From an uncultured Clostridia bacterium (GTDB taxonomy: Bacteria > Bacillota > Clostridia > Christensenellales > UBA1242): a stretch of DNA of 64,000 nt. The position numbers were made by a program, and so were the translations under genes. Position 1 is the first letter of the stretch, and each line of letters opens with the position of its first letter. A model generated the notes under the pieces. It did no database searches, was not told the DNA's origin, and worked only from the letters and a program-made list of their open reading frames with translations. This document shows positions 1-64,000 of the stretch, in pieces. The stretch covers positions 2,529-66,528 of the forward strand of contig CALWKA010000001.1 in NCBI GenBank assembly GCA_944381155.1. The letters run 5' to 3'.

Positions 1-717
1 TCCAAAAAATAGTCCCGTTTTCATTGCCAAAGTTAATGGCCAAGTTGAAAATGAAATGATTCCATTCCCGGCAAGCTTTAACAATTTTTTGACAGTATAT
101 TTTGTTTCACCTGCCTGACGCTCTTTTCTTTCAAATTCCACTTCCGCCTGTTTGAAGCCAATCCAAGAAGTCAATCCTCTCAAATAGCGATCATGCTCGG
201 GCATTGAATTTATGACATCCACCACCTTTCTGTCAAGCAGTTTAAATTCGCCGACATTTTGTGGAATTTTCAACCCGCTAATAGTTTGCAAAAATTTTAA
301 ATACATTGTAGAAGTTATCTTTTTGAAAAAAGTTTCTCCTTTTCGTTTACTGCGTTTGCCGTGCACGACTTCGTATCCCTCTTTCCATTTTTCGATCATC
401 AAAGGAATAACCTCCACAGGATCTTGCAGATCTACATCCATAATGACGACAGCATCGCCAGAGGAATGTTCAAGCCCGCAAAAAATCGCAGCTTGTTGTC
501 CAAAGTTCCTTGCAAAGCTTATGTACTTAATATGCTCATCTTTATTCGCATAATTTTTTAATATGTTTAAAGTATTGTCCCGGCTTCCGTCGTTTACGAA
601 GATCACTTCATATTCTTCATTCAAATTTTTCATTATTGGAGTGACAGCCTCCACAAACAAAGGAATTGATTCTTGTTCATTAAACACCGGCACAACGATT
701 GAATATTTTGCTTTCAT
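1..717 (-). CDS. Family 2 glycosyltransferase (polyprenyl-phosphate sugar transferase-like); C-terminus runs off the window start
   Basis: Not in the ORF track because it has no stop in the window. Manual reverse translation from ATG (717-715), with AGGAG at 727-723, gives MKAKYSIVVPVFNEQESIP...FVNDGSRDNT...GDAVVIMDVDLQDP. This is typical of the GT2 fold. Confidence 0.8.
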   Translation of the reverse strand, partial: MKAKYSIVVPVFNEQESIPLFVEAVTPIMKNLNEEYEVIFVNDGSRDNTLNILKNYANKDEHIKYISFARNFGQQAAIFCGLEHSSGDAVVIMDVDLQDPVEVIPLMIEKWKEGYEVVHGKRSKRKGETFFKKITSTMYLKFLQTISGLKIPQNVGEFKLLDRKVVDVINSMPEHDRYLRGLTSWIGFKQAEVEFERKERQAGETKYTVKKLLKLAGNGIISFSTWPLTLAMKTGLFFG

Positions 718-979
718 TTATTCTCCTAAAATCTGCTTAAATTATAATAGATTAACAATATAAATGTCAACTATTTTATATCTGTTCATTTGATATTGTT
801 GTATAATCTAAAAAAAGGATCTGAAAAATAAAAAAAATAATAAATTTTACTTTTTTAGCCAAAAAATATAGTTTTTTATGTCGAAAAATGCTATTTTTTA
901 TAATATTTTTAATATTTTCGTGATTTTTATTTGCAAAAAAAACAAAAAAGTTATAAAATAATTTTAGGAGTAATTATAT

Positions 980-1741
980 ATGGGGAAAATCATTTCTGTT
1001 ACCAATCAGAAAGGTGGAGTTGGGAAAACCACAACTTGTGTCAATCTTGCGTCTTATGTTGCAGACGCAGGGAAAAAAGTTTTATTAATAGATATAGATC
1101 CGCAGGGCAATGCCTGCGCCAGCCTTGGAGTCGAAGTTGAAAAAGGCAAAAATTCAATATATGAAGTTTTGCTGGGTGAAATTCAAACAAAAGATGCAAT
1201 TTACAAGTCTGTAGTAAAAAATTTGGATGTTTTGCCGTCAACAGTAGATTTAGCAGGCGCTGAAGTTGATTTAGTTTATGTAGACAATAGAGAAAATGTA
1301 CTCAAAGAAGCCTTAAAGGATATAAAAAACACATACGATTTTATATTTATAGATTGTCCACCATCATTAGGACTGCTTACCGTCAACGCTTTAACTGCTA
1401 CTGATACAATTATTATTCCTATCCAATGCGAATATTTCCCATTGGTAGGGCTAGGTCAATTGATGAACACTGTCAGATTGATAAAAAAACACCTAAATCC
1501 AAATATAGAAATTGAAGGTGTACTATTGACTATGAAAGACAATCGAAGCAATTTAGTTGCACAAGTAGCGGATGAAATTAAAAAGTATTTTGAAACAAAA
1601 GTCTATGATACTTATATACCTAGAAATATAAGGCTTGCAGAAAGTCCAAGTCACGCCAAACCAATATTGTTGTATGACAACAAAAGCAAAGGAGCCGTTG
1701 CTTACAAAGCTTTATGTGAAGAATTTTTAAGAAAACAATAA
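980..1741 (+). CDS. parA: Chromosome partitioning ATPase ParA/Soj
   Basis: 253 aa ORF with the deviant Walker A KGGVGKTT at the N-terminus. AGGAG RBS upstream. A parS site lies directly downstream. Confidence 0.95.
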   Translation: MGKIISVTNQKGGVGKTTTCVNLASYVADAGKKVLLIDIDPQGNACASLGVEVEKGKNSIYEVLLGEIQTKDAIYKSVVKNLDVLPSTVDLAGAEVDLVYVDNRENVLKEALKDIKNTYDFIFIDCPPSLGLLTVNALTATDTIIIPIQCEYFPLVGLGQLMNTVRLIKKHLNPNIEIEGVLLTMKDNRSNLVAQVADEIKKYFETKVYDTYIPRNIRLAESPSHAKPILLYDNKSKGAVAYKALCEEFLRKQ

Positions 1742-1769
1742 TAATTATTTATTTGAAATTGAGAGAAAA

Positions 1770-1785
1770 TGTTCCACGTGGAACA
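1770..1785. promoter_or_regulatory. parS site 1 (TGTTCCACGTGGAACA); probably also the parA terminator hairpin
   Basis: Perfect 16-bp palindrome matching the Firmicute parS consensus TGTTCCACGTGAAACA at 15/16 positions. It is followed by a T-run (1787-1797). Confidence 0.85.
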
Positions 1786-2246
1786 TTTTCTTTTTTTATG
1801 ATACAATTATGTCTATTATTCAAATTCAATTATGTTTGATTATAATACAATAATAATCTTAAAAACTGATATCTCAAAAAACAAATGAATTGGATATTTA
1901 AATTGATATACTTTTTGACTATTGATTGTTTTACATTTTAACACTATTATATAGTGTATAAATTAATTAATAATTGAAAACAGATTTATATGTATAAGTC
2001 AGTTTATCAATTGAAATATGATTGTATATCAATCTAAATTGAATCATTTGCAATTCAAATTGCTAAATATTCATTTATAGATTAATTAAATATAATTATA
2101 TAGTGTTCTATTGTCAAAATGTATTTTATATGAATTTATATTTGTAATAAATTGCAAGACTTAAAAATTTTTAAAATTTTCAGTTTTTAATATAAATTAC
2201 CAGTTTTTTCATATTATTTGTATAATTTTTTAATTTTTATTATAAA

Positions 2247-2262
2247 TGTTCCACGTGGAACA
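2247..2262. promoter_or_regulatory. parS site 2
   Basis: 16-bp palindrome identical to site 1. Confidence 0.85.
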
Positions 2263-2485
2263 ATAAAACGTTTATATCTGAAAATTTTATATACTTTAAA
2301 ATAAATATATTTATTCATAATAATATATTTTGAAATATATAATCTACTGATATAAATTGATTCATATATATTACTGCTCATTCCATAATATCAAAAATCA
2401 AATAAATTAAACATATAATTAAATCGAAAAAAAATATCAAAAATAATTGACACGCATAGAACAATTTATTATAATTATAATATAA

Positions 2486-2501
2486 TGTTCCACGTGGAAC
2501 A
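2486..2501. promoter_or_regulatory. parS site 3, overlapping the parB promoter/RBS region
   Basis: Identical 16-bp palindrome. It ends 12 nt before the parB ATG and abuts TATAAT-like hexamers at 2476-2486. Confidence 0.85.
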
Positions 2502-2513
2502 ATGGAGGATATT

Positions 2514-3398
2514 ATGAAAACAGGATTAGGTAGAGGATTAGATAGTTTGCTGAAAGTTTACGATGAAGAAACTGAAACAAAAAAGGTGGAAGAGCCAATT
2601 AATAGCTACACTATGAGGCACGGAGATGTAGAAAAAATTGATATAAATAAAATTTATACGAATCCGAATCAACCACGAAAAAATTTTGATAAAGAAAGTT
2701 TAACCGAATTAGCTGAAAGTATACGCATTCACGGATTGATTCAGCCAATAGTTGTGAATGAGATGCCAGACGGATATATGATAATTGCAGGTGAGAGAAG
2801 ATTTCGAGCTTGCAAATTGTGTGGACTAAAAGAAATTGATGCTGTAGTTAAAAATTATTCAAATAAACAAATAGCAGAAATAGCTATAATTGAAAATCTA
2901 CAAAGAGAAGATCTAAATCCTGTAGAAGTTGCCAAAGGAATTAAAAAATTGATGGACGAATATGGCTTAACACAGGAAAAAGTGGCCGAACGATTAGGAA
3001 AATCTAGATCAGCCATTGCAAATAGTTTACGAATATTGACTCTTTATCCTGAAGTCATAGAATTAATTGAAAAAGGGAAAATTTCATTTGGCCACGCTAA
3101 AATTTTAGCTGCCATAACAGACTATGCCACACAATTAATATTGGCAAAAAAGATAGCCAAAGACAAATTGACCGTAAGAGATCTTGAAAAAGAAGTAGAC
3201 TCTATTCTTGGCAATAAAAAGAAGAAAAAGATAGCAAAATTGCCAAGTGAAGAACTTCAAGATTTTATCTCAGAAATGCAAAGAAAATTAGGCACAAAAG
3301 TGACAGTAATAGGAAATGACAAAAAGGGCAGAATATACATAGACTATTATTCTCAAGACGATCTAGATAGAATATATGATGTCGTGTTACGAAAATAA
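2514..3398 (+). CDS. parB: Chromosome partitioning protein ParB/Spo0J
   Basis: The ORF track starts at 2502. The preferred start is ATG 2514 (MKTGLGRGLDSLL), after GGAGGA. ParB box IIAGERRFRA is present. Confidence 0.95.
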   Translation: MKTGLGRGLDSLLKVYDEETETKKVEEPINSYTMRHGDVEKIDINKIYTNPNQPRKNFDKESLTELAESIRIHGLIQPIVVNEMPDGYMIIAGERRFRACKLCGLKEIDAVVKNYSNKQIAEIAIIENLQREDLNPVEVAKGIKKLMDEYGLTQEKVAERLGKSRSAIANSLRILTLYPEVIELIEKGKISFGHAKILAAITDYATQLILAKKIAKDKLTVRDLEKEVDSILGNKKKKKIAKLPSEELQDFISEMQRKLGTKVTVIGNDKKGRIYIDYYSQDDLDRIYDVVLRK

Positions 3399-3861
3399 TT
3401 AACAGCACCACAAATTTATTGGCGCTGTTTTGCGTCTATCAAAATATATTTTTGCGCTTTGAAACAGGTAAAAACGGACGCATAAATCATAATTATGGCG
3501 CATAAGCAAAATATATTAGCTGATTAAATTGAACAATTTTCTTTTAATCAAATAAAAAATAATTACACAAAATCATACTTTTTTATGTTAATATTTGTTT
3601 ATCTAATTTTAACAGATTAATTTTTAACAGATTAATCTGAAGATTAATAAAAATCATTTTTTTGATTAAGCTTTTCACTTATCTTGTCAGTTTCAAGATA
3701 TACAACTCTTAATTTATTGTTTAAACGGATAAATAGCAACTTGATTTTGTATGTGTTTTTTTGTTAGTTTAGAAGAGTTTGATCTATTACGCTACATTTT
3801 GATCAATAATTATAATTTTCGTCTCTATCCATTGCTTCGCAACTATTTTTAAAAAAAATAC

Positions 3862-3890
3862 TTGCAAATATAATTTTTTTATGTTAAAAT
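3862..3890 (+). promoter_or_regulatory. Sigma-A-type promoter upstream of tRNA-Arg (TTGCAA-17-TGtTAAAAT)
   Basis: -35 TTGCAA at 3862-3867, a 17-nt spacer, and an extended -10 TGTTAAAAT ending at 3890. Confidence 0.5.
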
Positions 3891-3966
3891 ATATGCGCAA
3901 TCAAAATACGATGAATATTGCAATAGGTGTGAAGTTTTTAATTTGATTTACAAATAGCCACATTAT

Positions 3967-4043
3967 GCGTTCATAGCTCAGCTGGATAGAGCGTTGGTCT
4001 ACGGAACCAAAGGTCGGGGGTTCGAATCCCTCTGGACGCACCA
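3967..4043 (+). tRNA. tRNA-Arg (anticodon ACG)
   Basis: Hand-folded cloverleaf. Acceptor GCGTTCA/TGGACGC, anticodon loop CTACGGA, T-arm GGTTCGAATCC, encoded CCA. Confidence 0.9.
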
Positions 4044-4081
4044 AAATAAGAGCAGAAAATTTCTTCCCGCTCTTATTTTTT
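4043..4081 (+). terminator. Rho-independent terminator after tRNA-Arg
   Basis: Stem AAAATAAGAGC / GCTCTTATTTT followed by a T-run. Confidence 0.8.
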
Positions 4082-4393
4082 ATCTTTAATTTTTAGATAT
4101 TTCTAGAAATTTTTTAATAAATAAACTAATATTTACCCTTTGTGTCAAGCAAATAAAGTGTGTCATATTTTACATAATTAAAAAGTGAATTTTAATAATT
4201 TTTTTTTGACTGTGTAAAATTTATTTGTTTAATCGCACTATCATTTAATTCAATTTGTATATTGTAAAATATTGATTAAATTAATCTATCTGCGAAGTCA
4301 TCGTTTAGGTTAATTTGTTTAAGGTATATTTTTGATTATATTGATTTGTTTACGGTGGGTTATTGATTAAATTTTTTTTCGATGTGACTAATA

Positions 4394-5473
4394 TTAATTT
4401 TTTATCTGTTCCCAAGGAAAATCTCTGCCAAAATGCCCATAGCACGCAGTTTTCTTATAAATTGGTTTTAACAAATCTAATTCGGATATAATATTTTTCA
4501 ATCTAAAATCAAAGTTATTTTGAACATAATTTTTAATCTCTTTCATATCAATTTTGTTCGTTCCAAAACATTCAATATTGATTGAAATAGGTTTATCCAT
4601 CCCAATAGCAAAACTTAATTGTATCTCGCATTCATCCGCCAGATTGTGCGCCACCACATTTTTTGCTACATATCTAGCAAAATACGCTCCCGATCTATCC
4701 ACTTTGGTAGCATTTTTTGAACTGAAGCAACCTCCGCCAACGCGCCCTACTCCGCCATAACTATCCACTATAATTTTTCTTCCCACACAACCGCTATCGC
4801 TAAACGATCCCCATATCGTAAACTTCCCGCTAGGGTTGATGATAAATTGCGTATTTTCGTGATATAGGCTCGCATATTCTTTCAAGACAGGATATATGAC
4901 ATTATTCAAAATTTCGTGGCAAATCTTTTCGTTTGATAAACTATCAGCGTGGGAAGCACTCAATAAAATAGTTTTAATAAATTTGGGTTTTTTGTCATCA
5001 TACTCGATGCTAACCTGACTTTTAGCATCGGCAAAAAAGGTTTTTGTTTGTTTCCTAAATTGCTCATATTTCATCATCAATTTATGCGCAATCATAATTG
5101 GCAAAGGCATATATTCTTCCGTTTCGTTGGTAGCGTATCCAAAAACAATCCCTTGATCATTGGCGCAAACTTCATCTTTTTCTACCGCCTGATTGATGTC
5201 TGGACTCTGCTCGCTAATTTCTTTGATTATTTTAAATTCGCAATCATAACCGATTTCCTTAAGGCAATTTTTTGCGATTTTATCATAATCAATTTTCGCC
5301 TTCGTGCTAGCTTCACCATAAATAAATAATTTGTCATTTTTGATTGCGCATTCCACTGCCATTTGACTCTTTGGATCCAGCCTTAACGCCTCATCTAAAA
5401 ACGCGTCTGCAATAGTGTCGCAAGTTTTGTCTGGATGTCCTACATTTACGGACTCACTGCTAATTAATTTCAT
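4394..5473 (-). CDS. metK: S-adenosylmethionine synthetase
   Basis: 359 aa with GHPDK near the N-terminus and a GGGCFSSKNATKVDRSGAY loop. An S-box riboswitch sits in the leader. Confidence 0.9.
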   Translation of the reverse strand: MKLISSESVNVGHPDKTCDTIADAFLDEALRLDPKSQMAVECAIKNDKLFIYGEASTKAKIDYDKIAKNCLKEIGYDCEFKIIKEISEQSPDINQAVEKDEVCANDQGIVFGYATNETEEYMPLPIMIAHKLMMKYEQFRKQTKTFFADAKSQVSIEYDDKKPKFIKTILLSASHADSLSNEKICHEILNNVIYPVLKEYASLYHENTQFIINPSGKFTIWGSFSDSGCVGRKIIVDSYGGVGRVGGGCFSSKNATKVDRSGAYFARYVAKNVVAHNLADECEIQLSFAIGMDKPISINIECFGTNKIDMKEIKNYVQNNFDFRLKNIISELDLLKPIYKKTACYGHFGRDFPWEQIKN

Positions 5474-5504
5474 TTTTCCCTCCTATAATCCAAAAAAGTG
5501 GCTA

Positions 5505-5540
5505 AACAAAAAACTCATCGAATCCAATGAATTCGAAGTG
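5505..5540 (-). terminator. Candidate attenuator terminator in the metK leader
   Basis: The minus strand reads CACTTCGAAT-TCATTGG-ATTCGATGAG followed by TTTTTT, about 35 nt upstream of the metK RBS. Confidence 0.5.
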
Positions 5541-5640
5541 CACGCAAATATGCTTTAAACTTATCAAACACAACCTATCCAATCCCCGCTAATTGATATT
5601 ATATTGTATGATAGTTTTTTATTATTTGACTGCACATCCG

Positions 5641-5762
5641 AACTCATCCAAGCCGATGAGTTTAGATATCTATTAAACACCATCGGTCAGCCTTTAGCAC
5701 CTTGCATAAGCAGGTTGCTGTGTGGTCAACGGGGCTGTCCCTCGCACACTCTTTATGGATAA
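5641..5762 (-). promoter_or_regulatory. SAM-I (S-box) riboswitch
   Basis: The minus strand reads ...AAAGAGTGTGCGAGGGACAGCCCCGTTGACCACACAGCAACCTGCTTATGCAAGGTGCTAAAGGCTGA.... The conserved S-box core elements GAGGGA, GCCC, AGCAACC and GGTGCTAA are present, and the element lies upstream of metK. Confidence 0.8.
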
Positions 5763-5988
5763 TAATATTATATCATATTTATTGTGAATATGCTACATTT
5801 TTTTTAAACTTTTATAAAAAATAGTATTAAATTTCGATTTTTTTGAATTTTTTTTGAATTTTTTATGAATTTTTGCTTTTAAAAAATACAATTTCGTTTG
5901 TTTTGAGCGAATTTGAATTTTTTTTCATAATTATTTTACTTTTCACAAGTTTTGTGTTATAACTTTTTATATATTAATAGGAGATATT

Positions 5989-7623
5989 ATGGACACAAAC
6001 ATTATTCCATCGAATTTTATAGAACAGGCAGTTGTTGAAGATATCAAAGAAAAAGGATTAAAAAAAATCGTTACGCGTTTCCCACCTGAACCTAACGGAT
6101 TCGCACACATTGGTCACGCCAAAGCCATCTGCATAGACTTTTTGACCGCAGAAAAATTTAAGGGTTATACCAATCTTCGTATGGATGACACCAATCCCAA
6201 CAAAGAAAACGAACTCTATGTTAAAGCATTGAAGGAAGACATCAAATGGCTTGGATTCAAATGGAAAAATTTGACTTACGCTTCAGATTATTACGAATTT
6301 TTATACAATTGTGCTATTGACCTAATTGAGCAGGGAAAAGCGTTTATATGTGATCTATCTGCAGATGAAGTGAGCACAATGCGCGGAACGCTCACTGAAC
6401 CCGGAAAAGAGAGTCCGTATAGAAATCGTTCGATTGAAGAAAATTTAAAATTGTTCAAAGAGATGCGAGCGGGCAAATATGCTGACGGGCAAAAAACACT
6501 TCGCGCAAAAATTGATATGTCGCATCCTAACATAAATATGCGCGATCCTGTCATATACCGCATACTTCATACTAAACATTTTAGGCAGGGCGATAAGTGG
6601 TGCATATATCCAATGTATGATTTTGCGCATCCGTTAAGTGATGCTTATGAGCAAATCACTCACTCTTTATGCAGTCTAGAATTTGAAGATCATCGTCCGC
6701 TTTACAATTGGTTTATTGATAATTGCAGAATTTTGCCTGGCGTAAAACCAAGGCAGATTGAATTTGCGCGTCTAAACATTGACGGCACGGTTATGAGCAA
6801 GCGCTATATGCTTGAATTGGTAAACAAAGGTTATGTGGACGGATTTGACGATCCTAGATTGCCAACCTTGTCTGGATTTAGAAGGAAGGGATACACTCCG
6901 TCTTCAATTCGTGAATTTTGCACACGCATTGGCGTAGCAAAATCAAATAGTGTCGTTCAGCCACACATTTTGGAAGCCTGCATCCGTGAAGAACTGAACA
7001 AAACGGCGATGCGCGTTGTTGCCGTGCTCGATCCAATCAAAGTCAACATCACAAACTATCCAGCCAATAAAACTGAAAAAATTATGATATCAAACAACCC
7101 CACAATTGAAAACAGCAAAAAACATCCGCTTTTGTTTAGCAATGAGTTATATATAGAGCGTGAAGATTTTATGATTGAGCCAACTAGCAAATTCTTTCGT
7201 CTGACACCTAATGGATATGTTCGTTTGATGGGCGCATATATAATAAAATGTGACGAAATCGTAAAAGATAGTGCAGGTAACATTGACCACTTGAATTGTT
7301 CAATTGTATACGATGCGAAAGAACAAAATATAAAGCCTAAAGGCACGATCCATTGGCTAAATAGAAAAGATGCAGTTAAAATCACCACTGTAAAATTCCA
7401 TAATCTATTAAAAGAGGGCGAAGTGTATGAAAGTGGCAAAGTGGATAAGATAATCAACCCTAATTCAAAAGAAGAATTTACTTCATACATTGAACCATTT
7501 GCGTTGAAACAAAAGAGCAATTTTCAATTCGTCCGCAACGGATATTATATTGAAGATTCGCGTATGAGCAAGAAAGACAATAGAATTTATTTGGAAACTG
7601 TTGGACTAAAAGATAGCAAATAA
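5989..7623 (+). CDS. glnS: Glutaminyl-tRNA synthetase
   Basis: 544 aa class I aaRS with a HIGH-type motif (FAHIGHAK) and a KMSKS-type motif (VMSKR). GGAG RBS upstream. Confidence 0.9.
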   Translation: MDTNIIPSNFIEQAVVEDIKEKGLKKIVTRFPPEPNGFAHIGHAKAICIDFLTAEKFKGYTNLRMDDTNPNKENELYVKALKEDIKWLGFKWKNLTYASDYYEFLYNCAIDLIEQGKAFICDLSADEVSTMRGTLTEPGKESPYRNRSIEENLKLFKEMRAGKYADGQKTLRAKIDMSHPNINMRDPVIYRILHTKHFRQGDKWCIYPMYDFAHPLSDAYEQITHSLCSLEFEDHRPLYNWFIDNCRILPGVKPRQIEFARLNIDGTVMSKRYMLELVNKGYVDGFDDPRLPTLSGFRRKGYTPSSIREFCTRIGVAKSNSVVQPHILEACIREELNKTAMRVVAVLDPIKVNITNYPANKTEKIMISNNPTIENSKKHPLLFSNELYIEREDFMIEPTSKFFRLTPNGYVRLMGAYIIKCDEIVKDSAGNIDHLNCSIVYDAKEQNIKPKGTIHWLNRKDAVKITTVKFHNLLKEGEVYESGKVDKIINPNSKEEFTSYIEPFALKQKSNFQFVRNGYYIEDSRMSKKDNRIYLETVGLKDSK

Positions 7624-8119
7624 TGACGCTATCTTTTTTTATAATTAAAAAGAACCACCAATTGAATGGCGGTCTTTTAGTTTACCGATTTGCAAATTCA
7701 ACTTTTTATGCTAAATTAAGTTTATCAAACAAAATTTAAAACACAAAACAGTTGAAAATGAAAAAGGAAAACATAGATAGTTTAGCATATACGACATAAA
7801 ATTGCAAATATCCTATTCGCATATTCTTAATTGAATTAGAATATTAAAATAATTTTTTTATAAATAATATGTTTTATAAATAATTTTTTATTATCATTGA
7901 GATTGATATAAACAAATAATTATAACAATATTTTACAATATATTTTGTTTTAATAAATATTTATATTAATAATTGTTACACTTGATAGTTTTTTATTTCT
8001 AATTTTCAAAAAATATTTTTAATCTTTTAAAAAATAAAAAATATTTGCCTAAATTTTCTAATAAAAATAAAGTGTTAAAAATATTTTATTTTATATTTGT
8101 TTATTTTTTTAATTCATTG

Positions 8120-8128
8120 TGATATAAT
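8120..8128 (+). promoter_or_regulatory. Extended -10 (TGATATAAT) placed 6 nt before the lepB ATG; predicts a leaderless transcript
   Basis: TATAAT at 8123-8128 and ATG at 8135. There is no purine-rich SD between them. Confidence 0.5.
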
Positions 8129-8134
8129 TATTTT

Positions 8135-8791
8135 ATGTCTTCTAGATCAAAGCGCATAATTTTAAATATTACAAGTTCAATTCTGACAATATTGATAATG
8201 TTTGTCAGTTTTTTTGCGCTCGTGAATATAATATTCAATATCGTATTCATTCGTACGAATGTGAAAGGATTTTCAATGCTCCCAACGCTCAACCAAAATG
8301 TCCCTAGTGAAGACATAGATGGCGACATCGTATATATAAACAGATTTTCAGATTTTTCAGATTCGGACATTGTGGTGGCAGATGTAGATTGGTGGACTTC
8401 TGGATATATCATCAAAAGATTGGTGGGCTCACCAAATGATATTATACAAATTAAGGATGAAGGTGATCAATATTCGCTATATGTCAATGAAAAAATTTTA
8501 TATACGAAAGAAAAAAATTCGGACACAAATTATTATTATAATTCAATATATCTAACCTTTTTTGAAAAATATCCACAAAACACCACCACTAACGAAGCGG
8601 GCGAAAAATGCATAAAACTTAATGAAAATGAATATCTACTCATAGGCGACAATTGGGGGCATTCTACCGATTGTCTGACGGGTGGCCCCGCGCATAAAAA
8701 TGATATTATTGGGCGCGTAGATATAATCGTTCCATATGGAGAAAATCAATTCCGCACGCTTGTTAGCAAAATGTGGAATCTGATATTTTAA
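8135..8791 (+). CDS. lepB: Signal peptidase I
   Basis: N-terminal TM segment plus S26 motifs GFSMLPTL (catalytic Ser) and GDNWGHSTD. Confidence 0.85.
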   Translation: MSSRSKRIILNITSSILTILIMFVSFFALVNIIFNIVFIRTNVKGFSMLPTLNQNVPSEDIDGDIVYINRFSDFSDSDIVVADVDWWTSGYIIKRLVGSPNDIIQIKDEGDQYSLYVNEKILYTKEKNSDTNYYYNSIYLTFFEKYPQNTTTNEAGEKCIKLNENEYLLIGDNWGHSTDCLTGGPAHKNDIIGRVDIIVPYGENQFRTLVSKMWNLIF

Positions 8792-8800
8792 GGAAAATAT

Positions 8801-9538
8801 ATGAATTTAATCAATCAGAATTGGAGCACGGTGGACGCAAAAGAATTCGCATTTTATCTAGAATCTCTTGCTGAAACGGATGAGAAAAAAATCAATTGGA
8901 CGAAACGGATATATAATACCAATCTACCCGTTTTAGCCATCAAAATACCAATGTTGAAAAAAATTGCAAATGAAATTAATAAAGGTAATCCGCTGTCTTT
9001 TTTGACGCTAAATTTGTATTCAAATTTTGAAAGTTGTCTAATTTGCGGATGTGTGATAGCAAAGATTCGCGATTTTGACAAAATGAAAAAATATCTAGAT
9101 TCCTACTCAAAAATCGTAGATAGTTGGGCACTCTGCGACTTTCTGTCTTTCAATATGAATGATAAAAATTTAGACAAGTTTTTTTGCCTATCGCTTGAAT
9201 ACATAAAATCAAAATATCCATTTCAAAGACGAATCGGCATTTTGATTTGGTTCAAATTTATTGAACGAGAAAATTATCTCAAAATTTTGATAAACAACCT
9301 TCAAATTTTCAAAAATGAAACTCACTATTATGTGAATATGGCACTTGCTTGGTTTATTGCTGAATTGTTTGCAAAAAATAAAAAAATTGTATTATCAATA
9401 TTTGAAAAAAATATATTGAATCCATTTGTAATCAACAAATCAATTCAGAAAATAAAAGATAGTTTCAAACTGTCTTCGGAAGATAAAAAATTGGTGGAAA
9501 ATTTTAAAACTAAAAACAAAAATAAAACAAAAAAATAA
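8801..9538 (+). CDS. DNA alkylation repair protein (AlkD-like HEAT-like repeat family)
   Basis: 245 aa. The segments VDSWALCD, FQRRIGILIWFKF and YYVNMALAWFIAELFAKN line up with my memory of Bacillus AlkD. Confidence 0.6.
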   Translation: MNLINQNWSTVDAKEFAFYLESLAETDEKKINWTKRIYNTNLPVLAIKIPMLKKIANEINKGNPLSFLTLNLYSNFESCLICGCVIAKIRDFDKMKKYLDSYSKIVDSWALCDFLSFNMNDKNLDKFFCLSLEYIKSKYPFQRRIGILIWFKFIERENYLKILINNLQIFKNETHYYVNMALAWFIAELFAKNKKIVLSIFEKNILNPFVINKSIQKIKDSFKLSSEDKKLVENFKTKNKNKTKK

Positions 9539-9701
9539 AAAAATATGAAAAAATACTATAAAATATAGAAAAAACACTATAAAATATGAAAATTTTATAT
9601 TTTTTATTTTTTTATTAATTTTTATAATAAATTATCACAATTAAAAATTTTACACATAAAATGATATTTTTTACAAAAACTAGTTGAAAAGGAGAGCGTT
9701 T

Positions 9702-10868
9702 ATGTGTAAATCAAAAAAATCTATCTACAAAATTTCTTTAATCATTTTATGTTTGTCTTTAAGTTTAATATTTTTTCTTCCTAATCGGACGATTCAAGCG
9801 GATGCAAGTTTTTCTACCGATGCAGTTTATAAGTCCGCGGTTTTGATAGAAAAAAATTCAAAACAAATTTTGTTTGAAAATGCTAGTGATAAAAAATTGC
9901 CAATCGCTAGCGTCACCAAACTTATGACAATCTTAATAACATTAGAAAAAATTGAAGACTCCACCATTTCGCTAGACGACAAAGTGCGAGTCAGCGCAAA
10001 TGCTAGTGGAATGGGCGGGAGCCAAATCTTCCTTGACGCCGACAGTGAATATGTTTTGTCCGAACTTTTAAAATCTGTGATTGTGGCAAGTGCAAACGAT
10101 TCTTCTGTGGCGCTTGCCGAACATATTGCTGGTAGCGAAGCAAATTTTGTACGCCTAATGAACGAGCGCGCAAGCGAATTGAATATGACGAACACAAACT
10201 ATTCAAATTGCACCGGACTTCCTAGTGCCGAAGGTTATTCCACCGCGTACGACCAAGCCTTGCTATTATCAAAAGTGCTGGACTATGATGTCTATCACGA
10301 ATTTTCTTCAATATGGTACGAAGATTTCACTCATCCAAGCGGGCGCACCACCCAAATGGCAAACACAAACAAACTATCTAGATATTACGATGGTTGTATT
10401 GGCGGAAAAACAGGATCCACAAACGAAGCGAAATATTGTTTAGCAGTTGGCGCAAAGCGAAATGATATGACTCTTATTTCCGTAGTTTTGGGGGCAGACA
10501 GCAGTAAAGAGCGTTTCAAATGTGCGAGTGACCTATTGAATTATGGTTTTGAAAATTTTGAAAGCAAGACACTATTTAGTGATTTGGACTTGCAAGGATT
10601 GGAGATTAAGATCAAAGGAATGGACAGATCTACCCGCCTTACTGCCGAACGAAACTATACAATAGTGAATAAGATTGGTGAAAATGTAAATTATTCGCTA
10701 AACTACAATCTGCCTAGTATGCTTATGAGCGTGAAACAAAATCAAGTGGTTGGGAATGTGGAAATAATTGTGGACGGAGTGGTTGTAGACAAAATAAATA
10801 TTCTAGCGCTCGACACTCACCGCAAAGCAAATGTATGGGATTATTTCAAAGAAATTATCAACAATTAA
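9702..10868 (+). CDS. D-alanyl-D-alanine carboxypeptidase (class A low-MW PBP, DacB/DacF-like)
   Basis: Signal peptide plus SxxK (SVTK), SxN (SAND) and KTG (KTGST) motifs. The preferred start is ATG 9702, after GGAGAG; the track starts at TTG 9684. Confidence 0.85.
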   Translation: MCKSKKSIYKISLIILCLSLSLIFFLPNRTIQADASFSTDAVYKSAVLIEKNSKQILFENASDKKLPIASVTKLMTILITLEKIEDSTISLDDKVRVSANASGMGGSQIFLDADSEYVLSELLKSVIVASANDSSVALAEHIAGSEANFVRLMNERASELNMTNTNYSNCTGLPSAEGYSTAYDQALLLSKVLDYDVYHEFSSIWYEDFTHPSGRTTQMANTNKLSRYYDGCIGGKTGSTNEAKYCLAVGAKRNDMTLISVVLGADSSKERFKCASDLLNYGFENFESKTLFSDLDLQGLEIKIKGMDRSTRLTAERNYTIVNKIGENVNYSLNYNLPSMLMSVKQNQVVGNVEIIVDGVVVDKINILALDTHRKANVWDYFKEIINN

Positions 10869-10951
10869 TTTAATTGTATTTTATCGAATTTTATTATTGA
10901 AAAATCAACTAATACATTCAATTATTGAAATAAACATTTTATTAATTTATT

Positions 10952-10977
10952 AAGGGCAAAATTTGCCCTTTTTATTT
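10952..10977 (+). terminator. Rho-independent terminator after the carboxypeptidase gene
   Basis: AAGGGCAAA-A-TTTGCCCTT followed by a T-run. Confidence 0.8.
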
Positions 10978-11080
10978 TGTTGTTTCTTTAGTTTGCTTTT
11001 TAACAGATCATAAATGATTTATTTTCAATCACAAAACGAAAATCTGTTTTAACAAATATTGTAGAAATTGATTTTAGCAC

Positions 11081-11109
11081 TTGATTTTTATTTTTAACTA
11101 TGATATAAT
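11081..11109 (+). promoter_or_regulatory. Promoter of the rpsF-ssb-rpsR operon (TTGATT-17-TATAAT, with a TG extension)
   Basis: TTGATT at 11081-11086 and TGATATAAT at 11101-11109. The roughly 100-nt leader contains the hairpin ACACTAA...TTAGTGT (11142-11173). Confidence 0.55.
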
Positions 11110-11213
11110 CAATGCGTTAAAAATTTCAACAATATTTTAACACACTAATTTTGATGTCGATGTCTGGTTAGTGTCCTTACCTGAAAAGGTCAATAGTCCA
11201 TAAGGAGGTTAAG

Positions 11214-11495
11214 ATGAAAAATTACGAATTAATGTACATCATTCCAAGTCAATCTACTGACGAAGAAAAAGAAGCTTTAATCGCTCAAGTCAATGGTATG
11301 ATTGAAAAAGATGGTGGCAAAATCGAATCTGTTGAGCGTGTTGGCAACAAAAAACTTGCATACGAGATTCAGAAAATGCGTGAAGGTTTTTATGTTTTGG
11401 TGAACTTCAGTGCAGACGCCAAACTCCCTAACAGATTGGGTTCATTGCTTTCTATCACAAACAACATTTTGCGCTACATCATAGTTGCAAAATAA
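11214..11495 (+). CDS. rpsF: 30S ribosomal protein S6
   Basis: 93 aa starting MKNYELMYII. GGAGG RBS. Conserved rpsF-ssb-rpsR order. Confidence 0.95.
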   Translation: MKNYELMYIIPSQSTDEEKEALIAQVNGMIEKDGGKIESVERVGNKKLAYEIQKMREGFYVLVNFSADAKLPNRLGSLLSITNNILRYIIVAK

Positions 11496-11512
11496 TTAAT
11501 TTAGGAGATGTT

Positions 11513-11926
11513 ATGAATAAAGTTTATTTAATAGGCAATCTCACTCGCGATCCTGAATTGTCCACCACTACTAGTGGAGTGTCAGTATGCAGATTGTCGA
11601 TTGCGGTTAGCAGAAGGTTTTCAAACGCTGATGGTGAAAGAGGTACAGATTTCTTTAATATCACCGCTTGGCGTGGCACTGCTGACAACTGCGCAAAATT
11701 TTTAAAGAAAGGAAACAAAATCGCCGTATCAGGCTCAATTCAAACTAGAAATTATGAGCGTGCAGACGGCACAAAAGGCTTTGCTGTCGATATCATAGCC
11801 GATGAAGTTGAATTCTTGTCATCGAAGAATGATAGTTCGAGCGAAGGTGGTGCATCTGTTGGAGCAAATCCTGCAAATTCGCCAGTCGCCGACCTTCAAC
11901 CAATTGATGACGATTTACCATTTTAA
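11513..11926 (+). CDS. ssb: Single-stranded DNA-binding protein
   Basis: OB-fold N-terminus and an acidic C-terminal tip DDDLPF. Confidence 0.95.
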   Translation: MNKVYLIGNLTRDPELSTTTSGVSVCRLSIAVSRRFSNADGERGTDFFNITAWRGTADNCAKFLKKGNKIAVSGSIQTRNYERADGTKGFAVDIIADEVEFLSSKNDSSSEGGASVGANPANSPVADLQPIDDDLPF

Positions 11927-11944
11927 TAATTAAAGGAGAAATTT

Positions 11945-12268
11945 ATGGCAGAGAAAATTGAAGAACTAGAAGTTGTTGAAACATCCGCTCCTGCAACTGA
12001 AGAAAAAGAAGATAAAGTTGTGGTTGCAGACAAAAAGAAATTCTACAAACAACACAAATCAAATAAGAAGAAAGTATGTATTTTCTGCGAAGATAAAAAC
12101 TGCAAATTCATTGATTACAAAGATCCAAGATTGAAGAAATTTGTTACAGAAGGGGGCAAGATTATCCCTAGCAGACAAACAGGCACTTGCTCTCATCACC
12201 AAAGAGAATTGACGGTTGCAATCAAACGCGCTAGAAACATCGCTTTGCTTCCATTCAGCGGTGACTAA
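11945..12268 (+). CDS. rpsR: 30S ribosomal protein S18 (with an acidic N-terminal extension of about 30 aa)
   Basis: Conserved core KFIDYKD...[29 protein letters not shown]. Confidence 0.9.
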
Positions 12269-12705
12269 AAATACGCTAAAAATAAAATTTTAATTTGAAA
12301 TGACACATATCTGTCAATCATTTGAAACTAGTTTAAATTTTATAAGCATAATGACGCTTCATATTATTGTTTTATATTATTAGTTTCATCGGTTGCAATA
12401 GTGTCATTTTTTTAACTCGCGTTGAATTTATTTGTAAAATTAAAATAGACATATTTTTATTCATAAATTATAAACAATAATTCGTTTAATCTAATTAATT
12501 AATATTATTTATCTTTAAATAAATTTTTAAGTTTTCCACATTTCTTCAACATTTTTAGATAAAATAAAAATAAATTTTGTCGTGATTATATAAATTAATT
12601 GTTAGGTCCGTTTCATAAATATATCTAAATAATCATATAAAATATCTTACTGCTAAATCAAAAATTTTAAACAATGAAAATTTTGTTTGAAATAATTTTC
12701 TTTTT

Positions 12706-12714
12706 TGATATAAT
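12706..12714 (+). promoter_or_regulatory. Extended -10 (TGATATAAT) placed 6 nt before the prfB ATG; predicts a leaderless transcript
   Basis: TATAAT at 12709-12714 and ATG at 12721, with no SD. Confidence 0.5.
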
Positions 12715-12720
12715 ATAATT

Positions 12721-13833
12721 ATGAATATAGAAAATATTGGCGATGAATTATCAAAATTGGTGGACAAGTTTGAAACGACAAAATCTTGTCTTAATTTAAA
12801 CGAGTTGCAAGAGCGCCTAAATTCACTTCTGCGCGAACGCGAATCGCTTTCTTTTTGGAACAACCTTGACTACGCTATGCAGACGAACAAAGAAATCAAG
12901 TCGTTGCAAGAGTTGTTCAATGAAGTACAGTCCATACAAAATAGTTTGACTTCTCTAATTTCAACCGTTCGCAGTCTTGAAAAGGAAACGGATATCGAAC
13001 TTTTGAATCTTGCACTCTCCGAACTTTTGGAGTTGAAAGAAAAGGTGGACGAACTCAATGTTCGCACGCTTCTAGACGAAAAATATGACAACAACGACGC
13101 AATCTTGACCATACATTCGGGTGCGGGCGGAACGGAAGCACAAGATTGGGTGGTTATGCTTATGCGTATGTATAAAATGTATGCTAGCAAAAACAATTTT
13201 GAATTTAGCGTGGTGGACAAACTTGATGGTACAGATGCTGGCTTAAAATCTGTCGTGATTTGGATAAAAGGCGAATACGCTTACGGAAAATTAAAGGGCG
13301 AAATGGGCGTGCATAGGCTAGTTCGAATCAGTCCATTTGACAGCAACAAGCGTAGGCATACGAGTTTTGCTTCTGTGGAAGTTGTCCCCGCTATTTCAAA
13401 AGAAACAGATGTAAAAATTCGCAACGAAGATTTGAAAATCGACACATATCGTAGCAGTGGCGCAGGCGGTCAAAATGTAAACAAAGTTGAAACGGCTGTT
13501 CGCATAACTCATATACCAACCGGAATTGTGGTCACCTGTCAAAATGAGCGAAGCCAATTGCAAAATCGTGAAAATGCTATGAAAATTTTGACAAGTAAAT
13601 TGGTCGCGCTCGAAGAAGAAAAACATAGACAAAATCTAAACGATATAAAAGGCGATCTCAAACGCATAGAATGGGGAAGTCAGATTCGAAGTTATATTTT
13701 CCAACCATACACTATGGTGAAGGATCACCGCACAGATTACGAAACAAGCGATGTTGAAGGAGTGATGAATGGCGATCTCAATCCATTTATCAACGAATAT
13801 TTGAAAAAATCACACACAAAAACAAATAAATAA
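12721..13833 (+). CDS. prfB: Peptide chain release factor 2 (single uninterrupted frame)
   Basis: GGQ motif ([10 protein letters not shown]) and the RF2-type SPF motif (RISPFDS). 370 aa with no internal in-frame stop. Confidence 0.9.
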
Positions 13834-13921
13834 AAAACTGTTAATATTTTTCAACAATTAAAAACTCAAAACTTTTAATAAAAAAATTCATAGATAATGA
13901 ACTGAATATAATTTTAAAGAC

Positions 13922-13950
13922 TTGAATTTTATTTGACTTTGATATATAAT
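13922..13950 (+). promoter_or_regulatory. Promoter TTGAAT-17-TATAAT immediately upstream of tsaD
   Basis: TTGAAT at 13922-13927 and TATAAT at 13945-13950. The in-frame GTG at 13957 lies 6 nt downstream. Confidence 0.5.
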
Positions 13951-13956
13951 AGGTGT

Positions 13957-14967
13957 GTGAAAAAAGATTTCAAAATATTGGCAATAGAAACAAGTTGTGA
14001 CGAAACAAGTGCTTCAATCGTAGTAAACGGAAGGACTTGTCTTTCCAATATAGTGTCTAGTCAAATTGATATTCACACTAGATTTGGTGGGGTTGTACCC
14101 GAAGTCGCTAGCAGGAATCACATCACCGCAATTGATAATGTGGTCAAACTTGCTCTTAAAAAAGCAAATTTTACTTTCCGCGATATTGACGCAATCGCCG
14201 TAACTTATGGTGCGGGCTTGGTTGGCTCGCTCTTGGTGGGTGTAAGTTATGCAAAGGCGGTCAGTTATGCACTAAACATTCCGCTCATTGCTGTGAATCA
14301 CATATATGGTCACATCGCTGGAAATTATCTGTCTTTTCCCGATCTAGTGCCACCATTTATCTGCTTGGTGGTCAGCGGTGGGCATACCGCTATCATTGAA
14401 GTAAAAGATTTTAATCATCATAAAATCATCGGCTCTACGCTAGACGATGCGGTAGGTGAAAGTTTTGACAAAGTTGCGCGCGTGCTAGGCTTAGGTTATC
14501 CGGGCGGGCCAAAGGTTGACGCACTTGCCAAAAAAGGCAAAAACATAATTCAATTTGCAAAGCCTAATGACAATCTTGGATATAATTTTAGTTTTAGTGG
14601 CAAAAAAACTGCTGTTATAAATTATGTCCATAAATTAGAGCAGGCAGAAAAACCAATTCCGAAAGAAGATATTTGTTTAAGTTTTGAGCGTTGGGTGGTG
14701 GACGAACTTTGCCAAAAGTCGATCGACGCGTGCAAAAGTTTAGGTTATGACAAAATTGTAGTTGCGGGCGGAGTGAGCGCAAACTCTGCATTGAGAGAGT
14801 CGTTATATTCGGAGTGCGAACAAAACAAAATAAAATGTTTCTTCCCGGACTTTCAATTTTGCACAGACAACGCAGCGATGATAGGAAGCGCAGCCTATTA
14901 TGCCTATCTTGACGGTGTGGGGATAGCAGATGTGTCACTATCTCCAAATCCTAGTTTAAGCCTTTAA
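13957..14967 (+). CDS. tsaD: tRNA N6-adenosine threonylcarbamoyltransferase TsaD
   Basis: ILAIETSCDETS at the N-terminus and the metal site VNHIYGH. The start is uncertain. The track uses TTG 13933, which sits inside the predicted promoter, so GTG 13957 is preferred. Confidence 0.85.
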   Translation: MKKDFKILAIETSCDETSASIVVNGRTCLSNIVSSQIDIHTRFGGVVPEVASRNHITAIDNVVKLALKKANFTFRDIDAIAVTYGAGLVGSLLVGVSYAKAVSYALNIPLIAVNHIYGHIAGNYLSFPDLVPPFICLVVSGGHTAIIEVKDFNHHKIIGSTLDDAVGESFDKVARVLGLGYPGGPKVDALAKKGKNIIQFAKPNDNLGYNFSFSGKKTAVINYVHKLEQAEKPIPKEDICLSFERWVVDELCQKSIDACKSLGYDKIVVAGGVSANSALRESLYSECEQNKIKCFFPDFQFCTDNAAMIGSAAYYAYLDGVGIADVSLSPNPSLSL

Positions 14968-15525
14968 ATCGTTAAAAATTATTTTAATTTAGAATGAAAA
15001 CAAATATTGTAAATTATCAAACATTGATATAAATATATTCTTAAAATTTACTCACCAAAAATTGCACTAATTGAATGTAATAAATTTTAAAATATATTTT
15101 GAAATTGCACTCAAATTAATTTACCTTTCAAAATCAGTAAAAATGAATGTGTATGCATTTGCTAGTCGCATCTATCCTATACTTTCAATAATAATCATAC
15201 TTTCAACAACAATTTTACTAATATTATTTTATATTTGATTCAATAAAGTTTACATTCTATTTATAATATCTTATAATATTATCGTTATCTCATTTTATTT
15301 ATATTTTATATGTTTAGACGATTTTAGATAAAGATTATCGCTAGGGGTATTGTGACAATCAAACAAAATTCGGTATAATTTTACATTCAATTATGCTTAT
15401 CCATAGTAATATTTGAATTAAAATTTCTTTGTTGTTTTATGGATTGTATATTATATTGTGGTGTCAAAAAACTAATTCCACAATAATCATAACATTTACA
15501 AAAATAAAACAACAATTCAAGTTAT

Positions 15526-15600
15526 GCTCTCGTGGTGTAATGGATAGCACAATGGTCTTCGGAACCATTAGTTCGGGTTCGAATCCTGACGGGAGCGCCA
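15526..15600 (+). tRNA. tRNA-Arg (anticodon TCG)
   Basis: Acceptor GCTCTCG/CGGGAGC, anticodon stem ATGGT/ACCAT with loop CTTCGGA, T-arm GGTTCGAATCC, encoded CCA. Confidence 0.85.
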
Positions 15601-15603
15601 TAA
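15557..15603 (+). repeat. 47-bp direct repeat, copy 1 (tRNA-Arg from the anticodon loop through CCA plus 3 nt)
   Basis: CTTCGGAACCATTAGTTCGGGTTCGAATCCTGACGGGAGCGCCATAA is identical at 16434-16480. Confidence 0.95.
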
Positions 15604-15726
15604 AACCCTTTATTTTAGGGATATCTAGCAAATTTAGGTTTCGCTGTTTACATTACAAGAACTGATAGATTTGAAACAGAGTCAAAGATCACTTGAGTTA
15701 TTTAAAAAATCGAAGGATATAATATT

Positions 15727-16191
15727 ATGAATATAGTTTATTGCCATCATGCATAAAGAATTTTTACAGGAAGTCAAAAAGATGATATAACTGATCTAGG
15801 GAGAAAAGATGCCGAACTTGTTGGACAATTTATAAAACATATACCTAATGTAAAAGCGATTTATATATCTCATTATTTTAGATGTATAGAAACAGCAAGA
15901 ATAATAAACAAATCTCTTAATGTACCCATTATTGAAGAAGATAGGTTTAATGAATTTGTTAGTAAAGAAAACAAAGAAACATGGATTGATTTGCAAAAGA
16001 GAGTTATTGCAGGTATTAAAGATATCGTTAATAAATATAATGATGAAGATAGTATTATTTGTGTGACATCTGGTGTTAATATCGCGGGTTTTCTTGATTG
16101 GAATTTAGGACTAGAACCAAGTGAAAATATGCCATTTTTAGGAATTATTTCGTGTTCACCGGTAATATTTAAATACAATAAAAAATCATAA
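15727..16191 (+). pseudogene. Histidine phosphatase (phosphoglycerate mutase family) with an in-frame TAA at 15754-15756
   Basis: MNIVYCHHA*RIFTGSQKDDITDLGRKDAELVGQF... continues in the same frame into track ORF 15991-16191. The usual RHG catalytic motif is degraded to HHA. Confidence 0.6.
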
Positions 16192-16433
16192 GTTTATTAA
16201 ATTTAAAAGTACAATTTTTTTAGTAATTTATAAATTTTTGCAATAAAAATGCAAGATCTTTGCAAAAGGGGTGTTTTGTGTTGTATTTTTTCGTGTTTGT
16301 ATTGTATAATATTGTTTGATAAGATGAAGTGGCTAAAATGCTGATAAATAAAGGGGTTAAGGAATTTTTAATATGATATTTTATGGTAAAATATGATACA
16401 AAAAGTCGAACTCGCAACAATTGTAGGTTGCCC

Positions 16434-16480
16434 CTTCGGAACCATTAGTTCGGGTTCGAATCCTGACGGGAGCGCCATAA
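16434..16480 (+). repeat. 47-bp direct repeat, copy 2 (orphan tRNA-Arg 3' half)
   Basis: Identical to 15557-15603. It lacks the acceptor 5' strand and the D-arm. Confidence 0.95.
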
Positions 16481-16527
16481 TGTACATAATTATTTTATAA
16501 TATTGTTTAGTAATTTTTTTTAAGCAG

Positions 16528-16556
16528 TTGAAATTTTTTGATTCTTGCGCTAATAT
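16528..16556 (+). promoter_or_regulatory. Promoter TTGAAA-17-TAATAT placed 6 nt before the mnmE ATG; predicts a leaderless transcript
   Basis: TTGAAA at 16528-16533, TAATAT at 16551-16556 and ATG at 16563, with no SD. Confidence 0.55.
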
Positions 16557-16562
16557 ATAGTT

Positions 16563-17876
16563 ATGGATAAAACTATTGTTGCATTAGCCACCCCCGCAGG
16601 AAATAGCGGAGTTGCGGTCATTCGTGTGAGTGGTGAAAACTCAAAAAAATGTTTGCAAAAACTTATTCGCGAAGATTTAGATTTTGAACCACGAAAAATG
16701 TATCTAAAAAAAATCTATTTTTCTGGACTAGAAGATGTTTGTCTAGTCGTGTTCTTTCCATCCCCTCATAGTTACACGGGGGAAGATGTCATTGAAGTCC
16801 AATCGCACGGCGGATATTTTATTGCAAAGAAAATCATTGACGAACTCTTATCTCTCGGTTGTTTTCCTGCATCTGCTGGTGAATTTAGCAAACGCGCCTT
16901 CATAAACGGCAAACTTTCGCTCGACCAAGCAGAAGGAATTATGGATTTAATCAATGCAGAAAGTGATATGCAAGCAAAAAATGGCAGTTTTCTTATGCAG
17001 GGTGAACTGAAAAAAATCATTGAAGAATACCAAAATAGACTGACAGAAATTTTGGCAGAAATCGAAGCAAAACTCGACTATCCCGAATATGAATATACCG
17101 AAAATGAAACGACTGATATTTTGAAAAAATTAAAAGAAATTGACACAAATTTATCTATGCTAATTGTAGATAGCAAAACGGGAATCAAAATAAAAAATGG
17201 CGTGCGTGTGGCGCTGATTGGCGCACCAAATGTTGGGAAATCAAGTCTTCTGAATGCGCTTACGAAAACTAACAAAGCTATAGTCACATCAATCGCCGGC
17301 ACGACGCGTGATGTAATAGAGGGTGAATATGAATTTAGCGGAATCATATTTAGACTATTCGACACAGCGGGAATACACGAAAGTCAGGACGAAGTTGAAA
17401 AAATTGGAATAGAACGCGCAAAACAAATTTTAAACGAAGCAGATATTGTGTTGAAAATTTCGGATGACTCAAATATTTGTAATATTTCCACCGAGCAACC
17501 ATACATCAATGTTATCAACAAATCTGACATAATTGACGAAAAGAAAATTAAAGATCAATTTGCATCAGACTATATTTTGGTCAGTGCAAAAAACAATGAA
17601 AATATAGACGCACTCAAGCAATTGATATTTGACAAAACAATTTTAAAAAAAATTGATTCAAACAAATTGTATTTGACGAACGCGCGACACATTTCGGCAG
17701 TCAAACAGGCAAAGACTTATATTAATAATGCTATATCTCAATTCAATAATACAAGTATGGATATAATATCTAGCGAGATAAAATCGGCTTGGCTAAGTTT
17801 AGGTGAAGTTACTGGCGACACAAACAATGAAACAATAATTGATAAAATCTTTTCAAAATTTTGCTTGGGAAAATAA
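16563..17876 (+). CDS. mnmE: tRNA modification GTPase MnmE
   Basis: G domain motifs GAPNVGKSSLLN and DTAGI. C-terminal CLGK motif. Confidence 0.95.
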   Translation: MDKTIVALATPAGNSGVAVIRVSGENSKKCLQKLIREDLDFEPRKMYLKKIYFSGLEDVCLVVFFPSPHSYTGEDVIEVQSHGGYFIAKKIIDELLSLGCFPASAGEFSKRAFINGKLSLDQAEGIMDLINAESDMQAKNGSFLMQGELKKIIEEYQNRLTEILAEIEAKLDYPEYEYTENETTDILKKLKEIDTNLSMLIVDSKTGIKIKNGVRVALIGAPNVGKSSLLNALTKTNKAIVTSIAGTTRDVIEGEYEFSGIIFRLFDTAGIHESQDEVEKIGIERAKQILNEADIVLKISDDSNICNISTEQPYINVINKSDIIDEKKIKDQFASDYILVSAKNNENIDALKQLIFDKTILKKIDSNKLYLTNARHISAVKQAKTYINNAISQFNNTSMDIISSEIKSAWLSLGEVTGDTNNETIIDKIFSKFCLGK

Positions 17877-17957
17877 ATTATTTATTCTAAAAAATTAATT
17901 AAAATAATCATATAATCAATATTGAAAATATAAAAATATATGATATAATAGGGCGAT

Positions 17958-19820
17958 ATGGAATTTGTAGATGAATATGACGCAATAGTGATAGGTAGTG
18001 GACACGCAGGAAGTGAAGCGTGTCTTGCTTTGGCTAGGCTAAACAAAAAGACATTGCTCACCACTCTCAATTTGGATAGCATCGCTTTTCTTGCCTGCAA
18101 TCCAAGCATTGGCGGAACAGCTAAAGGGCAATTGGCTGGCGAGGTGGATGCACTAGGCGGAGAGATGGGAGTCAATGCGGACAAATCTATGCTTCAACTT
18201 CGCATTCTCAATTCGGGTAAAGGTCCAGCGGTTCAATCTTTGCGCGCACAGGTGGATAAAGTGACATACCACAACGAAATGAAACATACCATTGAAAGAC
18301 AGAAAAATTTGGATGTACTTCAATGCGAAGTTGCTGAAATTTTGGTTGAAAATAGCAAAGTGGTAGGAATTAGGACAAGTATGAACGAATATTTTTCGTG
18401 CAAAGCAGTTGTTGTTTGCACGGGGGTATATCTCAATAGTAAAATAATAATTGGCGACTTTACAAAATTCACTGGTCCAAACGGATACGAACCCAGCACA
18501 ATGCTCACAAAATCTTTAATAGATTTAGGCATAGAGATTCGGCGTTTCAAAACAGGAACCCCTGCCCGTGTAGACGCAAAATCAATAGATTATTCAAAAT
18601 TTGAAATTCAGCCAGGTGACGATTTAAACATTTCATTTTCTCCTATTAGCAAAAAGGTGAAAAACAAAAAAGTTTGTTATCTAGGCTACACTTCACCTGC
18701 TATGCACGATTGTATTCGTGAGAATATATTGCACGCTCCACTATATTCGGGCAAAATCAATGGAATTGGTCCGAGATATTGTCCTAGCATTGAAGATAAA
18801 ATTATGCGTTTTTCAGATAAAGAGCGTCATCAACTTTTTTTAGAGCCAGAGAGTGAAAATTCGGATGAAGTGTATGTTCAAGGGATATCTAGCAGTATGC
18901 CTACCGATGTTCAGCGAAAGATGTATTCGTTGATTCCTGGATTTGAAAATGTAAAAATTATGCGTTTTGCTTATGCCATTGAATACGATTGTATAAATGC
19001 CACCGAACTAAAAAATAATCTAGAATCAAAGAAAATTTCAGGGTTGTTTTTTTCAGGTCAAGTCAACGGCACGAGTGGATATGAAGAAGCGGCTGCTCAA
19101 GGTATTATGGCGGGCATCAACGCACAGCGTTATATAGACAATCTTTCTCCTTTCGTACTCGGTAGAGATCAAGCATATATAGGAGTTTTGATAGACGATC
19201 TCGTCACAAAAGATATTATAGAACCATACCGAATGATGACTAGTAGAGCGGAATATCGTTTGATTTTGCGTCAGGACAATTGTGACATTCGCCTAACCGA
19301 GATAGGTAGAAAAATCGGGCTAGTCGATGACAAAAGATACCGAATTTTAAAGAAAAAATTAAAGCAAATCGCGCAAGTAAATCAATCTTTAAATGTTTCG
19401 TATGGTCCAAAAAAATTAGAACAATTATTTGTTGAAAAAAATGAAAGTTTACCAAAATCTGGACTTACATTGAGAGAGTGTGTCAAACGAAATAACATAA
19501 CCATATTTGACATTGCAACTCATTTCAAAATGTTTTCGGATATACCAAAAAATGTATTAGAGTATGTAAACACTGAAATTAAGTATGAAGGATATATCAA
19601 AAAAGAATTAGAGTATATCGAGAAAAATAGACATATTGAAAACTTGAGTTTGCCAGACATAGACTATTCAAAAATAAACGGACTACGAATAGAAGCGCGT
19701 CAAAAACTGAACAAGTTCAAGCCCTCCACACTTGGACAAGCAAAACGAATAGATGGAGTGAGCCCTAGCGATATCAATGTTCTTCTCGTCTATTTAAAAT
19801 TAAAAGGAATTATCAAATAA
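17958..19820 (+). CDS. mnmG: tRNA uridine 5-carboxymethylaminomethyl modification enzyme MnmG
   Basis: 620 aa with the N-terminal FAD motif VIGSGHAGSEA. GidA family. Confidence 0.95.
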   Translation: MEFVDEYDAIVIGSGHAGSEACLALARLNKKTLLTTLNLDSIAFLACNPSIGGTAKGQLAGEVDALGGEMGVNADKSMLQLRILNSGKGPAVQSLRAQVDKVTYHNEMKHTIERQKNLDVLQCEVAEILVENSKVVGIRTSMNEYFSCKAVVVCTGVYLNSKIIIGDFTKFTGPNGYEPSTMLTKSLIDLGIEIRRFKTGTPARVDAKSIDYSKFEIQPGDDLNISFSPISKKVKNKKVCYLGYTSPAMHDCIRENILHAPLYSGKINGIGPRYCPSIEDKIMRFSDKERHQLFLEPESENSDEVYVQGISSSMPTDVQRKMYSLIPGFENVKIMRFAYAIEYDCINATELKNNLESKKISGLFFSGQVNGTSGYEEAAAQGIMAGINAQRYIDNLSPFVLGRDQAYIGVLIDDLVTKDIIEPYRMMTSRAEYRLILRQDNCDIRLTEIGRKIGLVDDKRYRILKKKLKQIAQVNQSLNVSYGPKKLEQLFVEKNESLPKSGLTLRECVKRNNITIFDIATHFKMFSDIPKNVLEYVNTEIKYEGYIKKELEYIEKNRHIENLSLPDIDYSKINGLRIEARQKLNKFKPSTLGQAKRIDGVSPSDINVLLVYLKLKGIIK

Positions 19821-19841
19821 AAATTTAGGAGAAATTTATAA

Positions 19842-20966
19842 ATGATAAAAATTAATGGAATCAATTTAGATGAAAAAACAGCTAATTTATATGTGAAAAA
19901 TCTAGACAAAAATTGTGCAATTGTAGATGCCCATGGTTTTAATTCTTTTATTAATCATAAGATTGATGGAAAATCAATTATGGATAATTTAAAAATAATT
20001 CAAAGTCTATTAGAAATTGAAAAATTAAAAAATATAAAATTTGACAAATCTTATTCTGAACAAATCAATATAGTTAAAGAATTTTATAAAACTTATTTTC
20101 CTTCTATTTCAGAAACCATAGATTCTATTATCGACAATAAAAATCCTGATTATAATGTAGTCCTTCAATTGGGTAAATCAGTTCATAGTTCTGTGGGACA
20201 TTCAGGTTTTGCTACTAAATTAAATTTTGTAGTAGGTTTAGATGGTTCACTAGAAGGTATGATTACTCTTGTTCATGAATTATCTCATGCTATCAGCGCA
20301 CATCATACTGAAACAATAGCTCAAACAAAAGCAATTAATTCAAAAGATTTAAGTAATCAAGAAAAAAATGAATTAATAGCCAAATTTAATGAGTTTTGCA
20401 AACATAAATCTGACTTTGATATTGATTGTATAGGAGAAATTGAAAGTCATATTGTTGAAAATTTATTTGTACAATATTTGTTAGATAAAAAAATCATCTC
20501 ACAAGAAAACTATGACACATATTTTTTAAGCAGAAAAATTTCTCTTAATAATAATTTAAATTTAATTTTTGAAGAAAATGAAATTATATCTAATTTACCT
20601 TGTCCTATAACTTATGAAAGTGTTTTAAAATTTATTCAAAATAAACATAACGAACATTCATCTAATTTTAAAAATATTATAAATAGACTGAAAATTATGT
20701 CAGAAAGAGATGAAAAAAGTGGAAAGCACAGTAAATATATGTATAGATACGTAGTAGGAGAAATTGTATCATCAGTTTGGTTCGACAAATATTTGACAAA
20801 TCCTAAAAATAAAAAAGAAATGCTTGATAAATTTATTTCTTATTTATCAAATACTGACAAATTAAATATTAACTCAGCTTCTGAGTTTTTAATAAATGAA
20901 GATTTTATGAATTGTATTAATGATTACATAAATTTAAACGAACATAATAATGAAATTTCAATTTAA
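19842..20966 (+). CDS. Hypothetical protein with an HExxH motif (putative zinc metallopeptidase-like)
   Basis: 374 aa containing LVHELSHAISAHH. AGGAG RBS. Visibly lower GC than the flanking mnmG and rsmG. Confidence 0.4.
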   Translation: MIKINGINLDEKTANLYVKNLDKNCAIVDAHGFNSFINHKIDGKSIMDNLKIIQSLLEIEKLKNIKFDKSYSEQINIVKEFYKTYFPSISETIDSIIDNKNPDYNVVLQLGKSVHSSVGHSGFATKLNFVVGLDGSLEGMITLVHELSHAISAHHTETIAQTKAINSKDLSNQEKNELIAKFNEFCKHKSDFDIDCIGEIESHIVENLFVQYLLDKKIISQENYDTYFLSRKISLNNNLNLIFEENEIISNLPCPITYESVLKFIQNKHNEHSSNFKNIINRLKIMSERDEKSGKHSKYMYRYVVGEIVSSVWFDKYLTNPKNKKEMLDKFISYLSNTDKLNINSASEFLINEDFMNCINDYINLNEHNNEISI

Positions 20967-21028
20967 TATATAAAAAAATAAAAATTAATATTAAAAATTA
21001 ATAAAAATTATTGAAAAAAATAAAATTT

Positions 21029-21709
21029 ATGAAAAAAATTGAAAAATATTATAATTTAATTAATGAACATCTAAGTGAATTTGAAAAATATTATAATTCA
21101 CTAATTTCTTTCAACGAAAAAGTCAATTTGACTGCAATTACGGACAAAGAAGATGTTTTTATTAAACATTTTCTTGATAGTATTTTGTCTATTGATGAAA
21201 TAAAAGAAAATTCTAATGTCATTGATATCGGTGCAGGTGCAGGATTTCCTAGCCTACCAATTAAAATTGTTCGTCCTGATATAAAGCTAACAATGTTAGA
21301 TTCACTGAATAAGCGTATCAATTTTTTAAATCAAATTTGTAGTGAACTAAACATTACATCAACAAATATTCACGCACGAGCGGAAGATTATGTGAAAGTT
21401 TATAGAGAAACATACGATGTCGCGCTTGCTCGCGCGGTCGCTAGATTAAATAGTTTGCTTGAATATCTGTTACCTTATGTTAAAATCGGCGGAATAGTGT
21501 TGGCATATAAAGGTTCAAATTATCTAGAAGAATTAGACGAAGCAAAAAATGCGATTAACACTTTGGGCGGAAGATATGTAAAGACGATCAAATTCAATCT
21601 TCCAGAAAATAAAGGTGAGCGAAATATAATTGTAATTGAAAAAATTAGATCCACACCAAAATCTTTTCCGCGTGCAAAAAATTTAGCAAAATTAAATCCT
21701 ATTAAATAA
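21029..21709 (+). CDS. rsmG: 16S rRNA (guanine527-N7)-methyltransferase RsmG
   Basis: SAM-binding motif DIGAGAGFPSLPIKI. The start is uncertain: TTG 21011 in the track or ATG 21029. Confidence 0.9.
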   Translation: MKKIEKYYNLINEHLSEFEKYYNSLISFNEKVNLTAITDKEDVFIKHFLDSILSIDEIKENSNVIDIGAGAGFPSLPIKIVRPDIKLTMLDSLNKRINFLNQICSELNITSTNIHARAEDYVKVYRETYDVALARAVARLNSLLEYLLPYVKIGGIVLAYKGSNYLEELDEAKNAINTLGGRYVKTIKFNLPENKGERNIIVIEKIRSTPKSFPRAKNLAKLNPIK

Positions 21710-21979
21710 AAATATTTATTTTATTCGATTTTTAACTAAAAAATAACAATTTTTTATTATTTTATAGTATTTTTTATAATTTTTTAAATTTTTAATTTTT
21801 ATAAGATTGAAATTTTTATAATTTTTTTGTTATTAATTATTAAAAAATTACTATTCTATTATATTTAGTATTTTATTATTTATATATATTTATCTAATTA
21901 AATATTTAATTTTATTATTGATTTTTATTATATTTAATATTGAAAAAATGCCGAACGAAAATGTTCAGCATTTTTTATA

Positions 21980-22822
21980 TTACAAATCTGTTGGATCAAC
22001 TGAAATTTCTGGATTGTTTTTGATTTCTTCTAGTATGGCTTTACAATCTTTGTTTTGTTGTTCCTTTCGTGCGATTGAAACTCTCCATTCGGCAATTGCT
22101 AGATTGTTTTTTTCAATCATGGCTTCCAATAAGTTTCCGTTTCTTAATCTAACAATTACCATACCATCTGCTATAGCTTTCCAAAACTCATCTCTAATTC
22201 CAGGGAATATATCTTCCAAACGCTGTGCAGGTTTGGTCACGAACATATCAGGTGAGATCAACACTTCTTCATTTGATAGATCTTGTAATCTTTTCGTAGA
22301 TCTTTTCACCAATTTCTTTATTTCGGCATAATCGTATCCGATTTCTTTTAGATCAAATATAAATTCTTTGCTAGTTCCGTCCCTTTTGTTATTAACAAGA
22401 ATAGTCAAATATTTTCTGTTTGATACTGCGTTTGTGATTAGATTTTTGTCTGTATTTTTTTCTGCTTGAATACTAACTGATAAATTTGGGTCAATATTTT
22501 TTAGATAACTATTCAAATATTTTTCTAGCCTATCAAGATTTATCCAAAACAATCGTTGCCAATTTTCAATATTTTGATCCAAATATTCAACCATTTTAGC
22601 AATTTCATTTTCTCTCTTTTTAATTTCTTCATTTGCACTTTCAGAAAAATATGTTGCTTCCAAATCTTCAGCCTTATGAATATTATTTAGTGTCTGACTG
22701 ATATTAAAATACATTTTTTCTCTGGTAGTCAATCTCTCATATTCTGATTTTCTGATGTTTTCAATTTCAATTTTGAGATCTATCAAAATGTTTATAAGTT
22801 TTTTAAAGTCTTTAAATTCCAT
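21980..22822 (-). CDS. Hypothetical protein (coiled-coil N-terminal half); no family recognised
   Basis: 280 aa ORF with GGAG-like sequence upstream. A hairpin at about 21945-21975 lies downstream. Nearly pure A/T spacers flank it. Confidence 0.5.
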   Translation of the reverse strand: MEFKDFKKLINILIDLKIEIENIRKSEYERLTTREKMYFNISQTLNNIHKAEDLEATYFSESANEEIKKRENEIAKMVEYLDQNIENWQRLFWINLDRLEKYLNSYLKNIDPNLSVSIQAEKNTDKNLITNAVSNRKYLTILVNNKRDGTSKEFIFDLKEIGYDYAEIKKLVKRSTKRLQDLSNEEVLISPDMFVTKPAQRLEDIFPGIRDEFWKAIADGMVIVRLRNGNLLEAMIEKNNLAIAEWRVSIARKEQQNKDCKAILEEIKNNPEISVDPTDL

Positions 22823-23454
22823 ATTTGCTCCTAATGATGACTGAATTTTATCACACGATTGTCAGTTTGTCAATATGCTTTTTATGATAAGTTTAAAAAA
22901 TACAATTTATAAAAATAAAAAAATTGTCATAAATTTATAAAAAATATAAAATAAATGATCAATAATTCATAATTTTTAATATTTTTTTAATAATTAATAA
23001 ATTTTTATTTTAGTTATATAAAATATAAAACTATCAATCACTTATAAAGCCAATCAAAAAAATTTGTTTTACTTCTAAAAATTATTTTATTTTATAAATT
23101 TGTTTTCTATAAAATACTAGTCAATATATTATATCTAATATATATAATACTTATATATCTTTATCCTTATATATTAATATAATATTATATAAATCTATAT
23201 ATTATATATATTATAATTATATTGTATACTATTATCTTTTAACTTACATATATTTATCATTATGGACATTAAAAATTTTATTATATATATTCATAATTAT
23301 TAAGTTTGAATAATATTGAAAATAAAATTCTATAAATTATATTAAGACAATTAAAAAAAATTCTTTACTATGTAAAATAATTCTAGATTATTAATAAAAA
23401 AATAAAATTTATATTTTTTTATATGTAAAACGCTAACATTTGGTTAATTTTACA

Positions 23455-23483
23455 TTGACTTTAAAAATTTTTAATATTATAAT
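23455..23483 (+). promoter_or_regulatory. Promoter TTGACT-17-TATAAT placed 7 nt before the recF ATG; predicts a leaderless transcript
   Basis: TTGACT at 23455-23460, TATAAT at 23478-23483 and ATG at 23491, with no SD. Confidence 0.55.
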
Positions 23484-23490
23484 TGAAAAA

Positions 23491-24567
23491 ATGAAAATAA
23501 ATTCAATCAAACTTAATAATTATAGAAACTATAAAAATTCAACTATTGATTTCACTGATGGCGTAAATTTTATTGTAGGGAAAAATGCACAGGGCAAAAC
23601 TAATCTACTAGAGAGTATATATTTATCAAGTGTTGGGAAAAGTCCAAAGAATTGTAGGGAAAAGCAAATCATTATGTTCAATGAAAGTCAAGCCAGAATT
23701 GAATTAGATTTTTCCACACTTGCAGGCAAAAAAAATATAAAGATATATTTAGATAAGGCAAACAAAAAATCTATCAAGGTGAACAATCTCAATATTTTGA
23801 AATTGACTGAATTTGTTGGTATACTATCTATCGTATATTTTAGTCCAGACGAATTGAAGTTGATCAAAGAAGTTCCAGAAGATAGAAGAAATTTTTTAGA
23901 TATATCAATTTCTCAATTTGATAGGACATATTTATACAATCTTCTCAAGTATAACAAAATTTTGAAACAACGAAATTCAATATTAAAGAGCGACAATAGC
24001 GATCAAACGAAGATAGACGAATTGAAGTTGTTTACACCGCAGTTGATTGAATGTGCGGAAAAAATTATTGAAAAAAGGTTAAATTTTATTGAAAAGTTGA
24101 AAAAATACGCAATAAATCTGCATAAATTCATAACAGACAGCGAAATTTTGGATATTTCATATAGCTACGCAAAAGATGACAAGTTGACAATCAAAGAACA
24201 ATTATCTCAAGAATTTGAAAAAATAACGACTAAAGAAATTGAATTGGGTTATACCTGTATTGGTCCGCATCGCGATGACATCATTTTCAAAATCAATGAT
24301 AAAGATTGCAAATATTTTTCTTCACAAGGTCAACAGCGTACCGTGGCGTTGGTCGTGAAACTTTCGCTAATGGAAGTAATAAAACAAGAGATTGGTGAAT
24401 ATCCCATCTTATTGTTAGATGATGTGTTGAGCGAACTTGATCAAACTAGGCAGGACAAATTGATTGAATTGGTTAGCAAATATCAAACGCTAATTAGTTG
24501 TACAAAAATTCCAAACACAAATATAAAATACAACACAATAAAAATTGAAAACGGAACAAAAATTTAA
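23491..24567 (+). CDS. recF: DNA replication and repair protein RecF
   Basis: Walker A GKNAQGKTNLLE, signature SQGQQRT and Walker B LLLDDV. The preferred start is MKINSIKLNNYRNY; the track starts at TTG 23440. Confidence 0.9.
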   Translation: MKINSIKLNNYRNYKNSTIDFTDGVNFIVGKNAQGKTNLLESIYLSSVGKSPKNCREKQIIMFNESQARIELDFSTLAGKKNIKIYLDKANKKSIKVNNLNILKLTEFVGILSIVYFSPDELKLIKEVPEDRRNFLDISISQFDRTYLYNLLKYNKILKQRNSILKSDNSDQTKIDELKLFTPQLIECAEKIIEKRLNFIEKLKKYAINLHKFITDSEILDISYSYAKDDKLTIKEQLSQEFEKITTKEIELGYTCIGPHRDDIIFKINDKDCKYFSSQGQQRTVALVVKLSLMEVIKQEIGEYPILLLDDVLSELDQTRQDKLIELVSKYQTLISCTKIPNTNIKYNTIKIENGTKI

Positions 24568-24582
24568 TCTTCCGTTTTTTTA
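24547..24582 (+). terminator. Terminator overlapping the recF stop codon
   Basis: AAAACGGAA ... TTCCGTTTT followed by a T-run. Confidence 0.75.
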
Positions 24583-24795
24583 TTTCGTTTTGTGTTTTTT
24601 TGATTTCATTAATCAATAAAAGAATTAAACAAATAAAAACTATAAAAAATTTATTTGATCAGATTTTGCTTTTTGAATGATTTATTTTTATGATAACTAA
24701 AAAAATAAATACAAAATTTTTAATATGTAAATTTAAAATATTTTTAAAAACTATGAAAAAATTTATTAAAATTGCAAAAATTTAAGCAAATAATT

Positions 24796-24826
24796 AAAAA
24801 ATTCACTGATTTTACAGTGAATTTTA
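24796..24826 (-). terminator. Terminator downstream of dnaA (bidirectional hairpin)
   Basis: ATTCACTG-ATTTTA-CAGTGAAT, flanked by A-runs and T-runs on both sides. Confidence 0.7.
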
Positions 24827-24840
24827 AAAATTTTTATGTA

Positions 24841-26196
24841 TTAATATTTTAAAAGTTGAGATTTTATATCGTTTACTAGCGTTCTAATATGTGGATTGAT
24901 TTTCACTTGATTGCTGATTTTATCTCGCGCGTGCATTATGGTGGTATGATCCCTTCCGCCGAATATTGCACCGATCGCAGTGAGCGGGATGCTCAACATA
25001 TCGTTTATCAAATAGATACACAACTGTCTAGGTTCTACAATCTCTTTATTTTTTTTCTTTCCTATCAAATCTTCTTTTGACACTTTGAAGAAGTCACATA
25101 CTGTATTTAATATTTTTTCAGCATCTAGATTGGTCTTTTCTGTCTCTCCATAATCTTTAAGTGCTTCGTGCGCATCTTCCATACTCGCGTGCGACTTTCC
25201 TAACAAACTTGAATAAAATACAACTTTTGACAAAATTCCTTCCATCTCTCGAATGTTTGTACCTGTTTTTTGCGCTATGAAGTCAACCACATCTTCGTCT
25301 ACTAAATAACCTTCTTGACTACATTTCTTTTTGATAATTGCCACCTTAGTTTCATAATCTGGCTCTTGAATGTCTTGAATGAGTCCACTGCTGAATCTAC
25401 TGCGCAATCTCTCTTCTAGCGAACTCATTTCTTTTGGTGAACGATCGGACGCTATGATAATTTGTTTATTGTTTTGATACAGATCATTGAATGTATGGAA
25501 GAATTCTTCCTGAATTCCCATTTTATTGCTAATAAATTGAATATCATCAATCATCAGCACATCTACGCTACGATACTTATCTCTAAAATCGAGATTTGAT
25601 TTGTCCTTTCCACTACGAATTGAATCTACATAATCATTTGTAAACTTTTCACAAGTGACATATAATACATTCAAATCTGGCCTATGTTTGTTCAAATAAT
25701 TTCCTACAGCGTGGAGTAGGTGAGTTTTTCCTAATCCAACTCCACCGTATATGAACAGCGGATTAAACTTTTCACTAGGATGCTCGGCTACACTTTGCAT
25801 TGCTGCGCACACCACTTGATTTGATTTTCCTACCACAAAATTTTCAAATGTATACTTTTGATTGAATTTAGACTTGAAGTTGGACGAATCTTTTTCACTC
25901 ATCATTCGCTCTAACTCCTCATCCTGCTTGCGAATTGATTCTTCATACTCTTGAATGTCGGTTATTCGAACGAATGTATACGGCGTGAACTCTTGTCTAA
26001 CACATTTTGTGATTTTTTCATAAATCGCGGGCTGATTGACTTGATTTTTCGCCGTGACACTAGGTGCTTTTATAATTAATTCATCATTTGCGTATTGAAT
26101 TGGGGTTAAAGTATTGATCCATAAGTCGAATGTGACCGCCGTGACCTCGTTTTCCAACTTATTCAACACTTTTTTCCATTGATCAAGTAAAAACAT
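24841..26196 (-). CDS. dnaA: Chromosomal replication initiator protein DnaA
   Basis: 451 aa with AAA+ Walker A GGVGLGKTHLL and the domain IV motif GGRDHTTIMHA. AGGAG RBS upstream. Confidence 0.95.
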   Translation of the reverse strand: MFLLDQWKKVLNKLENEVTAVTFDLWINTLTPIQYANDELIIKAPSVTAKNQVNQPAIYEKITKCVRQEFTPYTFVRITDIQEYEESIRKQDEELERMMSEKDSSNFKSKFNQKYTFENFVVGKSNQVVCAAMQSVAEHPSEKFNPLFIYGGVGLGKTHLLHAVGNYLNKHRPDLNVLYVTCEKFTNDYVDSIRSGKDKSNLDFRDKYRSVDVLMIDDIQFISNKMGIQEEFFHTFNDLYQNNKQIIIASDRSPKEMSSLEERLRSRFSSGLIQDIQEPDYETKVAIIKKKCSQEGYLVDEDVVDFIAQKTGTNIREMEGILSKVVFYSSLLGKSHASMEDAHEALKDYGETEKTNLDAEKILNTVCDFFKVSKEDLIGKKKNKEIVEPRQLCIYLINDMLSIPLTAIGAIFGGRDHTTIMHARDKISNQVKINPHIRTLVNDIKSQLLKY

Positions 26197-26447
26197 ATTT
26201 CACTCCTACGATATTTATATTATATAATAAAATTAAGATTAAGTCAATTGGCAAAATGAAAATATATGTCTAAATAATTTTCTTTCGCAATAATTGGCAT
26301 TCGTCGTTTTGTTTTTTTGCTGGATAAAAAAATTTTGATAGGGTAAAATTTTTAAGTTTAGCGAATAAACATACGGCTTTAAATAAAAATACGAAGAATT
26401 CTAATAATTTTTTTTCTTATCTCATCAATTACTAAAAAATTTTTAAG

Positions 26448-26593
26448 TTTTCCACTGACAAAATATAGTTATCCACCTGGATTTGCACACAGTTAAGCAC
26501 AATCATTGTGGATAAAAATAGTGTGGAATTTGTCGAAATTTGGCACAAACACCACTAAATATTGAATAATTTCAAGTTGTCCACTTTTCCACA
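26448..26593. promoter_or_regulatory. DnaA-box cluster 1 (dnaA-dnaN divergent intergenic region)
   Basis: One perfect box, TGTGGATAA (26507-26515). One-mismatch boxes TTATCCACC (26469-26477) and TTTTCCACA (26585-26593). Two-mismatch boxes at 26448-26456 and 26577-26585. Confidence 0.75.
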
Positions 26594-26750
26594 TTCACTA
26601 ATAAAAAAATCACTATCAAAAAACAAAAAAAATTAATAAAAAAACTACACGCGTGCACACGCATATAATGCGCCTGAAATACTATTTTATAGTATTTTTC
26701 TTTGATTTAATTAACGAAAAAAATTTTTCGACAAAAGTGTAAAAATTTAT

Positions 26751-26779
26751 TTGACATATTGCGGATCGTTTGCTAATAT
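26751..26779 (+). promoter_or_regulatory. dnaN promoter (TTGACA-17-TAATAT, with a TG extension)
   Basis: TTGACA at 26751-26756 and TGCTAATAT at 26771-26779. The leader is about 130 nt. Confidence 0.6.
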
Positions 26780-26909
26780 AGTGCTGTATCATTAAGGCAA
26801 AAAGGTCAAATTGCTTTGATGATTTGTCAAAAAATCTATATTTTGGGCAAGATAAGATTTTTTGAATTAAACGCGTTTTAAGGGGAGTATAGGAGGAAAA
26901 AGAGTAGAT

Positions 26910-28007
26910 ATGAAATTCAGATGTGACGGATTGGAGTTAAGCGAGGCAATTAGTACAGTATCAAAAGCTATCAGCTCAAAGACCACTTCTCAAATTCTTG
27001 AAGGAATTAAGATGGTGTGCGAGGATGACCTACTTGTTCTTACTGCAACTGACCTTGAAATGAGTGTTGAAAAAAAAATTCGAGCAGAAGTGGATTCACG
27101 CGGAGAGACGGTTGTGCCGGGTAGACTCTTCGGCGAATACATAAAAAAACTTACAAATGAACAGATTGAATGCGAATTGAATGAGAAAAATCAGTTGAAA
27201 ATTTCGTATACAGACAGCGAAGGATGCCTTCAATGTATGGATATTAGTGAATTTCCTGCAATTAAGGAAGTGAACAAGGATAATTTCTTTGAAATTACGA
27301 AAGAAAATTTCAAGTCTTTGATAAACAATGTGTTCTATGCGGTGGCGCAGGACGATAGTAGACCTATTTTGAAGGGTATTTTGATGGAAACCAATCAAAA
27401 TAATATTCGTGCTGTGGCTGTGGACGGATGTAGGCTCAGTATTTCAAACAAAAGTTTGGTTATGTCCACTAATGATTTCAAAATAATTGTGCCAGGCAGG
27501 AATTTGAACGAGATTGTAAAGATGATGAATGGGGAAGACAATGTCAAAGTTTATATCCATTCAAACAATATTATGGTGGATCTTGGGGATACGATTGTGA
27601 TCAATCGCTTGATTGATGGTCAATTTATTAATTATCGCCAGATTGTGCCAAAAGATTTTTCTACAATCGTCACAATAAATAAAGAGCAGTTGGAAGACGC
27701 CATTGATAGAGCGAGTGTGCTTTCGCGTATTGATAAAAATAATTTGGTTAAATTCGACATCAAAGAAAAGAATTTGATGCTTACTTCAAATAGCGAATTG
27801 GGCAACACGCGTGAAAATATTACGGTGGGAGTGAAGGGCAACGATCTCAATATTTCGTTCAATTCAAAATATTTTAGTGATTGTTTGCGTGTGATTGACA
27901 ATCCGTATGTGAAGATGAATTTTAATAGTCAGATTCAACCGTGCGTCATCACTCCGTCCGAAGGAGACGATTTCTTGTTCTTAATTTTGCCTGTAAAAGC
28001 AAGATAA
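26910..28007 (+). CDS. dnaN: DNA polymerase III beta sliding clamp
   Basis: 365 aa starting MKFRCDGLELSEAISTVSKAISSKTT. GGAGG RBS upstream. Confidence 0.95.
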   Translation: MKFRCDGLELSEAISTVSKAISSKTTSQILEGIKMVCEDDLLVLTATDLEMSVEKKIRAEVDSRGETVVPGRLFGEYIKKLTNEQIECELNEKNQLKISYTDSEGCLQCMDISEFPAIKEVNKDNFFEITKENFKSLINNVFYAVAQDDSRPILKGILMETNQNNIRAVAVDGCRLSISNKSLVMSTNDFKIIVPGRNLNEIVKMMNGEDNVKVYIHSNNIMVDLGDTIVINRLIDGQFINYRQIVPKDFSTIVTINKEQLEDAIDRASVLSRIDKNNLVKFDIKEKNLMLTSNSELGNTRENITVGVKGNDLNISFNSKYFSDCLRVIDNPYVKMNFNSQIQPCVITPSEGDDFLFLILPVKAR

Positions 28008-28103
28008 GATAGCGGTTTATCAAATCGTTTATATTTATATAAAATAATACATACTAATATTTTAGTAATAATTTAGAAAAAAATTGTACGAAAAATCTAC
28101 GAT

Positions 28104-28194
28104 TTATCCACAATCAAGTTTTTCGAACATATGTTTAATTTATATTATATATAAATTAAAAGTTATCCACATTTTAATTTTTCATTGTGGATAA
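28104..28194. promoter_or_regulatory. DnaA-box cluster 2 (downstream of dnaN), followed by an A/T-only stretch
   Basis: Three perfect boxes: TTATCCACA (28104-28112), TTATCCACA (28163-28171) and TGTGGATAA (28186-28194). A T-rich tract at 28195-28262 follows. Confidence 0.8.
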
Positions 28195-28438
28195 CTTTTT
28201 TTTTGTTTTTTTATTGATTATTTTTTTCAATTAGATTATAATATCATTGTCCGCTTATATTAATTCAATTTTTCTTTGTTTCAAATCGACTCTATTATAC
28301 TTTTGTATAACATTCTAATGAACTTGTTTTCTAATAAAAATTTTATTTCTTTTGTTACCTTTCAATTTTATTAAGAAATTAATTAAACTTAAACTATCAA
28401 AACAAAAATTAATATAAGGACATATATTATGAGATTAT

Positions 28439-28526
28439 GAAGAGTTGTCAGAGTGGTCGAATGTGTCGCTCTCGAAAAGCGATGAGGTGAAAGCCTCCGG
28501 CGGTTCGAATCCGCCACTCTTCGCCA
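28439..28526 (+). tRNA. tRNA-Ser (anticodon CGA)
   Basis: Acceptor GAAGAGT/ACTCTTC, anticodon loop CTCGAAA, long variable arm, T-arm GGTTCGAATCC, encoded CCA. Confidence 0.9.
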
Positions 28527-28595
28527 GCGAATTTTTATCTAGCAACATGTTATCACACATTATAAAATATTGAAAATATTAAAGCAAGGATAAAT

Positions 28596-29402
28596 ATGAT
28601 TAATATATCGTTTAAAACTGATGATGATTTAATGGCTAGAGTAATAATATCAAAAAATTATATGCCAACAAATTTTATAAATTATTTATATTATAAATAT
28701 CGTAAGTCATATTTAATATTGAAAAGAGATATTACATCAAAAGATATAGATGATAATATTATTTATGAATTAAAACAACAGGAGTTTTTCAAAAATTTTA
28801 GTGCAGAAGCTTCTGAAAATTTGAAAAGAATTAAAAATAATTGGGAAACTGATAAACAAAAAATAAATGATTTCGTAGATAAAATTTTCAAGAAAAACTT
28901 TGTATTAAATTTAACTTCATTCATTGTTTCTCCATCATTAAACACTGGAAGAAATATTGAAAACAATCAATTTATATGGGGACATATAAAAGGAATGCAA
29001 GATAAAAATTATGATTTAATTTATTTAGTTCATGAATCGTTACATTCATATTTTAAAAAAACAGATTTAACTTATGCTGTCATAGAAAATATAACAGATA
29101 TAGAGCTAAAAAAATATTTAAGAAATATTGAATATACTTTTGATGATTGCCACGAATATATTAAAATGTTACATATGAAAATACAACCTTTTTGGAATAT
29201 TTATATGAACAAACAAAAAAAAGAAATAAAAAAAATAAATAGACTTAATCATTTATCTTATAATTTAAAAAGTTTTGAAAAATATAAAACACAAATAAAA
29301 AATATGAATATAGATGAGTTTGTTGAATTTATGGAAAATTTAAATTTAGAAAATTTGATTTTTGTTAAGCAATTATACTCATTAAATATAAAACAGGGAT
29401 GA
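28596..29402 (+). CDS. Hypothetical protein with an HExxH motif (LVHESLHSY)
   Basis: 268 aa, very low GC by eye. No family recognised. Confidence 0.4.
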   Translation: MINISFKTDDDLMARVIISKNYMPTNFINYLYYKYRKSYLILKRDITSKDIDDNIIYELKQQEFFKNFSAEASENLKRIKNNWETDKQKINDFVDKIFKKNFVLNLTSFIVSPSLNTGRNIENNQFIWGHIKGMQDKNYDLIYLVHESLHSYFKKTDLTYAVIENITDIELKKYLRNIEYTFDDCHEYIKMLHMKIQPFWNIYMNKQKKEIKKINRLNHLSYNLKSFEKYKTQIKNMNIDEFVEFMENLNLENLIFVKQLYSLNIKQG

Positions 29403-29408
29403 TTCATT

Positions 29409-29894
29409 ATGAGTAAAGTGTTAATGATAATAGACATGCAAAAAGGGTTTGTAAAAAATCAGTTTTTTTCTAATTTAGTGCAAAAAATAAATAAGTTAAT
29501 AAGTTTAAAAATTTATGACTATTATGTTTTTACAAAATTTGTAAATGGAAAAAATAATTTATTTATAAACAAATTAAATTGGAAAAATTTATTGACCGAA
29601 CAGTCACAAAAAATTTGTGTAAAAATACCTAAAAATAATATTGTTTTCGAAAAATACGGCTATGGATTGAATGAAGAACAAATTGAAAAATTAAAAAATA
29701 TTTTATTTCCAAATTCTCAAATTGATTTATGTGGAATTGAAACAGATGCATGTGTATATGCAATAGCTTTACAACTTTTTGACAACAATTTATTTCCTAA
29801 TATCTTAATAAATTATACTTATTCATCGATTGATAATGAAATTATAAAATTAATTTTATTACACCAATTTGGTAAAATTGACGAAAGAGATTGA
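29409..29894 (+). CDS. Isochorismatase-family cysteine hydrolase
   Basis: LMIIDMQKGF at the N-terminus and the catalytic Cys context GIETDACVYA. Confidence 0.6.
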   Translation: MSKVLMIIDMQKGFVKNQFFSNLVQKINKLISLKIYDYYVFTKFVNGKNNLFINKLNWKNLLTEQSQKICVKIPKNNIVFEKYGYGLNEEQIEKLKNILFPNSQIDLCGIETDACVYAIALQLFDNNLFPNILINYTYSSIDNEIIKLILLHQFGKIDERD

Positions 29895-30047
29895 TATTCG
29901 TTTATAATATAAAATTTATTTTTTATATGTTTCAAAATATTTTAACATTAAAATTTTAATAAATTAAATTGATTTGACTATTATGAAATTATTTAGCATA
30001 ATATAAATATCTAATTGTAAAAGCAGAATTCATAAGGGAGAAAAAAT

Positions 30048-31202
30048 ATGAAAATGCTATTGAAAAGAAATTTATCAAAAATATTATTGTTTACTCTTAT
30101 TTTGATGGCTTCTATAACATTCGTTGCTTGTGGTGGAGATGAGTCAAAAGGAGAAGATAAAACTTATAATATCATTTTACCGCAAGACGAAAACATCACT
30201 ATCACGCTAGATAAAAACTCGGCAAAGGCGGGCGAACGCGTGAATTTTTCAGTCAGTTTGAATAATGCTGATTATTATATCACGGCAGTATTTGTAAATG
30301 ATAGCGAACTCACTGCAACTGATAATGTATACTCTTTTGTTATGGGAAATAAAGATGCAGTCATTAGTGTAGAAAGTGCGCAGTATCAAGAAGTTTTGCA
30401 GGATAATTTTATCAGATTCAATTCGATTTCGCCAGATCAAATCATAATGCAAGAAAGTTATCCAGGGGATAATTGGGGCGCATATTTGACTTATGATTTT
30501 ACTGAAACATTTGTGGAAAACACGGCAGACACTGTGAAAGTGTTGGAATCTACCAATCAAAATGTTATTCCTAACGATGCGTTGAGTCATAGTTATATCA
30601 CGCAGGACGGCAGTTATAAAAGTGGCGGAAACATCTATATTGATAGTTCGAAGATAAACGCGGGCAGTACATATATAATTTTGGAGATTAAAAATACTTT
30701 CAACACCAGCGCCGGATCTTCGCGTGTGATCAAAAAGGTTGAAGTTGTGACTGAACAAGATTTTGATTATTCCGATCTATATTACACCGTGTCACTAACG
30801 CTCGATTTGAGATCGGTTAGATCAGATAGTCCATATTTTTCAATAGAATTGTCAGATAGAGATTCGGCTAGATATTATGGATTTGACTATTCTAATTTAA
30901 CCTATACAATAGACGGCATTGAAAAGACATCCATCGTTACGGGTTCAACTTGCAGATTCCGTTTTTCAAAAGATGAATTGACCACCAATGAAGTTACAAT
31001 CAGTTTCAATTATTTCATTGGGCATAATTATTCAATTTCATTTTTAGGCTTTGCTGACGACGGATATAATATTGGACCGGGGTATGAATGGACGACATAT
31101 TCTATTGGCAATAATGTAAATTCGCAAGCGGGATATACCACTAGTGACGGACTATATTTTAATTTTGATGGTGCAAGTTTGGAATTGACCGTTTCAAAAT
31201 AA
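30048..31202 (+). CDS. Lipoprotein of unknown function
   Basis: Signal peptide ending in the lipobox FVAC-GG. GGGAG RBS upstream. Confidence 0.6.
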   Translation: MKMLLKRNLSKILLFTLILMASITFVACGGDESKGEDKTYNIILPQDENITITLDKNSAKAGERVNFSVSLNNADYYITAVFVNDSELTATDNVYSFVMGNKDAVISVESAQYQEVLQDNFIRFNSISPDQIIMQESYPGDNWGAYLTYDFTETFVENTADTVKVLESTNQNVIPNDALSHSYITQDGSYKSGGNIYIDSSKINAGSTYIILEIKNTFNTSAGSSRVIKKVEVVTEQDFDYSDLYYTVSLTLDLRSVRSDSPYFSIELSDRDSARYYGFDYSNLTYTIDGIEKTSIVTGSTCRFRFSKDELTTNEVTISFNYFIGHNYSISFLGFADDGYNIGPGYEWTTYSIGNNVNSQAGYTTSDGLYFNFDGASLELTVSK

Positions 31203-31218
31203 TTTTAATAATGTATTC

Positions 31219-31257
31219 AAAGCACAAAACTAAAATTTATTTAGTTTTGTGCTTTTT
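31219..31257 (+). terminator. Rho-independent terminator after the lipoprotein gene
   Basis: 14-bp stem AAAGCACAAAACTA / TAGTTTTGTGCTTT followed by a T-run. Confidence 0.85.
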
Positions 31258-31921
31258 GTGGCAATAAAAAATAAAATCATAATGTTAAATAAATTTATAA
31301 AAAATTAAATAAAAATAAAAAAAACAATTTTTTTCGAATAATTAATTTATATAAATATAAATTAAAAAAAATAATAAAAATATATTAAAAAATAAAAATA
31401 ATAAATTTTAAAAATTAATTAATAAACAAATTTTGTATGATTTTTTTATAATAAATTGGTCAATTAAAAATATGATTTTAATCTTATAAATTGCATTTTT
31501 ATGATTAAAGTAATAGAATAAAAAGGATATGAATTGTGGTTATGTTTTGTTGCAATAGTTTATGATTCAACAAAAATTTGCTATCATCAATTTAAAAATT
31601 ATTCTTGACATATCAATTCAATTAGAGTAGAATAATTTTGCAAGTAGAATAGATTGATTGTCTAGATTTGAAATTGATTATTTTGTTTATATTGTTGAGA
31701 TGAAAAAACACATAAAAAATAATTTATTCATTCATTTATCAAAATTTTGATATGGGCATAAAAGATATGACAATTGATATTAATTCTTCATTAATAAAAT
31801 GCGCTAGCGATTTTATTTAAAATAATATCTGTACCCGATTAAAAAATAAAATGGGGATTTTAAGACTAGCAAAAAATTGTAATCAAAATTATCAATCCAT
31901 ACACTTTTGAATAAATTATAT

Positions 31922-32008
31922 GCGGATATGGCGAAATTGGCAGACGCGCTAGATTCAGGTTCTAGTGAGAGCAATCTCATGCAGGTTCAAGTCCTGTTAT
32001 CCGCACCA
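31922..32008 (+). tRNA. tRNA-Leu (anticodon CAG)
   Basis: Acceptor GCGGATA/TATCCGC, anticodon loop TTCAGGT, long variable arm, T-arm GGTTCAAGTCC, encoded CCA. Confidence 0.9.
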
Positions 32009-32009
32009 G
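31940..32009 (+). repeat. 70-bp direct repeat, copy 1 (tRNA-Leu from the D-loop to CCA plus 1 nt)
   Basis: GCAGACGCGCTAGATTCAGG...TTATCCGCACCAG is identical at 32151-32220. Confidence 0.95.
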
Positions 32010-32028
32010 CATAAAGAAAACAGCGGAT

Positions 32029-32150
32029 GCCAATTTCGCTAATAGGGGACCCCGAAAATAGACGATGTTTTCGGGGAAAAGGAGCAAGCGAATAAAACTA
32101 AAACTTTTTGCATTCAAGCAAAAAGTGAAATAAAATGAAGCTTGCGACGC
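32029..32150 (+). other. Unclassified structured insertion module, copy A (about 122 nt)
   Basis: (1) The 5' 11 nt GCCAATTTCGC (32029-32039) are the exact reverse complement of tRNA-Leu positions 31931-31941. (2) GGGGACCCC lies at 32045-32053. (3) Hairpin 1 is CCCCGAAAA/TTTTCGGGG (32050-32076). (4) Hairpin 2 is CTTTTTGC/GCAAAAAG (32104-32125). (5) A TGAAGC motif lies near the 3' end. It is a paralog of 37798-37922. Confidence 0.7.
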
Positions 32151-32220
32151 GCAGACGCGCTAGATTCAGGTTCTAGTGAGAGCAATCTCATGCAGGTTCA
32201 AGTCCTGTTATCCGCACCAG
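32151..32220 (+). repeat. 70-bp direct repeat, copy 2 (orphan tRNA-Leu 3' portion)
   Basis: Identical to 31940-32009. It is followed by a terminator-like hairpin, AAACGAACCTT...AAGGTTTGTTT (32230-32276). Confidence 0.95.
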
Positions 32221-32338
32221 ACAAGAATAAAACGAACCTTATATAACCAGCAAGATTAATATTCAAGGTTTGTTTTATAATAAAATTAATTTTATTAATC
32301 ACCAAAAATAAGTTGTGGCAATTTTGAACGCTTTAAAT

Positions 32339-33391
32339 TTATAATGTGTTGTGATGGCAATAAGGGCAACCTGGTGCTAAATTTAAGTTATAATTTTTAA
32401 CAATCTTTTCTGATTTGGTCAAGACATTTTCAAGAAATTTTGTCGATGGTTTTGTTCCAATATTGTTGTACGGCACATATGGGGAAAGCACAGGCATAGC
32501 ACCACACTTGCAAATTTCTTCAACACCTTTCAAAGAAGATTGCAAACTTTCTAAGCCTATAATAATGCCAGACCTAACATTTTGCGTTCCAAAAACTTTG
32601 CTTGCAAGTTTTAAAAAGTAAAAATAATTTTCCCTGCCTATATTAAATTTTTCTCTACAATATTTTTCACATATTTTTTTATCATAAAGCTCCAAGTTAA
32701 TTGACAGCCCTCCAACACCAAAACTTTTCAAAAGTTTTAGATATTCAAGATATTGAGATGTGTCGGGGTAAGAATCAAAACCGCGTGGCGTCATCATAAC
32801 ATCAAAAGAATATTGTGGATATTTCTGGCAAAAAAATTTATATACCTCTGTTAAATATTTTAAATCACACTCTTTAGGACTTCCGCCTGTTATTAAAACA
32901 TGTGTGACACGATCATCTTTCAAATGCACCTGAAGACATTTATCTAAATCCTCAATGCTATTTTTTGTGTATTTAATGTTATTTAGTGTGCAAAATGCGC
33001 AATGATTGTTGCACCCTCCAATAGGCGAAATGCGTGTTCTATCAAAATGAGTGGCTGCAATTGGAGAGGAAAGCAATTTGCTTTCTTCCTTTGAAATTTT
33101 GTTTTTAATATAAGACCTTATTGGTTGCCAAACTTCAACTTTAACTTCTTCGTTATTGAATTTCAAAATCAAATTATTGTTAATTAAAGTTAATTTATAT
33201 ATAGACTCTTTATTTAAGTCGCTTGTCACATAAAAATTATTTCCCAGCACCAACATAATCCCAGTTGTTGTGACATAGTCATCATTATAAAATTTTTCCC
33301 CAAATCTTTTTTTTAAATAGTCAAGAGCATCTTTTTCAATATTAACACCATTAACCATAAGTTCAATTTTAAGTTTTTTCAATGAAATCAT
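32339..33391 (-). CDS. Radical SAM protein with an N-terminal extension of about 120 aa
   Basis: CX3CX2C motif GGCNNHCAFC (Cys127/131/134 by my count). C-terminal PGCPYCHH. Its start overlaps the upstream ATP-grasp stop codon (ATGA). Confidence 0.75.
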   Translation of the reverse strand: MISLKKLKIELMVNGVNIEKDALDYLKKRFGEKFYNDDYVTTTGIMLVLGNNFYVTSDLNKESIYKLTLINNNLILKFNNEEVKVEVWQPIRSYIKNKISKEESKLLSSPIAATHFDRTRISPIGGCNNHCAFCTLNNIKYTKNSIEDLDKCLQVHLKDDRVTHVLITGGSPKECDLKYLTEVYKFFCQKYPQYSFDVMMTPRGFDSYPDTSQYLEYLKLLKSFGVGGLSINLELYDKKICEKYCREKFNIGRENYFYFLKLASKVFGTQNVRSGIIIGLESLQSSLKGVEEICKCGAMPVLSPYVPYNNIGTKPSTKFLENVLTKSEKIVKNYNLNLAPGCPYCHHNTL

Positions 33392-34374
33392 TTTATCACC
33401 CCTTTTATTGCCAAATTAATTTGTCTGTCAAATAAAGTTTTTTTATGTTTTTCAGACAATTGTTTATTAAGTTGCATTGTTGATGTTTGAAATCGAGCAT
33501 TAATTTCCATAAAATAAAAAGTGTCTTTCACCAAAATATAGTCTATTCCGCACACCCCTCGATAGCCAATTTGTTTCAAATATTCTCCAATACCCTTTGA
33601 TTCAGTCAAAATCTTATTTGAGATTTCTTTTGAGATATTATAGTCCGCTCCATCATAACACATTTTGTCACTTGTCTTGTTTATAATCTGCTGTGATGGT
33701 GCAAAATATTCCACAAAATCATTGTCAACAAACAAATGAATATTATATGATTTACAATTTTCCTGTAAAACAGAAATGCAATATTTCTTATGTTTTTTTA
33801 TTAGTTTCAATTGATTTTTTAAATTTTCTTTTGTAAAAATAAATGTATTTTCACCTGCAAAACCATATTCTTCCTGCACAACAAAACTTAAACTAAATGT
33901 TTTTTTATTTTGCCATACCTTTAGAAAATACTTTTCTAATTCCACTCCTAGCAAAAACTTATAATCAAGGATGTTTGTGTATGGCTTTAAATCTTCTCTT
34001 ATTTTAAACTTGTTATTTACATAATCGTACATTGAATATGTATTAACACTTAATATATGGTATTTTTTTAAATTATAACCTTTCAAATTATGCTCGTTAT
34101 ATCTCAAAAAATAAGCATCTTTATCTTTTTTCAACACCATTTTAACTGCTTCAATAAAAAATTTGTCAATTCTCTTTAAGTCAGAAATTTTGTTGTAATC
34201 AATTCTTTCGTCTGGATATAAATCAGAAAAACAGATGTTATTTTTTGTTTCAAACCGGCGTTGAACGGTGATTGAACCAAGGAAATTGTTTTCTGATTGT
34301 AAAATTAAATCATTAATACCAATAAAATATATATTCATAGATTCATCCTTACATATTTTAACATTATTATACAT
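33388..34374 (-). CDS. ATP-grasp family protein
   Basis: 328 aa. The C-terminal GVCGIDYILVKDTFYFMEINARFQ resembles the ATP-grasp Mg/ATP-binding region. Confidence 0.6.
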   Translation of the reverse strand: MYNNVKICKDESMNIYFIGINDLILQSENNFLGSITVQRRFETKNNICFSDLYPDERIDYNKISDLKRIDKFFIEAVKMVLKKDKDAYFLRYNEHNLKGYNLKKYHILSVNTYSMYDYVNNKFKIREDLKPYTNILDYKFLLGVELEKYFLKVWQNKKTFSLSFVVQEEYGFAGENTFIFTKENLKNQLKLIKKHKKYCISVLQENCKSYNIHLFVDNDFVEYFAPSQQIINKTSDKMCYDGADYNISKEISNKILTESKGIGEYLKQIGYRGVCGIDYILVKDTFYFMEINARFQTSTMQLNKQLSEKHKKTLFDRQINLAIKGVIK

Positions 34375-34505
34375 TATAAATTATAAAACTCAAAATTAAT
34401 TTTAAAAAATTTTTAACAAAAATTAATATCGAAGTGTATTCCACAAGTGTCCAACTTTTTGGGTTCACCCAAGTTCACTTTCCGCGTCCTTATTTTTGAA
34501 TTTTT

Positions 34506-35213
34506 CTAAATAAATGATATATTGATATCACCATTGTTGCAATCGGCAATCAGATGCTTTGTGCCGTCAAGTTTTTCTGCGGGCAAATTTGAGTTTCCCT
34601 TTTTTATGGTACAATCAATTGAATAATCACCAATGTCTCCAACGATTGTGCCGACTATGCTACCATTTTTTGTCTTTAAGTCGATAGTAGAATCTGCTTG
34701 CACTGAATTTAGCTGGATATCTCCGCCATTCGATTCAAGCGCGAGATTGTTTTTGATTGAAATTTCAGTTAATTCAATGTTTTCATTCGTCGTGCTGACC
34801 GTTAGATTAGTTAAAAGATTGTTTGGAATTTCAATGATAATTTCTCTATATTCGCTGTCCGCCTTCACGCCTATGCGGTCGATCCAAGATTTTTCATCCA
34901 CAAATTGAACATTCAATCTTTTGTTTGATATAGATATATCAATCTTTTCTTTTTCGCTTTCAAAATAATTGATATGTATTTGATCGTCACTAGATGATAG
35001 AATTTTTATTTTCCTATCTCGAACATCTATGTTTATATTTTCAATTTTGGCGATATGACAAGCGTATGTTTTTTCGCTAAATGTTCCCGCACCTATTACG
35101 CCATTGAAAGATAAGATCAATAGAGTGGCAATCACTGCGATAACGATCAACACGAGTGAGATAATGATAAGTTTAGTTTTTTTCATACTTTTCTCCTTCA
35201 ATTTACTTGACAA
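34506..35213 (-). CDS. Membrane-anchored beta-repeat protein (DUF4097 / LiaG-like putative adhesin)
   Basis: N-terminal TM helix, then repeated motifs of the type NGGDIQL, KNGSIVG and NNGDINI. The start may be the internal MKKTKL. Confidence 0.55.
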   Translation of the reverse strand: MSSKLKEKSMKKTKLIIISLVLIVIAVIATLLILSFNGVIGAGTFSEKTYACHIAKIENINIDVRDRKIKILSSSDDQIHINYFESEKEKIDISISNKRLNVQFVDEKSWIDRIGVKADSEYREIIIEIPNNLLTNLTVSTTNENIELTEISIKNNLALESNGGDIQLNSVQADSTIDLKTKNGSIVGTIVGDIGDYSIDCTIKKGNSNLPAEKLDGTKHLIADCNNGDINISFI

Positions 35214-35284
35214 TAGTTTTTATTGCCATTATCATCAGTATAAACCTTTGTGTAACACAAAAGTCAAGGAGAAAATTCAAATTT

Positions 35285-36070
35285 ATGGAAAAATTTTTCA
35301 CAATCAGCAAAATGGCAAAATTGGTGGGGACGACGAGCGAAACTTTGCGCCATTATGACCGCATTGGACTAGTTAAACCTAGCAAATTAGACGAATGGAC
35401 GAATTATAGATATTATACGAGTCAGGATATTGTGCGTCTGAATACGATAAAAGCTTTGCAGTTTATGGGTATGTCGCTAAAAGATATTAAACAAATTCTA
35501 AATTCACAAGATTTTTTTGAAATCGTCAGTTTTTTAGACGAAGCGCTGATTTCAGCGGATAAAAAAATCAACGAACTGAATTTGGCAAAATCAAAAATTG
35601 AAAGAGCAAAGAACTTTTATGCTAGCAAGATGGGTGAGGATGATAAATCTGAAGTGGTGTTTATTCAAGAGATTGAAAAACGCACCATTTTAATTTCAAC
35701 CACACTCACGCAAGCCAATATTGATAATTTGTTTGATTATCATAGGCATTTTTATCTTCAATTAGGCAATGAAAAATCAAACGATTTTCTATTTGAAGAC
35801 AGAGCGGGCATATATTCGGACGAATTGGGTAGCCATTTGTTTGCCATTTGCACAAAATTTAGTGAAGATAAAAATTTGATTTGCTTGCCAAAGGGGAAAT
35901 ATTTATGCGCAAATTGTATTGAAAAAAATCGCGCCAATGTGCGCGATAGACTGCTAAATATAGCAAAAGAGCAATATCATATCACTCCAAAATTTGTGCT
36001 AGAGATGATAAATCTGACGGGCATATTGAAATGGAACTATCAAATACAAATATATTTGGAAAATATTTAA
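35285..36070 (+). CDS. MerR-family transcriptional regulator with a C-terminal effector-binding domain
   Basis: HTH FTISKMAKLVGTTSETLRHYDRIGLVKP. The preferred start is ATG 35285; the track starts at 35207. Confidence 0.8.
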   Translation: MEKFFTISKMAKLVGTTSETLRHYDRIGLVKPSKLDEWTNYRYYTSQDIVRLNTIKALQFMGMSLKDIKQILNSQDFFEIVSFLDEALISADKKINELNLAKSKIERAKNFYASKMGEDDKSEVVFIQEIEKRTILISTTLTQANIDNLFDYHRHFYLQLGNEKSNDFLFEDRAGIYSDELGSHLFAICTKFSEDKNLICLPKGKYLCANCIEKNRANVRDRLLNIAKEQYHITPKFVLEMINLTGILKWNYQIQIYLENI

Positions 36071-36438
36071 TTTTAAACCAATTGAATAGATTTTTAACAA
36101 TCAAAATTTTAATCTATAACAAGTTAATATTGTTCAATCATATGAAAAACTAAATCGCATTTTGAATCAATCGTATTTTGCTAGACTATATAAAATTCAA
36201 ACATAATACAATACATTAGAATACAAAGCTATTGAAATAAATTATACAATCAATACCTTGCATGTGGAATATATATAGTTTATTCACTCCGCACGGATGG
36301 AATAAAAAATCAATTTTATTTTGTTTTATAAATTATGAAACAATATTGCATTTGCTTTGAAGTTTTCAAATGTTAAAATGAAAGTTTGATAGTTTAAATT
36401 AGCAGACTAAAAAACCTGTTTATTTATTTCTACAAAAT

Positions 36439-37125
36439 TTATTGGCATACGATTTTGACGCGGGCGCAAATTTCTATTGAACTATCTAGTTCAGTTTCTA
36501 GTGAATGATTTCTATAAATTGTTGTGGAATAAAAATTGCTTTGTTCTTCTATCTTTATGAGCGTGACATCTTTTCCTAGCAAATTTTTTGCGTTTTCTAT
36601 GGCGTTGTTCACCGCAAGAGATAGTGCAGTTTGATAGACTTCGTCTGCATTAGATAGAGTGAGATTCATATAATTTATATCCGCAATATCTGCGCTTATC
36701 AGCGCGTTTAAACTATTTTCATAATTATTTAGATCGGTCAATTCGTATGAAAAATTGATTATTGCATAATATCCTACCAATGTTTTTCCGCTCGAATAAT
36801 CGTAGTTCGGATTGCTGGTGAAACTATTAATTTTTATATTTTCAGCAGATATTCCGCTAGAAATCAACGCGCGCTTGGCGTGTTCGAACTGCTGGATAGA
36901 TTTTTCTTTTGCAATCGCGGGATCGGTGTCAAGATTTTCTATCTGGACAAACACTTCTGCTTTATCTGCGGGCAGGACAATTTGCGATGAGCCAAAGATT
37001 TCAAGCGTTGGCTCGCTAGATAGGGCACGGGCAGTTTTTGTTTCGGGCAAAAGGGATAGTAAGAGTGCGGATGACAAGAGTATAATAAACACAAAAATTG
37101 AGAAGCAAAAAATTTTCTTTTTCAT
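36439..37125 (-). CDS. SIMPL/DUF541-family secreted protein
   Basis: Signal peptide and a C-terminal pattern ALSLAVNNAIENAKNLLGKDVTLIKIEE typical of the family. Confidence 0.6.
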   Translation of the reverse strand: MKKKIFCFSIFVFIILLSSALLLSLLPETKTARALSSEPTLEIFGSSQIVLPADKAEVFVQIENLDTDPAIAKEKSIQQFEHAKRALISSGISAENIKINSFTSNPNYDYSSGKTLVGYYAIINFSYELTDLNNYENSLNALISADIADINYMNLTLSNADEVYQTALSLAVNNAIENAKNLLGKDVTLIKIEEQSNFYSTTIYRNHSLETELDSSIEICARVKIVCQ

Positions 37126-37543
37126 AAATTTTCCTCCAATATTAAACTGGTCAAAAATCTATAAAAAATTTATTCAATACAAAATTAGTTAAAATATCAA
37201 AAATTTTGACAAACTTATCCAACATTTGAATTTGTGGTAAGTCCGTTGTTTAAAAGGTCGAATCTTAATATTTACAAAAAAATACATAAAGACAAATATT
37301 GAATTTAGAAAAAACATAATAGAAAAAAGTTTATAAAATTGTATATTTGGAATTTTGTTGAGAGTTATGAAAGGCTATTCAACATATATTCTGCCGTTAG
37401 TTTTAAAAACATATTTTAATCGATATAGGAAATTCAAATGTTGGTTGATTTTAGTAAATATCAAGTTTTTTGAAAAGATAAATTGAAAACACTTTACAAA
37501 TCTTTCATTTTAAAGCATAATAAAGTCTGTAAAAGGAGAAAAA

Positions 37544-37795
37544 ATGATAGAATTTAGATATGATACTCAACTTCTTATCGAAGGCAAGAATTTGGACGAA
37601 GATAAGATTCGAGACTATTTTTTGAAGAATTTTAAGGGAGATTGCTTAATTGCGGTGGGAGATAGCGAACTGATTAAAATTCATTTCCACACAAACGAAC
37701 CTTGGGATGTGTTGAAATACTGCGCAAGTTTAGGCGAAATTTGCGACATCGTCGTCGAAGATATGGACAGGCAATCTCGCGGACTGAAAGGCTAA
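37544..37795 (+). CDS. Small protein resembling an internal segment of DAK2-fusion protein YloV (possible gene remnant)
   Basis: 83 aa. GDCLIAVGDSELIKIHFHTNEPWDVLKYCASLGEICDIVVEDMDRQ parallels my recollection of the Bacillus YloV segment GDSLLVIADEDLAKVHIHAEEPG...IKIENMREQ. GGAG RBS upstream. Confidence 0.5.
   Translation: MIEFRYDTQLLIEGKNLDEDKIRDYFLKNFKGDCLIAVGDSELIKIHFHTNEPWDVLKYCASLGEICDIVVEDMDRQSRGLKG
37765..37794 (+). repeat. 30-bp direct repeat, copy 1 (3' end of the 37544 ORF)
   Basis: GGACAGGCAATCTCGCGGACTGAAAGGCTA is identical at 37923-37952. Confidence 0.95.
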
Positions 37796-37797
37796 AA

Positions 37798-37922
37798 CCA
37801 TATCTTCGACGACAAAAGGGGACCCCACAATTAATGAAAAAATTGTGGGGGAGGCTGAATAATCAAACAAAAGCGAAGTATGTGACGAAGGAGCATACGA
37901 GAAAGAGTGCAGATTGTGAAGC
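37798..37922 (+). other. Unclassified structured insertion module, copy B (about 125 nt)
   Basis: (1) The 5' 16 nt CCATATCTTCGACGAC (37798-37813) are the exact reverse complement of 37751-37766. (2) GGGGACCCC lies at 37818-37826. (3) Hairpin 1 is CCCCACAATT/AATTGTGGGG (37823-37850). (4) Hairpin 2 is GTATG/CATAC (37878-37898). (5) It ends in TGAAGC (37917-37922). Confidence 0.7.
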
Positions 37923-37952
37923 GGACAGGCAATCTCGCGGACTGAAAGGCTA
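37923..37952 (+). repeat. 30-bp direct repeat, copy 2
   Basis: Identical to 37765-37794. The next base differs, giving TAG here versus TAA in copy 1. Confidence 0.95.
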
Positions 37953-38009
37953 GAAGAAAGTTTTAAACAAATAAAATAAAAAATAAGTTAAAATAAAGGA
38001 GAAAATTTT

Positions 38010-38660
38010 ATGGATATTATGACCAAAGGTGAAGGTTATTTAGATTTCACACCAGATATAATTAAACTGCATTTTGATTTTCGTATTAGGGCAAAAGAAT
38101 ACAATATGGCGGTAGAAAATGGCGTAAAGACGGTCGAATCTTTTGTAAAACTATTGCAAAGTTTAGGATTCAAAAAGGAAGATTTCAAAACACATTCATT
38201 CAGAGTATATGAAGAAACGAAATATGATTCAATGAGAAAAAAGGATGTTAGTTTAGGCTTTGCATACAATCAAAATTCGAATTTGAAATTTGACTATGAT
38301 ACCATCAAACTTGCGCAGTTGATGACAGCGATCAGCAAGTTTAAAGACAGTCCACGAACCGAGATCAGATTTGAATTAAAAAATCCAGACGGGGCAAAAT
38401 CTCAATGTATTGACCTAGCGTACAAAAACGCAAAATCAAAAGCGCAGGCAATAGCAAAGAGCGCGGGAAAGAAATTGAAAGAGTGCGTAAAAATCAGTTA
38501 CGAGCCATTTGAGGCTAGCGTTCAATCAAAATCTGATTTTGGCGGATTGTCTAAGACGGGTATTAATGGTCTACAATTAGATAGTGCAATTGAAAATGTG
38601 CTAGTGCCAGAAGATATTGAAATATCTGAAGAATTGTATTGCCTATTCATTGCAGAATAG
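38010..38660 (+). CDS. SIMPL/DUF541-family protein (no obvious signal peptide)
   Basis: 216 aa with the family-like segment AKSKAQAIAKSAGKKLKECVKISYE. Paralog of 36439-37125. Confidence 0.55.
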   Translation: MDIMTKGEGYLDFTPDIIKLHFDFRIRAKEYNMAVENGVKTVESFVKLLQSLGFKKEDFKTHSFRVYEETKYDSMRKKDVSLGFAYNQNSNLKFDYDTIKLAQLMTAISKFKDSPRTEIRFELKNPDGAKSQCIDLAYKNAKSKAQAIAKSAGKKLKECVKISYEPFEASVQSKSDFGGLSKTGINGLQLDSAIENVLVPEDIEISEELYCLFIAE

Positions 38661-38812
38661 AGTAGTTTATTTTAAATTTCCCACTTTTTAAATTGTTAAT
38701 ATGAAAAAATCAAGTGGAAAGCAGAAGAAATCAAATAGACGACACATAGACGATAAAAATTTGGTAAAAATATGTAGAATTGTGGCTATTTGATTTTTTT
38801 GTTTGTTAATTA

Positions 38813-38841
38813 TTGACAATAGTTCAATAATTTGTTATCAT
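38813..38841 (+). promoter_or_regulatory. rpmH operon promoter (TTGACA-17-TATCAT, with a TG extension)
   Basis: TTGACA at 38813-38818 and TGTTATCAT at 38833-38841. Confidence 0.55.
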
Positions 38842-38877
38842 AATCTAGTACAATTATAATAAATTAAAAGGAGAATT

Positions 38878-39015
38878 ATGAAACAGACTTATCAACCAAA
38901 GAAAAGACAACGCAATAAAGTTCACGGTTTCAGAGCGAGAATGAAGACTTTGTCGGGCAGAAAGGTTCTTAAAAGGCGTAGAAACAAAGGGAAAAAGAAT
39001 TTGACTAACAATTAA
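38878..39015 (+). CDS. rpmH: 50S ribosomal protein L34
   Basis: Below the ORF-track length cutoff. Manual translation gives [52 protein letters not shown] upstream. It precedes rnpA. Confidence 0.95.
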
Positions 39016-39040
39016 TTTTGATTAGTGAAAAGTAGTTTTT

Positions 39041-39379
39041 ATGTTGAGTAGAATTAATCGTTTGAAAAAGAGAAAAGAGTTTAATTATGTTTACAAAAAG
39101 GGTGAAGTTATTTACGCGCCCAGCTTCATAATGCACTATGTCAAGACATATCGAAATTATGCTCAAATTGGCATATCTGTGTCTAAACAGGTGGGCAATT
39201 CGGTCGTTCGAAGCAGGGCAAAACGCATCGTAAGTGAAGCAGTGCGTGCGATCTTGCCCAGAATGGCAGTGAAAAATTATGTGATCACTCCTAGGCCAAA
39301 TATTGTGGATAAGAAATCGACAGATATTGAAAACGAATTGCTTTTCGTTTTGAAAAAAAACGGCTTGTTGAAAGGTTAA
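39041..39379 (+). CDS. rnpA: Ribonuclease P protein component
   Basis: 112 aa, basic, in the conserved position after rpmH. Confidence 0.9.
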   Translation: MLSRINRLKKRKEFNYVYKKGEVIYAPSFIMHYVKTYRNYAQIGISVSKQVGNSVVRSRAKRIVSEAVRAILPRMAVKNYVITPRPNIVDKKSTDIENELLFVLKKNGLLKG

Positions 39380-39476
39380 TCTTGATTTAGTGAATGCAAT
39401 TTGATTTTGTTGTCTTAATGATTTACCAAAGGCTAAAAACTTTTTTCAAAAACAAGTTTGATAAAAGGTTAATTAT

Positions 39477-39752
39477 ATGTTTAGATTTTATTATATAATC
39501 TGCTATCCGCTCACTTTAATATGTCTATTTCTTATATCAATTTATAGGGGAATCATTAGATACGCCCTTGCCGATAGTTGCCATTATATTCCTACTTGTA
39601 GCAAATACGCATTTGACAGCATCAAAGAATTTGGCGCAATTATTGGCGGAGTGTACGCAATTAAACGATTATTTAGATGCCGTCCGAATCATAAAGCGGG
39701 GTACGATTTTGTAAAATTAAATTTATCAGGGAATTATAAATGGAAATGTTAA
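39477..39752 (+). CDS. yidD: Membrane protein insertion efficiency factor YidD
   Basis: Conserved motif CHYIPTCSKYAFDSIKEFG. Confidence 0.85.
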   Translation: MFRFYYIICYPLTLICLFLISIYRGIIRYALADSCHYIPTCSKYAFDSIKEFGAIIGGVYAIKRLFRCRPNHKAGYDFVKLNLSGNYKWKC

Positions 39753-40777
39753 ACAGCGTAAGTTTGCTATTAGCTAGCAATTTTTGGACTACTATTATAG
39801 ATTTTTTTGCAAAGGCGATTGTCAATTATGGATGGGCAATCATAGTTTTTACTATCTGTTTGAAGTTGGTGTTGAGTCCGCTAGACATACTTCAGCGCGT
39901 GTCTTCTCAAAAGCAGTCGCGCGTGATGGCGGTGATTCAACCCGAGATAAACGCTTTGCAGGAAAAGTATAAAAATGACCGCGAAAAGTTGAATCAAGAG
40001 ACCAACAAATTGTATAAAAAATACAAAGTCAATGTTGGCGGTATGTGTATCACGATGCTTGTCACTATGGCAATATCATTGATAGTGTTGTTTACGCTGT
40101 ATTCAAGCATTCGTTCGTATGGTACAGAAAAATTGTATACCACTTATCAAGAATTGGACAACGCATACATCGCTGCAGAGAGCGAATATTCCACCCTTAC
40201 TGACACTGATCTCACTCAAGAAGAATATATTGACCAGGCTATCATCCTTAAATACGACGAATTGAGCAAGCAAAATAGTTGGCTGTGGATCAAAAATGTG
40301 TGGAAGTCAGACACAAACACGAGTCAGTTTGTGGAATTTGACGACTATGCCGATCACTTCAATCTAGAAGGGGAAGATAGGGAGTTAGCAAAAGCAAGAT
40401 ATGACAGCATCACTTCCACAATAGTAGGGGATGGCAAAGACAATAACGGATATTATTTGATTATAATTTTTGCAGTGTTGGTGTCGTTTTTGACGCAGTT
40501 TTTATCTACAAAATTGCTAGCGCCAAAAGGGCAAAAAATGAACCTGACGAACAAAATTATGATGGCAGTGATTCCTATCACTATGCTCATATTGGCGATG
40601 ACTTCGAATGTGGTGTTCACATTGTATATCAGCACAAACTCAGTGATGGCGGCAATTATTTCTACAATTATTTCGTTGGTGTTAAGGCGAATAAACAAGG
40701 GCAAAAACGACAAAGATATTTTGATGAAATCAAGGAATATTGAAGTGGTGGAATATAGTAGAAATTACAAAAAATAA
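39740..40777 (+). CDS. yidC: Membrane protein insertase YidC/SpoIIIJ
   Basis: Multi-TM protein with the conserved segment LSPLDILQRVSSQKQSRVMAVIQPEINALQEKYK. It overlaps the end of yidD. Confidence 0.9.
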   Translation: MEMLNSVSLLLASNFWTTIIDFFAKAIVNYGWAIIVFTICLKLVLSPLDILQRVSSQKQSRVMAVIQPEINALQEKYKNDREKLNQETNKLYKKYKVNVGGMCITMLVTMAISLIVLFTLYSSIRSYGTEKLYTTYQELDNAYIAAESEYSTLTDTDLTQEEYIDQAIILKYDELSKQNSWLWIKNVWKSDTNTSQFVEFDDYADHFNLEGEDRELAKARYDSITSTIVGDGKDNNGYYLIIIFAVLVSFLTQFLSTKLLAPKGQKMNLTNKIMMAVIPITMLILAMTSNVVFTLYISTNSVMAAIISTIISLVLRRINKGKNDKDILMKSRNIEVVEYSRNYKK

Positions 40778-40802
40778 TATTGATTGAGAAGAGGTGATAA
40801 AT

Positions 40803-41570
40803 ATGCAATTGGAAGCAACAGGAAAAAGTGTAGAATTGGCAATTCAAAATGGATTATTAGAATGCGGATTAAGACGCGAAGATGTTGAAGTAAAAGTCTT
40901 GGACGCGGGCGGATTGTTTAAAAAGGCAAAAGTTTTGTTGACCTGGGGAGAAACTAATGAAGACCTATCTTCTGATAGTGACTCCAAAGAAACGGACGAA
41001 ACGAATAGCGTAGAAAAGTTAGATAGTGCGGAAAAGATTGAAACTGACGAAGTGGAAACTGCCCAAACTAAATCTGAACCCGAGATAGCGGAAAAGAAAA
41101 AGCGAATTGTAAACACAGACCGATTGGAAAAAAGAGGTATAGAATTTTTGACCGGGCTAGCGCGAAAATTAGACGAAGATGCGACTGTGGAAGCAAAAGC
41201 GGGCGAAAACGAGATTTCATTTTCAATCAAAGGTGAAAAGGTTGGCAAATTGATCGGATTCCACGGAGAAAATTTGCAAGCGGTTCAGTTGCTGTTGTCT
41301 GGGCTGAAATTGAGAAGCGAAGGCCCTGTCCGCTTGTATCTAGACATAGACGGATACAAACAAAATAGAAATCAGGCAATAATTGATTTGGCGAATAAGA
41401 CCGCCGAGCAAGCAGTGAAGATTGAACGCAACATTCACCTAGATCCTATGAATGCTTATGATAGGCGAATCGTGCATACCACATTGCAGGATAGAGATGA
41501 TGTCACGACCGAATCGACGGGCGAAGGCGAAAAAAGGCATGTGGTGGTAAAACCTATATTCAAAAAATAG
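40803..41570 (+). CDS. jag: RNA-binding protein KhpB/Jag (Jag-N, KH and R3H domains)
   Basis: N-terminus MQLEATGKSVELAIQNGL and a C-terminal R3H region PMNAYDRRIVHTTLQD. The preferred start is ATG 40803, after GAGGTG. Confidence 0.85.
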   Translation: MQLEATGKSVELAIQNGLLECGLRREDVEVKVLDAGGLFKKAKVLLTWGETNEDLSSDSDSKETDETNSVEKLDSAEKIETDEVETAQTKSEPEIAEKKKRIVNTDRLEKRGIEFLTGLARKLDEDATVEAKAGENEISFSIKGEKVGKLIGFHGENLQAVQLLLSGLKLRSEGPVRLYLDIDGYKQNRNQAIIDLANKTAEQAVKIERNIHLDPMNAYDRRIVHTTLQDRDDVTTESTGEGEKRHVVVKPIFKK

Positions 41571-41917
41571 ATTTTTGAATTTTAAACTTGACGAATTTTC
41601 ATCATCAAAATTAGCAAAATAAAAAATACATAACATTTTGTTGGTTAGTTGCAGAAATTTCAAAATCAACCGATTGAAAAATCAAAATACTACAAACGAA
41701 ATTATAAAAAAACTTTGCAAAATTAAAGTCAAATTTGAAACAAGCAAAATAAGCAACAACGCACATAAATTATACTATCTCTATTGTATTAGTTTTTAAA
41801 AATAGTATATTTAATATGTAATTATTCTAAACTAATAAAATCAAATTTTAAGTATTGACATTTTGTAATATGTTTGAATTTATATTTATTAATCAATGTA
41901 TTTTAGGAGAAAGTATT

Positions 41918-42481
41918 ATGTATCAAGTTGGCAATGGAATAAAAAATGGAAAAAGATTGACACAAAATGCAAGCAGTGTTTTTGAAAGCAATATGAAAGA
42001 CATTAATTTCATTCATCTTATGATTTCTAATTTTAGAGAGAACTACCCTGACTATATTTTGAAAATAGAAGAGTATTATCAAATGGATATTGAGCAGATA
42101 TTAAAAAAATTCACCGATTCAAAAGCCGACTTAATTAAGATTATAAGAGACTTCGAACAAATGATAGATTCAATTAATAAATTCAATCAGGATCGAGCTC
42201 TAAATCTTACAAAAGTTCGCATCAGTGCTCTACCTAAATTTAGTTCTGAAGTTGTTGAAATGTTAAAAACAGGTTCTCTTGAAGAAAAAATTGATTTTTT
42301 GTTAGCGTATATTGATAAAAGCAACAAAAATAATAGCGATAATGTGGCTTACACCATAAAGGAGTGGGATAGCCCTTCAAGAAAAGAATTTGAAGGTGAC
42401 ATTGAAGAATTGAGAAATAATTCTATCGAATTTTTTAAGCAAGGGCTTTTATCAGTTCCAACAACAATAACAATCTCATAA
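41918..42481 (+). CDS. Hypothetical protein
   Basis: The preferred start is ATG 41918, after AGGAGA; the track starts at 41855. No family recognised. Low GC. Confidence 0.45.
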   Translation: MYQVGNGIKNGKRLTQNASSVFESNMKDINFIHLMISNFRENYPDYILKIEEYYQMDIEQILKKFTDSKADLIKIIRDFEQMIDSINKFNQDRALNLTKVRISALPKFSSEVVEMLKTGSLEEKIDFLLAYIDKSNKNNSDNVAYTIKEWDSPSRKEFEGDIEELRNNSIEFFKQGLLSVPTTITIS

Positions 42482-42929
42482 ATGTATATGAAATTGAGAA
42501 TAAAATTAATATAAACAATCGTAAAAATACTTCTACCATTTTTTGAAAAATACAATGAGTGAATAAATAAAATCTATATGTGGAGTTGTGTGACAAAAAA
42601 TATAAAACACGACTCTTTTTTAATTTGTAGTCAACACTTTTTGAATCTATCAAAAGGAAAATTTGAAAGCGAAAATGATTATTTTAGTAAACCGTTAAAA
42701 TGAAAAATAATTAAATTAATTAATATGTTATAATCAAGTAGATTTTAAAAATATAAAAGTATTTTATCAATTTATATTTGCGAGTAAAATTTGATAAATA
42801 TTTATAAATAACTATAAATAACTCGCTAGATTTGAAAATATTTATTTACTATTCACAATAATTCAATAAAATCAAATTGAAAAATTGACAAAATATATTT
42901 AGATTGGTATACTTTTTTTAGGAGAAAAT

Positions 42930-44462
42930 ATGGAAAACGAACTATTAAACGAATTTGATATAAAAGTTGCAAAAGTTAAGAAATTGGAAGAGATGGGAGA
43001 AAAGGCGTATAAAGCAAAGTACAATAAGACGCACGAAATTCACGATCTCGAAAAATATGAATTAGGTACGCGCGTGAGTGTTGCTGGGCGGATGACTTTC
43101 AAACGCACATTTGGAAAGTTGATTTTTGCGCGCCTTTATGCTATTGGAGATAATTTTGAAATAGACTTCACTTCGCCGATCAGAACGAGCGTGCAAATTA
43201 GTTTATCGCAAAATATTGTTGGGGAAGAGCAGTTGAAAAAATTTAAAGAATTTTGTGACATAGGCGACTTTGTGGGCGTTTCTGGCGAACTCATTCGCAC
43301 TCAAACGGGCGAACTCACTGTGCAAGTGGAAAAATTTGAATTGCTTTCAAAAGCACTCCGTGGCTTGCCTGAAAAATTCCACGGACTGACAGATACGGAA
43401 GCGCGCTATCGTCAGAGATATCTAGACATAATCGCCAATGAAAAGAGCAGATATGCAGTGTTGGTGCGATTTAAAGTGATGCAGTTTATCCGCGAATTTT
43501 ATAATAAACACGGATTTTTGGAAGTCGAAACTCCAATTCTTCAAAACGCTGTGGGCGGAGCGCTGGCGCGTCCGTTCAGAACACATCACAACGCACTAGA
43601 TTTGGATATGAATCTACGCATCTCGCCCGAAACTTTTCACAAGCGTGTGATTGCGTGCGGATTTGACAAAATTTATGAATTTGCAAAAGATTTTAGGAAT
43701 GAAGGAATTTCGGTGGATAAACTTCAAGAGTTTACTATGCTTGAAAGTTATGCAGCGTATTGGGACTTTGAAGATAGCATAAAATTTTACACAGAGATGT
43801 TTAGGGAAGTGTGCAAATTTGTCTTTGGCAAATACGAGTTTATGGCGAATGGTAGGCTCATTAAACTGCCCGAGCAATTCCCTAGAATAGATTTTTTAGC
43901 AAAGGTCAATGAGATAGTTGGCACAAATGTTTTGGATATCACCGATGTGGACGAATTTAAAGCCCTGATTCGCAAGAAAAAATTGCTAGAAGAATTTGAA
44001 ATGGCGGATCAATTCACAGTTGGTGGACTCATCGATCTGGTGTATAAGCGCAAAATCAGACCAAATATTGTGGAACCTACAATATTATATAATTATCCGA
44101 ATGTGGTTCCGCTCGCTAGATATAGCGATGATGACGATCGCATTATTGAGATGTTCCAACTCGTGATTGATGGTCAAGAGATGGTGAAAGGGTATAGCGA
44201 GTTGATCAATCCTATTCAACAAAAACGAAATTTTGAAGAACAAGCGCGCGCAAAACAGCGTGGAGATGCAGAAGCTATGGATTATGACAAAGAATATATT
44301 TTAGCAATGGAGCACGGATTCCCACCAATTTCGGGCATAGGATTCGGAATAGACATTTTTATCTATCACTTGTTAGATCTTGAAAACATTAGGGAAACGA
44401 TTTTGTTCCCTATCACAAAGCCGTTGGACAAAGAAAATTCAAATGACGAAAAGGACAATTAA
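42930..44462 (+). CDS. lysS: Lysyl-tRNA synthetase (class II)
   Basis: 510 aa with an OB anticodon-binding N-terminal domain and a class II core (FRNEGIS, GFGIGIDIF-like C-terminus). Confidence 0.9.
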   Translation: MENELLNEFDIKVAKVKKLEEMGEKAYKAKYNKTHEIHDLEKYELGTRVSVAGRMTFKRTFGKLIFARLYAIGDNFEIDFTSPIRTSVQISLSQNIVGEEQLKKFKEFCDIGDFVGVSGELIRTQTGELTVQVEKFELLSKALRGLPEKFHGLTDTEARYRQRYLDIIANEKSRYAVLVRFKVMQFIREFYNKHGFLEVETPILQNAVGGALARPFRTHHNALDLDMNLRISPETFHKRVIACGFDKIYEFAKDFRNEGISVDKLQEFTMLESYAAYWDFEDSIKFYTEMFREVCKFVFGKYEFMANGRLIKLPEQFPRIDFLAKVNEIVGTNVLDITDVDEFKALIRKKKLLEEFEMADQFTVGGLIDLVYKRKIRPNIVEPTILYNYPNVVPLARYSDDDDRIIEMFQLVIDGQEMVKGYSELINPIQQKRNFEEQARAKQRGDAEAMDYDKEYILAMEHGFPPISGIGFGIDIFIYHLLDLENIRETILFPITKPLDKENSNDEKDN

Positions 44463-44463
44463 G

Positions 44464-45483
44464 ATGAAAATAACTGTTTTAGGAGCGGGTAGATGGGCGA
44501 GTAATATCGCCTTTTGTATGGACAAATTGAATTATGATGTATTAGTTTGGGAGCGAATCGAGGAAAAAGAAAATCCGTTATTTTTGACGCGAAAAAATAG
44601 GTTTGTGGAACTATCTGAAAATGTGAATTACACTCACGACCTTGAACGCGCGATAAGGCATAGCAAAATCATTATCATCTCCATATTGAGTCAAGCGCTG
44701 GACAACTTGATGAAAAATGTGAGCATGATTAAAGGTTATGAAAACAAGCACTATGTGATAGCGATGAAGGGCGTTGAGGCAACCACGGGGAGAAGATTGA
44801 GCGAAATCCTTTTGGACAACGGAGTGAAAAAGGACAATATTGCAGTTTGGGTAGGGCCAGGGCATGTGCAATCAATTTTCGCAGGGCAACCAACGAATAT
44901 GATAATCAGTGCATACCGCGAACAATACGCAAAAAGACTCACCAAAATTTTCACGCGTGAAAAAGTGATAGATATGACACATTCAAACGACATAATTGGC
45001 ACAGAATATGGGGCTGCGGCAAAAAATGTGATAGGAATTGCAGCGGGAATATTGGAAGGTTGTGGCTATGAACAGAAAAAAGGACCACTTATGCCCGCAA
45101 GTGTGAAAGAATTGGGGATGTTCATTGACGCGCTTGGCGGAGATAGAGAGAGCGCTTCTGGACTTGCCTTTTTGGGAGATTTTCAGGCAACACTATTCGA
45201 TCACAACAGCAAGAATCTTACTTATGGCAGAGAGATAGTGAAAGAATTGTCATTAGATAATGAAAAAATCCGTGAAAAGGTGATACCTTGCACTGTGGAA
45301 GGAATTAAGACTAGTGATGCACTGATTCTGAAGAAAAATCAATACAATGCGCGCGCTAGCGAACAACAGCAATTGAAAATGCCGATTTGCGAGGCGGTGA
45401 ATGATATCGTAAATGGGCGAGTTCCGCTAGACAAAGCGGGTGAATATATCAGCGAAAAAATTACAGAAGCACTCTATTTGTAA
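44464..45483 (+). CDS. gpsA: NAD(P)H-dependent glycerol-3-phosphate dehydrogenase
   Basis: The preferred start is MKITVLGAGRWAS (Rossmann motif), 1 nt after the lysS stop. The track ORF starts earlier at 44380, inside lysS. Confidence 0.75.
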   Translation: MKITVLGAGRWASNIAFCMDKLNYDVLVWERIEEKENPLFLTRKNRFVELSENVNYTHDLERAIRHSKIIIISILSQALDNLMKNVSMIKGYENKHYVIAMKGVEATTGRRLSEILLDNGVKKDNIAVWVGPGHVQSIFAGQPTNMIISAYREQYAKRLTKIFTREKVIDMTHSNDIIGTEYGAAAKNVIGIAAGILEGCGYEQKKGPLMPASVKELGMFIDALGGDRESASGLAFLGDFQATLFDHNSKNLTYGREIVKELSLDNEKIREKVIPCTVEGIKTSDALILKKNQYNARASEQQQLKMPICEAVNDIVNGRVPLDKAGEYISEKITEALYL

Positions 45484-45520
45484 TTTTAAATTTGAACTGA
45501 AATAATATAAATATTTGTTG

Positions 45521-45560
45521 AATCTTATTTTGATTGAAACTAATCAAGATAAGATTTTTC
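45521..45560 (+). terminator. Rho-independent terminator after gpsA
   Basis: 15-bp stem AATCTTATTTTGATT / AATCAAGATAAGATT (one G-U pair) followed by TTTTT. Confidence 0.85.
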
Positions 45561-46255
45561 TTTGCTATTTTAAAATAAAAAAACAATTTTGTTAACCTAA
45601 AAAATTATATTAATTGAAAAAAGATTTTAATCAGAAAAAATATAAATTAGAAAAGAAAAATATTAAAACAAAGCATAAAAAATTAAATAAAAAGAAATAT
45701 AAAAATAAAATTTAAAAAATTGAAAAAAAGAATAAATATCTATTTTTTAATGAAAAATATATATTTATTTTTAATTTTTTATGATTTTTTTAAATTATTT
45801 TATATTAAAAATAAAAAAATTTATATGCTACTTTTAAAAATTGATACTTATTAAATTTATTATTTGGCTTGATATCAAATTAATATTTATTTTAACAAAC
45901 TATTATATAAATCAAATTAATATTTATTTTGAACATAACTCTTTTACATATCAATAAATAAGAATTTTGAATATAGATGTTAAAACTTTTTTTCATTTTA
46001 ATTTTACAATTTTAAACTAAAAAAAAGATAAAAAGACACGATTCTCATTCAATGAATAATAGCGTGTCTTTTCATCTGCGTCATCTTCTAGATATCTTGT
46101 ATTCTAGATAGTGAATAAAAGGTTCTAATTTTCAAATAATATTAAGATGATTGTGAATACAAGATATATAGCCTACCATCATTATAGTATGGCATGTTGT
46201 CATTTGTCAACTAATTTCATATATTTTTTCTTAAAATATTTATTAAGGAGTATAT

Positions 46256-46465
46256 ATGACAGCATTTCCTAAAAGGTTAAGAGCTTTGAGAAAGGACAAG
46301 AAGATCACGCAAACCGAGTTGGGCGAAGCAATAGGCGTCCAGCAAGCTACTATTGCCAAATGGGAATCGGGCGAACGCACACCTTTCATCGAATATTTTA
46401 TTGAATTGGCAAAATACTTTAATGTTTCAATCGACTATTTGGTAGGCTTGGAAGATTTTGAATAG
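46256..46465 (+). CDS. XRE-family HTH transcriptional regulator
   Basis: 69 aa: LRALRKDKKITQTELGEAIGVQQATIAKWESGERTP. Confidence 0.85.
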   Translation: MTAFPKRLRALRKDKKITQTELGEAIGVQQATIAKWESGERTPFIEYFIELAKYFNVSIDYLVGLEDFE

Positions 46466-46510
46466 ATTGAATCAATTTTGAGTATTTATAAATAGAATTG
46501 AAAGTTTAAG

Positions 46511-46714
46511 TTATTTGTACATCAACATATCATCTAGCGAAAGTTTTAATATTTTTGCTATTAACAAAAATGGAACGATTTTTTTAGTTTTTCCTGAAAG
46601 CATTTTGTATACATAATTTTTTGATAAGTGAGCAAGTTTAGCTAAACTTTCCACTGTCAAACCGCACTCACATAGTTTGCTTAAAATTTTTGCCCTGTTT
46701 ACAACAAAATTCAT
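46511..46714 (-). CDS. Small HTH (XRE-like) protein
   Basis: 67 aa: GLTVESLAKLAHLSKNYVYKMLSG. Convergent with 46256-46465. Confidence 0.6.
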   Translation of the reverse strand: MNFVVNRAKILSKLCECGLTVESLAKLAHLSKNYVYKMLSGKTKKIVPFLLIAKILKLSLDDMLMYK

Positions 46715-46882
46715 AATTTTTCCTCGTTTGAATGTTTATTTTTTATTATAACCTAAAAACAAATCAATTCGTGCTGGTTATGACAGATATCAACATTTAT
46801 ATATTTAAAACAATTGAAATTGAACAATAATAAAATTTAATATTTATCTAGAATTGGCATTGCGGTATGGGCTTTGATTGAA

Positions 46883-48394
46883 TTATCTTTTTATGATGAC
46901 CTTTTCTCCGCCGTTTAAGATCAAAGGAAGATCTTTGTTGTATTTTCCAATTTCGTCGGGAGAAATTTTGATTCGTTTGCATAGTTGCCATAAACTTTCG
47001 TTTGGTTTTGCTAAAAATATTTGGTAGTCAAAATTCGAAAAATCTAACGCCTTTCCCAAAGTAAAGTTATCTATAATTTCTCTACTATCCTTTTGATAGA
47101 TATGTAGGCAAATTGAAATGTCGTATTCAAGTTCAATGATTGTGCCACGCTTGATCTTTGTTTTGCAATCTACGACATCTATTTGAGAATGCAAACAATC
47201 TAGTTGGCTTAATTCGATTTTGCTGTTAAGGACAAACGGAAGTTCGAGATGTTTTTGCTGATATTCTTTATTTTCGTCAATATAGACAAGGTGAGAAGAT
47301 ACTATCCCTTCCAAAATCAAAAAATTATCTTTTATATAACTATTCGTAATTTCTGCGTTAATATTGCAGTTTGATATGATTTCGTCTATCGCAGGCTCTT
47401 TGCTAGACAATGTGATCTCGCCATTGATGCTATCCGTGACGATTTCAGTTTGCAAATTTTTATTATAGTCGCGCTTGCTAGTGGTCAATTCAATCTCGTT
47501 TTCCGTGCTATACATATCGTCCACTACATCAATTGATATGTTTTTGATCGCCACTCCGCACACATCTATATTGTGTGTGATCGTAACAATGCTACTACCT
47601 TCTTCAAATTCTGTGTTGATTTTAGTGAGTGATTTGTTGATCTCGCAAGCTAGGTCCAGAATACAATCGCGCTCCATATTTTTCAGACTGATTTCCGTCT
47701 TTACATTGAATACATCTGTCAATTCTTTGATTTTGTTGCCCGCGTCGTCTTGAGTTTCGAAAATCAGTTTTGAATATAATTTTCCTTCTATCGTCGCACT
47801 GCCGTCATTTGCTGTGCAGGATATTGGTGCAAAATATGAATTATAGCACAATATTTTTGCTATATTGTCGCGCGTTTCAAAATTGGTGGTGTATTCAAAG
47901 TTTGAATCAATTTTGCATAAAATTGTGGATGTGTTGATTTCGCTCTTTTTCGTGACTAAATTGTCAAAATTGTTCGCCCTGTTTGCTATCCCTATATTTA
48001 GATAGACCACAGGCGCACAACTAATTTCACAATTGATTTTCAGCGTGCTGTCTTGCGATAGAATATTGTTGATGATAGAGATGTTGCATAGATTGATTAT
48101 GCAATCGCTCGTGATTGACGCGTCCACTATGTTTTCATTGAACGATTGCGAATCTGTGATGATATTAGTTATGTTGTCTGTATCTATATATAATACTTTG
48201 ACTCCCAACTTACCGCTGAATATTGCCTTTCCGTTGCCCGCTTCTATCTTTTTGTCATAGACGAAACTATCAATATCAAGAATCGTTTTGATATTCACAT
48301 TAGAATCAATGTTCACATTGATCGTGGAGTTGAAATTAATTTTTGATAAATTTTTTGCATAAGTGATTTTAATGGCGTCTTGATTTTCTTCCAT
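46883..48394 (-). CDS. SipL/SpoVID-like sporulation protein (DUF3794-type repeats plus C-terminal LysM)
   Basis: 503 aa. The C-terminal WQLCKRIKISPDEIGKYNKDLPLILNGGEKVIIKR looks like LysM. The architecture resembles clostridial SipL. This is inference from memory. Confidence 0.5.
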   Translation of the reverse strand: MEENQDAIKITYAKNLSKINFNSTINVNIDSNVNIKTILDIDSFVYDKKIEAGNGKAIFSGKLGVKVLYIDTDNITNIITDSQSFNENIVDASITSDCIINLCNISIINNILSQDSTLKINCEISCAPVVYLNIGIANRANNFDNLVTKKSEINTSTILCKIDSNFEYTTNFETRDNIAKILCYNSYFAPISCTANDGSATIEGKLYSKLIFETQDDAGNKIKELTDVFNVKTEISLKNMERDCILDLACEINKSLTKINTEFEEGSSIVTITHNIDVCGVAIKNISIDVVDDMYSTENEIELTTSKRDYNKNLQTEIVTDSINGEITLSSKEPAIDEIISNCNINAEITNSYIKDNFLILEGIVSSHLVYIDENKEYQQKHLELPFVLNSKIELSQLDCLHSQIDVVDCKTKIKRGTIIELEYDISICLHIYQKDSREIIDNFTLGKALDFSNFDYQIFLAKPNESLWQLCKRIKISPDEIGKYNKDLPLILNGGEKVIIKR

Positions 48395-48716
48395 TTGGAC
48401 CTCCTTATATAATGTATAATAAGAAGGGAAAAAATATGATTAAAATTGAAAAATAAATATGCCAAAAATTTTAGTTTGACTGCTAAAAAATAATTCTAAA
48501 AAATTCGTTGGATAAATATGTTTTTGTATTGAAAAATATAAATTTCACTATTTTATTTTAAATTATTTGACGCGAAGAATTATTTTCGACATTTTAATTT
48601 TTTATACTTAAAAATTTGCTAAATATAATCAAATTTATAACTTTTTCTTTTAGTAAAATTAGCGAATTTTTGCTATTATATATTCGTGTAGAACACATAT
48701 AAATAAGGGGGAAATT

Positions 48717-49469
48717 ATGAAAAAAGTTACGCTTATACTCGCAGATGAAGATCAAAATACTTTGGATGAAATGAAACGAAATTTTACTACTGATAGATAC
48801 GAAGTTTTGGCTACCACATCGAATGGAGAGGAGTTGATCGACCTTATCAACAAATTCAATCCGGATATTGTGGTGATGGACATCGTTTTGCAAAAATGTG
48901 ACGGATTCAAAGTGTTGGAATCGATTAGAAAATCTATCAACACAAAAATCATTGTGCAATCGTCCTTGTCTATTGACGGATTCATAAACAAAGCGATTTC
49001 TAGCGGTGCAAAATATTATTGTATCAAGCCATTTGATGTGCAGACATTAAAGGATAGGATAGAAGATCTATTAAAGCCAGAAACTAGCCAAACAAAAGTG
49101 TTTTTCAATGCGCGTACGCCAAATCAGATAGAAGAAAAAATTACAAACATATTTATCACAGTTGGAATACCGGCACATATAAAGGGGTATCAATTTTTGA
49201 GAGAAGCAATCAAATTGGCAATAGCAAATCCTGAAATCATCAATTCGATTACGAAAAAATTATATCCAACCATAGCAGAAAAATATGACACAAGCGCATC
49301 GAAAGTTGAGCGTGCAATACGCCACGCAATTGAAGTGGCGTGGAATCGTGGCAAGATAGAGAATATCAACAATCTGTTTGGAATCAAAGTTTATTCAAGC
49401 AACGAAAAGCCAACCAATGGTGAATTTATTGCGCTCGTGGCAGACAAAATGTTGATTGAAGGGGCATAA
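48717..49469 (+). CDS. spo0A: Sporulation master regulator Spo0A
   Basis: Receiver domain (LILADED..., DIVVMDIVLQKCDG) plus the Spo0A-specific C-terminal helix SASKVERAIRHAIEVAWNRG. GGGGGA RBS upstream. Confidence 0.95.
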   Translation: MKKVTLILADEDQNTLDEMKRNFTTDRYEVLATTSNGEELIDLINKFNPDIVVMDIVLQKCDGFKVLESIRKSINTKIIVQSSLSIDGFINKAISSGAKYYCIKPFDVQTLKDRIEDLLKPETSQTKVFFNARTPNQIEEKITNIFITVGIPAHIKGYQFLREAIKLAIANPEIINSITKKLYPTIAEKYDTSASKVERAIRHAIEVAWNRGKIENINNLFGIKVYSSNEKPTNGEFIALVADKMLIEGA

Positions 49470-49695
49470 TTACAAAGGAAAGAATTTATCGCGGTAGATA
49501 TGTTCTTTTTTTTGACGCAAATTTTGCTAAATTTTAGGAATTTGTGGATCGACTATTGTATTTAATTGAAGATTAGTAATAAGTCATACAAATTTATAAA
49601 TAAAATTTTTTAAAATTTTCAAATATTTTTTAAATTCAGTAGACATATTAATTTTCAATTATTATAATATACTAATTGAAAAAAGGAGAGCATTT

Positions 49696-50241
49696 ATGGG
49701 AAAATCTACAAAACCTGTATGGATATTGTGTCCGCGTTGCGAATTGAATTACATCAAAAAGTCAGATCAATATTGCAATGTTTGCAAAAAAGAGATGAAA
49801 CTTATCAAATCTAGCGATGACGACATTGGAGATTTGGAGCTTTGCCCTATTTGCAAAATAAATTTTGTGCAAAGCGATCAGGAGATTTGCGATAGTTGCA
49901 AGCAAGAATTGGGTATTGAACCTAGTGAAGATGCGGAAGATAAAGAAGTGGCAGATTGGCACAAATATATTTCAGACGATGACGAAGAGTCGGACGACGA
50001 AGAAGATGAAGAAGAAAACGAAGACTTCGACAAAGACGATCTTGAAGACAATTCAGGAATGGTGGATGATTTCGACTTTGCTGAAGATTTGGATAAAGAT
50101 ATGGATTCAGACGAAGAAGATGACGAAGATTTTGATTTGGATATGCTAGATGACGAAGACGACGAAGATGATGATGACGAAGACGACGACGATGACGATG
50201 ATGATGACGACGATGAAAAAGACGAGGATGATGACGAATAA
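49696..50241 (+). CDS. Double zinc-ribbon protein with a poly-Asp/Glu C-terminal tail
   Basis: Four CxxC pairs (CPRC, CNVC, CPIC, CDSC), then a tail ending ...DEDDEDDDDEDDDDDDDDDDDEKDEDDDE. GGAGAG RBS upstream. Confidence 0.6.
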   Translation: MGKSTKPVWILCPRCELNYIKKSDQYCNVCKKEMKLIKSSDDDIGDLELCPICKINFVQSDQEICDSCKQELGIEPSEDAEDKEVADWHKYISDDDEESDDEEDEEENEDFDKDDLEDNSGMVDDFDFAEDLDKDMDSDEEDDEDFDLDMLDDEDDEDDDDEDDDDDDDDDDDEKDEDDDE

Positions 50242-50317
50242 AACAATCGATTTTTAACTAGTTTTGTCGAATGGGCGTAAAATTGTTCACTTTGTAAAAA
50301 ATAGTTAGGGGTGAACT

Positions 50318-50557
50318 ATGAAAAAAATGCCTAACACCATCGAAAACATTAAAAAGCGAATTATTGAACTCAAAGGTAAAGAAGTAAATCTATATATTAA
50401 CCGTGGGAGAAGGAAAGTGAGCGCATATAGGGCGCGGATTGAAGATGTGTATTCGAGCGTGTTCACGGTAAAATCTTGCTCATTAGATTTTGAATCTATC
50501 AACACATATTCGTATAATGATATCCTTTGTGGAGAAGTAAAGATTTCAAACGATTGA
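50318..50557 (+). CDS. veg: Veg protein
   Basis: 79 aa: IENIKKRIIELKGKEVNLYINRGRRKVSAYRARIEDVYSSVFTV is typical of the Veg/DUF1021 family. Confidence 0.85.
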   Translation: MKKMPNTIENIKKRIIELKGKEVNLYINRGRRKVSAYRARIEDVYSSVFTVKSCSLDFESINTYSYNDILCGEVKISND

Positions 50558-50580
50558 CATTTGATACATTTTTCATTTAT

Positions 50581-50610
50581 AATACTTGCAAACGAGCAAG
50601 TATTTTTTTA
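50581..50610 (+). terminator. Rho-independent terminator after veg
   Basis: AATACTTGC-AAACGA-GCAAGTATT followed by a T-run. Confidence 0.85.
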
Positions 50611-50630
50611 TTTTATGTTAAGGAGAAAAT

Positions 50631-51875
50631 ATGAAAAATTTTAATCCGATTCGCGGGACATACGATTATTTGCCAAAAGAAGCACGATTGCGCGAATATG
50701 TGCGCGCCACTATTCTCAATTCGTATCAGGAAAATGGATACAACCTTATAGATACGCCCATTTTGGAAAGCCTTGATTTTTTGAATAGTAGTGAAGGCGG
50801 GGACAATTTGCGTTTGATGTTCAAAACCATTAAGCGCGGGGAGAAATTGGATCTATCAAAAGAAAATTTGACCGAATCAGACATTGCGGAAGAAGGGTTA
50901 AGATACGATTTGACCGTTCCGCTAGCGCGTATGTATTCAAACAATAGAGAGAAATTGCCCACTCCGTTTCGCACCATTCAAATCGGTTCGGCGTTTCGTG
51001 CAGAGCGTCCGCAAAAAGGAAGAAATCGTCAGTTTACTCAATGCGATATAGATGTGTTTGGCGATAGTTCGATCAATGCGGAATTGGAATTGATCAAGAC
51101 CTGTTTTGATACATTAGCGCGTTTGGGATTCGAAAATCTGACTTTGAAAATCAACGATAGAGAAATTTTGAATCAATTGGTAAGATTTTCAGGATTTAGT
51201 GATGGCGAGATCAACACAGTGTGCGTCACGCTAGACAAAATTGAAAAAATCTATATGACGGGCGTTATGATGGAACTGATTGAAAAGGGCTTTGATACCG
51301 AAAAGATAAACAAACTTGTGGATATAGTGAACGATATTGTGGAAAACGGTTTGCAAGCGAGTGGAAAATATGGGGTAAAAGTTGAAAATATATCAAGATT
51401 GAACTATTTGATTGATACGCTAAATCGTCTGACAGGCAATCGATATTCAATAAAATATGACATATCAATCGTGCGAGGTCAGGGCTATTACACGGGTACG
51501 GTGTACGAAATTTATACAGACGGCTTTTCAGGTGCGATTGGCGGGGGCGGAAGATATGACAAAATGGTGGAAAAATTTTCAGGCATCAGTTGCCCAGCGG
51601 TGGGAATCTGTTTAGGATTTGAACCAATTTGTATGTTGCTAAAGGATAGGCAATCTAGCCTAGATATAAGGAAAAATTTGGTACTGCTATACGATAGCGA
51701 CGACGATATTATAGAAGTGTTTAATCTAAAAGACGAATTGAAAAAAGAATACAATGTCGCACTATATTCGCGCCCAAAGAATATCAAAAATTTCTATTCA
51801 AAGATAGGCGAAGTGGCAGACTTGTTGACTAGCGTGAAAGAGCAGAAAGAAAATAAACCTTTCAAACAATTATGA
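50631..51875 (+). CDS. hisS: Histidyl-tRNA synthetase
   Basis: Class II motif 2 FRAERPQKGRNRQFTQCDIDVFG and the GGGGRYD motif. C-terminal anticodon-binding domain. Confidence 0.85.
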   Translation: MKNFNPIRGTYDYLPKEARLREYVRATILNSYQENGYNLIDTPILESLDFLNSSEGGDNLRLMFKTIKRGEKLDLSKENLTESDIAEEGLRYDLTVPLARMYSNNREKLPTPFRTIQIGSAFRAERPQKGRNRQFTQCDIDVFGDSSINAELELIKTCFDTLARLGFENLTLKINDREILNQLVRFSGFSDGEINTVCVTLDKIEKIYMTGVMMELIEKGFDTEKINKLVDIVNDIVENGLQASGKYGVKVENISRLNYLIDTLNRLTGNRYSIKYDISIVRGQGYYTGTVYEIYTDGFSGAIGGGGRYDKMVEKFSGISCPAVGICLGFEPICMLLKDRQSSLDIRKNLVLLYDSDDDIIEVFNLKDELKKEYNVALYSRPKNIKNFYSKIGEVADLLTSVKEQKENKPFKQL

Positions 51876-51980
51876 CCATATCATTCAAATAAAATAAATA
51901 ATTAATCATTTAATAGTAGTTTGAATTTCAATCAAATTTATAAGTTTAAAATTATAAAAAATCAAAACCAAGGAGAAATT

Positions 51981-53300
51981 ATGGATAAATACAGTGAGAT
52001 AAGAGTGCCGATTAGTCACGACAACCCTAGCATAAAAAGGCACGAGAGAAAGTGTGTGTTGTGTGGAAAATGCAAAGATGTGTGCAAGAAGAAAATGGGA
52101 GTGGCAGGTTATTGGAAATATGACAGCGAAGATATTGTGTGCATAAATTGTGGACAATGTGCAAATGTCTGCCCGGTGGAAGCGATTGTGGAGCAAGATA
52201 GCACGGACGCGTTGATCACCGCTATAAATGATCCGAAGAAAAAAGTGGTGGTGATGACTAGCCCTGCTGTGCGCGTTTCTTTGGGCGAGATGTTTGACCG
52301 TCCTGCAGGTGAATTTGTTGCGGGGAAAATGGTGTCACTTTTGAAACAATTAGGTGCAGACTATGTGTTTGATGTCACATTTGGCGCCGATCTCACCATT
52401 ATGGAAGAAGCGAGCGAACTCATTGAACGAATTAAGAGTGGAAAAAATTTGCCACAATTCACGAGTTGCTGTCCTGCGTGGGTAAAATTCGTTGAAACCT
52501 TTTATCCACAATATATCCCCAATCTGTCTAGTTGCAAAAGTCCAATAGGAATGCAGGCGAGCGTCTTGAAAAATTATTTTGCAAAATCTATCAATATTGA
52601 TCCGAGCGATCTAGTGGTGGTGGCAATGACGCCGTGCGTTGCAAAGAAATTCGAAGCCGAGCGGGAAGAATTGCGTTCGTATTATGGAAAAGATACAGAT
52701 TTTGTGGTGTCGGTTAGAGAAATTGGCAAACTAGCAAAGCGCAAAAAAATTAAATTCGACAAATTGAAAGACGAACCTTTTGATACCACCTTCAATACAG
52801 GTAGTGGTGCGGGTGTAATCTTTGGTGCGAGCGGTGGAGTGATGGAAGCGGCAGTGCGTTCGGCATATTATTTCACCACGGGCGAAAATCCACCAAAAGA
52901 CCTGTTGCAATTCAAAAAATTGCGCGGATATAAGGATGTCAAGACGGCCAGCGTGAATTTATTAGGAAAAGATATAAAATTGTGCGTCATATTCGGCACG
53001 ATGCAGGCGCGCGCCGTGCTAGATAAATTGAAAACGAAAAAATATGATATGATTGAAGTTATGGCGTGCCCTAATGGTTGCGTGGGCGGGGGCGGTCAGC
53101 CTAGAACTAATGATACGGATACCGCTGTGCAAAAACGAGCACAGGGATTGTATGATCAGGATGCGAAAATGGATATCAAGTCAAGTTTTGAAAATCCGAA
53201 CATTCAACATTTATACAAAGAATTTTTATCCGCACCTTTGAGTGAACAAGCAAAGAAGTATTTGCATACTACATATAGAGCGCGTGAATATAGGAAATAA
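51981..53300 (+). CDS. [FeFe] hydrogenase (ferredoxin-like N-terminus plus H-cluster domain)
   Basis: CxxCxxCxxxC-type clusters (CVLCGKCKDVC, CINCGQCANVCP) and H-cluster motifs TSCCPAW, MPCVAKKFE and ACPNGCVGGGGQP. The preferred start is ATG 51981, after GGAGAA. Confidence 0.85.
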   Translation: MDKYSEIRVPISHDNPSIKRHERKCVLCGKCKDVCKKKMGVAGYWKYDSEDIVCINCGQCANVCPVEAIVEQDSTDALITAINDPKKKVVVMTSPAVRVSLGEMFDRPAGEFVAGKMVSLLKQLGADYVFDVTFGADLTIMEEASELIERIKSGKNLPQFTSCCPAWVKFVETFYPQYIPNLSSCKSPIGMQASVLKNYFAKSINIDPSDLVVVAMTPCVAKKFEAEREELRSYYGKDTDFVVSVREIGKLAKRKKIKFDKLKDEPFDTTFNTGSGAGVIFGASGGVMEAAVRSAYYFTTGENPPKDLLQFKKLRGYKDVKTASVNLLGKDIKLCVIFGTMQARAVLDKLKTKKYDMIEVMACPNGCVGGGGQPRTNDTDTAVQKRAQGLYDQDAKMDIKSSFENPNIQHLYKEFLSAPLSEQAKKYLHTTYRAREYRK

Positions 53301-53540
53301 AATCGAATTGCAATTCAATATTTATTCAATGGTAGCAACCAACTTCAAAATATGGTGGTAAAATATTTATTTTGATTTGCAATCATTAATTTATATTAAA
53401 TTCATTTTGTTTTCGTTTTATACTGTTTAGTTGAAAGCAGAATTTAATGTTATGGAAAAGGAAAAATTTTCAATTTCAAATAGCGAGTTTTGATTGAAAG
53501 ATTGACGATTCAAATAAAATTATCAAATTAAGGAGAGAGT

Positions 53541-54140
53541 ATGGAAAAGAGCGTAGAAGAGAGCAAAGCGGAGTTTATAAAAATTTATAATGAAAATATC
53601 AAACGCGAAGGAGCGGATAAACTATTAGATTATTTGGTAAATTCTTCCAATTTCTTTTCATCTCCCGCGTCTGGGAAAAGGCATTCGTCCTACATTGGCG
53701 GGTTATGTCAGCATTCTTTGAATGTTTATCATCGTTTCAAGAAAAATATTATCCTAGAATATGGTGCAAATTATACTGAAAAGATTTCGGACGAAAGTAT
53801 TGCAATTATTGCACTACTTCACGATCTTTGCAAGGTGAACACATACACTCAAGATTATCGCAATCAAAAAGTGGATGGGCAGTGGATACAAGTTCCGTAT
53901 TTTTCATACAACAACACTCTACCTTATGGCCATGGTGAAAAGTCGGTATATATTATCAGTGGCTTTATGCGTCTAACGCGTGAAGAAGCAATGGCGATCA
54001 ATTGGCATATGGGCGGATTTGATGCGCGTGCGCAAGCGGGATCAGATCTATCGGACGCATATTCGCGCTATCCAATTGCAGTGTTGATTCATGTGTCCGA
54101 CATTGAATCAAGTTATATAGATGAAAAATCAACAAATTAA
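53541..54140 (+). CDS. HD-domain phosphohydrolase
   Basis: HD motif ALLHDLCK plus additional His residues. GGAGAG RBS upstream. Confidence 0.65.
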   Translation: MEKSVEESKAEFIKIYNENIKREGADKLLDYLVNSSNFFSSPASGKRHSSYIGGLCQHSLNVYHRFKKNIILEYGANYTEKISDESIAIIALLHDLCKVNTYTQDYRNQKVDGQWIQVPYFSYNNTLPYGHGEKSVYIISGFMRLTREEAMAINWHMGGFDARAQAGSDLSDAYSRYPIAVLIHVSDIESSYIDEKSTN

Positions 54141-54167
54141 TTATCGTTTGATAATTAATTTTTTTTT
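54137..54167 (+). terminator. A/T-rich terminator hairpin overlapping the HD-gene stop codon
   Basis: TTAATTATC-GTTT-GATAATTAA followed by a run of 9 T. Confidence 0.55.
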
Positions 54168-54730
54168 ACAATGTTTGATACATACAAATGTTATTTACTC
54201 ATTAAAAATTTGTTTAATTTTAATTAATTTTAATTTTTTACAATTTTATTATTTCATTAGACTTATAATATTATAAATTTTAATAGTCATTGAATATAAT
54301 TTTTAGCAAATATTATTAATCTAGTTTTTATTTTTTATACAATTAAAAATTATAAAAATGTAAATTTTATTTTTTCATTGTAGATTATAATAATTATTCG
54401 ATATTTTTATATTTTTCTGTTTTTCCAATTTTTAGTGGTATATTATTTTTTAAAGATATTTTTTATATATAATTTTTTAATATTTATTTTGATTAATTTA
54501 TTTTTAATAAAAATTTTAAAAAAAATAGAAATTTTCAAATAAATATATGTTTTTTTCGTTATTTTTTAATTATTTTATAAATTTTTTTATTTTTAATTAA
54601 ATATTTTAAAAATTAAAATTTTTTTTATTTTGCAATATTTATTAAAATTTTATATTTGATTAAAAAAAACATATTAGTCTAGCAAAAAGTTTTTAACAAA
54701 TAAATTCACTATTGCATAAAAACTTATGAG

Positions 54731-55795
54731 GTGAAAATGGCGGTAGCAAGTAATTTTTTGATTGGTGCAAATGACGAACACGGAATCAATCCACCCACAG
54801 TGGGGAAGCGCACTCCTATTATGCCATACATATCTAGGAGTTTTTATGAAAATGAATTCAATCGTCAGGCAAAGTATGATTTTATTATGGCGTGTTTAAG
54901 ATGCGGATTCAATGTATACGACATTCATCCTGAACAACAAGATGTGTCTATCTCCACTCGTGTGGTGCGGGCAAACAGAGCGGGAGTTAGTTTGATTGTG
55001 ACTTTTGCATACAACGCGTTCGGCACGGGAAATAGTTTCAATTCTGCGTCCGGATTTGAAGTGTATTATAGTCCATACAATCCGTATGCGAACGAAAGCA
55101 GACAATTAAGCGAAGAAGTGTTTGAAAAATTAACTCAAAATCTTGACACGCGCGCTAGATTCGTGGGCACAATTTCAATAGGGATATTATCTAATGTGAA
55201 TTGCCCGTCCACTTTGATAGAAGCGGGCTATATGACGAATTTTTCTGAAGCAAAACTGATGCTAAATCCTATCTTTGTTCAAAATGTTGCAGAAAGCGCC
55301 ACGCAAGGAGTTTGCGAATTTTTAGCGGTGCCGTATGTTGCCCGCGAACTAGCAAATTATCCATTGATTAGGCGTGGGGATAACGGAAATTTTGTGCGAA
55401 TTTTGCAGTATCTTTTGAATGAATATGGCTATGACTTGTCTGTGGACGGAATTTTTGGTGGAAACACATTTTTGGCGGTGGAAAATTTTCAGCGCAACAA
55501 CAATTTGACTGCGGACGGAATCGTTGGTCCGAACACTTGGAACGCACTTTTAAATCTAAATCCGAGCGCCACAGTTTTGAGACGGGGTAGCAGGCAAAGC
55601 GCAGTGCTATTTTTGCAAAAACTATTATTGTCCTATTTATATCCTATCACAGATCTTGACGGAATTTTTGGTCCAGAAACGGAGCGTGCGGTGCGCGCCT
55701 TTCAAACGGAAAATTCACTCGCTGTGGACGGAATAGTGGGAGCAAATACTTGGAACGCACTATTGAATAGTTCGGGCAGACCAAATCCAAATTAA
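54731..55795 (+). CDS. N-acetylmuramoyl-L-alanine amidase (Amidase_3) with C-terminal peptidoglycan-binding repeats
   Basis: Amidase_3-like core (GFEVYYS..., STLIEAGYMTN), followed by repeated DGIFG/DGIVGxNTW PG_binding_1 motifs. The start is ambiguous: GTG 54731 or ATG 54737. Confidence 0.8.
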   Translation: MKMAVASNFLIGANDEHGINPPTVGKRTPIMPYISRSFYENEFNRQAKYDFIMACLRCGFNVYDIHPEQQDVSISTRVVRANRAGVSLIVTFAYNAFGTGNSFNSASGFEVYYSPYNPYANESRQLSEEVFEKLTQNLDTRARFVGTISIGILSNVNCPSTLIEAGYMTNFSEAKLMLNPIFVQNVAESATQGVCEFLAVPYVARELANYPLIRRGDNGNFVRILQYLLNEYGYDLSVDGIFGGNTFLAVENFQRNNNLTADGIVGPNTWNALLNLNPSATVLRRGSRQSAVLFLQKLLLSYLYPITDLDGIFGPETERAVRAFQTENSLAVDGIVGANTWNALLNSSGRPNPN

Positions 55796-55877
55796 AATAT
55801 AAAATTTATAAAAATATCACAAAATGCGCATAAATTGTGCGTTTTTTTTCATTTCAAAGCGTAAAAAATTAAAAAAT

Positions 55878-56402
55878 ATGAAAAATAAATTTTGGATTAT
55901 CGTTGTATTGATTTTGTTCGTGCTGGCTGTGGCATTATTTTTGCCCGAAAATAAGGAATATGATTATCTTCGTTTGCATATTCGCGCCAACAGCAATAGC
56001 GCCATTGATCAAAATGTGAAGTATGAAATCAAAGATGAATTGGTTAGTTTTTTAACGCCATATTTTTGCTCAATCACTAGCAAAGAAGACGCAATAGAAT
56101 TGACGCGAACCCTAACCGAAAAAATGGAACAAATTTGCACGGACATTTTATCAAAAAAAGGATTTAGTTATTCGGTTAATATAAAGATAGACAACGAGTA
56201 TTTTCCAACGCGCACATATTCAAACACCACTCTTGAATCAGGTTATTATGACGCGGTGATTGTCGAACTAGGACAAGCCGAGGGGGACAATTGGTGGTGC
56301 GTGATGTATCCACCTTTATGTTTTGTGAATAATTTTGAAAACTCTATCCAAATTAAGTATAAATCGAAGATTGTAGAATGGTTTAAAAATCTTTTCGATT
56401 AA
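55878..56402 (+). CDS. spoIIR: Stage II sporulation protein R
   Basis: LRLHIRANSNS and GDNWWCVMYPPLCF signatures. The preferred start is MKNKFWIIVV; the track starts at 55824. Confidence 0.85.
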   Translation: MKNKFWIIVVLILFVLAVALFLPENKEYDYLRLHIRANSNSAIDQNVKYEIKDELVSFLTPYFCSITSKEDAIELTRTLTEKMEQICTDILSKKGFSYSVNIKIDNEYFPTRTYSNTTLESGYYDAVIVELGQAEGDNWWCVMYPPLCFVNNFENSIQIKYKSKIVEWFKNLFD

Positions 56403-56411
56403 GGAGGATGG

Positions 56412-57110
56412 ATGAAAAAAATATTGGCAGTGTTGCTATTGATGCTCTCGTTGACTTTCGCAATAGTGGGAAGCGTGGGCGCGATGCAAAATAGAGAAGA
56501 AGAAAAAGCAGAAACTACGATTGCACGAATAGAATCTGTAGATTCTGCCACAGCGAATATCACAGAAGTTCAAACTAGACTGAAAAAATGGGGATATTAT
56601 ACCGGCAATGTGGACGGAATTAATGGTCCGCTCACTATCAGCGCGGTCAAACGATTCCAAAAAAAATATGGGCTAGTTCAAGACGGAATAGTTGGGCCGT
56701 TGACTGCTGCAAAAATGGGAATAAGCGTATCGGGCGGATCTAGTTCGTCTAGTTATAGCAGTAATGATAGGTATTTATTGGCAAAAGTAATTTATGCAGA
56801 AGCGCGTGGCGAAAGCTATACAGGACAGGTGGCAATAGGTGCCGTCGTGCTAAATCGAGTGGAAGATAGCAGATTTCCAAACACTATTGCGGGCGTGATA
56901 TATCAGCCGTGGGCGTTCACCGCGGTGAATGACGGGCAGATCAATTTAGAGCCAAATGCCACAGCATATCAAGCGGCGGATGATGCACTAAATGGTTGGG
57001 ATCCGACTTATGGATCAATATATTATTACAATCCCGAAACTGCGACGAGCGATTGGATCTGGTCTACTACTTATGTCACGCAGATAGGCAAGCACATATT
57101 TGCTGTGTAA
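56412..57110 (+). CDS. sleB: Spore cortex-lytic enzyme SleB
   Basis: Signal peptide, a PG_binding_1 domain (LKKWGYYTGNVDGINGPLT) and the SleB hydrolase domain (LLAKVIYAEARGESYTGQVAIGAVVLNRV). Confidence 0.9.
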   Translation: MKKILAVLLLMLSLTFAIVGSVGAMQNREEEKAETTIARIESVDSATANITEVQTRLKKWGYYTGNVDGINGPLTISAVKRFQKKYGLVQDGIVGPLTAAKMGISVSGGSSSSSYSSNDRYLLAKVIYAEARGESYTGQVAIGAVVLNRVEDSRFPNTIAGVIYQPWAFTAVNDGQINLEPNATAYQAADDALNGWDPTYGSIYYYNPETATSDWIWSTTYVTQIGKHIFAV

Positions 57111-57122
57111 AAAGGAGAATGT

Positions 57123-58559
57123 ATGAACAATAAAAAGATAACTAGCATAGATTTTGATGAAGAAAAAAATCAGGTAAAAAACAAAAAGGATCAAGACGAA
57201 AATACGAAGAAAAAAAGTCGCGCGCAAAAGTTGATGCCAATTTTTATAGTGACTATAGTGGCGCTGTTGATTATACTGACCTGTGTTTTGATAGCGTATT
57301 ATCAGGTGTACACTTCTAGCAAGCAGAATGCCAATGTGCTAGAAGGCGTGTACACTTCAAGTTATTATTCTATGGTGGATAATGTAAACAATCTTGCGGT
57401 GGATGTGTCAAAATATTCTACACTCAACACAAAACAATCAAAATTGGAAACTCTTCAAGACATTATGCTAGATTGCAATTATATTTTAGCGGGGTTGGGC
57501 GTGTTGCCGATCGATGAGCAAAACGCCACAAGTGCCACCAAGTTTTTTAATCAGGTGAACGGGCTGTGCGAGGCGTATTCAAATAAATTGTATAAAGGCG
57601 AAACACTGACTCAAGAAGATGAATTGATCTTTGACAAAATTGGGCTAGTGTTGGGCAAAATTAAAGAAAATTTGAATAAACAAAACGAAAGTATGTACGA
57701 TTCTGGATTTAATTTCGTGGATGCGTCCGTGTTTGATGACGCGGGAATGAACGAACTATCTGCGGGGCTTGGCGATCTAACAAGTGACAGCATAGATTAT
57801 CCTGCTATGATTTTTGATGGACCATTTTCTAGCGCTTTGGAAACTACCGAAGTGCGCGGTTTGAGCGAAAATGAAGTCAGCGCGGATGAAGCGAAGGACT
57901 ATTTGAAAAACACTGTTTACAAAAATAGATCGGATGTAAAAGTTGAATTTGAAAAAGAGACGAATGGAGATATCTCGACATACGATTTCATTCTAACCAT
58001 CGACAAAAAAGAATTTTTCGCTCAAGTGAGCAAACGCGATGGATTACTCATAACAATTTCAGGTTACGCGGAGGCGGGGGACGCGATTATGAAGCGCGAG
58101 CAAGCAATTGAATTAGCAAAAACATTTGCGAACAATATTGGCTTTGAAAGTATGGATTCGGTCTGGCTAGAGATTCACGACAATGTGGCATATATCAACC
58201 TTGCGCCCGTCATAAACGAAGCGATAATGTATCCCGATTTAGTTAAGGTGAAAATAGATTTGACCAGTCAGGAAGTGATCGGATTTGAAGCGCTGAACTA
58301 TGCTTTGAATCATATTGACCGTAGTCCAGAATTTATGATAGATGTTGCTGAAGCTGAAAAATTGTTGGGCTTTGACTACAATGTGCTGAAAACAAGCAAG
58401 GCGGTCATCCGTCTTGATAGCGGAAAGGAAGTGTCTAGTTATGAATTTATTGTAGAGCGAATTGATGGAACATATTTTTATTATATTGACGCGAACACAA
58501 ATCAAATCGTAAAGACGATGAAATTGGTCACCACAAAAGGTGTGCAGAAATTAATATAA
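57123..58559 (+). CDS. ypeB: Germination protein YpeB
   Basis: 478 aa with an N-terminal TM segment, directly downstream of sleB. The C-terminal half is PepSY-like. Confidence 0.8.
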   Translation: MNNKKITSIDFDEEKNQVKNKKDQDENTKKKSRAQKLMPIFIVTIVALLIILTCVLIAYYQVYTSSKQNANVLEGVYTSSYYSMVDNVNNLAVDVSKYSTLNTKQSKLETLQDIMLDCNYILAGLGVLPIDEQNATSATKFFNQVNGLCEAYSNKLYKGETLTQEDELIFDKIGLVLGKIKENLNKQNESMYDSGFNFVDASVFDDAGMNELSAGLGDLTSDSIDYPAMIFDGPFSSALETTEVRGLSENEVSADEAKDYLKNTVYKNRSDVKVEFEKETNGDISTYDFILTIDKKEFFAQVSKRDGLLITISGYAEAGDAIMKREQAIELAKTFANNIGFESMDSVWLEIHDNVAYINLAPVINEAIMYPDLVKVKIDLTSQEVIGFEALNYALNHIDRSPEFMIDVAEAEKLLGFDYNVLKTSKAVIRLDSGKEVSSYEFIVERIDGTYFYYIDANTNQIVKTMKLVTTKGVQKLI

Positions 58560-58576
58560 AAAAATAAAAATTTATA

Positions 58577-58615
58577 AAAATACACGAAAAAACATTAAAA
58601 ATTCGTGTATTTTTC
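58577..58615 (+). terminator. Rho-independent terminator after ypeB
   Basis: AAAATACACGAA ... TTCGTGTATTTT followed by a T-run. Confidence 0.85.
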
Positions 58616-59188
58616 ATATTTTTTCAAAATTTTTTTGATTTTTTATTGTTTTTCATAAATTTTTAATTATTTTTTATTTTTTGTAAAATTAATTGATTAT
58701 TTTTAAAAATCGAATTTTTTAATAAATAATTAATAAAAATTCAATTCTATATTTTTTATGAATAATAAATTTGATTAATAGTTTTTTAATTCCATTTTGC
58801 ATTTTTATTAATATTTTCAAATAGCACTAAAAATTGTGATTTTATTATTTTATAATTTTTTTAATAATTTTAATTTTTGTTTAATTTTAGTAATTTTTAT
58901 TCTAGTGCGCTGAAATTAAAATAATTATTAAAAACTATTGGCTTTTTACTCAAAAATAGTGATTAAAGATAATTTATTTATAATTATTTTAGAAATTATT
59001 TTTCAATTAATATGCGAATATTTTTTTAATTTTCAACTTTATAAAATCTGATAATTTGAAATAAAATAAAACAATTTGTTTGTATTTTATTTTTCATTAT
59101 GTTATACTATTTTTAAGTTAAATAATTTATTATTTAATTAATATAATATTTTTCTCTAATATCGGAGAAAATAAAAAGGGGAAGCATT

Positions 59189-62100
59189 TTGAAGGGGAAG
59201 AGTAAAGTTTTTTATAAGATAAGTATTTTGTTGGTCGCGTTGGTTACGGCGATTGTGTTTGTCGGCTTGGCGAACAGAGAAAATCCTGAAAAAATATATG
59301 CGGCGCAAACAATTGCGGGTGAAAATTTCAGTTCTGTTGACGCGAACAATTTGATTTTGTCTGCCGAGAAGGTGGCTGTGATATCCACAACGGATGATGA
59401 CACGCAAGATGTGTTTAAGACGCCTTTATATTTGGACAATACCGGCATGGATACATCTAGCACAATGCTCACGCGTGGCAATAAAAAATATTATTATATG
59501 GATATACCTAGCGGAGAAAATGACAAATATGTCATCAGCAATGGTGAATTTGTGATGCTGAACAATGACGAGATGTTGTCTGACGGCAAGACATATTATT
59601 ATAATAATTTATATTCAGCTTATGTTCAGTCTGGAACAGGTGCGGGCTATACTGCTCAAAATATGGCAGAAGCTGTGATGCTATCATTTGGTCAATATGT
59701 TTATAATAGCGAAGAAAATGAAATCGTCAAAGCGGACGAAGATAGCGGTGCAAATATTCAATATATCAACATTATAGGATACAAAAATGGAGAAGAAATT
59801 GCCAATTTGCCTGGCGTAAGGCAGTATGACAACAACACATATCAAGATTTTGTATACATTATTCCGCAATCTACAGGGAATGAAGGATTTTATCAATTCA
59901 ACATAACATATAGATATAACGACACTACATACAATCAAACATTTGAATTTTATATTCTGTATGAAAGTTCGTATTCGCGCGATATAAGTTTTGGCGGTAC
60001 ATACACATATAGCAGTTCGCCTACGCTGAATTTGTATGACAGTCAATTCAATTCTGAAAATGGCGTATATAGATATTATTTAGGAAAGTCTTCAAAAAAT
60101 TATCCTACACTAGTATATGATTATACCAAGTTCAAGATGCAATATACCATCACTGCTAATGGTAAAGTCACCACTTATGATTATGATTATGTCACAAACA
60201 CCACATTAGGTGGAGTGAGTGCGAATTTGGTGCTGACGATCACAGATTCAAATGGCACAAGATATGAAACATATTCACTATCAAACTACAACGCGCAAAG
60301 AGAAAATAATATTGCGGTGGTAATGCTGACCGAGATGGGAAATTATGATTTTTCATTTGAATATCTGTATGCGGGATACAATTCGGGCAGTGCGCCTAAT
60401 ATGAATTTGACCATATCAAATCAATATTTGGTGATGTCCGGATTCGAATTGAAGTATTCAAAAGCGAACTACAATGAAGCGCAGATGAGATATTTGACCA
60501 TTTCAAAAAATTCCAGTGATTTGGTAGACTTGATCGTGCCAAATGGCTATGAAAAAGATAACGAACCTTCTATTTCAAATTTGGGCGTTGTGTATAGTTT
60601 GGATACCCAATCAAGAAACAAGGTGGGCACGGTGGAATCGTATCAAGACGCCAACCTAAATCAAGAGATCAATTCTGGTGCCGAAACAGTGGGTAGGACA
60701 CTTTCTGAAAATGTCATCTATGATGTTGTTAAGGGAATATATAAATTAGATGTGGACGCGGTGGCAGAATTGTTTGATGGAAATGAAAGCGCAGATAACC
60801 CCGAGATTGTTTATCAAAAGACCAATCAGGGTTCATTGTGGCTTGCTACAAACGATACATACACAATCAATGAAAGTTTTTATTATTTTAGCAAATCAAA
60901 GTTTACCACCGCTATTTTGAATGATGACACAAAGAATGGTTATGCAACATATTCAAATCAGACTTCGTTTAGCAGTACGGGATATTATTTGGTGTTCATA
61001 AAAGTGGATGTGAATGGACTGACCAGCGACCAAGCGCAAAACATTGACTATTATCAAGTGTTTGCCTTCCAATACAGCACGGATACAATCAATGTCAATG
61101 TGTATGAATACGAAAATGGCGCGAGCGGAAAGGCAATCGGTTCGGGCGGATATACAAATAAAAATGTGCAAGTTTCTTGGACTGAACCTGACATATTTGA
61201 ACGGGCAATTAATGCAAGGTATTACAGTGTAACGAATCAATTTTATGACAAAGATAGATTGCTAACTACCACGCCTTATCAATTGACTAATGGTCAAGTG
61301 TTGGGTGCAAATATCGCCAATAGGCAGGGCGCAAGTTTCCTAATCGAGCTGAATAGCGAAGGTAGAGCGGCGTCTTACCGCACATTCACTATAGATCGCC
61401 AGCCAATTACTGGAGTGGCGGTGTATTCTGTGGTGGCGACCACGAGCGCGTCGGACGGCAGTGCGGTGTACGAATTTAGGACAAATGTCAATGGCGATTA
61501 TGTAAGGATATCAAATTCAATCACAGATTCGCTTGCTACAATATTTTGGAATGACAAAGCGAGTGGTGCAGGCATTACATTGACCTATACCTTCACTCCG
61601 TTTGTGCGCGATAGTTCGATTTCTCCAGACGAAATATTCTTTTCTTATAGCGAGATATGGCACTCCACAAATTATAGATTGGGCACGACCGTTGGTTCGT
61701 TTGACGACATATACAAAGCGGATTCAATGGGTAGTGAAATCCCGGCATCTTCAGTGTTGAAAAATCAGGGAATATATGTGTTTACTTTGACAGATGCTGC
61801 GGGGAATAGTTGCAAATATCTGTTTGTGATAGACAACAGTGAATCATTCTTTGAAGTCAATGGCAGTATGATGACGCAAACATCTGTGTTGTATGGCGAC
61901 GATGTCACAATCAATGTAGGCACGCACAAAGTGGTGCAATTGTTTGAAAATGTTTTAGAGACTGATAATGAACTATATTCGTTAATAAAGGCGGATACAG
62001 ATTCAGATTATGAAGACTTGGGCTACTATATGGAAAGCGACACTAATATAAATGCGCTGAACAACCTATTTTCAATTTTAAATAGTACAAACACATATTA

Positions 62101-64000
62101 TTTGAAAGTGCAGAACTCATCTTTGACCGTGTACACCAATCAAGGAATTCAAGACACCAGTTTGGCGATTCCTTCGATCAGCGCGAGCAATCATACGCGC
62201 GTGATGACATATCGAGTGAGCGCATCTACTAGTATGATACGCACATTTTATCTGTTGGGAGTCAATCAGGCAAATGTAGAGCCAAAAGATTCAGAATCTT
62301 TTGTCACAATCGAGATAAACAAAGACAATTCGCGCGGATCAGTTTATTATAGTCAGGACAGTTTTACGATCAACGATTTGGACAATTCAAATGTGTTCAA
62401 ATTGGATACGGGTAGTGATAATATTGATCCTGTCACAGGCGAAGAATACAACGGATTGGAAGGCGCGTTCGCCACGAGCGACAATTATATAGCGTTTGTT
62501 TGGACGCAGGGAACGGGCTTGTATGAAGTGGCGTCAGTTAGCTATCAGCGATATGAGTTGAATCTATCTGAATCAAGCTTTGATGAAAATAAATTTTATT
62601 TTTATGCATCGGTAGATCTGCCAGAAGTCATATTATATAATAGCGACGGTGCGCAAAACGACGCAAGATACGATGTGGATACGGATAGATATTTTGCCCT
62701 GCTAAATGTCACAGACGGTCAATCTGGTCAGGGGCTATATGTGGTGACTAGGAGATATCAAGGGGATGGATCTGACGACTTTGGCGATGATAAATATGAG
62801 CAAAATTATTATTTCATTGTGGATAGAAACGAAATTATTGATGTAACCAATGTGTTAAATGGCGGATATATCACAATCGGATTGCTAGAAAAAGAAACTG
62901 AATACAATTCATTTTCTCAAATAGGCACGCAGACTGGGCGACTAGATTACATTGAAGGTGGAATTGTAAATAGTATTTATAATTTGTACCTAACGACAGA
63001 CAAACTTCCTGCCACACTGAATGTGCCGGTAGGAAAATATTTTGGAGGAAGTAAAGGTAGCACATATTATGCAGGGCGCCTAGCGTTTACTGTGTATTTC
63101 AAAGATACGCAAAATCAACTTGAGGGCGCAGATTGCGGTAAGACTATCAAATTGTTTGAAATAGATGTGGAAGATAGTGCAAACGAAACAAATTATACTG
63201 ATGATGGATATTATAAGATTGATATATATACATATTTATCCCAAATATCAGAAGATATGTGCAATAGATTTATCCGTTCGGACAATGAAGAAAATTGGCT
63301 TTGCTTAAATGGTGACTATATTGTGGTCATAAACGACCTTGTGCAAGGCAGTGCGGGCAGTCATCAAAAGATTATAGGATTTAGATTGCACAATAGTGAG
63401 CCAACCACGGATGTCTATTCTGTTCCACAAAAGGACAACACGGTTAGCAACGCAATTTATGAAGCGGAGAAACAATCGGATAGAGTATATTCATTGACGA
63501 CGAGTGAAGAGTTCGTAAAAATCGACCTTAATGAATATGTTGAAGATAGCACAAGCGCGGGAGTGGATGTAAATTATTTGGTGGTAAATAGGACGCTGAA
63601 TGGTGTGACGACCGAATATATAAACTATAGATATTCAAACACGGGCGGTGAATATAATCTAGACAACAATTCCGATGTGGTGCAAAACATTCGAGATGAA
63701 GCGGGCAATTTAAGCAGAGTCATCACTCTCAACACCTATCTGCGTGACGAGAACGGAAATATAGATTTGGATAGTCTAAATCAAACGCTATCATACGATA
63801 TCTACATTCGATACAAATTAAGTTCAGATTCAGACAATGAAAAATATAAAAATTGTTATTATTACTATGATGCGGAAGGAAATTTGGTAGAATTTTATGA
63901 AACACATTACAAAGTCATCATAGATAGGACACCGCCAAAAAATAATATCGAGTATCTTTTGGAGCACGACGCGCTAGTTGATTATTATGTGGAAGAAATG
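59189..64000 (+). CDS. Very large secreted/cell-surface protein; 5' partial (at least 1604 codons, runs off the window end)
   Basis: Not in the ORF track because it has no stop in the window. I translated every line by hand from TTG 59189 (after AAGGGGA) to 64000 and found no in-frame stop. The N-terminus MKGKSKVFYKISILLVALVTAIVFVGLA is signal/anchor-like. The body is rich in Asn, Tyr, Thr and Ser, and no domain was recognised. Confidence 0.8.
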   Translation, partial: MKGKSKVFYKISILLVALVTAIVFVGLANRENPEKIYAAQTIAGENFSSVDANNLILSAEKVAVISTTDDDTQDVFKTPLYLDNTGMDTSSTMLTRGNKKYYYMDIPSGENDKYVISNGEFVMLNNDEMLSDGKTYYYNNLYSAYVQSGTGAGYTAQNMAEAVMLSFGQYVYNSEENEIVKADEDSGANIQYINIIGYKNGEEIANLPGVRQYDNNTYQDFVYIIPQSTGNEGFYQFNITYRYNDTTYNQTFEFYILYESSYSRDISFGGTYTYSSSPTLNLYDSQFNSENGVYRYYLGKSSKNYPTLVYDYTKFKMQYTITANGKVTTYDYDYVTNTTLGGVSANLVLTITDSNGTRYETYSLSNYNAQRENNIAVVMLTEMGNYDFSFEYLYAGYNSGSAPNMNLTISNQYLVMSGFELKYSKANYNEAQMRYLTISKNSSDLVDLIVPNGYEKDNEPSISNLGVVYSLDTQSRNKVGTVESYQDANLNQEINSGAETVGRTLSENVIYDVVKGIYKLDVDAVAELFDGNESADNPEIVYQKTNQGSLWLATNDTYTINESFYYFSKSKFTTAILNDDTKNGYATYSNQTSFSSTGYYLVFIKVDVNGLTSDQAQNIDYYQVFAFQYSTDTINVNVYEYENGASGKAIGSGGYTNKNVQVSWTEPDIFERAINARYYSVTNQFYDKDRLLTTTPYQLTNGQVLGANIANRQGASFLIELNSEGRAASYRTFTIDRQPITGVAVYSVVATTSASDGSAVYEFRTNVNGDYVRISNSITDSLATIFWNDKASGAGITLTYTFTPFVRDSSISPDEIFFSYSEIWHSTNYRLGTTVGSFDDIYKADSMGSEIPASSVLKNQGIYVFTLTDAAGNSCKYLFVIDNSESFFEVNGSMMTQTSVLYGDDVTINVGTHKVVQLFENVLETDNELYSLIKADTDSDYEDLGYYMESDTNINALNNLFSILNSTNTYYLKVQNSSLTVYTNQGIQDTSLAIPSISASNHTRVMTYRVSASTSMIRTFYLLGVNQANVEPKDSESFVTIEINKDNSRGSVYYSQDSFTINDLDNSNVFKLDTGSDNIDPVTGEEYNGLEGAFATSDNYIAFVWTQGTGLYEVASVSYQRYELNLSESSFDENKFYFYASVDLPEVILYNSDGAQNDARYDVDTDRYFALLNVTDGQSGQGLYVVTRRYQGDGSDDFGDDKYEQNYYFIVDRNEIIDVTNVLNGGYITIGLLEKETEYNSFSQIGTQTGRLDYIEGGIVNSIYNLYLTTDKLPATLNVPVGKYFGGSKGSTYYAGRLAFTVYFKDTQNQLEGADCGKTIKLFEIDVEDSANETNYTDDGYYKIDIYTYLSQISEDMCNRFIRSDNEENWLCLNGDYIVVINDLVQGSAGSHQKIIGFRLHNSEPTTDVYSVPQKDNTVSNAIYEAEKQSDRVYSLTTSEEFVKIDLNEYVEDSTSAGVDVNYLVVNRTLNGVTTEYINYRYSNTGGEYNLDNNSDVVQNIRDEAGNLSRVITLNTYLRDENGNIDLDSLNQTLSYDIYIRYKLSSDSDNEKYKNCYYYYDAEGNLVEFYETHYKVIIDRTPPKNNIEYLLEHDALVDYYVEEM

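What the first reader, a model, noticed from the sequence alone, without database searches (positions are those of the whole stretch)
24841..28262. Atypical origin architecture: dnaA is inverted and divergent from dnaN, with DnaA-box clusters flanking dnaN
In most Firmicutes, dnaA and dnaN are co-directional and the bipartite oriC flanks dnaA. Here dnaA is on the minus strand and converges with recF, while dnaN is on the plus strand. One DnaA-box cluster lies in the divergent dnaA-dnaN spacer: a perfect TGTGGATAA at 26507 plus four boxes with 1-2 mismatches. A second cluster of three perfect boxes (28104, 28163, 28186) lies downstream of dnaN, directly followed by a tract of about 65 nt of almost pure T/A (28195-28262). 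That tract could serve as the unwinding element. gyrB and gyrA are absent from the usual downstream position.
Basis: partly seen in the sequence, partly recalled or inferred. Interest (0 to 1): 0.6.

Follow-up and report, generated by a model that had tools for sequence, protein, structure and literature searches.

The report
Flipped dnaA gene at replication origin
This is the real chromosome replication origin of a tiny-genome chicken-gut bacterium (Candidatus Onthoplasma), in which the initiator gene dnaA has been turned around as a self-contained unit next to an unchanged origin core. It is a rearranged variant of a well-known system, not a new kind of origin.

Summary
dnaA (24841-26196, minus) diverges from dnaN (26910-28007, plus) and converges on recF. 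Four of the window's six perfect DnaA boxes lie at 26507 and 28104-28194. gyrB is on other contigs.

The layout is not an assembly artefact. At least 14 independent genomes of the genus share it, and contigs from other samples span both junctions.

The origin is here. Raw GC skew has its minimum near 6 kb, but that follows gene strand. At four-fold degenerate sites, corrected for gene strand, the skew switches sign between 19.5 and 27 kb.

What flipped is only the dnaA transcription unit: promoter, coding sequence and terminator. Outgroups, basal species and three crown species have recF>dnaA>dnaN>, and trees require at least two flips.

A conserved core (tandem boxes 26578-26593 plus an A-rich tract) keeps its orientation towards dnaN in both forms. 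It is the best candidate for the unwinding site.

The cluster after dnaN is the family's old rpmH-promoter box palindrome. The "T/A tract" is a promoter-like TTGATT-17-TATAAT and is not unusually unstable.

About 25-30 kb of housekeeping genes left of dnaA are read head-on to replication.

Verdict: a new variant of the Firmicute split origin, of moderate interest.

The parts
23491..24567 (+). recF. The likely true start is the ATG at 23491; the ORF lister starts at the TTG at 23440.
   Evidence: TIGR00611 at 353 bits, with the alignment starting at residue 18-20 of the long ORF. Promoter-like TTGACT-17-TATAAT at 23455-23483.
24798..24825 (-). Two-way terminator hairpin. It forms the 3' end of the dnaA cassette and is the left limit of the inverted segment.
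   Evidence: Terminator scan, 11-pair stem plus T run on both strands. Inverted homology to co-directional relatives starts at 24841.
24841..26196 (-). dnaA coding sequence, 451 aa.
   Evidence: TIGR00362 at 498.9 bits over the full length. It is the only full-length DnaA in the assembly.
26219..26247 (-). dnaA promoter, TTGACT-17-TATAAT. This is the right limit of the inverted segment.
   Evidence: 11 of 12 consensus match. Inverted homology to type-B genomes ends at 26248. The same promoter sequence sits upstream of dnaA in type-B relatives.
26447..26515 (.). Distal DnaA boxes of the dnaA-dnaN spacer: 26447 TTTTCCACT, 26469 TTATCCACC, 26507 TGTGGATAA (perfect).
26578..26593 (+). Tandem DnaA boxes TTGTCCACT and TTTTCCACA. 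These are the proximal boxes of the conserved origin core.
   Evidence: Present in the same orientation relative to dnaN in at least 20 loci of both dnaA orientations.
26597..26645 (+). Conserved A-rich tract TAATAAAAAAATCACTATCAAAAAACAAAAAAAATT... This is the best candidate for the DnaA-trio/unwinding region.
   Evidence: Near-invariant AATCACTATCAAAAA across the genus, directly after the tandem boxes and a short, often G+C-rich spacer. It lies inside the skew switch interval. Function is inferred.
26646..26669 (.). G+C-rich patch bounding the A-rich tract. It scores as terminator-like on the minus strand.
   Evidence: A G+C-rich patch is present at this place in all relatives, but its sequence is not conserved.
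26751..26779 (+). dnaN promoter, TTGACA-17-TAATAT with TG.
   Evidence: Conserved in relatives.
26910..28007 (+). dnaN coding sequence, 365 aa.
   Evidence: TIGR00663 at 290 bits. Four-fold GC skew is +0.31, as for right-arm co-directional genes.
28104..28194 (.). Second DnaA-box cluster: a perfect box at 28104, and the palindromic pair TTATCCACA-N14-TGTGGATAA at 28163-28194.
   Evidence: The palindromic pair is conserved after dnaN or before tRNA-Ser or rpmH in relatives.
28214..28242 (+).
   Evidence: It is homologous to the rpmH promoter module of basal relative L044 and to the dnaA-upstream module of type-B L043.
28439..28526 (+). tRNA-Ser(CGA), the first gene downstream of the box-plus-promoter module.
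   Evidence: ARAGORN. tRNA-Ser lies downstream of dnaN in L032, L033, L038 and L098.
38878..39015 (+). rpmH, followed by rnpA, yidC and jag up to 41570. It lies 10.9 kb downstream of dnaN on the same strand. A degenerate copy of the box-plus-promoter module sits at about 38781-38845.
   Evidence: In relatives rpmH follows dnaN closely.
980..24567 (+). Block of mostly plus-strand housekeeping genes pointing towards the origin: parA, parB, glnS/gltX-type tRNA synthetase, lepB, ssb, rpsR, prfB-type release factor, tsaD, mnmE, mnmG, rsmG, recF.
   Evidence: Gene calls. Their coding-strand four-fold GC skew (median -0.07) matches head-on genes, against +0.31 for plus genes right of dnaN.

Best explanation
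The window holds the chromosomal replication origin of a reduced-genome Clostridia bacterium (Candidatus Onthoplasma, order Christensenellales, family UBA1242).

The origin is a rearranged Firmicute-type split origin:
- A conserved core lies in the spacer upstream of dnaN. It has distal DnaA boxes at 26447-26515, tandem proximal boxes at 26578-26593, an A-rich tract at 26597-26645 and a G+C patch. I infer that DnaA opens the duplex here, and forks leave in both directions.
- A second DnaA-box cluster lies downstream of dnaN (28104-28194). It is the lineage's old rpmH-promoter box palindrome, the counterpart of the classical rpmH-side 'oriC1'. It most likely acts as a DnaA operator on the adjacent promoter (28214-28242). 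It may also act as the accessory half of the origin, looping out dnaN instead of dnaA.

In the crown clade of the genus, the dnaA transcription unit alone was inverted. This unit comprises promoter 26247-26219, the coding sequence, and terminator 24798-24825. As a result dnaA now diverges from dnaN across the origin core and runs with the leftward fork. The flip happened at least twice in the genus, once forwards and once back or in parallel. It occurred by rare illegitimate recombination in A/T-rich flanks, not by a dedicated switch.

Earlier translocations left about 25-30 kb of housekeeping genes to the left of dnaA oriented head-on to replication.

Shown: gene identities and orientation, box enrichment, conservation, polymorphism of orientation, and the skew switch.

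Inferred: the exact unwinding site, the operator role of the second cluster, and the mechanism of inversion.
For: 1. Identity and layout.

2. Box enrichment: 6 perfect boxes against 0.72 expected, 4 of them around dnaN. Genome-wide the only multi-box clusters are in the first 31 kb of this contig.

3. Fork-direction switch:
- A logistic model of G versus C at four-fold sites, with gene strand as covariate, prefers a switch over no switch by 2dLL = 45. The support interval is 19.5-27.5 kb.
- With a 17-kb left extension from an identical strain, the interval is 19.5-27.0 kb. A switch at -2 kb is worse by 29 log-likelihood units, and one at 28.5 kb is worse by 3.9.
- At gene level, plus genes have a median of -0.07 on the left (n=17) and +0.31 on the right (n=16), p = 1.3e-5. 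Minus genes have +0.36 on the left (n=10) and -0.07 on the right (n=5), p = 0.008.
- The same left/right shift is significant in 3 of 6 divergent-type relatives.

4. Not an artefact: the same layout occurs in many independent MAGs. Logan contigs of runs X4 and X5 span both junctions. No long inverted repeats exist that could mislead an assembler.

5. The cassette flip:
- Inverted homology to co-directional relatives runs exactly from 24841 to 26248, while 26508-26792 stays collinear.
- Promoter and terminator bound that segment.
- The DnaA tree and an independent RecF+DnaN tree both place three co-directional genomes inside the divergent crown clade. An AU test rejects a single origin of the divergent state, p = 1.3e-4.

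6. The core is conserved in at least 20 loci of both types, in one orientation relative to dnaN.

7. The second cluster is the rpmH/tRNA-Ser promoter module.
Against: - Raw cumulative GC skew has its minimum at about 6.2 kb, not at dnaA.
- Gene orientation alone would also put the origin left of parA.
- The densest DnaA-box array of the genome lies 2.2 kb left of the window. It travels with a DHH-family gene wherever that gene lies, so it is gene-linked.
- A/T skew at four-fold sites shows no clear switch.
- The skew shift is weak in some relatives (L033, L034, L035, L043).
- DnaA-trios next to the tandem boxes are weak: 2 consecutive NAN triplets in the window, 3 in L043.
- The A-rich tract is not thermodynamically exceptional.
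No replicon-wide skew or marker-frequency test was done.
Confidence: 0.7

Rival explanations
1. The origin is bipartite around dnaN, and the duplex opens in the T/A tract at 28195-28262, downstream of the three perfect boxes.
For: - Three perfect boxes lie within 91 bp, directly followed by a nearly pure A/T stretch.
- The box pair is conserved across the genus.
Against: - The tract reads as a promoter, TTGATT-17-TATAAT. In relatives the same module drives rpmH or tRNA-Ser.
- Its stability ranks only in the top 10-15% of the window.
- dnaN has right-arm skew (+0.31). Placing the switch at 28.5 kb costs 3.9 log-likelihood units.
- No tandem-box plus conserved A-rich core lies here, unlike at 26.6 kb.
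Confidence: 0.12
2. The working origin is the dense DnaA-box array about 2.2 kb left of the window (contig positions 321-396), where gene orientation switches. On this view the boxes around dnaA and dnaN only regulate those genes.
For: - This is the densest array in the genome: 4 perfect and 2-3 near-perfect boxes in about 140 bp.
- Genes to its right are mostly plus and those further left mostly minus.
- The raw skew minimum is nearby, at 6.2 kb.
Against: - The strand-corrected four-fold skew does not change across it. A switch at -2 kb is worse by 29 log-likelihood units.
- Plus genes between it and dnaA carry head-on skew.
- The array sits at a fixed distance upstream of a DHH-family gene in 23 of 27 genomes of the genus. 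That gene lies 11-58 kb from dnaA, in either orientation, and once on the other side. So the array belongs to the gene, not to a fixed origin.
Confidence: 0.08
3. Replication starts in the extremely TA-rich spacer at 22.8-23.4 kb upstream of recF, the least stable DNA in the window. DnaA would be delivered from the box clusters 3-5 kb away.
For: - 23168-23227 is the least stable 40-60-bp stretch of all 64 kb.
- It lies inside the skew support interval.
Against: - No DnaA-box cluster lies within 3 kb.
- I did not examine it for conservation in relatives.
Confidence: 0.05
4. The dnaA segment is an actively invertible (phase-variable) switch, flipped by a site-specific recombinase.
For: - Both orientations occur within one genus, with at least two events.
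- The flipped unit is precisely one promoter-to-terminator cassette.
Against: - There are no flanking inverted repeats beyond low-complexity A/T runs. The best is 31 nt at 81%.
- No recombinase was found among the neighbouring genes.
- Orientation is fixed within subclades.
- No strand-changing joints appear in contigs of four runs, although contigs drop rare variants.
Confidence: 0.04

Closest known systems
Bacillus subtilis / Clostridioides difficile bipartite oriC (oriC1 between rpmH and dnaA; oriC2 between dnaA and dnaN, with the unwinding element in oriC2; PMC7561715, PMC6669920)
   Same: - DnaA with TTATCCACA-type boxes.
- Two box clusters about 1.6 kb apart separated by one gene.
- Proximal tandem boxes followed by an A/T-rich tract just upstream of the dnaN promoter.
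- One cluster is tied to the rpmH promoter.
   Different: - The gene between the clusters is dnaN, not dnaA.
- rpmH lies downstream of dnaN on the same strand. In this genome it is 10.9 kb away.
- dnaA lies outside the pair of clusters and is inverted.
- recF is upstream, and gyrB and gyrA are elsewhere.
- DnaA-trios are weak.
Basal unwinding system (BUS): DnaA box(es), spacer of at most 16 bp, and at least 3 DnaA-trios (PMC8287927)
   Same: - Tandem boxes with at most 2 mismatches.
- A short spacer that is often G+C-rich.
- An A/T-rich conserved stretch follows, with fixed orientation relative to the boxes across the genus.
   Different: - Only 2 consecutive NAN triplets lie on the expected strand in the window, and 3 in relative L043.
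- The strand and polarity rule was taken from memory of E. coli R1 and from the C. difficile description, so the test is inconclusive.
DnaA-box clusters outside oriC and DnaA-controlled promoters of B. subtilis (PMC2533591)
   Same: - A box palindrome lies directly upstream of a promoter.
- The same box-plus-T-rich-plus-'-35' design is seen before dnaA (type B), dnaN, rpmH, tRNA-Ser and the DHH gene in this genus.
   Different: No binding or expression data exist, and the cluster after dnaN may also serve the origin.
Escherichia coli oriC, separated from dnaA by rearrangement (as noted in PMC8287927)
   Same: It shows that dnaA and the origin core can be uncoupled by rearrangement without loss of function.
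   Different: Here dnaA stays adjacent. Only its orientation and the surrounding gene order changed.

Membership tests
Firmicute bipartite oriC (B. subtilis / C. difficile type) | Two DnaA-box clusters in separate intergenic regions near dnaA/dnaN | tested here: met
   Clusters at 26447-26593 and 28104-28194. Enrichment is 6 perfect boxes against 0.72 expected.
Firmicute bipartite oriC (B. subtilis / C. difficile type) | The clusters flank dnaA within the context rnpA-rpmH-dnaA-dnaN | tested here: not met
   The clusters flank dnaN. dnaA is outside them and inverted. rpmH is at 38878 on the dnaN strand.
Firmicute bipartite oriC (B. subtilis / C. difficile type) | The fork-direction (skew) switch coincides with the locus | tested here: met
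   The strand-corrected four-fold GC skew switches at 19.5-27 kb. The raw skew minimum is at 6.2 kb.
Firmicute bipartite oriC (B. subtilis / C. difficile type) | DnaA-dependent unwinding in the spacer upstream of dnaN, needing both clusters | not testable with these tools
   Needs purified DnaA and a P1-nuclease or permanganate assay.
Basal unwinding system (BUS) | A DnaA box with at most 2 mismatches, with a second tandem box of at most 4 mismatches | tested here: met
   TTGTCCACT (2 mismatches) and TTTTCCACA (1 mismatch) at 26578-26593. Conserved in at least 20 loci.
Basal unwinding system (BUS) | At least 3 consecutive DnaA-trios (NAN, consensus 3'-GAT-5') within 16 bp of the box, on the correct strand | tested here: inconclusive
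   By eye there are 2 consecutive triplets in the window (GAT TAT on the bottom strand) and 3 in L043. The strand rule was taken partly from memory.
DnaA-regulated promoter / DnaA-box cluster outside the unwinding site | Boxes directly upstream of or overlapping a promoter, kept together with the downstream gene in relatives | tested here: met
   Palindromic pair at 28163-28194 plus TTGATT-17-TATAAT. The same module lies before rpmH in L044 and before tRNA-Ser in L098 and L043.
DnaA-regulated promoter / DnaA-box cluster outside the unwinding site | DnaA binding and an effect on transcription | not testable with these tools
   The organism is uncultured, and no RNA or ChIP data were examined.
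Site-specific invertible DNA switch | Inverted repeats at the two ends of the invertible segment | tested here: not met
   Only low-complexity A/T matches; the best is 31 nt at 81%.
Site-specific invertible DNA switch | A recombinase gene nearby, and both orientations within one population | tested here: not met
   No recombinase domain in neighbouring ORFs. No strand-changing joints in contigs of 4 runs. That is a weak test, because contigs drop minor variants.

The most novel reading that the evidence does not exclude
In this family the two halves of the classical split origin have been re-partnered, so that they loop out dnaN instead of dnaA. That leaves the dnaA transcription unit outside the origin loop and free to flip. 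The repeated flips in Onthoplasma would then be a natural experiment: dnaA orientation is unconstrained once it is outside the loop. The divergent form would be favoured because it removes the head-on conflict of dnaA with the leftward fork, and because the dnaA and dnaN promoters then transcribe away from the unwinding site, adding negative supercoiling there. This would hold together with a long-tolerated head-on block of about 25-30 kb of essential genes beside the origin.
Probability: 0.25. Interest if true: 0.55.

Novelty: new variant of a known kind. Interest (0 to 1): 0.4.

Why it matters
Origin predictors and textbook pictures assume rnpA-rpmH-dnaA-dnaN, with the origin flanking dnaA and a raw GC-skew minimum at the origin. 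This lineage breaks all three assumptions:
- rpmH and its box cluster lie downstream of dnaN.
- dnaA is a cassette that has flipped at least twice within one genus beside an unchanged core.
- The raw skew minimum is about 20 kb away from the strand-corrected switch, because a block of housekeeping genes is read head-on.

This gives a natural test of which features of a Firmicute origin are constrained (the box-plus-A-rich core upstream of dnaN) and which are not (dnaA orientation and flanking gene order). It also warns that automated origin calls in reduced-genome gut Clostridia can be misplaced. It does not reveal a new initiation mechanism.

Tried and rejected
I replaced it with four-fold-site analysis of the window plus a 17-kb extension reached through the look-up of encoding contigs.
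- Marker frequency could not be done. All runs that hold the sequence are kept only as Logan contigs, so no read-depth gradient and no minor-orientation test were possible.
- Inverted repeats as drivers of the flip: none found beyond A/T runs.
- Nearest-neighbour stability as a pointer to the unwinding element: uninformative in a 30% G+C genome. Neither candidate tract stands out.
- A/T skew at four-fold sites gave no usable switch.
- The array left of the window was considered as the true origin. I rejected it on skew and because it moves with the DHH gene.
- Paper searches found no description of this layout or of Onthoplasma origins.
- The text of the BUS papers does not state the strand rule explicitly, so the trio test stayed inconclusive.


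Full report
**What is there**

The window is positions 2529-66528 of a 195-kb contig in a 1.015-Mb, 18-contig, 92%-complete assembly. Related records are named Candidatus Onthoplasma or uncultured Clostridia from chicken and other animal guts. A paper places the genus in Christensenellales, family UBA1242, among gut bacteria with reduced genomes (PMC12306168).

Gene order on the plus strand:
- parA, parB, tRNA-Arg, metK (minus strand)
- a Glu/Gln-tRNA synthetase, lepB, an alkylation-repair protein, a D-Ala-D-Ala carboxypeptidase
- ssb, rpsR, a release factor, tsaD, tRNA-Arg
- mnmE, mnmG, an unknown gene, rsmG, an unknown gene on the minus strand
- recF, then dnaA on the minus strand (24841-26196), dnaN (26910-28007), tRNA-Ser
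- about 10 kb of mixed genes, then rpmH (38878), rnpA, yidC, jag

gyrB-type genes lie on other contigs.

**DnaA boxes**

Perfect TTATCCACA occurs six times in the window against 0.72 expected, and no shuffle reached six. Four of the six are at 26507, 28104, 28163 and 28186. The spacer also holds 26447 TTTTCCACT, 26469 TTATCCACC, 26578 TTGTCCACT and 26585 TTTTCCACA.

Genome-wide there are 42 perfect boxes against 11 for the reversed control. The only multi-box clusters lie in the first 31 kb of this contig.

**Is it an assembly artefact?**

No, for three reasons:
- The layout recF> <dnaA dnaN> recurs in at least 14 species-level genomes of the genus, from different studies.
- Logan contigs from two other studies cover 24218-26209 (run X5) and 25136-26714 plus 26685-27896 (run X4). 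Together they span both junctions.
- No long inverted repeats flank dnaA that could mislead an assembler.

**Where do the forks diverge?**

Raw GC skew is positive on both sides of dnaA. Its cumulative minimum, in the window plus a left extension, is at about 6.2 kb.

Raw skew here follows the coding strand, however. At four-fold degenerate sites I found the following:
- Plus-strand genes left of dnaA have G-C skew of -0.06. Plus-strand genes right of dnaN have +0.28.
- A logistic model with gene strand as covariate prefers a direction switch by 2dLL = 45. The support interval is 19.5-27.5 kb.
- I extended the sequence 17 kb to the left using a contig from an identical strain (0 mismatches over 3496 bp). 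There, window-minus genes have coding-strand skew +0.34 and window-plus genes -0.11.
- On the composite sequence the interval is 19.5-27.0 kb. A switch at -2 kb is worse by 29 log-likelihood units, and one at 28.5 kb by 3.9.
- With genes as the units, co-directional genes sit near +0.3 and head-on genes near -0.07 on both arms. For plus genes p = 1.3e-5, and for minus genes p = 0.008.
- Three of six relatives with the same layout show the same shift at p < 0.01. The others have few sites.

The polarity (minus on the left, plus on the right) is that of an origin. The consequence is that about 25-30 kb of mostly plus-strand housekeeping genes, from parA to recF, are transcribed towards the origin, and have been for long enough for the skew to equilibrate. 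Further left, genes turn to the minus strand.

**What exactly is inverted?**

Against co-directional relatives (L028/L043 and L031), homology runs in reverse orientation from 24841 to 26248. From 26508 onwards it is collinear.

That segment is bounded by a two-way terminator (24798-24825) and by the best promoter match in the region, TTGACT-17-TATAAT at 26247-26219 on the minus strand. So the flipped unit is the dnaA transcription unit alone.

In co-directional genomes a perfect DnaA box abuts the -35 of this promoter. In the window and in L098 it does not.

**How often did it flip?**

Outgroup genera and the basal lineages L045, L044 and L029 have dnaA> dnaN>. A crown clade with 100/100 support is mostly divergent but contains three co-directional genomes.

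The DnaA tree needs four changes. An independent RecF+DnaN tree puts the three co-directional genomes together with divergent L098 in a 98/94 clade inside the crown. An AU test rejects a single clade of divergent genomes, p = 1.3e-4. So at least two inversion events occurred.

I found no recombinase and no real inverted repeats. I therefore read these as rare fixed inversions, not a switch. Other species show further shuffling, for example <dnaA recF>, or rsmG between recF and dnaA. The origin neighbourhood is a rearrangement hot spot in this genus.

**The origin core**

At least 20 loci of both dnaA orientations carry, 206-585 nt upstream of the dnaN start and always in the same orientation relative to dnaN, the following elements in order:
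- AAGTT(G/A)TCCAC(A/T)NTTCCACA
- a 5-7-nt spacer, often G+C-rich
- TAATAAAAAAATCACTATCAAAAAA and more A-rich sequence
- a G+C-rich patch

In the window this is 26578-26669. The layout matches the known arrangement of proximal tandem boxes, spacer, trios and A/T-rich region upstream of dnaN in B. subtilis and C. difficile (PMC8287927, PMC7561715).

The trio criterion of at least 3 NAN triplets is met only in some relatives; the window has two. The core lies inside the skew interval. I take it as the most likely unwinding site, but this is an inference.

In the divergent form, the dnaA and dnaN promoters (26247 and 26751) transcribe away from this core. By the twin-domain model that would add negative supercoiling there. 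This is speculation.

**The cluster after dnaN**

The pair TTATCCACA-N14-TGTGGATAA (28163-28194) recurs after dnaN in many relatives. It is followed by TTGATT-17-TATAAT at 28214-28242.

In basal L044 the same module, box pair plus CTTTTTTGTTTTGTTATTGACA-17-TATAAT, directly drives rpmH (Pfam L34, 7e-20). In L098 and L043 a copy sits about 66 bp before tRNA-Ser.

Across the family the order is dnaA> dnaN> rpmH> rnpA> yidC> jag> mnmE> mnmG> rsmG>. So this cluster is the counterpart of the classical rpmH-side cluster, now on the far side of dnaN.

In the window about 10.6 kb separates the module from rpmH, and rpmH keeps a degenerate copy of the module. The cluster could still serve as the accessory half of a split origin that loops out dnaN. 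That cannot be tested here.

**The array outside the window**

The densest array of the genome is at contig positions 321-396, with 4 perfect boxes in 76 bp and further near-perfect boxes beside them. It lies 2.2 kb left of the window, just upstream of a DHH/DHHA1 gene.

The skew does not change across it. In 23 of 27 genomes of the genus the array sits at a fixed distance upstream of that gene. The gene itself lies 11-58 kb from dnaA, in either orientation, and once on the other side. It is a gene-linked DnaA-box cassette, not the origin.

**Comparison and verdict**

This works like a Firmicute split origin but fails two of that family's context features: the clusters do not flank dnaA, and the rnpA-rpmH-dnaA-dnaN order is absent. 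Earlier notes of this scan report divergent dnaA/dnaN in other lineages, and I found no paper describing this layout.

I class it as a new variant of a known kind. Its interest is moderate: a clean natural polymorphism of dnaA orientation beside a fixed core, a long head-on block next to an origin, and a caution for skew-based origin calling.

Noticed in passing
outside the window: contig positions 321-396 (2.2 kb left of window start); L112:6810-6955: The densest DnaA-box array of the genome lies about 90-160 nt upstream of a DHH/DHHA1 phosphoesterase gene. It has 4 perfect and 2-3 near-perfect boxes, mostly head-to-tail at 11-12 bp, plus one inverted box. The array keeps this position in 23 of 27 Onthoplasma genomes wherever the gene lies. 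It looks like a DnaA-controlled gene or a DnaA titration site.
   Followed up: yes
window 980-24567 and L115: About 25-30 kb of essential housekeeping genes (parAB, ssb-rpsR, release factor, tsaD, mnmEG, rsmG, recF) point towards the origin and carry equilibrated head-on four-fold skew. This is unusual for a PolC-type Firmicute, where co-orientation is normally strong.
   Followed up: partly
window 28262-38877: About 10.6 kb, holding tRNA-Ser, tRNA-Leu, orphan genes and a radical-SAM/ATP-grasp pair, separates the dnaN-side box-plus-promoter module from rpmH. In relative L098 rpmH follows dnaN within 0.5 kb. rpmH keeps a degenerate copy of the module at about 38781-38845. The stretch looks like inserted, variable DNA.
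   Followed up: partly
window 23168-23227: This is the least stable DNA of the whole window: irregular TATA runs in the 620-bp spacer between an orphan minus-strand gene and recF. It lies inside the skew switch interval but has no DnaA boxes.
   Followed up: no
window 26644-26669: A G+C-rich palindrome followed by a T run on the minus strand scores as an intrinsic terminator pointing towards dnaA. A G+C-rich patch is kept at this position in all relatives, but not as a conserved hairpin.
   Followed up: no
loci L062, L065, L050 (other genera of the family): In these relatives, co-directional genes on both sides of dnaA have strongly negative coding-strand GC skew at four-fold sites (-0.4 to -0.9). 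That is the opposite sign to Onthoplasma, so the mutational or codon bias differs between neighbouring genera.
   Followed up: no
loci L040, L041, L023, L077, L079: Further origin-region rearrangements occur in relatives: rsmG between dnaA and recF, dnaA diverging from recF without dnaN nearby, and dnaN convergent with dnaA.
   Followed up: no
window 26247, 26751, 28214, 38815; L043:9922; L112:6883: A recurrent promoter design is seen before dnaA (co-directional genomes), dnaN (some species), rpmH/tRNA-Ser and the DHH gene. It consists of the DnaA box TGTGGATAA, then CTTTT(T)GTTT, then a -35 element. This hints at a small DnaA regulon.
   Followed up: partly

Follow-up and report, generated by a model that had tools for sequence, protein, structure and literature searches.

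A 64,000-nt stretch of DNA from an uncultured Clostridia bacterium (the window) holds two structured modules, each just downstream of the 3' end of a gene and each beginning with a segment antisense to that gene. What are these modules, and does the antisense segment have a part in where they sit? Our best reading is that the two, copies A and B, belong to a widespread family of noncoding repeats of ~110 nt, folded strand specifically, in gut and rumen Clostridia, within which they are old and have diverged. The layout suggests a tiny mobile element that may pick its site via base pairing. To explain the whole, we tentatively put forward, without calling it probable, a nonautonomous integrative structured element that is moved in trans and whose antisense arm pairs with the host strand.

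The features of the two copies are given below, where X is the host segment paired by the antisense arm G, P1 and P2 are the first and second copies of a direct repeat of the gene end, and the module M is taken to consist of an A/T linker, AGGGGA, hairpin c (CCCC..GGGG), and domain d.

31922 to 32008, + strand: tRNA-Leu(CAG), intact host gene of copy A (ARAGORN; Rfam tRNA, 54.7 bits); its 3' 69 nt fall inside P1_A
31931 to 31942, + strand: X_A, D-arm host segment paired by the arm; pairing reaches 31947 with 2 mismatches
31940 to 32009, + strand: P1_A, first copy of the 70-nt direct repeat
32028 to 32039, + strand: G_A, antisense arm TGCCAATTTCGC; an imperfect 17-nt version starts at 32023
32040 to 32049, + strand: linker TAAT and conserved AGGGGA of copy A
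32050 to 32076, + strand: hairpin c of copy A, CCCCGAAAA / TTTTCGGGG, with family covariation
32077 to 32150, + strand: domain d of copy A; outer stem 32084-32089 / 32140-32145, inner hairpin 32103-32111 / 32118-32126 between two 13-nt internal loops, terminal GACGC
32151 to 32220, + strand: P2_A, second copy of the 3' 70 nt (weak tRNA match), followed by native flank
37544 to 37795, + strand: host gene of copy B, an 83-aa stand-alone FakA-like_M protein (Pfam, 3.9e-19; 7095 homologues)
37751 to 37766, + strand: X_B, coding segment GTCGTCGAAGATATGG paired by the arm
37765 to 37797, + strand: P1_B, first repeat copy, with the element-linked TAA stop
37798 to 37813, + strand: G_B, antisense arm CCATATCTTCGACGAC
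37814 to 37822, + strand: linker AAA and AGGGGA of copy B
37823 to 37850, + strand: hairpin c of copy B, CCCCACAATT / AATTGTGGGG
37851 to 37922, + strand: domain d of copy B; outer stem 37859-37864 / 37912-37917, inner hairpin 37878-37883 / 37893-37898, terminal GAAGC
37923 to 37955, + strand: P2_B, displaced second gene-end copy with the TAG stop found in empty sites, followed by native flank

A preliminary description had assigned both copies one layout, and all of its features are present in the sequence. The direct repeats are perfect, as it said, over 70 nt in copy A (31940 to 32009 and 32151 to 32220, 100% identity) and 30 nt in copy B (37765 to 37794 and 37923 to 37952); the latter extends to 33 nt with one mismatch, which turns TAA into TAG. 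Its antisense length was right for copy B, where 16 of 16 nt match (37751 to 37766 and 37798 to 37813), but copy A has an exact inverted match of 12 nt, not 11 (31931 to 31942 and 32028 to 32039), or of 17 nt if 2 mismatches are allowed. The paired host segment was said to end 2 nt inside the repeat; this holds for copy B, but the step is 3 nt in copy A and is not fixed, being 8 nt relative to X in a sister species. Short Lys/Arg-rich ORFs had also been read from an ATG in the loop of hairpin c. We rejected these as coding because neither the ATG nor the ORFs are conserved in the family; other members lack the ATG, and the ORFs do not count as coding evidence.

Chance and assembly artefact were rejected, since the same structures recur in many independent assemblies and since, for both copies, the observed score of the match between arm and flank was reached by 0 of 500 shuffles. 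The sequence AGGGGACCCC occurs exactly twice in the window versus 0.12 times expected. As RNA, the A and B modules fold alike (z-scores of −5.2 and −4.7); as single-stranded DNA that includes the host flank, they fold into a helix between X and G (helix b), hairpin c, and domain d, with z-scores of −6.0 and −6.9. Compensatory change, first proposed for the hairpin from the two copies, proved to be strong for the fold: over 25 distinct copies, 98% of cells were paired, 13 of the 20 pairs had changes on both sides, and the covariation score was 0.477, versus 0.21 in shuffles (0 of 500 reached the observed value) and at most 0.137 in slid controls. G-T/U wobble pairs occur on the AGGGGA strand only. 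Each unit has one CCCC..GGGG hairpin, and the second hairpin has no conserved sequence. The internal loops form one pair that, instead of being programmable, is conserved family-wide (GCAAAAGA / TCAAAAGYG), and for this reason the matches of copy A loops to nearby flanks (GAATAAAAC and AAATAAAATG) were rejected as guides.

The supposition that the family extends beyond an isolated pair was borne out. With a covariance model trained on A and B alone, ~54 copies were found in human-gut metagenomes (E values of 1e-8 to 1e-11), and the metagenome scan gave dozens of copies in at least 8 different upstream contexts. M lies downstream of genes, and is co-oriented with them, in all clear loci. An arm complementary to its own upstream flank also occurs at other targets, in two loci from other organisms with the same geometry as A and B. 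One, L311, has a tRNA-Val host, a 62-nt repeat present three times, and a 10-nt arm against a segment ending 2 nt inside the repeat; the other, L343, has a tRNA-Arg host and a 14-nt arm against the T-arm, and its contig ends before a duplication could show. A further locus, L290, has a 14-nt arm with 1 mismatch. Across loci, the host direct repeats are 30 to 75 nt and the units are 158 to 211 bp, and tandem units occur in L005, L311, and L368. Not every copy has a 5' segment matching its own flank: most copies found have neither a flank-matched arm nor a repeat and lie in mosaic repeat arrays or have a local hairpin at the arm (helix b) position.

Searches elsewhere placed the modules in no described family. 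Rfam, searched with the window and 13 related loci, gave only tRNA, SAM, and c-di-GMP-I matches and left the modules unmatched. Phage and plasmid collections gave no real match; among viral contigs there were 113 matches and no recognizable module, those with good hairpins being GC-rich chance matches or coding sequence such as portal genes. The matches listed from a scan of a genome collection comprised random GC-rich ones and about four useful loci, the window's own species not being among them. Literature searches brought up no paper that appeared to describe such a layout. The family resembles REP/BIME repeats with their RAYT transposases in consisting of extragenic hairpin repeats, present in many copies and bearing a conserved 5' motif, that lie just after genes and form mosaic arrays with repeats of other types; it differs in its Clostridia hosts and in its larger, multihelix module. 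We know of no REP described with an antisense arm plus a duplicated gene end at the end of a gene.

Differences between the two copies of the duplicated gene end are only synonymous or stop-to-stop (TAA/TAG; GAT CGA/GAC AGG; and, in L290, ACG AGA..TTC/ACC CGC..TTT), and therefore the element carries its own gene end. Judged by these sequences, the duplicated end behaves as an attP-type replacement would, one that the element itself brings in for the gene's 3' end, so the earlier verdict that this is not an att-like scar was only half right. In situ target-site duplication, whether by staggered cuts, a Cas1-like reaction, or target-primed synthesis, was rejected because the two copies are different alleles.

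Empty sites in related strains, which the preliminary description had suggested looking for, were found for B: among near-identical strains, some B sites are filled and some are exactly empty. An empty allele at the A site was looked for, and none was obtained. In a sister species, the element sits at the same site as B, with 15 to 16 of 16 positions kept in G, 16 of 16 in X, 21 of 29 in P, and 56 of 101 (55%) in M. The two species have thus kept the arm far better than they have kept the rest of the module. Since the B element is older than the split between the species, the empty B sites may reflect loss of the element through recombination of one repeat with the other, not unoccupied targets. 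In relatives with a changed X, the element is absent, and in sister strains with a truncated M, G is still intact. Because G persists beside a truncated M, a present-day helix role at the host level fits as well as targeting does. The arm may target the site or merely form a required helix; both readings stand. Taken as a whole, the preliminary interpretation holds in that the family is real, absent from Rfam, and has arms at independent targets; an arm in every copy, the ORFs, and a fixed 2-nt boundary have fallen away.

The integrative element that we favor would be a protein-less unit at gene or tRNA 3' ends, made up of its own copy of the gene 3' end (P'), the 10- to 16-nt antisense arm G, and M. 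The unit would enter the host sequence at the X|P junction, so that P' would complete the gene and the old host 3' end (P2) would be shifted downstream. G would pair with host X just upstream of P, giving helix b, which would enclose P1 and lie 3 to 8 nt before AGGGGA. The mover, acting in trans, could be a structure-specific recombinase or transposase that works on the folded sense strand, most likely as single-stranded DNA, and the pairing of X with G would position or select the junction in the manner of the IS608 guide, with a much longer pairing. We infer site targeting through the antisense arm, and motion of the element as a small circle or a single strand together with its enzyme. A stronger form, which we hold to be unlikely, is a protein-free element of 150 to 210 bp whose integration site would be programmed purely by nucleic acid pairing: to the left of the junction the strand would be read by the 10- to 16-nt arm, the right side would be read by the sense copy, and catalysis would come from a trans-acting, structure-specific candidate enzyme that recognizes AGGGGA and hairpin c.

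One close likeness is to IS200/IS605 elements. The hairpin foot of IS608 is CCCC..GGGG, and the units share with IS608 and with PATEs, the protein-less derivatives of such elements, this foot, folding of one particular strand in single-stranded form, a short motif that is conserved immediately 5' of the foot, putative site recognition by guide-flank pairing, and the active strand, which here is the G-rich or coding strand. In IS608, an element-borne guide, not a protein, finds the site by base pairing with the flank (PMC3597680). That guide is 4 nt long and next to the hairpin foot, whereas the arm here is 10 to 16 nt long and 9 to 13 nt from the foot. IS200/IS605 elements and PATEs duplicate nothing when they insert, always on the 3' side of a set tetra- or pentanucleotide, whereas the junction sequences here vary between loci, the host sequence is present twice, and a host-sequence copy of 30 to 75 nt travels along. 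A motif scan for the Y1 (HUH) transposase gave 0 matches in all fetched loci and the window. Against the explanation that we favor stand the presence of just one CCCC/GGGG hairpin per unit, where IS200/IS605 elements have two ends; the variable repeat boundary (2 to 3 nt in A, B, and L311 versus 8 nt in the sister species); and the many copies that have no flank-matched arm or repeat. None of the models tested explains how a new copy acquires G. Snap-back priming was rejected as the origin of the arm, there being no terminal microhomology; in B, L311, and L290, the second position of the repeat is mismatched.

Neither in the window nor beside any of the copies did a transposase, an integrase, or a reverse transcriptase turn up. 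The preliminary description had noted no recombinase beside A or B, and indeed their neighbors are only housekeeping or unrelated Pfam families, with no adjacent DEDD recombinase. Among the 25 families listed of the 74 that match the other 40 ORFs of the window, none is a recombinase or transposase.

The fold could also act as RNA. M would then act in cis within 3' untranslated regions, as part of the transcript of the upstream gene, and helix b would couple the fold to the transcript end (for example, for stabilization, processing, or translation-linked control), the gene-end duplication being a by-product of arrival as DNA. We regard this as rather unlikely, though a serious alternative. The strand that folds is the sense strand of the gene upstream and can accommodate G-U pairs, the RNA folds are strongly nonrandom, M is always downstream of and co-oriented with genes in the clear loci, and G, kept at 16 of 16 even beside a truncated M, suggests a present-day helix function. 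However, an intrinsic terminator often precedes M, separating it from the gene in L311, L343, L254, and L225, which argues against simple cotranscription; nothing resembling a promoter is conspicuous; a G arm paired to the D- or T-arm would cause the preceding tRNA to misfold; and the element-borne gene end and the tandem units are left unexplained.

It is unlikely that the units are miniature att-flanked remnants or satellites, like CIMEs, of integrase elements, for which a tyrosine or serine integrase encoded elsewhere would read the gene-end repeat as the att core, with M and G as passenger or arm sequences without a role in site choice. Direct repeats of the target 3' end that flank the unit, a gene restored with the element's own, synonymous allele, tandem accretion, and precise loss leaving an intact site are all found here and are all classic for integrative elements. 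Still, the units are just 158 to 211 bp and have no genes, A and B share a homologous M yet have unrelated att cores, M is a covarying single-strand fold and not a set of protein-binding arms, and there is no integrase near the copies examined, with no cognate integrase found in the window or next to L311. An exact 10- to 16-nt antisense copy of the host left flank, 31 to 94 nt away, belongs to no att architecture that we know of.

Far less likely is RNA-guided recombination of the IS110 type, in which a G-M-P RNA would pair on the left of the junction with the top strand and on its right with the bottom strand and would bring in a recombinase whose gene lies elsewhere. The bridge RNA of IS110 reportedly has left and right target guides. 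The order here, antisense left, scaffold, and sense right, would match such guides in setting the site by pairing on both sides of the junction, and in A, B, and L311 the pairing is perfect through the step of about 2 nt into the repeat. On the other hand, no DEDD recombinase adjoins, the single internal loop pair is conserved instead of there being two loops with variable, programmable guides, IS110 elements do not make long repeats, the sister-species boundary is 8 nt, and M, with terminators upstream, is probably untranscribed in several loci.

Reverse transcription, by which a G-M-P RNA would be copied at a staggered break and P duplicated by target priming, is the most improbable: although a staggered-nick scheme would yield the order U-X-P1-G-L-M-P2-D on paper, the repeat copies, being different (synonymous) alleles, are no newly made target duplication, no reverse transcriptase turned up in the data examined, and the origin of G goes unexplained. 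Group II introns are comparable in that an internal segment pairs with ~12 to 14 nt upstream of the insertion and 1 to 2 nt downstream (the span in B is −14 to +2), but the module, at 110 nt, is far too small, has no domain V/VI, carries a copy of the downstream exon, and has neither an Rfam intron match nor a reverse transcriptase found in the window. The layouts of diversity-generating retroelements (here the repeats are identical or synonymous, one target is a tRNA, and no reverse transcriptase was found in the window), retrons, integron attC sites, and CTX-type hairpin att sites also misfit; TnpB or IscB guide RNAs were rejected because the junctions have no common motif and the target stays intact after insertion, and MITEs because one arm of the inverted repeat falls within host sequence, coding or tRNA, that empty sites have as well and the repeats are 30 to 75 nt and allelic.

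If the arm truly selects the site, the integrative element would be a tiny natural module for guide-directed insertion that needs no adjacent gene to work, and it would point to an unrecognized enzyme with programmable specificity. Were the purely pairing-programmed form true, it would be a new natural programmable insertion system that also replaces the end of the gene that it enters. On the conservative reading, too, this is a new, abundant, covarying family of structured repeats in gut Clostridia, missing from Rfam and able to occupy the ends of tRNAs and other genes as a unit that replaces the gene end with its own, and it offers a definite example, open to experiment, in which a conserved helix holds a host coding segment together with a noncoding element.

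Reading both regions directly and with a repeat finder reproduced the layout of two paralogous structured modules, A and B, that had been described from the sequence. The features concerned are as follows.

31922-32008: tRNA-Leu(CAG), the gene preceding copy A
31940-32009 and 32151-32220: perfect direct repeat of copy A (last 69 nt of the tRNA plus one base)
32028-32039: antisense segment of copy A, 12 nt, exact reverse complement of 31931-31942
37544-37795: 83-amino-acid (aa) open reading frame (ORF) preceding copy B, a stand-alone FakA-like_M protein
37765-37794 and 37923-37952: direct repeat of copy B
37798-37813: antisense segment of copy B, 16 nt, exact complement of 37751-37766

The antisense match of copy A, put at 11 nt in the preliminary description, is indeed exact but measures 12 nt, and stretches to 17 nt when two mismatches are allowed. 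The repeat of copy B is 33 nt if a single TAA/TAG difference is tolerated. No shuffled flank matched the observed arm complementarity (0/500 for A and 0/500 for B), and AGGGGACCCC occurs twice in the window, solely in A and B, versus 0.12 occurrences expected. Below, M is the ~110-nt module, X is the host segment, and G is the antisense arm that pairs with X in helix b. A and B share a fold in which a perfect hairpin c is followed by an outer stem around an inner hairpin and two internal loops of ~13 nt each. Folded as DNA, the sense strand gives helix b, linker, AGGGGA, hairpin c, and the domain (z-scores of -6.9 and -6.0).

The modules have no match in Rfam and belong to a wider family. A pattern scan of metagenome contigs gave many copies from human-gut assemblies, which share the tail GGGGAAAAGGAGCAAACGAGCAAAAGA.. 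and are clearly homologs of copy A. With A and B as its only input, a covariance model matches about 54 of these human-gut copies (E values of 1e-8 to 1e-11); over the window it found no copy beyond A and B. The consensus fold, derived from an alignment of 25 distinct copies, has 20 pairs, with 98% of cells paired. The compensatory change noted in hairpin 1 between A and B extends across the 25 copies: 13 of the 20 pairs have changed on both sides, and the covariation score is 0.477 versus 0.21 in shuffles (0/500 reach 0.477) and ≤0.137 in slid controls. Neither the ATG in the hairpin loop nor the short ORFs that it opens, pointed out in A and B, are conserved in the alignment. The internal loops are conserved (GCAAAAGA and TCAAAAGYG) and are therefore not variable guides. 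A second architectural subtype, with extra hairpins 5′ of AGGGGA and hairpin c instead of 3′, was found in Oscillospiraceae and other Clostridia (L210, L213, L241, L251, L260, L290, and L308). L210 (2495-2699 and 3180-3300) has two tandem c-di-GMP-I riboswitches and, adjoining a subtype 2 module, a run of differing short hairpins spaced by a constant CAATTCATG. A possibly related structure occurs at ~170-260 of L230 (minus strand), from Nanosyncoccus (Saccharibacteria), where a pair of longer helices close to the 5′ side of infB encloses AGGGGACCCC and a hairpin.

Because G-T/U wobble pairs are confined to the AGGGGA strand of the 25 copies, it is a single strand that folds, the one in the sense orientation of the gene upstream. 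Since GC skew is positive over the whole window, this is also the G-rich strand, and with left-to-right replication it would serve as the lagging-strand template. An origin-type switch in skew is not visible in the window, where dnaA (24841-28007 region) is encoded by the minus strand, and recF (23440-24567) and dnaN (26910-28007) by the plus strand.

The preliminary description had asked whether every copy has a 5′ segment complementary to its own upstream flank. Such a segment was found at three further targets. In L311, from a GC-rich organism, a 62-nt repeat (T-arm to CCA of tRNA-Val(CAC) plus the terminator) is present three times and flanks two units; the arm of the left unit, CCAAGACCTC, lies 7 nt ahead of AGGGGA and is the complement of GAGGTCTTGG, whose end falls 2 nt inside the repeat. 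In L343, tRNA-Arg(TCT) is followed by a terminator, GGACTTGAACCCAC, CAAAAA, and AGGGGACCCC; the 14-nt arm is complementary to the T-arm, and the contig stops ahead of any visible repeat. In L290, a subtype 2 module lies at the 3′ end of an ORF whose last residues, ..RRGAGYYLQF, we take to recall an OmpR-type response regulator, and the arm (14 nt, one mismatch) straddles the repeat boundary. At these loci pairing stays perfect until two bases into the repeat, and the third base is often mismatched. Members that lack a host-matched arm either have a local hairpin in the arm position (L225, L323, and L326) or adjoin a different palindromic repeat at its terminal helix. Thus, the common plan of the family puts helix b first, then an A/T linker, AGGGGA, and hairpin c, with a further domain in some members; where the unit sits at a gene end, helix b forms between the host's X and the element's G and encloses the first repeat copy.

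Human-gut contigs (L246, L254, L262, L272, L277, L299, L313, and L338) also contain a second repeat family, R, a ~125-nt palindrome whose termini covary (TAAAACGGCGA..TCGCCGTTTTA or TAAAAGTCA..TGACTTTTA). At nine or more loci the start of R coincides with the stop codon of the preceding gene. The final residues of one radical-SAM/SPASM gene vary between strains with the R variant present. In L247 (minus strand), L278, and L320, a small gene with the N terminus MKTYYVYIMTN..LYTGVT, presumably resembling a GIY-YIG nuclease, has a conserved leader, TATGTCATTGCGAGGAGCGTAGCGACGTGGCAATCTCCCGGAAGGG, inside which M modules are located in other loci.

The preliminary description had proposed a comparison with related strains for empty sites, and for B such sites exist. 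Among contigs encoding the identical 83-aa protein, the site is filled in L001, L003 to L005, and L007 to L009 and exactly empty in L002, L006, and L010 (..GGACTGAAAGG[C/T]TAGAAGAAAG). In filled sites TAA always closes the first repeat copy; TAG closes the second copy and empty sites alike. A polymorphism at the left, GAT CGA versus GAC AGG, is variable in copy 1, and copy 2 has GAC AGG without exception. All differences between the B repeat copies are synonymous or stop-to-stop, and the L290 copies have 30 identical bases and then four differing positions, all synonymous (4/4). These patterns show that the repeat copies are alleles, each with its own history as a functional gene end, and not a duplication made at insertion. 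The unit thus brings its own gene end and displaces the host's former end; integrase-type elements likewise carry their own gene end. L005, L311, and L368 contain units in tandem. At the A locus of L005 (168-680), from one metagenome assembly, two tandem 211-bp units accompany three copies of the 3′ 70 nt of tRNA-Leu, which could reflect real amplification or an effect of repeat assembly.

The insertion at B is old. A sister species (protein 95% identical) has the element at the same site, with X identical to that of copy B at 16/16 positions, G at 15 to 16/16, the gene end at 21/29, and the module at merely 56/101. Because G is nearly identical while the module has diverged, the arm is under constraint. 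The sister repeat begins 8 nt inside X, versus 2 in copy B, and the interval from the stop codon to G contains an additional, decayed copy of the gene end. Sister strains with a single unit have lost the second repeat and the 3′ half of M but retain G and the 5′ half of the module. In relatives without the element, X carries synonymous changes, and a GTT GTC variant of X occurs naturally; in the window species, a single mismatch to G is present at two of three empty sites. At the empty B sites, the element may have been lost when the repeats recombined with each other.

The source of the window is a spore former (dnaA, dnaN, recF, gidA, parB, and spo0A; G+C content, 32%), and the 83-aa protein has its closest named relative in Peptostreptococcus. 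Divergent SIMPL (DUF541) paralogues (36439-37125, minus strand; 38010-38660, plus strand) flank the 83-aa gene and copy B. The region at ~31900-36100 (tRNA-Leu, radical-SAM, ATP-grasp, DUF4097, and MerR genes) is strain variable relative to L001, L002, and L007 to L009; in other strains the same SIMPL gene is preceded by glycosyltransferase, EamA, and GH43 genes. A SAM riboswitch (RF00162, 51.6 bits) lies at 5667-5761 (minus strand).

The gene-end repeat, restored gene, tandem units, and precise loss are ordinary for site-specific integrative elements and their gene-less derivatives. What is unusual is the size (158 to 211 bp, the lower figure for B and the upper for A), a covarying single-strand fold as the conserved core, and a conserved antisense copy of host sequence immediately to the left of the junction. 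The reading that we tentatively favor, though at less than even confidence, is a nonautonomous element whose folded single strand would be acted on by an enzyme supplied in trans, with X:G pairing fixing the position of the junction. The closest parallel in mechanism is IS608, whose cleavage and target sites in single-stranded DNA are recognized through base pairing to a 4-nt guide next to a hairpin (PMC3597680), versus the 10 to 16 nt proposed here. In line with the preliminary description, the ten neighbors of A and B, scanned singly, include no transposase, integrase, or reverse transcriptase. No such enzyme was among the 25 Pfam families listed, of 74 matching, for the other 40 ORFs in the window; no integrase was found in the flanks of the L311 array, and no IS200-type transposase motif in any of the fetched DNA. 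An unannotated 384-aa ORF adjoining A matches no NCBIfam family and has what we take to be an N-terminal lipoprotein-type signal sequence.

A cis-acting RNA, in which helix b couples the element to the upstream transcript, is a less likely alternative; the folding strand is the sense strand, which speaks for it, and against it an intrinsic terminator precedes several M copies and no promoter-like signal stands out. Somewhat more doubtful is a CIME-like satellite of ordinary integrases in which M and G are passengers, which fits the gene-end repeats. Bridge-RNA-type recombination is improbable, and a retro-element, with no reverse transcriptase beside A or B, is more improbable still. None of these readings, the favored one included, accounts for the acquisition by a new copy of a sense copy of the gene end together with an antisense copy of X.

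The original observation is thus confirmed and its interpretation partly supported; programmability, mobility, and the enzyme are proposals. The modules are a real, previously uncatalogued family with a striking, recurrent target-matched arm.

Follow-up and report, generated by a model that had tools for sequence, protein, structure and literature searches.

A strain-specific 211-bp unit behind tRNA-Leu(CAG) in an uncultured gut Clostridia bacterium: probably an insertion scar rather than a regulatory device

Why should most of a tRNA gene be repeated without a mismatch a short distance behind the intact gene, and what is the structured DNA that lies between the two copies? The 64,000-nt stretch of DNA analyzed here (the window) has ~31% GC and is chromosomal, located near replication origin genes (dnaA, 24841-26196 on the minus strand, and dnaN, 26910-28007, both from Pfam matches on identical contigs). 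In it, a tRNA-Leu(CAG) gene is followed by a 211-bp unit in which a 141-nt insert precedes 70 nt copied from the tRNA's 3' part; a radical-SAM gene (32339-33391, minus strand) neighbors the locus. Such a unit could be an RNA module that acts together with, or upon, the tRNA, or it could be what remains of DNA integrated into the gene. The comparison of strains favors the latter. With a probability of roughly 0.6, the unit is a recent strain-specific insertion, an att-type, gene-less and CIME-like remnant at a tRNA integration hot spot.

The gene, its truncated copy and the insert

The intact tRNA-Leu(CAG), with an encoded CCA, occupies 31922-32008 on the plus strand and is the promoter-proximal copy. 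It is recognized by ARAGORN and by the Rfam tRNA model, with a score of 54.7 bits against a threshold of 29 bits. A repeat search shows that tRNA nt 19-87 plus one further base (31940-32009) recur on the same strand at 32151-32220, 100% identical over 70 nt and at a spacing of 211 nt. These two blocks are the attL-like and attR-like copies, respectively, of the scheme discussed below. Taken alone, the second block scores just 17.8 bits with the Rfam model and is thus a truncated tRNA copy; ARAGORN calls only one tRNA-Leu at the locus, and a complete second 5' half, as a tandem tRNA pair would have, is not present.

Downstream of the second copy, in the space that separates the locus from the convergent radical-SAM gene, there is an A/U-rich hairpin (about 32227-32278, assigned to neither strand) with a predicted 14-bp stem, a 24-nt loop and a U-rich tail. 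It is native to the locus, 98-100% conserved in all strain types, and likely acts as a weak bidirectional terminator. The long loop explains why a scan for consensus terminators misses it. No similar hairpin with a U-tract was predicted directly after the first copy, and the terminator scan found nothing on the plus strand between the tRNA and the unit.

Among promoter-like sites around the gene, the highest score (11/12) belongs to TTGACA-17-TAGAAT at 31605-31633, ~290 nt upstream, which implies a long 5' leader for tRNA-Leu. This site is conserved in one of the strains that lack the unit (L142), and a similar one occurs within the unrelated upstream DNA of another (L138).

The insert itself (32010-32150, plus strand) contains no ORF and is strongly structured, with a minimum free energy of -44.9 kcal/mol (z = -6.9). 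Close to its start lies GCGGAT (32023-32028), identical to tRNA nt 1-6, with GCCAATTTCGC directly after it. The segment TGCCAATTTCGC (32028-32039) is a perfect 12-nt inverted match to GCGAAATTGGCA in the D-arm (31931-31942), and over a longer span (32023-32039 on the plus strand, against 31931-31947) the inverted match amounts to 15/17 nt. When the sequence was shuffled 3000 times with dinucleotides preserved, an exact match of at least 12 nt between the insert and either strand of the tRNA arose only once; the inverted D-arm copy is not due to chance. GCGGAT is weak evidence by itself, since it was found in 5.6% of shuffles.

Behind this segment, the predicted folds contain two hairpins, both on the plus strand. 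The first, at 32050-32076, has an 11-bp stem (CCCCGAAAAUA / UGUUUUCGGGG) and no U-tract behind it. The second, at 32084-32145, has an outer stem (GCAAGC/GCUUGC) around a 9-bp stem at 32103-32126, and this inner stem is terminator-like when read on the minus strand (32126-32103 in the terminator scan). In alignments of the rest of the insert with the tRNA and with the native upstream and downstream flanks, similarity was no better than chance. A 12-nt match between insert and flank, GAATAAAAC, was picked up by the repeat search and was discarded when it proved to be at chance level on the alignment test.

All that a preliminary description of this DNA had reported of the sequence is therefore seen again: the intact gene, the perfect 70-nt recurrence, the six initial tRNA bases within the insert, and the terminator-like hairpin behind the second copy only, which is present in the fold though not called by the scan. 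The reverse complement of the D-arm, given there as 11 nt, is in fact perfect over 12. The same description had also placed a promoter-like pair (TTGCAT-17-TAAAAT) inside the insert. That pair does exist (32107-32136); its score is 9/12, and the region as a whole has 14 promoter-like sites compared to 9.2 ± 2.8 in shuffles, which is not an enrichment. A promoter inside the insert is at chance level.

The same locus in other strains

A dozen contigs of the same species, all from human-gut-type metagenomes, were reached via the radical-SAM protein and the cluster to which it belongs at 90% identity. All of them have in common, at 98-100% identity, the first 120 bp beyond the tRNA locus on its downstream side. 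The locus itself occurs in three configurations. In type A the tRNA is followed by the unit, as in the window, where there is one. A second assembly (L002) has two perfect units in the order tRNA, insert, 70 nt, insert, 70 nt, terminator, although the assemblies compared were built from short reads, and the difference in copy number may in part reflect an estimate made during assembly. At least one unit is found in a third (L001), where a scaffold gap of 100 N falls exactly within the repeat. Type B is an empty site. In four contigs (L138, L139, L141 and L142) a tRNA-Leu identical to 31922-32008 runs straight into the same downstream sequence and terminator, and the insert is missing. It is this downstream DNA that adjoins the second, truncated copy in the window, and that copy may be read as the displaced original 3' part of the tRNA-Leu gene.

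In type C (L134-L137 and L140), unrelated DNA is joined to the locus at CGCACCAG, the extreme 3' end of the tRNA, the junction reading TTTATCACTTGT followed by CGCACCAG. The DNA at this junction was not found in the 64-kb window. The type C contigs also differ from one another. For example, L134 (5173-7048 in locus coordinates) and L136 (3045-3609) carry different cargo and share only a ~60-nt arm next to the junction, ~81% identical. The tRNA-Leu locus is thus a hot spot that has been rearranged in several ways within one species.

The sequence beyond the locus gives an indication of age. Identity to the window, measured across the 3 kb that follow the locus, is 100% for type A contigs, 99.8-99.9% for type C and 97.6-97.9% for type B. 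Since the contigs with the insert are identical throughout this stretch and the more distant type B contigs are empty, the unit is young and confined to one clonal lineage. The relatives carry a single gene, so that the unit is an insertion and not a second gene behind a decayed spacer. A simple tandem tRNA-Leu pair in relatives, the outcome that the preliminary description had named as speaking against its reading, was not found; the empty-site strains have one gene. More distant relatives, with ~60% amino-acid identity in the neighboring radical-SAM protein, have no tRNA-Leu at that position, and the comparison yielded no orthologous site beyond the species.

One of the empty-site contigs, L138, has a feature of its own. 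At ~5449-5405 (minus strand of the locus), ~190 nt upstream of tRNA-Leu, the segment GTGGATATGGCGAGATTTTAGACGCACACG matches tRNA nt 1-31 at ~23/31 positions. After it comes AATTCGCCAT, in which the ATGGCGA of that segment recurs in inverted form. With an alignment score of 26, the resemblance is borderline (null 19.7 ± 2.2, maximum 29). If real, this would be a second case of a tRNA-derived piece beside an inverted copy of part of the D-arm.

Short-read metagenome assembly can create false repeats, and several observations at this locus could be taken in that way. One scaffold has its N-gap inside the repeat, the copy number differs among otherwise identical assemblies, and Logan contigs break at the locus: L003 ends within the 70-nt repeat, and L144, from the same sample, stops ~745 bp past the lipoprotein gene, which by the spacing in the window would be about the position of the tRNA. 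A real repeat, however, is also expected to break contigs. The 141-nt insert is unique sequence with the repeat on both sides, it was recovered identically in three independent assemblies from differing samples and pipelines (the window, L001 and L002), and other strains assemble cleanly without it. That the duplication is an artefact is extremely improbable.

Integration, duplication and the search for a donor

The 70-base duplication and its absence from sister strains make the unit look like a remnant of integrated foreign DNA and not like a conserved regulatory device. In the scheme proposed here, a DNA molecule bearing a copy of tRNA-Leu nt 19-87 would have recombined into the gene, either by site-specific or by Campbell-type integration. 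This event would rebuild a functional gene on the promoter side and push the original 3' part, together with the native terminator, to the far side of the new DNA. A later deletion would have reduced the integrated DNA to the gene-less 141 bp now found between the repeats. The orientation suits such an integration, with the intact gene promoter-side and the truncated copy beside the native terminator. Repeats of the tRNA 3' part are found at both ends and the intact gene at one of them, and the empty site has matching boundaries. The direction of change, a gain of the unit and not its loss, would follow from parsimony.

The position of the repeat boundary needs no special mechanism. An unusual crossover in the D-loop was considered and dropped; the identity block starts 14 nt ahead of the anticodon loop and fits a crossover in that loop with matched core sites equally well, as at the tRNA-Arg locus described below. 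Once two perfect 70-bp repeats are in place, unequal homologous recombination between them could change the copy number. Strains with two units are best understood in this way, and loss of the unit could arise likewise. That the second unit of L002 copies the first exactly argues for such unequal crossing-over and against the accretion of a second element.

Integrated elements of this kind have been described. ICEs and IMEs can decay to att-flanked remnants and accumulate in tandem by accretion at the 3' ends of tRNA genes, and a remnant that has kept its att sites and lost its mobility genes is termed a CIME (PMC5704250); tandem structures at tRNA-like 3' ends are also known from ssrA islands (PMC3146451). 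The present locus resembles att-flanked tRNA islands, prophages and CIMEs in several respects. An intact tRNA marks one end, and at the other, next to native downstream DNA, its 3' part recurs without a mismatch; related strains have an empty site, and in sister strains other inserts occupy this tRNA as well. As in CIMEs and accreted elements, no mobility genes are left and the unit is multiplied in tandem at the same site (PMC5704250, PMC3146451). It differs from described CIMEs in that only 141 bp lie between the repeats, which is far smaller, and from att elements in general in that neither an integrase nor a donor was identified. Pfam matches include no integrase or recombinase in or near the unit, within the surrounding 17 kb, so that only the remnant class is possible and not an island.

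A donor element was sought in phages, plasmids and IMG/VR, where coverage of this uncultured lineage is sparse, and none was found. BLAST of the insert against phages and plasmids gave only 35-nt low-complexity matches in Listeria. Exact scans of IMG/VR with three segments of the insert, with the 3' part of the tRNA and with the arm from the sister strains gave 0 matches, and the insert has no significant match in the window or in the strain loci. A search of a genome collection with a pattern from the tRNA, conserved across Clostridia and Verrucomicrobiota, yielded at least 120 loci; among the matches listed, none had the insert and this species was absent.

Other partial copies of tRNA-Leu came to light in these searches. 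In the genome collection, L092 (4540-5822) has three copies of a related tRNA-Leu 3' region in 1.3 kb, and in L109, L120 and L026 short stretches of tRNA-Leu occur a second time close to the gene; partial duplications of tRNA-Leu thus seem to be common across Clostridia MAGs. In a metagenome collection, the architecture "T-arm, ~142 nt, D-loop to anticodon" gave three matches, all in high-GC, unrelated loci. In these contigs (L131 at 12440-12500, and also L132 and L133), a tRNA-Leu(TAG) is followed ~130 nt further on by the 5' half of a tRNA-Leu(CAG). That half ends just past the anticodon, where GATTCAGG gives way to TAAAGATTCC; the break is due to an intron or to an insertion into the anticodon loop.

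For the unit in the window, a group I intron in the tRNA was rejected. The insert replaces nucleotides of the D-arm and not of the anticodon loop, it measures 122-141 nt, and no Rfam intron family matches it. Neither a permissive Rfam search of 31000-33000 (E ≤ 10) nor a search of the whole window at the gathering threshold found an rtT, tmRNA, T-box, intron or ribozyme. The sole non-tRNA Rfam family in the window is a SAM riboswitch (RF00162, 51.6 bits) at 5667-5761 on the minus strand.

The window holds a second scar of the same design. The 3' 47 nt of tRNA-Arg(TCG) (15526-15600) recur perfectly at 16434-16480, 877 nt downstream; the repeat starts in the anticodon loop and comprises the last 44 nt and three bases past the CCA. 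Between the copies are 830 bp that contain a His_Phos_1 pseudogene (Pfam E = 7e-18) with an in-frame stop at codon 10, and no recombinase or integrase was found in them. This is the textbook signature of a decayed tRNA-integrated element. Two of the four tRNA genes in the window have a 3' duplication of this type.

Repeats of other kinds are also present in the window. A motif with the palindrome AATGTTCCACGTGGAACA at its end occurs three times within 1746-2501 (at 1746, 2223 and 2462), and these copies may be operator sites. A 33-nt G+C-rich segment, GGACAGGCAATCTCGCGGACTGAAAGGCTA, is found at 37765-37797 and again at 37923-37955, 158 nt apart and with 97% identity; both lie in short overlapping ORFs, and there is a weaker third copy at 51644.

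One feature of the tRNA-Leu unit is not explained by integration. An att arm is not expected to hold tRNA sequence from beyond the identity block in inverted form, and the inverted D-arm copy therefore counts against the scar. It is better explained if the whole tRNA-Leu gene was first duplicated in tandem and the second copy was then rearranged, with part of its D-arm inverted and ~110 nt inserted, possibly by template switching. GCGGAT would then be a relic of the 5' end, and both this hexamer (tRNA nt 1-6) and the adjacent inverted D-arm would derive directly from the second gene copy. Template-switch rearrangements typically leave short patches that are templated and inverted. On the other hand, duplication requires at least two events and insertion one. 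The 13 nt ahead of GCGGAT are unlike the native upstream flank, and the remaining insert matches nothing nearby. An alternative reading of GCGGAT, which by itself turned up in 5.6% of shuffles, takes it as the terminal part of the inverted D-arm copy, altered at two positions (the 15/17 match). The plain tandem pair that would be the intermediate occurs in no strain examined. Nor does the truncated copy look like the pseudogenes that arise from tandem duplication. It shares with them its place downstream of the parent gene; it differs in being 100% identical over 70 nt with an abrupt stop in the D-loop, in having unrelated structured DNA in place of the missing 5' part, and in that conspecific strains have one gene and not two. 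Origin by duplication of the gene is considered unlikely, and an insertion scar remains the preferred explanation.

Predicted folds, the tyrT precedent and what the unit may mean

The unit folds in a manner that invites a functional reading. The insert and the truncated copy together are predicted to form a tRNA-like cloverleaf of -73.3 kcal/mol (z = -6.6), in which GCGGAUG and the 3' strand make a 7-bp acceptor-like stem with pair probabilities of 0.77-0.99. When a read-through transcript is folded in silico, the D-arm of the first tRNA is taken up by the anti-D segment with a pairing probability of ~1, and the global fold (-132 kcal/mol) is 16 kcal/mol better than that of the modules folded separately (-115.6 kcal/mol). 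The preliminary description had proposed that the anti-D segment could compete with the tRNA fold, which in-silico co-folding bears out, and that the second copy is a tRNA-Leu in which 12 nt of the D-arm have been replaced by a 122-nt insert, with which the predicted cloverleaf-like fold agrees.

The unit could accordingly be imagined as a functional RNA module co-transcribed with the tRNA, in two versions. In one, tRNA-processing enzymes would release an RNA that resembles a tRNA, its acceptor stem re-created and its D-arm exchanged for a 122-nt expansion, much as rtT is released from the E. coli tyrT transcript. In the other, the anti-D-arm would act in cis and trap part of the pre-tRNA-Leu(CAG) in a non-tRNA fold, so that the output of tRNA is lowered; the codon read by tRNA-Leu(CAG) should be rare at ~31% GC. 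Several observations fit a module of this sort: the unit folds far better than shuffles and has a well-defined acceptor-like helix, the D-arm/anti-D pairing dominates the read-through fold, the inverted copy of the D-arm is beyond chance, and no plus-strand terminator separates the tRNA from the unit. The E. coli tyrT operon shows that trailer repeats with a tRNA 3' end can yield a stable RNA (rttR).

Against it, the unit is restricted to one clonal lineage and is absent from the four conspecific strains with an empty site (0/4), its copy number varies, and the promoter inside it is at chance. The searches made returned no homologue, so that covariation cannot be tested, and the only Rfam match is to tRNA. 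The G18-G19 loop residues are required for the tRNA elbow; the pseudo-D-arm is without them, and aminoacylation is therefore unlikely. Folding and processing of tRNA are moreover co-transcriptional, and the equilibrium fold may never form. A functional module of either version is thus distinctly unlikely. The more specific proposal is very unlikely: that the unit is a selected and possibly amplifiable module which would give a ~198-nt tRNA-Leu-like RNA. This RNA would have an acceptor stem, the anticodon arm, the variable and T arms and the CCA, its D-arm being replaced by a two-hairpin expansion of 122 nt; tRNA-processing enzymes would cut it out, and the anti-D-arm would modulate maturation of tRNA-Leu(CAG). 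If the unit is an insertion scar, its transcription would amount to no more than a passive 3' trailer on the tRNA.

In its architecture, the locus comes closest to the tyrT-tyrV trailer of E. coli, where the tRNA is followed, before the terminator, by same-strand tandem units that contain its 3' end. In E. coli K-12 (NC_000913.3) there are three 178-bp units at spacings of 178 and 178, the third one overlapping tyrV at its 3' end, and rttR, encoding the 171-nt RNA RttR, is annotated there. Tandem units are likewise found at tRNA-Leu (one in the window and two in L002), and by analogy with the tyrT trailer the unit is presumably co-transcribed with the tRNA. There are also clear differences. 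The tRNA-Leu unit has no sequence or Rfam similarity to rtT (no rtT match at E ≤ 10 in 31000-33000), it is known from sequence alone, and it occurs once or twice and is polymorphic within the species. Here 70 nt of the tRNA, from the D-loop to the CCA, are repeated; in tyrT the repeated part is reportedly ~19 nt. The tyrT-tyrV locus and rttR have been summarized recently (bioRxiv 10.1101/2024.07.17.603846).

Overall, the observations that drew attention to this locus are confirmed and the pairings are real in silico. The interpretation first put forward is in that sense partly supported. Its functional side finds no support, and the evidence points to an insertion scar and not to a regulatory device. 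If the unit were a selected module, it would represent a second, independent case of the rtT principle, with dosage shifted by unequal crossing-over, and a new tRNA-derived RNA with a built-in antisense to its parent tRNA.

As a scar, the unit carries a caution for annotation, in that strains need to be compared before truncated tRNA copies and their neighbors are called regulation. It also shows, cleanly and on a small scale, how a tandem array behind a tRNA gene can be seeded by perfect att-type repeats, and by analogy the rtT-like repeats of E. coli tyrT likely arose by seeding of the same kind. For the organism itself, an uncultured low-GC gut Firmicute, the scar marks tRNA-Leu(CAG) as a recombination hot spot, and tRNA-Arg(TCG), in the same window, likewise.

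Follow-up and report, generated by a model that had tools for sequence, protein, structure and literature searches.

A conserved mini-gene and the repeats behind it

The + strand of the window (the whole 64-kb stretch of DNA analyzed here) carries an intact gene for an 83-aa protein, followed by a compact module that separates two copies of the end of that gene (Table 1). The protein is a complete FakA-like middle domain: it matches PF21645 with an E value of 3.9e-19 (residues 3 to 79, corresponding to positions 1 to 78 of the 80 in the profile), and positions 221 to 298 of the YloV model TIGR03599 match its residues 2 to 80. Full-length YloV/FakA proteins comprise about 550 aa with Dak2 (DhaL), middle, and C-terminal domains, of which only the middle domain is present here. 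A database search with the 83-aa protein returned 7,113 matches; the best 120 of these are all 70 to 100% identical to the query, most of them have 83 aa, and in every case the alignment includes the same tail. In a scan of one genome per GTDB species, the mini-protein was found in more than 580 species (at least 583 loci), among them Lachnospiraceae, Oscillospiraceae, Erysipelotrichaceae, Peptostreptococcaceae, and others. The 83-aa ORF belongs to this family of stand-alone FakA-like_M mini-proteins, which is characterized by invariant C34, H47, H49, and C60, and every family locus, including those of many module-free species, ends in ..EDM[DE]RQxRGLxG followed by a stop codon. Synonymous sites of the mini-gene vary freely between species, indicating that constraint acts on the mini-protein. 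Pairwise alignment to full-length FakA (PDB 7w7h) stops at Q77, close to the point (about DMDRQ) at which the sequence-only reading of this DNA had placed the end of YloV similarity; the profile matches continue to residue 79 or 80, and the boundary at Q77 is a property of an old, widespread mini-protein family rather than of the present locus.

We also considered what follows the mini-gene elsewhere. Among 80 other species sampled, the DNA 3′ of the mini-gene is unrelated, and no inverted or direct repeat of the gene end was found within 1.5 kb of it. The 88 ORFs located 3′ of the mini-gene in these species are housekeeping genes, and no recombinase family occurs among the 25 Pfam families that they most often match. 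The mini-gene 3′ end is not a common integrase site. A large serine recombinase that adjoins the mini-gene in the P0008 species was considered and set aside, as it targets the neighboring tRNA and not the mini-gene.

The sequence-only reading had described the mini-gene 3′ end as a 16-bp perfect inverted repeat around the stop codon, with a 30-bp duplication of the gene end behind a 125-nt module. The arms of the inverted repeat, GTCGTCGAAGATATGG and CCATATCTTCGACGAC, are indeed complementary at 16 of 16 positions, and the 31-nt loop between them holds, as described, the end of the 83-aa ORF, with its final nine codons (DRQSRGLKG) and the TAA at 37793-37795. Perfect inverted repeats of at least 16 nt with a loop of at most 100 nt occur twice in the 64-kb window and in none of 30 block shuffles, so that the repeat exceeds chance. 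The duplication is also real, with a second copy ending in TAG, but measures 33 nt rather than 30 nt and contains a single mismatch (TAA versus TAG); a 29-mer from it occurs exactly twice in the window, against an expectation of 0 (100 shuffles). The stretch between the two copies is 125 nt long (37798-37922), as reported. Along the + strand, the order is thus host gene with L, then X1 (the tail with its stop codon), a short spacer, L′, the core, X2, and native downstream DNA. Expressed as a repeating entity, the 158-bp unit consists of a spare gene-tail copy, a 2-nt spacer, a 16-nt arm antisense to the codons immediately 5′ of the gene tail, and a two-hairpin core of about 108 nt.

Table 1. 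Features of the mini-gene module, its sister module, and related loci
Feature	Position or locus	Strand	Basis or remark
tRNA-Leu(CAG), host gene of sister module	31922..32008	+	Rfam 54.7 bits; ARAGORN
L(A), left arm, tRNA D-arm region	31931..31947	+	inverted repeat with 32023-32039
X1(A), tRNA positions ~19 to end plus G, direct-repeat copy 1	31940..32009	+	70-nt repeat
Spacer of sister module, 13 nt	32010-32022	+	
L′(A), arm antisense to tRNA D-arm region, directly 5′ of core	32023..32039	+	
Core of sister module; HP1 32050-32076, P3/HP2 32081-32148	32041..32150	+	
X2(A), truncated second copy of tRNA 3′ part, then native trailer	32151..32220	+	
Promoter-like site TTTACA-17-CATAAT before mini-gene	37493..37521	+	consensus scan only
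Host gene, intact 83-aa stand-alone FakA-like middle-domain mini-protein	37544..37795	+	PF21645, TIGR03599, family-wide conservation
L, left arm of helix P1	37751..37766	+	inside CDS, codons V V E D M + G; pairs with L′
X1, gene tail, direct-repeat copy 1 (DRQSRGLKG, TAA, AA)	37765..37797	+	loop of P1
158-bp presence/absence block	37772..37929	+	placement within repeat arbitrary
L′, 16-nt arm antisense to L	37798..37813	+	joined directly to core 5′ end
Conserved core: AAAAGGGG, HP1 (37823-37850), purine-rich Shine-Dalgarno-like linker, P3 with inner HP2 (37854-37922)	37814..37922	+	
X2, gene-tail copy 2 (GGACAGG...GGCTAGAA), then native downstream DNA	37923..37955	+	
sp2 loci	L089-L094, L135		same architecture, other junctions and copy numbers
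sp3 locus	L134		same architecture, other junctions
sp4 loci	L136-L139		159-nt tandem units, degenerate terminal tail copy

The module itself is ORF-less. An internal ORF starting at ATG 37834 does end in DRQSRGLKG in this window, as had been pointed out, but it cannot be counted as a gene, since a 1-nt indel at 37846-37850 (GGGG for GGGGG) leaves only 7 codons of it in 11 of the 14 same-species module-bearing read-through contigs. Both this ORF and an overlapping 83-aa frame (37702-37953) were rejected as coding, given the frameshifting indel in most strains and the lack of any Pfam match. Two further resemblances were judged coincidental, as neither is kept in other species or at the tRNA locus described below: the 8-mer GCAATCTC, which is common to both duplicated tails, and the TTGCGAC on the 3′ strand of the core, which resembles ATTTGCGAC in the gene.

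Variation among strains and related species

Same-species contigs that encode an identical protein carry either no unit or one. Empty alleles occur in L082 and L085, and all other same-species read-through contigs carry 158 extra bases; the junction that the sequence-only reading suspected of being a rearrangement breakpoint is therefore a real boundary, the edge of a strain-variable block, but it did not create a truncated YloV. Empty alleles read ...GATATGGATCGACAATCTCGCGGACTGAAAGG[C/T]TAG straight into the native downstream sequence AAGAAAGTTTT and encode the same protein tail. In filled alleles, the upstream tail copy always ends in GGCTAAAA, an element-type ending (TAAAA), and the downstream copy always ends in GG[C/T]TAGAAGAAAG, which is the native ending together with the C/T polymorphism of the empty alleles. 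The downstream copy always begins with GACAGG, synonymous with native GATCGA (Asp-Arg, differing at 4 of 6 nt). The upstream copy begins with GATCGA in some strains and with GACAGG in others, including this window, and for that reason the repeat spans 33 nt here versus only 20 to 24 nt elsewhere. Differences between tail copies (T/C, C/A, and A/G) are all synonymous. Relative to the native tail, X2 differs in synonymous codons only, both in the species of this window, sp1 (GACAGG versus GATCGA), and in sp3 (GATAG. versus GACCGC), and it therefore behaves as a usable spare tail. An element-type tail upstream combined with a native-type tail downstream is the topology of a Campbell-type single crossover by a tail-carrying unit into the tail.

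The empty alleles of L082 and L085 differ in flanking haplotype, and each of the two haplotypes also occurs with filled alleles, whose modules bear haplotype-specific variants. This distribution implies recurrent precise loss or gain, and the preferred interpretation is that the unit was precisely deleted through the repeat twice, independently; comparison of same-species flanking haplotypes gave no sign of a recent insertion, the empty alleles having the appearance of deletions.

At the mini-gene, the module is confined to four close species and is absent from the 80 other species, so the arrangement is not one that distant relatives keep unchanged. The three further species share the same neighborhood (SIMPL gene, mini-gene, ..., rpmH-rnpA-yidD-yidC) and have diverged modules, in which the common order is gene, tail, spacer, an arm antisense to the V-V-E-D-(M) codons, AAAGGG, and HP1, followed by a purine-rich linker, the long irregular hairpin P3 with its inner HP2, and the second gene-end copy. 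Spacer length differs across species (2, 3 to 4, 38, or 41 nt), as does the start of the repeat. Copy number and completeness also vary: L090 and L139 have a single unit without a second tail, L136 has a single unit plus a degenerate terminal tail, and L089, L137, and L138 have at least two tandem units, with a period of 159 nt in sp4 and about 195 nt in sp2. The arms of sp2 are the same as those of sp1, while GTTGTCGAAGAC pairs with GTCTTCGACAAC in sp3 and GTTGTTGAAGATATGG with CCATATCTTCAACAAC in sp4. L′ thus changes in step with the synonymous codons of the gene and always matches the host sequence immediately 5′ of the duplicated tail. Cores are only 44 to 59% identical between species, and the helices are kept nonetheless. 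Vertical inheritance of the module within the four species could account for its distribution, in which case the L/L′ match needs only selection on an RNA helix.

RNA structure and a sister module at tRNA-Leu(CAG)

Helix P1, formed by L and L′, has 97.7% of cells paired over 8 sequences from 4 species, with arms 31 to 75 nt apart; at three pairs, which involve codon third positions, both partners changed, and one pair became G-U. In the core, 88% of cells are paired compared with 32 to 42% in slid controls. Both partners have changed in 16 of its 23 pairs. None of 500 shuffles reached the observed core covariation score, which was computed on an alignment of 13 distinct sequences from five lineages fitted to the model, and RNAalifold was in agreement. 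Frequent G-U pairs in the core, which the opposite strand would have as A-C mismatches, assign the structure to the + strand (sense with respect to the host gene); together these features point to a conserved structure of RNA, or at least of the + strand. The mini-gene module has a minimum free energy of −61.9 kcal/mol (z = −7.0).

The module does not have the form of an intrinsic terminator (a GC-rich hairpin followed by a U tract), as HP1 is followed by GAGGCUG. No terminator-like site was detected between 37300 and 38900, and thus none between the mini-gene and the next gene (38010). Combined with the promoter-like site before the mini-gene, this makes cotranscription likely, and the module is probably transcribed together with the mini-gene.

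A scan for direct repeats led to a second family member at 31922-32220, 5.6 kb from the mini-gene module and associated with tRNA-Leu(CAG), where only one complete tRNA is called. Its arms, L(A) and L′(A), are 17 nt long and 88% complementary (12 perfect pairs, a 2-nt mismatch, and 3 pairs), and X1(A) and X2(A) form a 70-nt direct repeat that is 100% identical at a spacing of 211. The core runs from TAATAGGGGACCCC and a hairpin through the linker GGGGAAAAGGAGCAAGCGA, which is nearly the linker of sp4, to a second hairpin and ..GCTTGCGACGCG, and folds with a minimum free energy of −43.7 kcal/mol (z = −5.2). This core (core A) and that of the mini-gene module (core B) align over their whole length with the same architecture and are 54% identical. 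A covariance model built on five lineages recovered core A (32041-32151) with 86.8 bits and core B (37814-37923) with 86.5 bits, the next best match in the window scoring 12.8 bits. The design rule is therefore a core, preceded on its 5′ side by an antisense copy of the 12 to 17 nt in front of the duplicated segment and followed on its 3′ side by a sense copy of the 3′ part of the target. Because the same layout recurs at tRNA-Leu, this rule is not specific to the mini-gene.

Searches against known families placed neither module. In the whole window, only three tRNAs and a SAM riboswitch reached the gathering threshold in Rfam 15, whose families include ribozymes, riboswitches, omega/HEARO RNAs, and RAGATH motifs, and in E-value mode up to E = 10 the best non-tRNA matches of both modules had E values of at least 0.5. 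The window ORFs scanned include no reverse transcriptase, integrase, transposase, recombinase, or Cas/TnpB gene; on these grounds and because the repeat geometry is wrong, we rejected diversity-generating retroelement (DGR), retron, IS110, IS605, and CAST interpretations, and in the DGR case the differences between copies are also not adenine specific. A 384-aa ORF upstream of the tRNA module was considered as a candidate enzyme and dismissed; it has no family matches, and its signal-peptide-like N terminus with a cysteine suggests a lipoprotein. Beyond the window, the arm-plus-core junction gave 11 chance matches in JGI metagenomes, none adjoining a mini-gene; three patterns and the covariance model gave no match in viral contigs; BLAST of both modules against phages and plasmids gave no match or 35-nt AT-rich chance matches; and the covariance model found nothing significant in 97 other-species loci (457 kb). 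No copies outside the lineage were found in the scanned collections, which hardly sample the lineage. Separately, a conventional att-type remnant lies in the window at 15526-16480, with a 47-nt repeat that starts in the anticodon loop of the tRNA at 15526-15597.

Origin of the modules and their significance

We consider it somewhat probable that the two modules represent a family of small, ORF-less, nonautonomous insertion or duplication elements that are tailored to their targets and ride at the 3′ ends of conserved genes. The family is apparently undescribed; its existence and its rules are well supported within the available data, and mobility is supported by the two targets. These are the two target sites known, both in one genome and 5.6 kb apart, and with cores A and B only 54% identical, any movement between targets is old. 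A unit would occupy the 3′ end of its host gene while the duplicated tail keeps that gene intact, and the family would have moved between targets at least once. Transcribed with the host gene, L′ may fold back on it as a 16-bp helix around the stop codon. The tail repeats would provide the homology by which unequal exchange amplifies units and precise deletion yields empty alleles, and the compact hairpins may bring these repeats together, as in hairpin-stimulated slippage. The match between L′ and its target could have arisen in several ways. L′ might be a targeting guide on one strand, with X acting on the other, comparable to bridge RNAs or to the EBS/IBS pairings of introns. Alternatively, L′ and X might both be copied from the target at insertion through staggered breaks and short snap-back synthesis, which would produce matching L′ and X without selection and junction positions that differ between species. 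The insertion might also be ancient, with L/L′ merely retained as an RNA helix. A stronger version of the guide idea makes the core the scaffold of an ORF-less RNA-guided homing element: base pairing of the 12- to 17-nt arm at its 5′ end with one strand, directly in front of the insertion site, would select the target; the tail copy at its 3′ end would pair with the opposite strand and also supply a new end for the gene; exchanging arm and tail would switch the specificity from a protein gene to a tRNA gene; and an enzyme encoded elsewhere (reverse transcriptase, recombinase, or nuclease) would mobilize the element in trans. We regard this version as doubtful.

Several other origins have to be weighed against a target-tailored element. 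The module might be a lineage-specific cis-regulatory RNA of the 3′ untranslated region that arose in place, in which P1 sequesters the stop codon or stabilizes the 3′ end of the mRNA; local tandem duplication would have left the direct repeat as a side effect, and the tRNA copy would be a paralogous trailer structure. A + strand structure with covariation is what such an RNA would have, the module is co-oriented with its host gene with no terminator between them, the same locus is occupied in four related species, and termination or processing by RNase III could plausibly respond to a 16-bp helix that encloses the stop codon. There is, however, no stop codon to sequester in a tRNA gene, which weakens any purely gene-specific regulatory reading; the same arm and tail duplication around a homologous core at a nontranslated gene is left unexplained, as are the dispensability of the unit in some strains and the species differences in spacer (2 to 41 nt) and repeat start, and at the tRNA locus P1 would compete with tRNA folding. 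We judge an origin of this kind improbable. The modules might instead be decayed integrase-dependent islands (attL, remnant, attR) that carried a replacement tail and were reduced by internal deletion to about 125 to 140 bp, with tandem units produced by accretion. Direct repeats of the gene 3′ end, a restored host gene, and distinct element-type and native-type ends are typical of site-specific integration, tandem arrays with a degenerate distal repeat are likewise typical of integration at the 3′ ends of tRNA and protein genes, and a conventional remnant does exist at another tRNA of this window. Yet neither the scanned window ORFs nor the top 25 Pfam families of the 88 downstream ORFs include an integrase or other recombinase, and compensatory changes and G-U pairs that preserve hairpins would not be expected in double-stranded att arms. 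Decayed islands also give no role to a target-complementary arm that lies 31 to 75 nt from its partner and tracks synonymous changes, and the supposed remnants, at two loci and in four species, are all similarly small. The repeat at the tRNA begins in the D-loop, which to our knowledge is not a usual sublocation for integrases. Such an origin is in our view quite improbable.

Still less credible is a nonfunctional by-product of replication. Template switching makes perfect short inverted repeats and replication slippage makes tandem duplications; on this view a fold-back switch created the inverted repeat and slippage the tandem duplication, with incidental structures, and the variable copy number fits this. 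But the same composite layout with a homologous core at two unrelated genes, structure conserved at only 44 to 59% sequence identity, and an inverted repeat that stays perfect through three independent synonymous substitutions all argue against it; a second locus with the same design excludes a one-off mutational accident, and the by-product origin is very unlikely and essentially excluded by that locus. The sequence-only reading itself had suggested that the junction of the inverted and direct repeats may be a rearrangement breakpoint; the mini-ORF would then be a yloV/fakA fragment truncated there, with SRGLKG foreign to the protein. The end of the 7w7h alignment at Q77 and the indel boundary at the junction are in line with this, but the 83-aa protein and its exact tail are conserved at 80 to 100% identity in hundreds of module-free species, a level that excludes pseudogene fragments, so that homology continues through SRGLKG at the level of the mini-protein family, block-free alleles encode the same protein, and profile matches extend to residue 79 or 80. 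The fragment interpretation is contradicted by these data and is almost certainly wrong.

Comparison with described systems gives partial likenesses. REP/BIME/REPIN sequences, Correia elements, and MITEs are similarly short, ORF-less, structured, strain variable, presumably nonautonomous, and found at gene 3′ ends. They have fixed terminal inverted repeats, target duplications of 2 to 9 bp, and ends that are independent of the target. The flanks of our modules, in contrast, derive from the target (an inverted copy of 12 to 17 nt and a direct copy of 30 to 70 nt or longer) and differ between loci; the duplications are 33 and 70 nt, and the 64-kb window holds 2 copies that are 54% identical, so the modules do not belong with the MITE/REP elements. 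In group II introns (EBS/IBS) and in the bridge (seek) RNAs of IS110/IS1111, part of the structured RNA is likewise complementary to target sequence directly 5′ of where the element inserts. Bridge RNAs have a further segment that matches the opposite strand across the insertion point, a division that L′ and X would share. Bridge-RNA guides comprise 4 to 9 nt within internal loops and integration leaves only a 2-nt core repeat, while group II introns split the target without duplicating it. Unlike these systems, our modules have no ribozyme-sized intron, intron-encoded protein, DEDD recombinase, or Rfam match, and assignment to IS110/IS1111 is further opposed by the lack of any module ORF, the absence of a DEDD recombinase among the scanned ORFs, and the long target duplications. 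In arfA-type control, an mRNA loses its own stop codon through an RNase III hairpin. P1 resembles this hairpin in being a long perfect helix with coding sequence that encloses a stop codon, but its design is also found at a tRNA gene, which has no stop codon to enclose.

The closest described objects are integrase-less, att-flanked remnants, the CIMEs, which are cis-mobilizable elements flanked by attL and attR (PMC5704250). Like them, our modules have direct repeats of the host gene 3′ end, an element-borne tail that restores the gene, tandem accretion, and no internal recombinase gene. They differ from CIMEs in measuring 125 to 140 bp rather than kilobases, in having a core conserved as single-strand secondary structure with a target-antisense arm of 12 to 17 nt beside it, and in that no cognate integrase (tyrosine or serine recombinase) was seen in the scanned window ORFs or among the 25 Pfam families most often matched by the ORFs 3′ of the mini-gene in the 80 other species.

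Even on a modest reading, the modules represent a new structured RNA motif that is absent from Rfam and forms a helix with host coding sequence or a tRNA body, and they account for strain-level indels and assembly gaps at these loci. They also draw attention to a strongly conserved, uncharacterized 83-aa mini-protein of Bacillota with a zinc-site-like motif. If the design rule holds genome-wide, it would represent an undescribed way for a tiny noncoding element to occupy conserved genes harmlessly, and the target-matched arm would be a candidate for nucleic-acid-guided site choice, of interest for programmable insertion.

The sister module and the segment between the modules

The structured unit behind tRNA-Leu(CAG) repeats the organization of the module behind the mini-gene for the 83-aa FakA-middle-domain mini-protein. 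Its 17-nt arm is antisense to the D-arm region of the tRNA, its core consists of two hairpins homologous to those of the mini-gene module, and the 3' part of the tRNA gene is duplicated perfectly over 70 nt. The sequence-only reading had lettered the mini-gene unit module B, and this sister module is probably the other one that the lettering implied. Between the two modules lies a gene cluster encoding radical SAM, ATP-grasp, DUF4097, and MerR proteins. Other strains belonging to this species (L081, L082, L087, L088, and L114) have in its place a GH43 glycoside hydrolase gene adjoining the SIMPL gene, a neighbor of the mini-gene, and the intermodule segment is therefore accessory. At three loci (L089, L137, and L140), scaffold gaps (runs of N) sit exactly within the module or tRNA repeats; copy numbers at these loci may be underestimated, because tandem units disrupt short-read assemblies.

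A probable island remnant and a recombinase element at other tRNA genes

A 47-nt direct repeat, its copies spaced 877 bp apart, begins within the anticodon loop of another tRNA, and degraded coding sequence lies between the copies. This region (15526-16480) lacks both the arm and the core that mark the module family, and it looks like an ordinary island remnant of the integrase type. Just beyond the mini-gene in the species carrying mini-protein variant P0008 (L122, L124), a large serine recombinase element occupies the 3' end of a tRNA gene; on the sister contig L125, this site is empty.

The origin region and upstream palindromes

Gene order around the replication origin (16563-41570) is unusual. 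Elsewhere in the window, a 16-bp perfect palindrome, TGTTCCACGTGGAACA, occurs three times in an AT-rich region upstream of one ORF; these copies look like operator sites of some regulator.

Coordinates of features in the window
Feature	Position	Strand
TGTTCCACGTGGAACA copies	1770-1785, 2247-2262, 2486-2501	
ORF downstream of TGTTCCACGTGGAACA copies	2502-3398	
tRNA gene at 47-nt repeat	15526-15597	
47-nt repeat copies	15557-15603, 16434-16480	
mnmE-mnmG-rsmG and recF	within 16563-41570	+
dnaA	24841-26196	-
dnaN	26910-28007	+
rpmH-rnpA-yidD-yidC-jag	~11 kb beyond dnaN	+
Sister module (arm, core, tail duplication) behind tRNA-Leu(CAG)	31922-32220	
Intermodule gene cluster	32339-36070	
Mini-gene	37544-37795	+

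The mini-protein family and its tail in species 4

We found no literature on the 83-aa mini-protein, which is under very strong conservation: it has at least 583 species loci and is 80 to 100% identical across MAGs of Clostridia, Erysipelotrichales, and Bacilli (L001-L080), in genomic contexts that are unrelated among loci. Residues C34, H47, H49, and C60 are invariant in the family and could form a zinc site. Variants P0001 and P0109, on short metagenome contigs, carry internal partial duplications of the mini-gene, which may be assembly artifacts or genuine tandem duplications; one form, of 138 aa, repeats its first ~55 residues, and the other, of 96 aa, repeats ELIKIHFHTNE. In module-bearing species 4 (L136-L139), the mini-protein ends in RGQKG or RGHKG, whereas the family-wide tail is RGLxG, a change consistent with replacement or conversion of the gene's tail by the module-borne copy.
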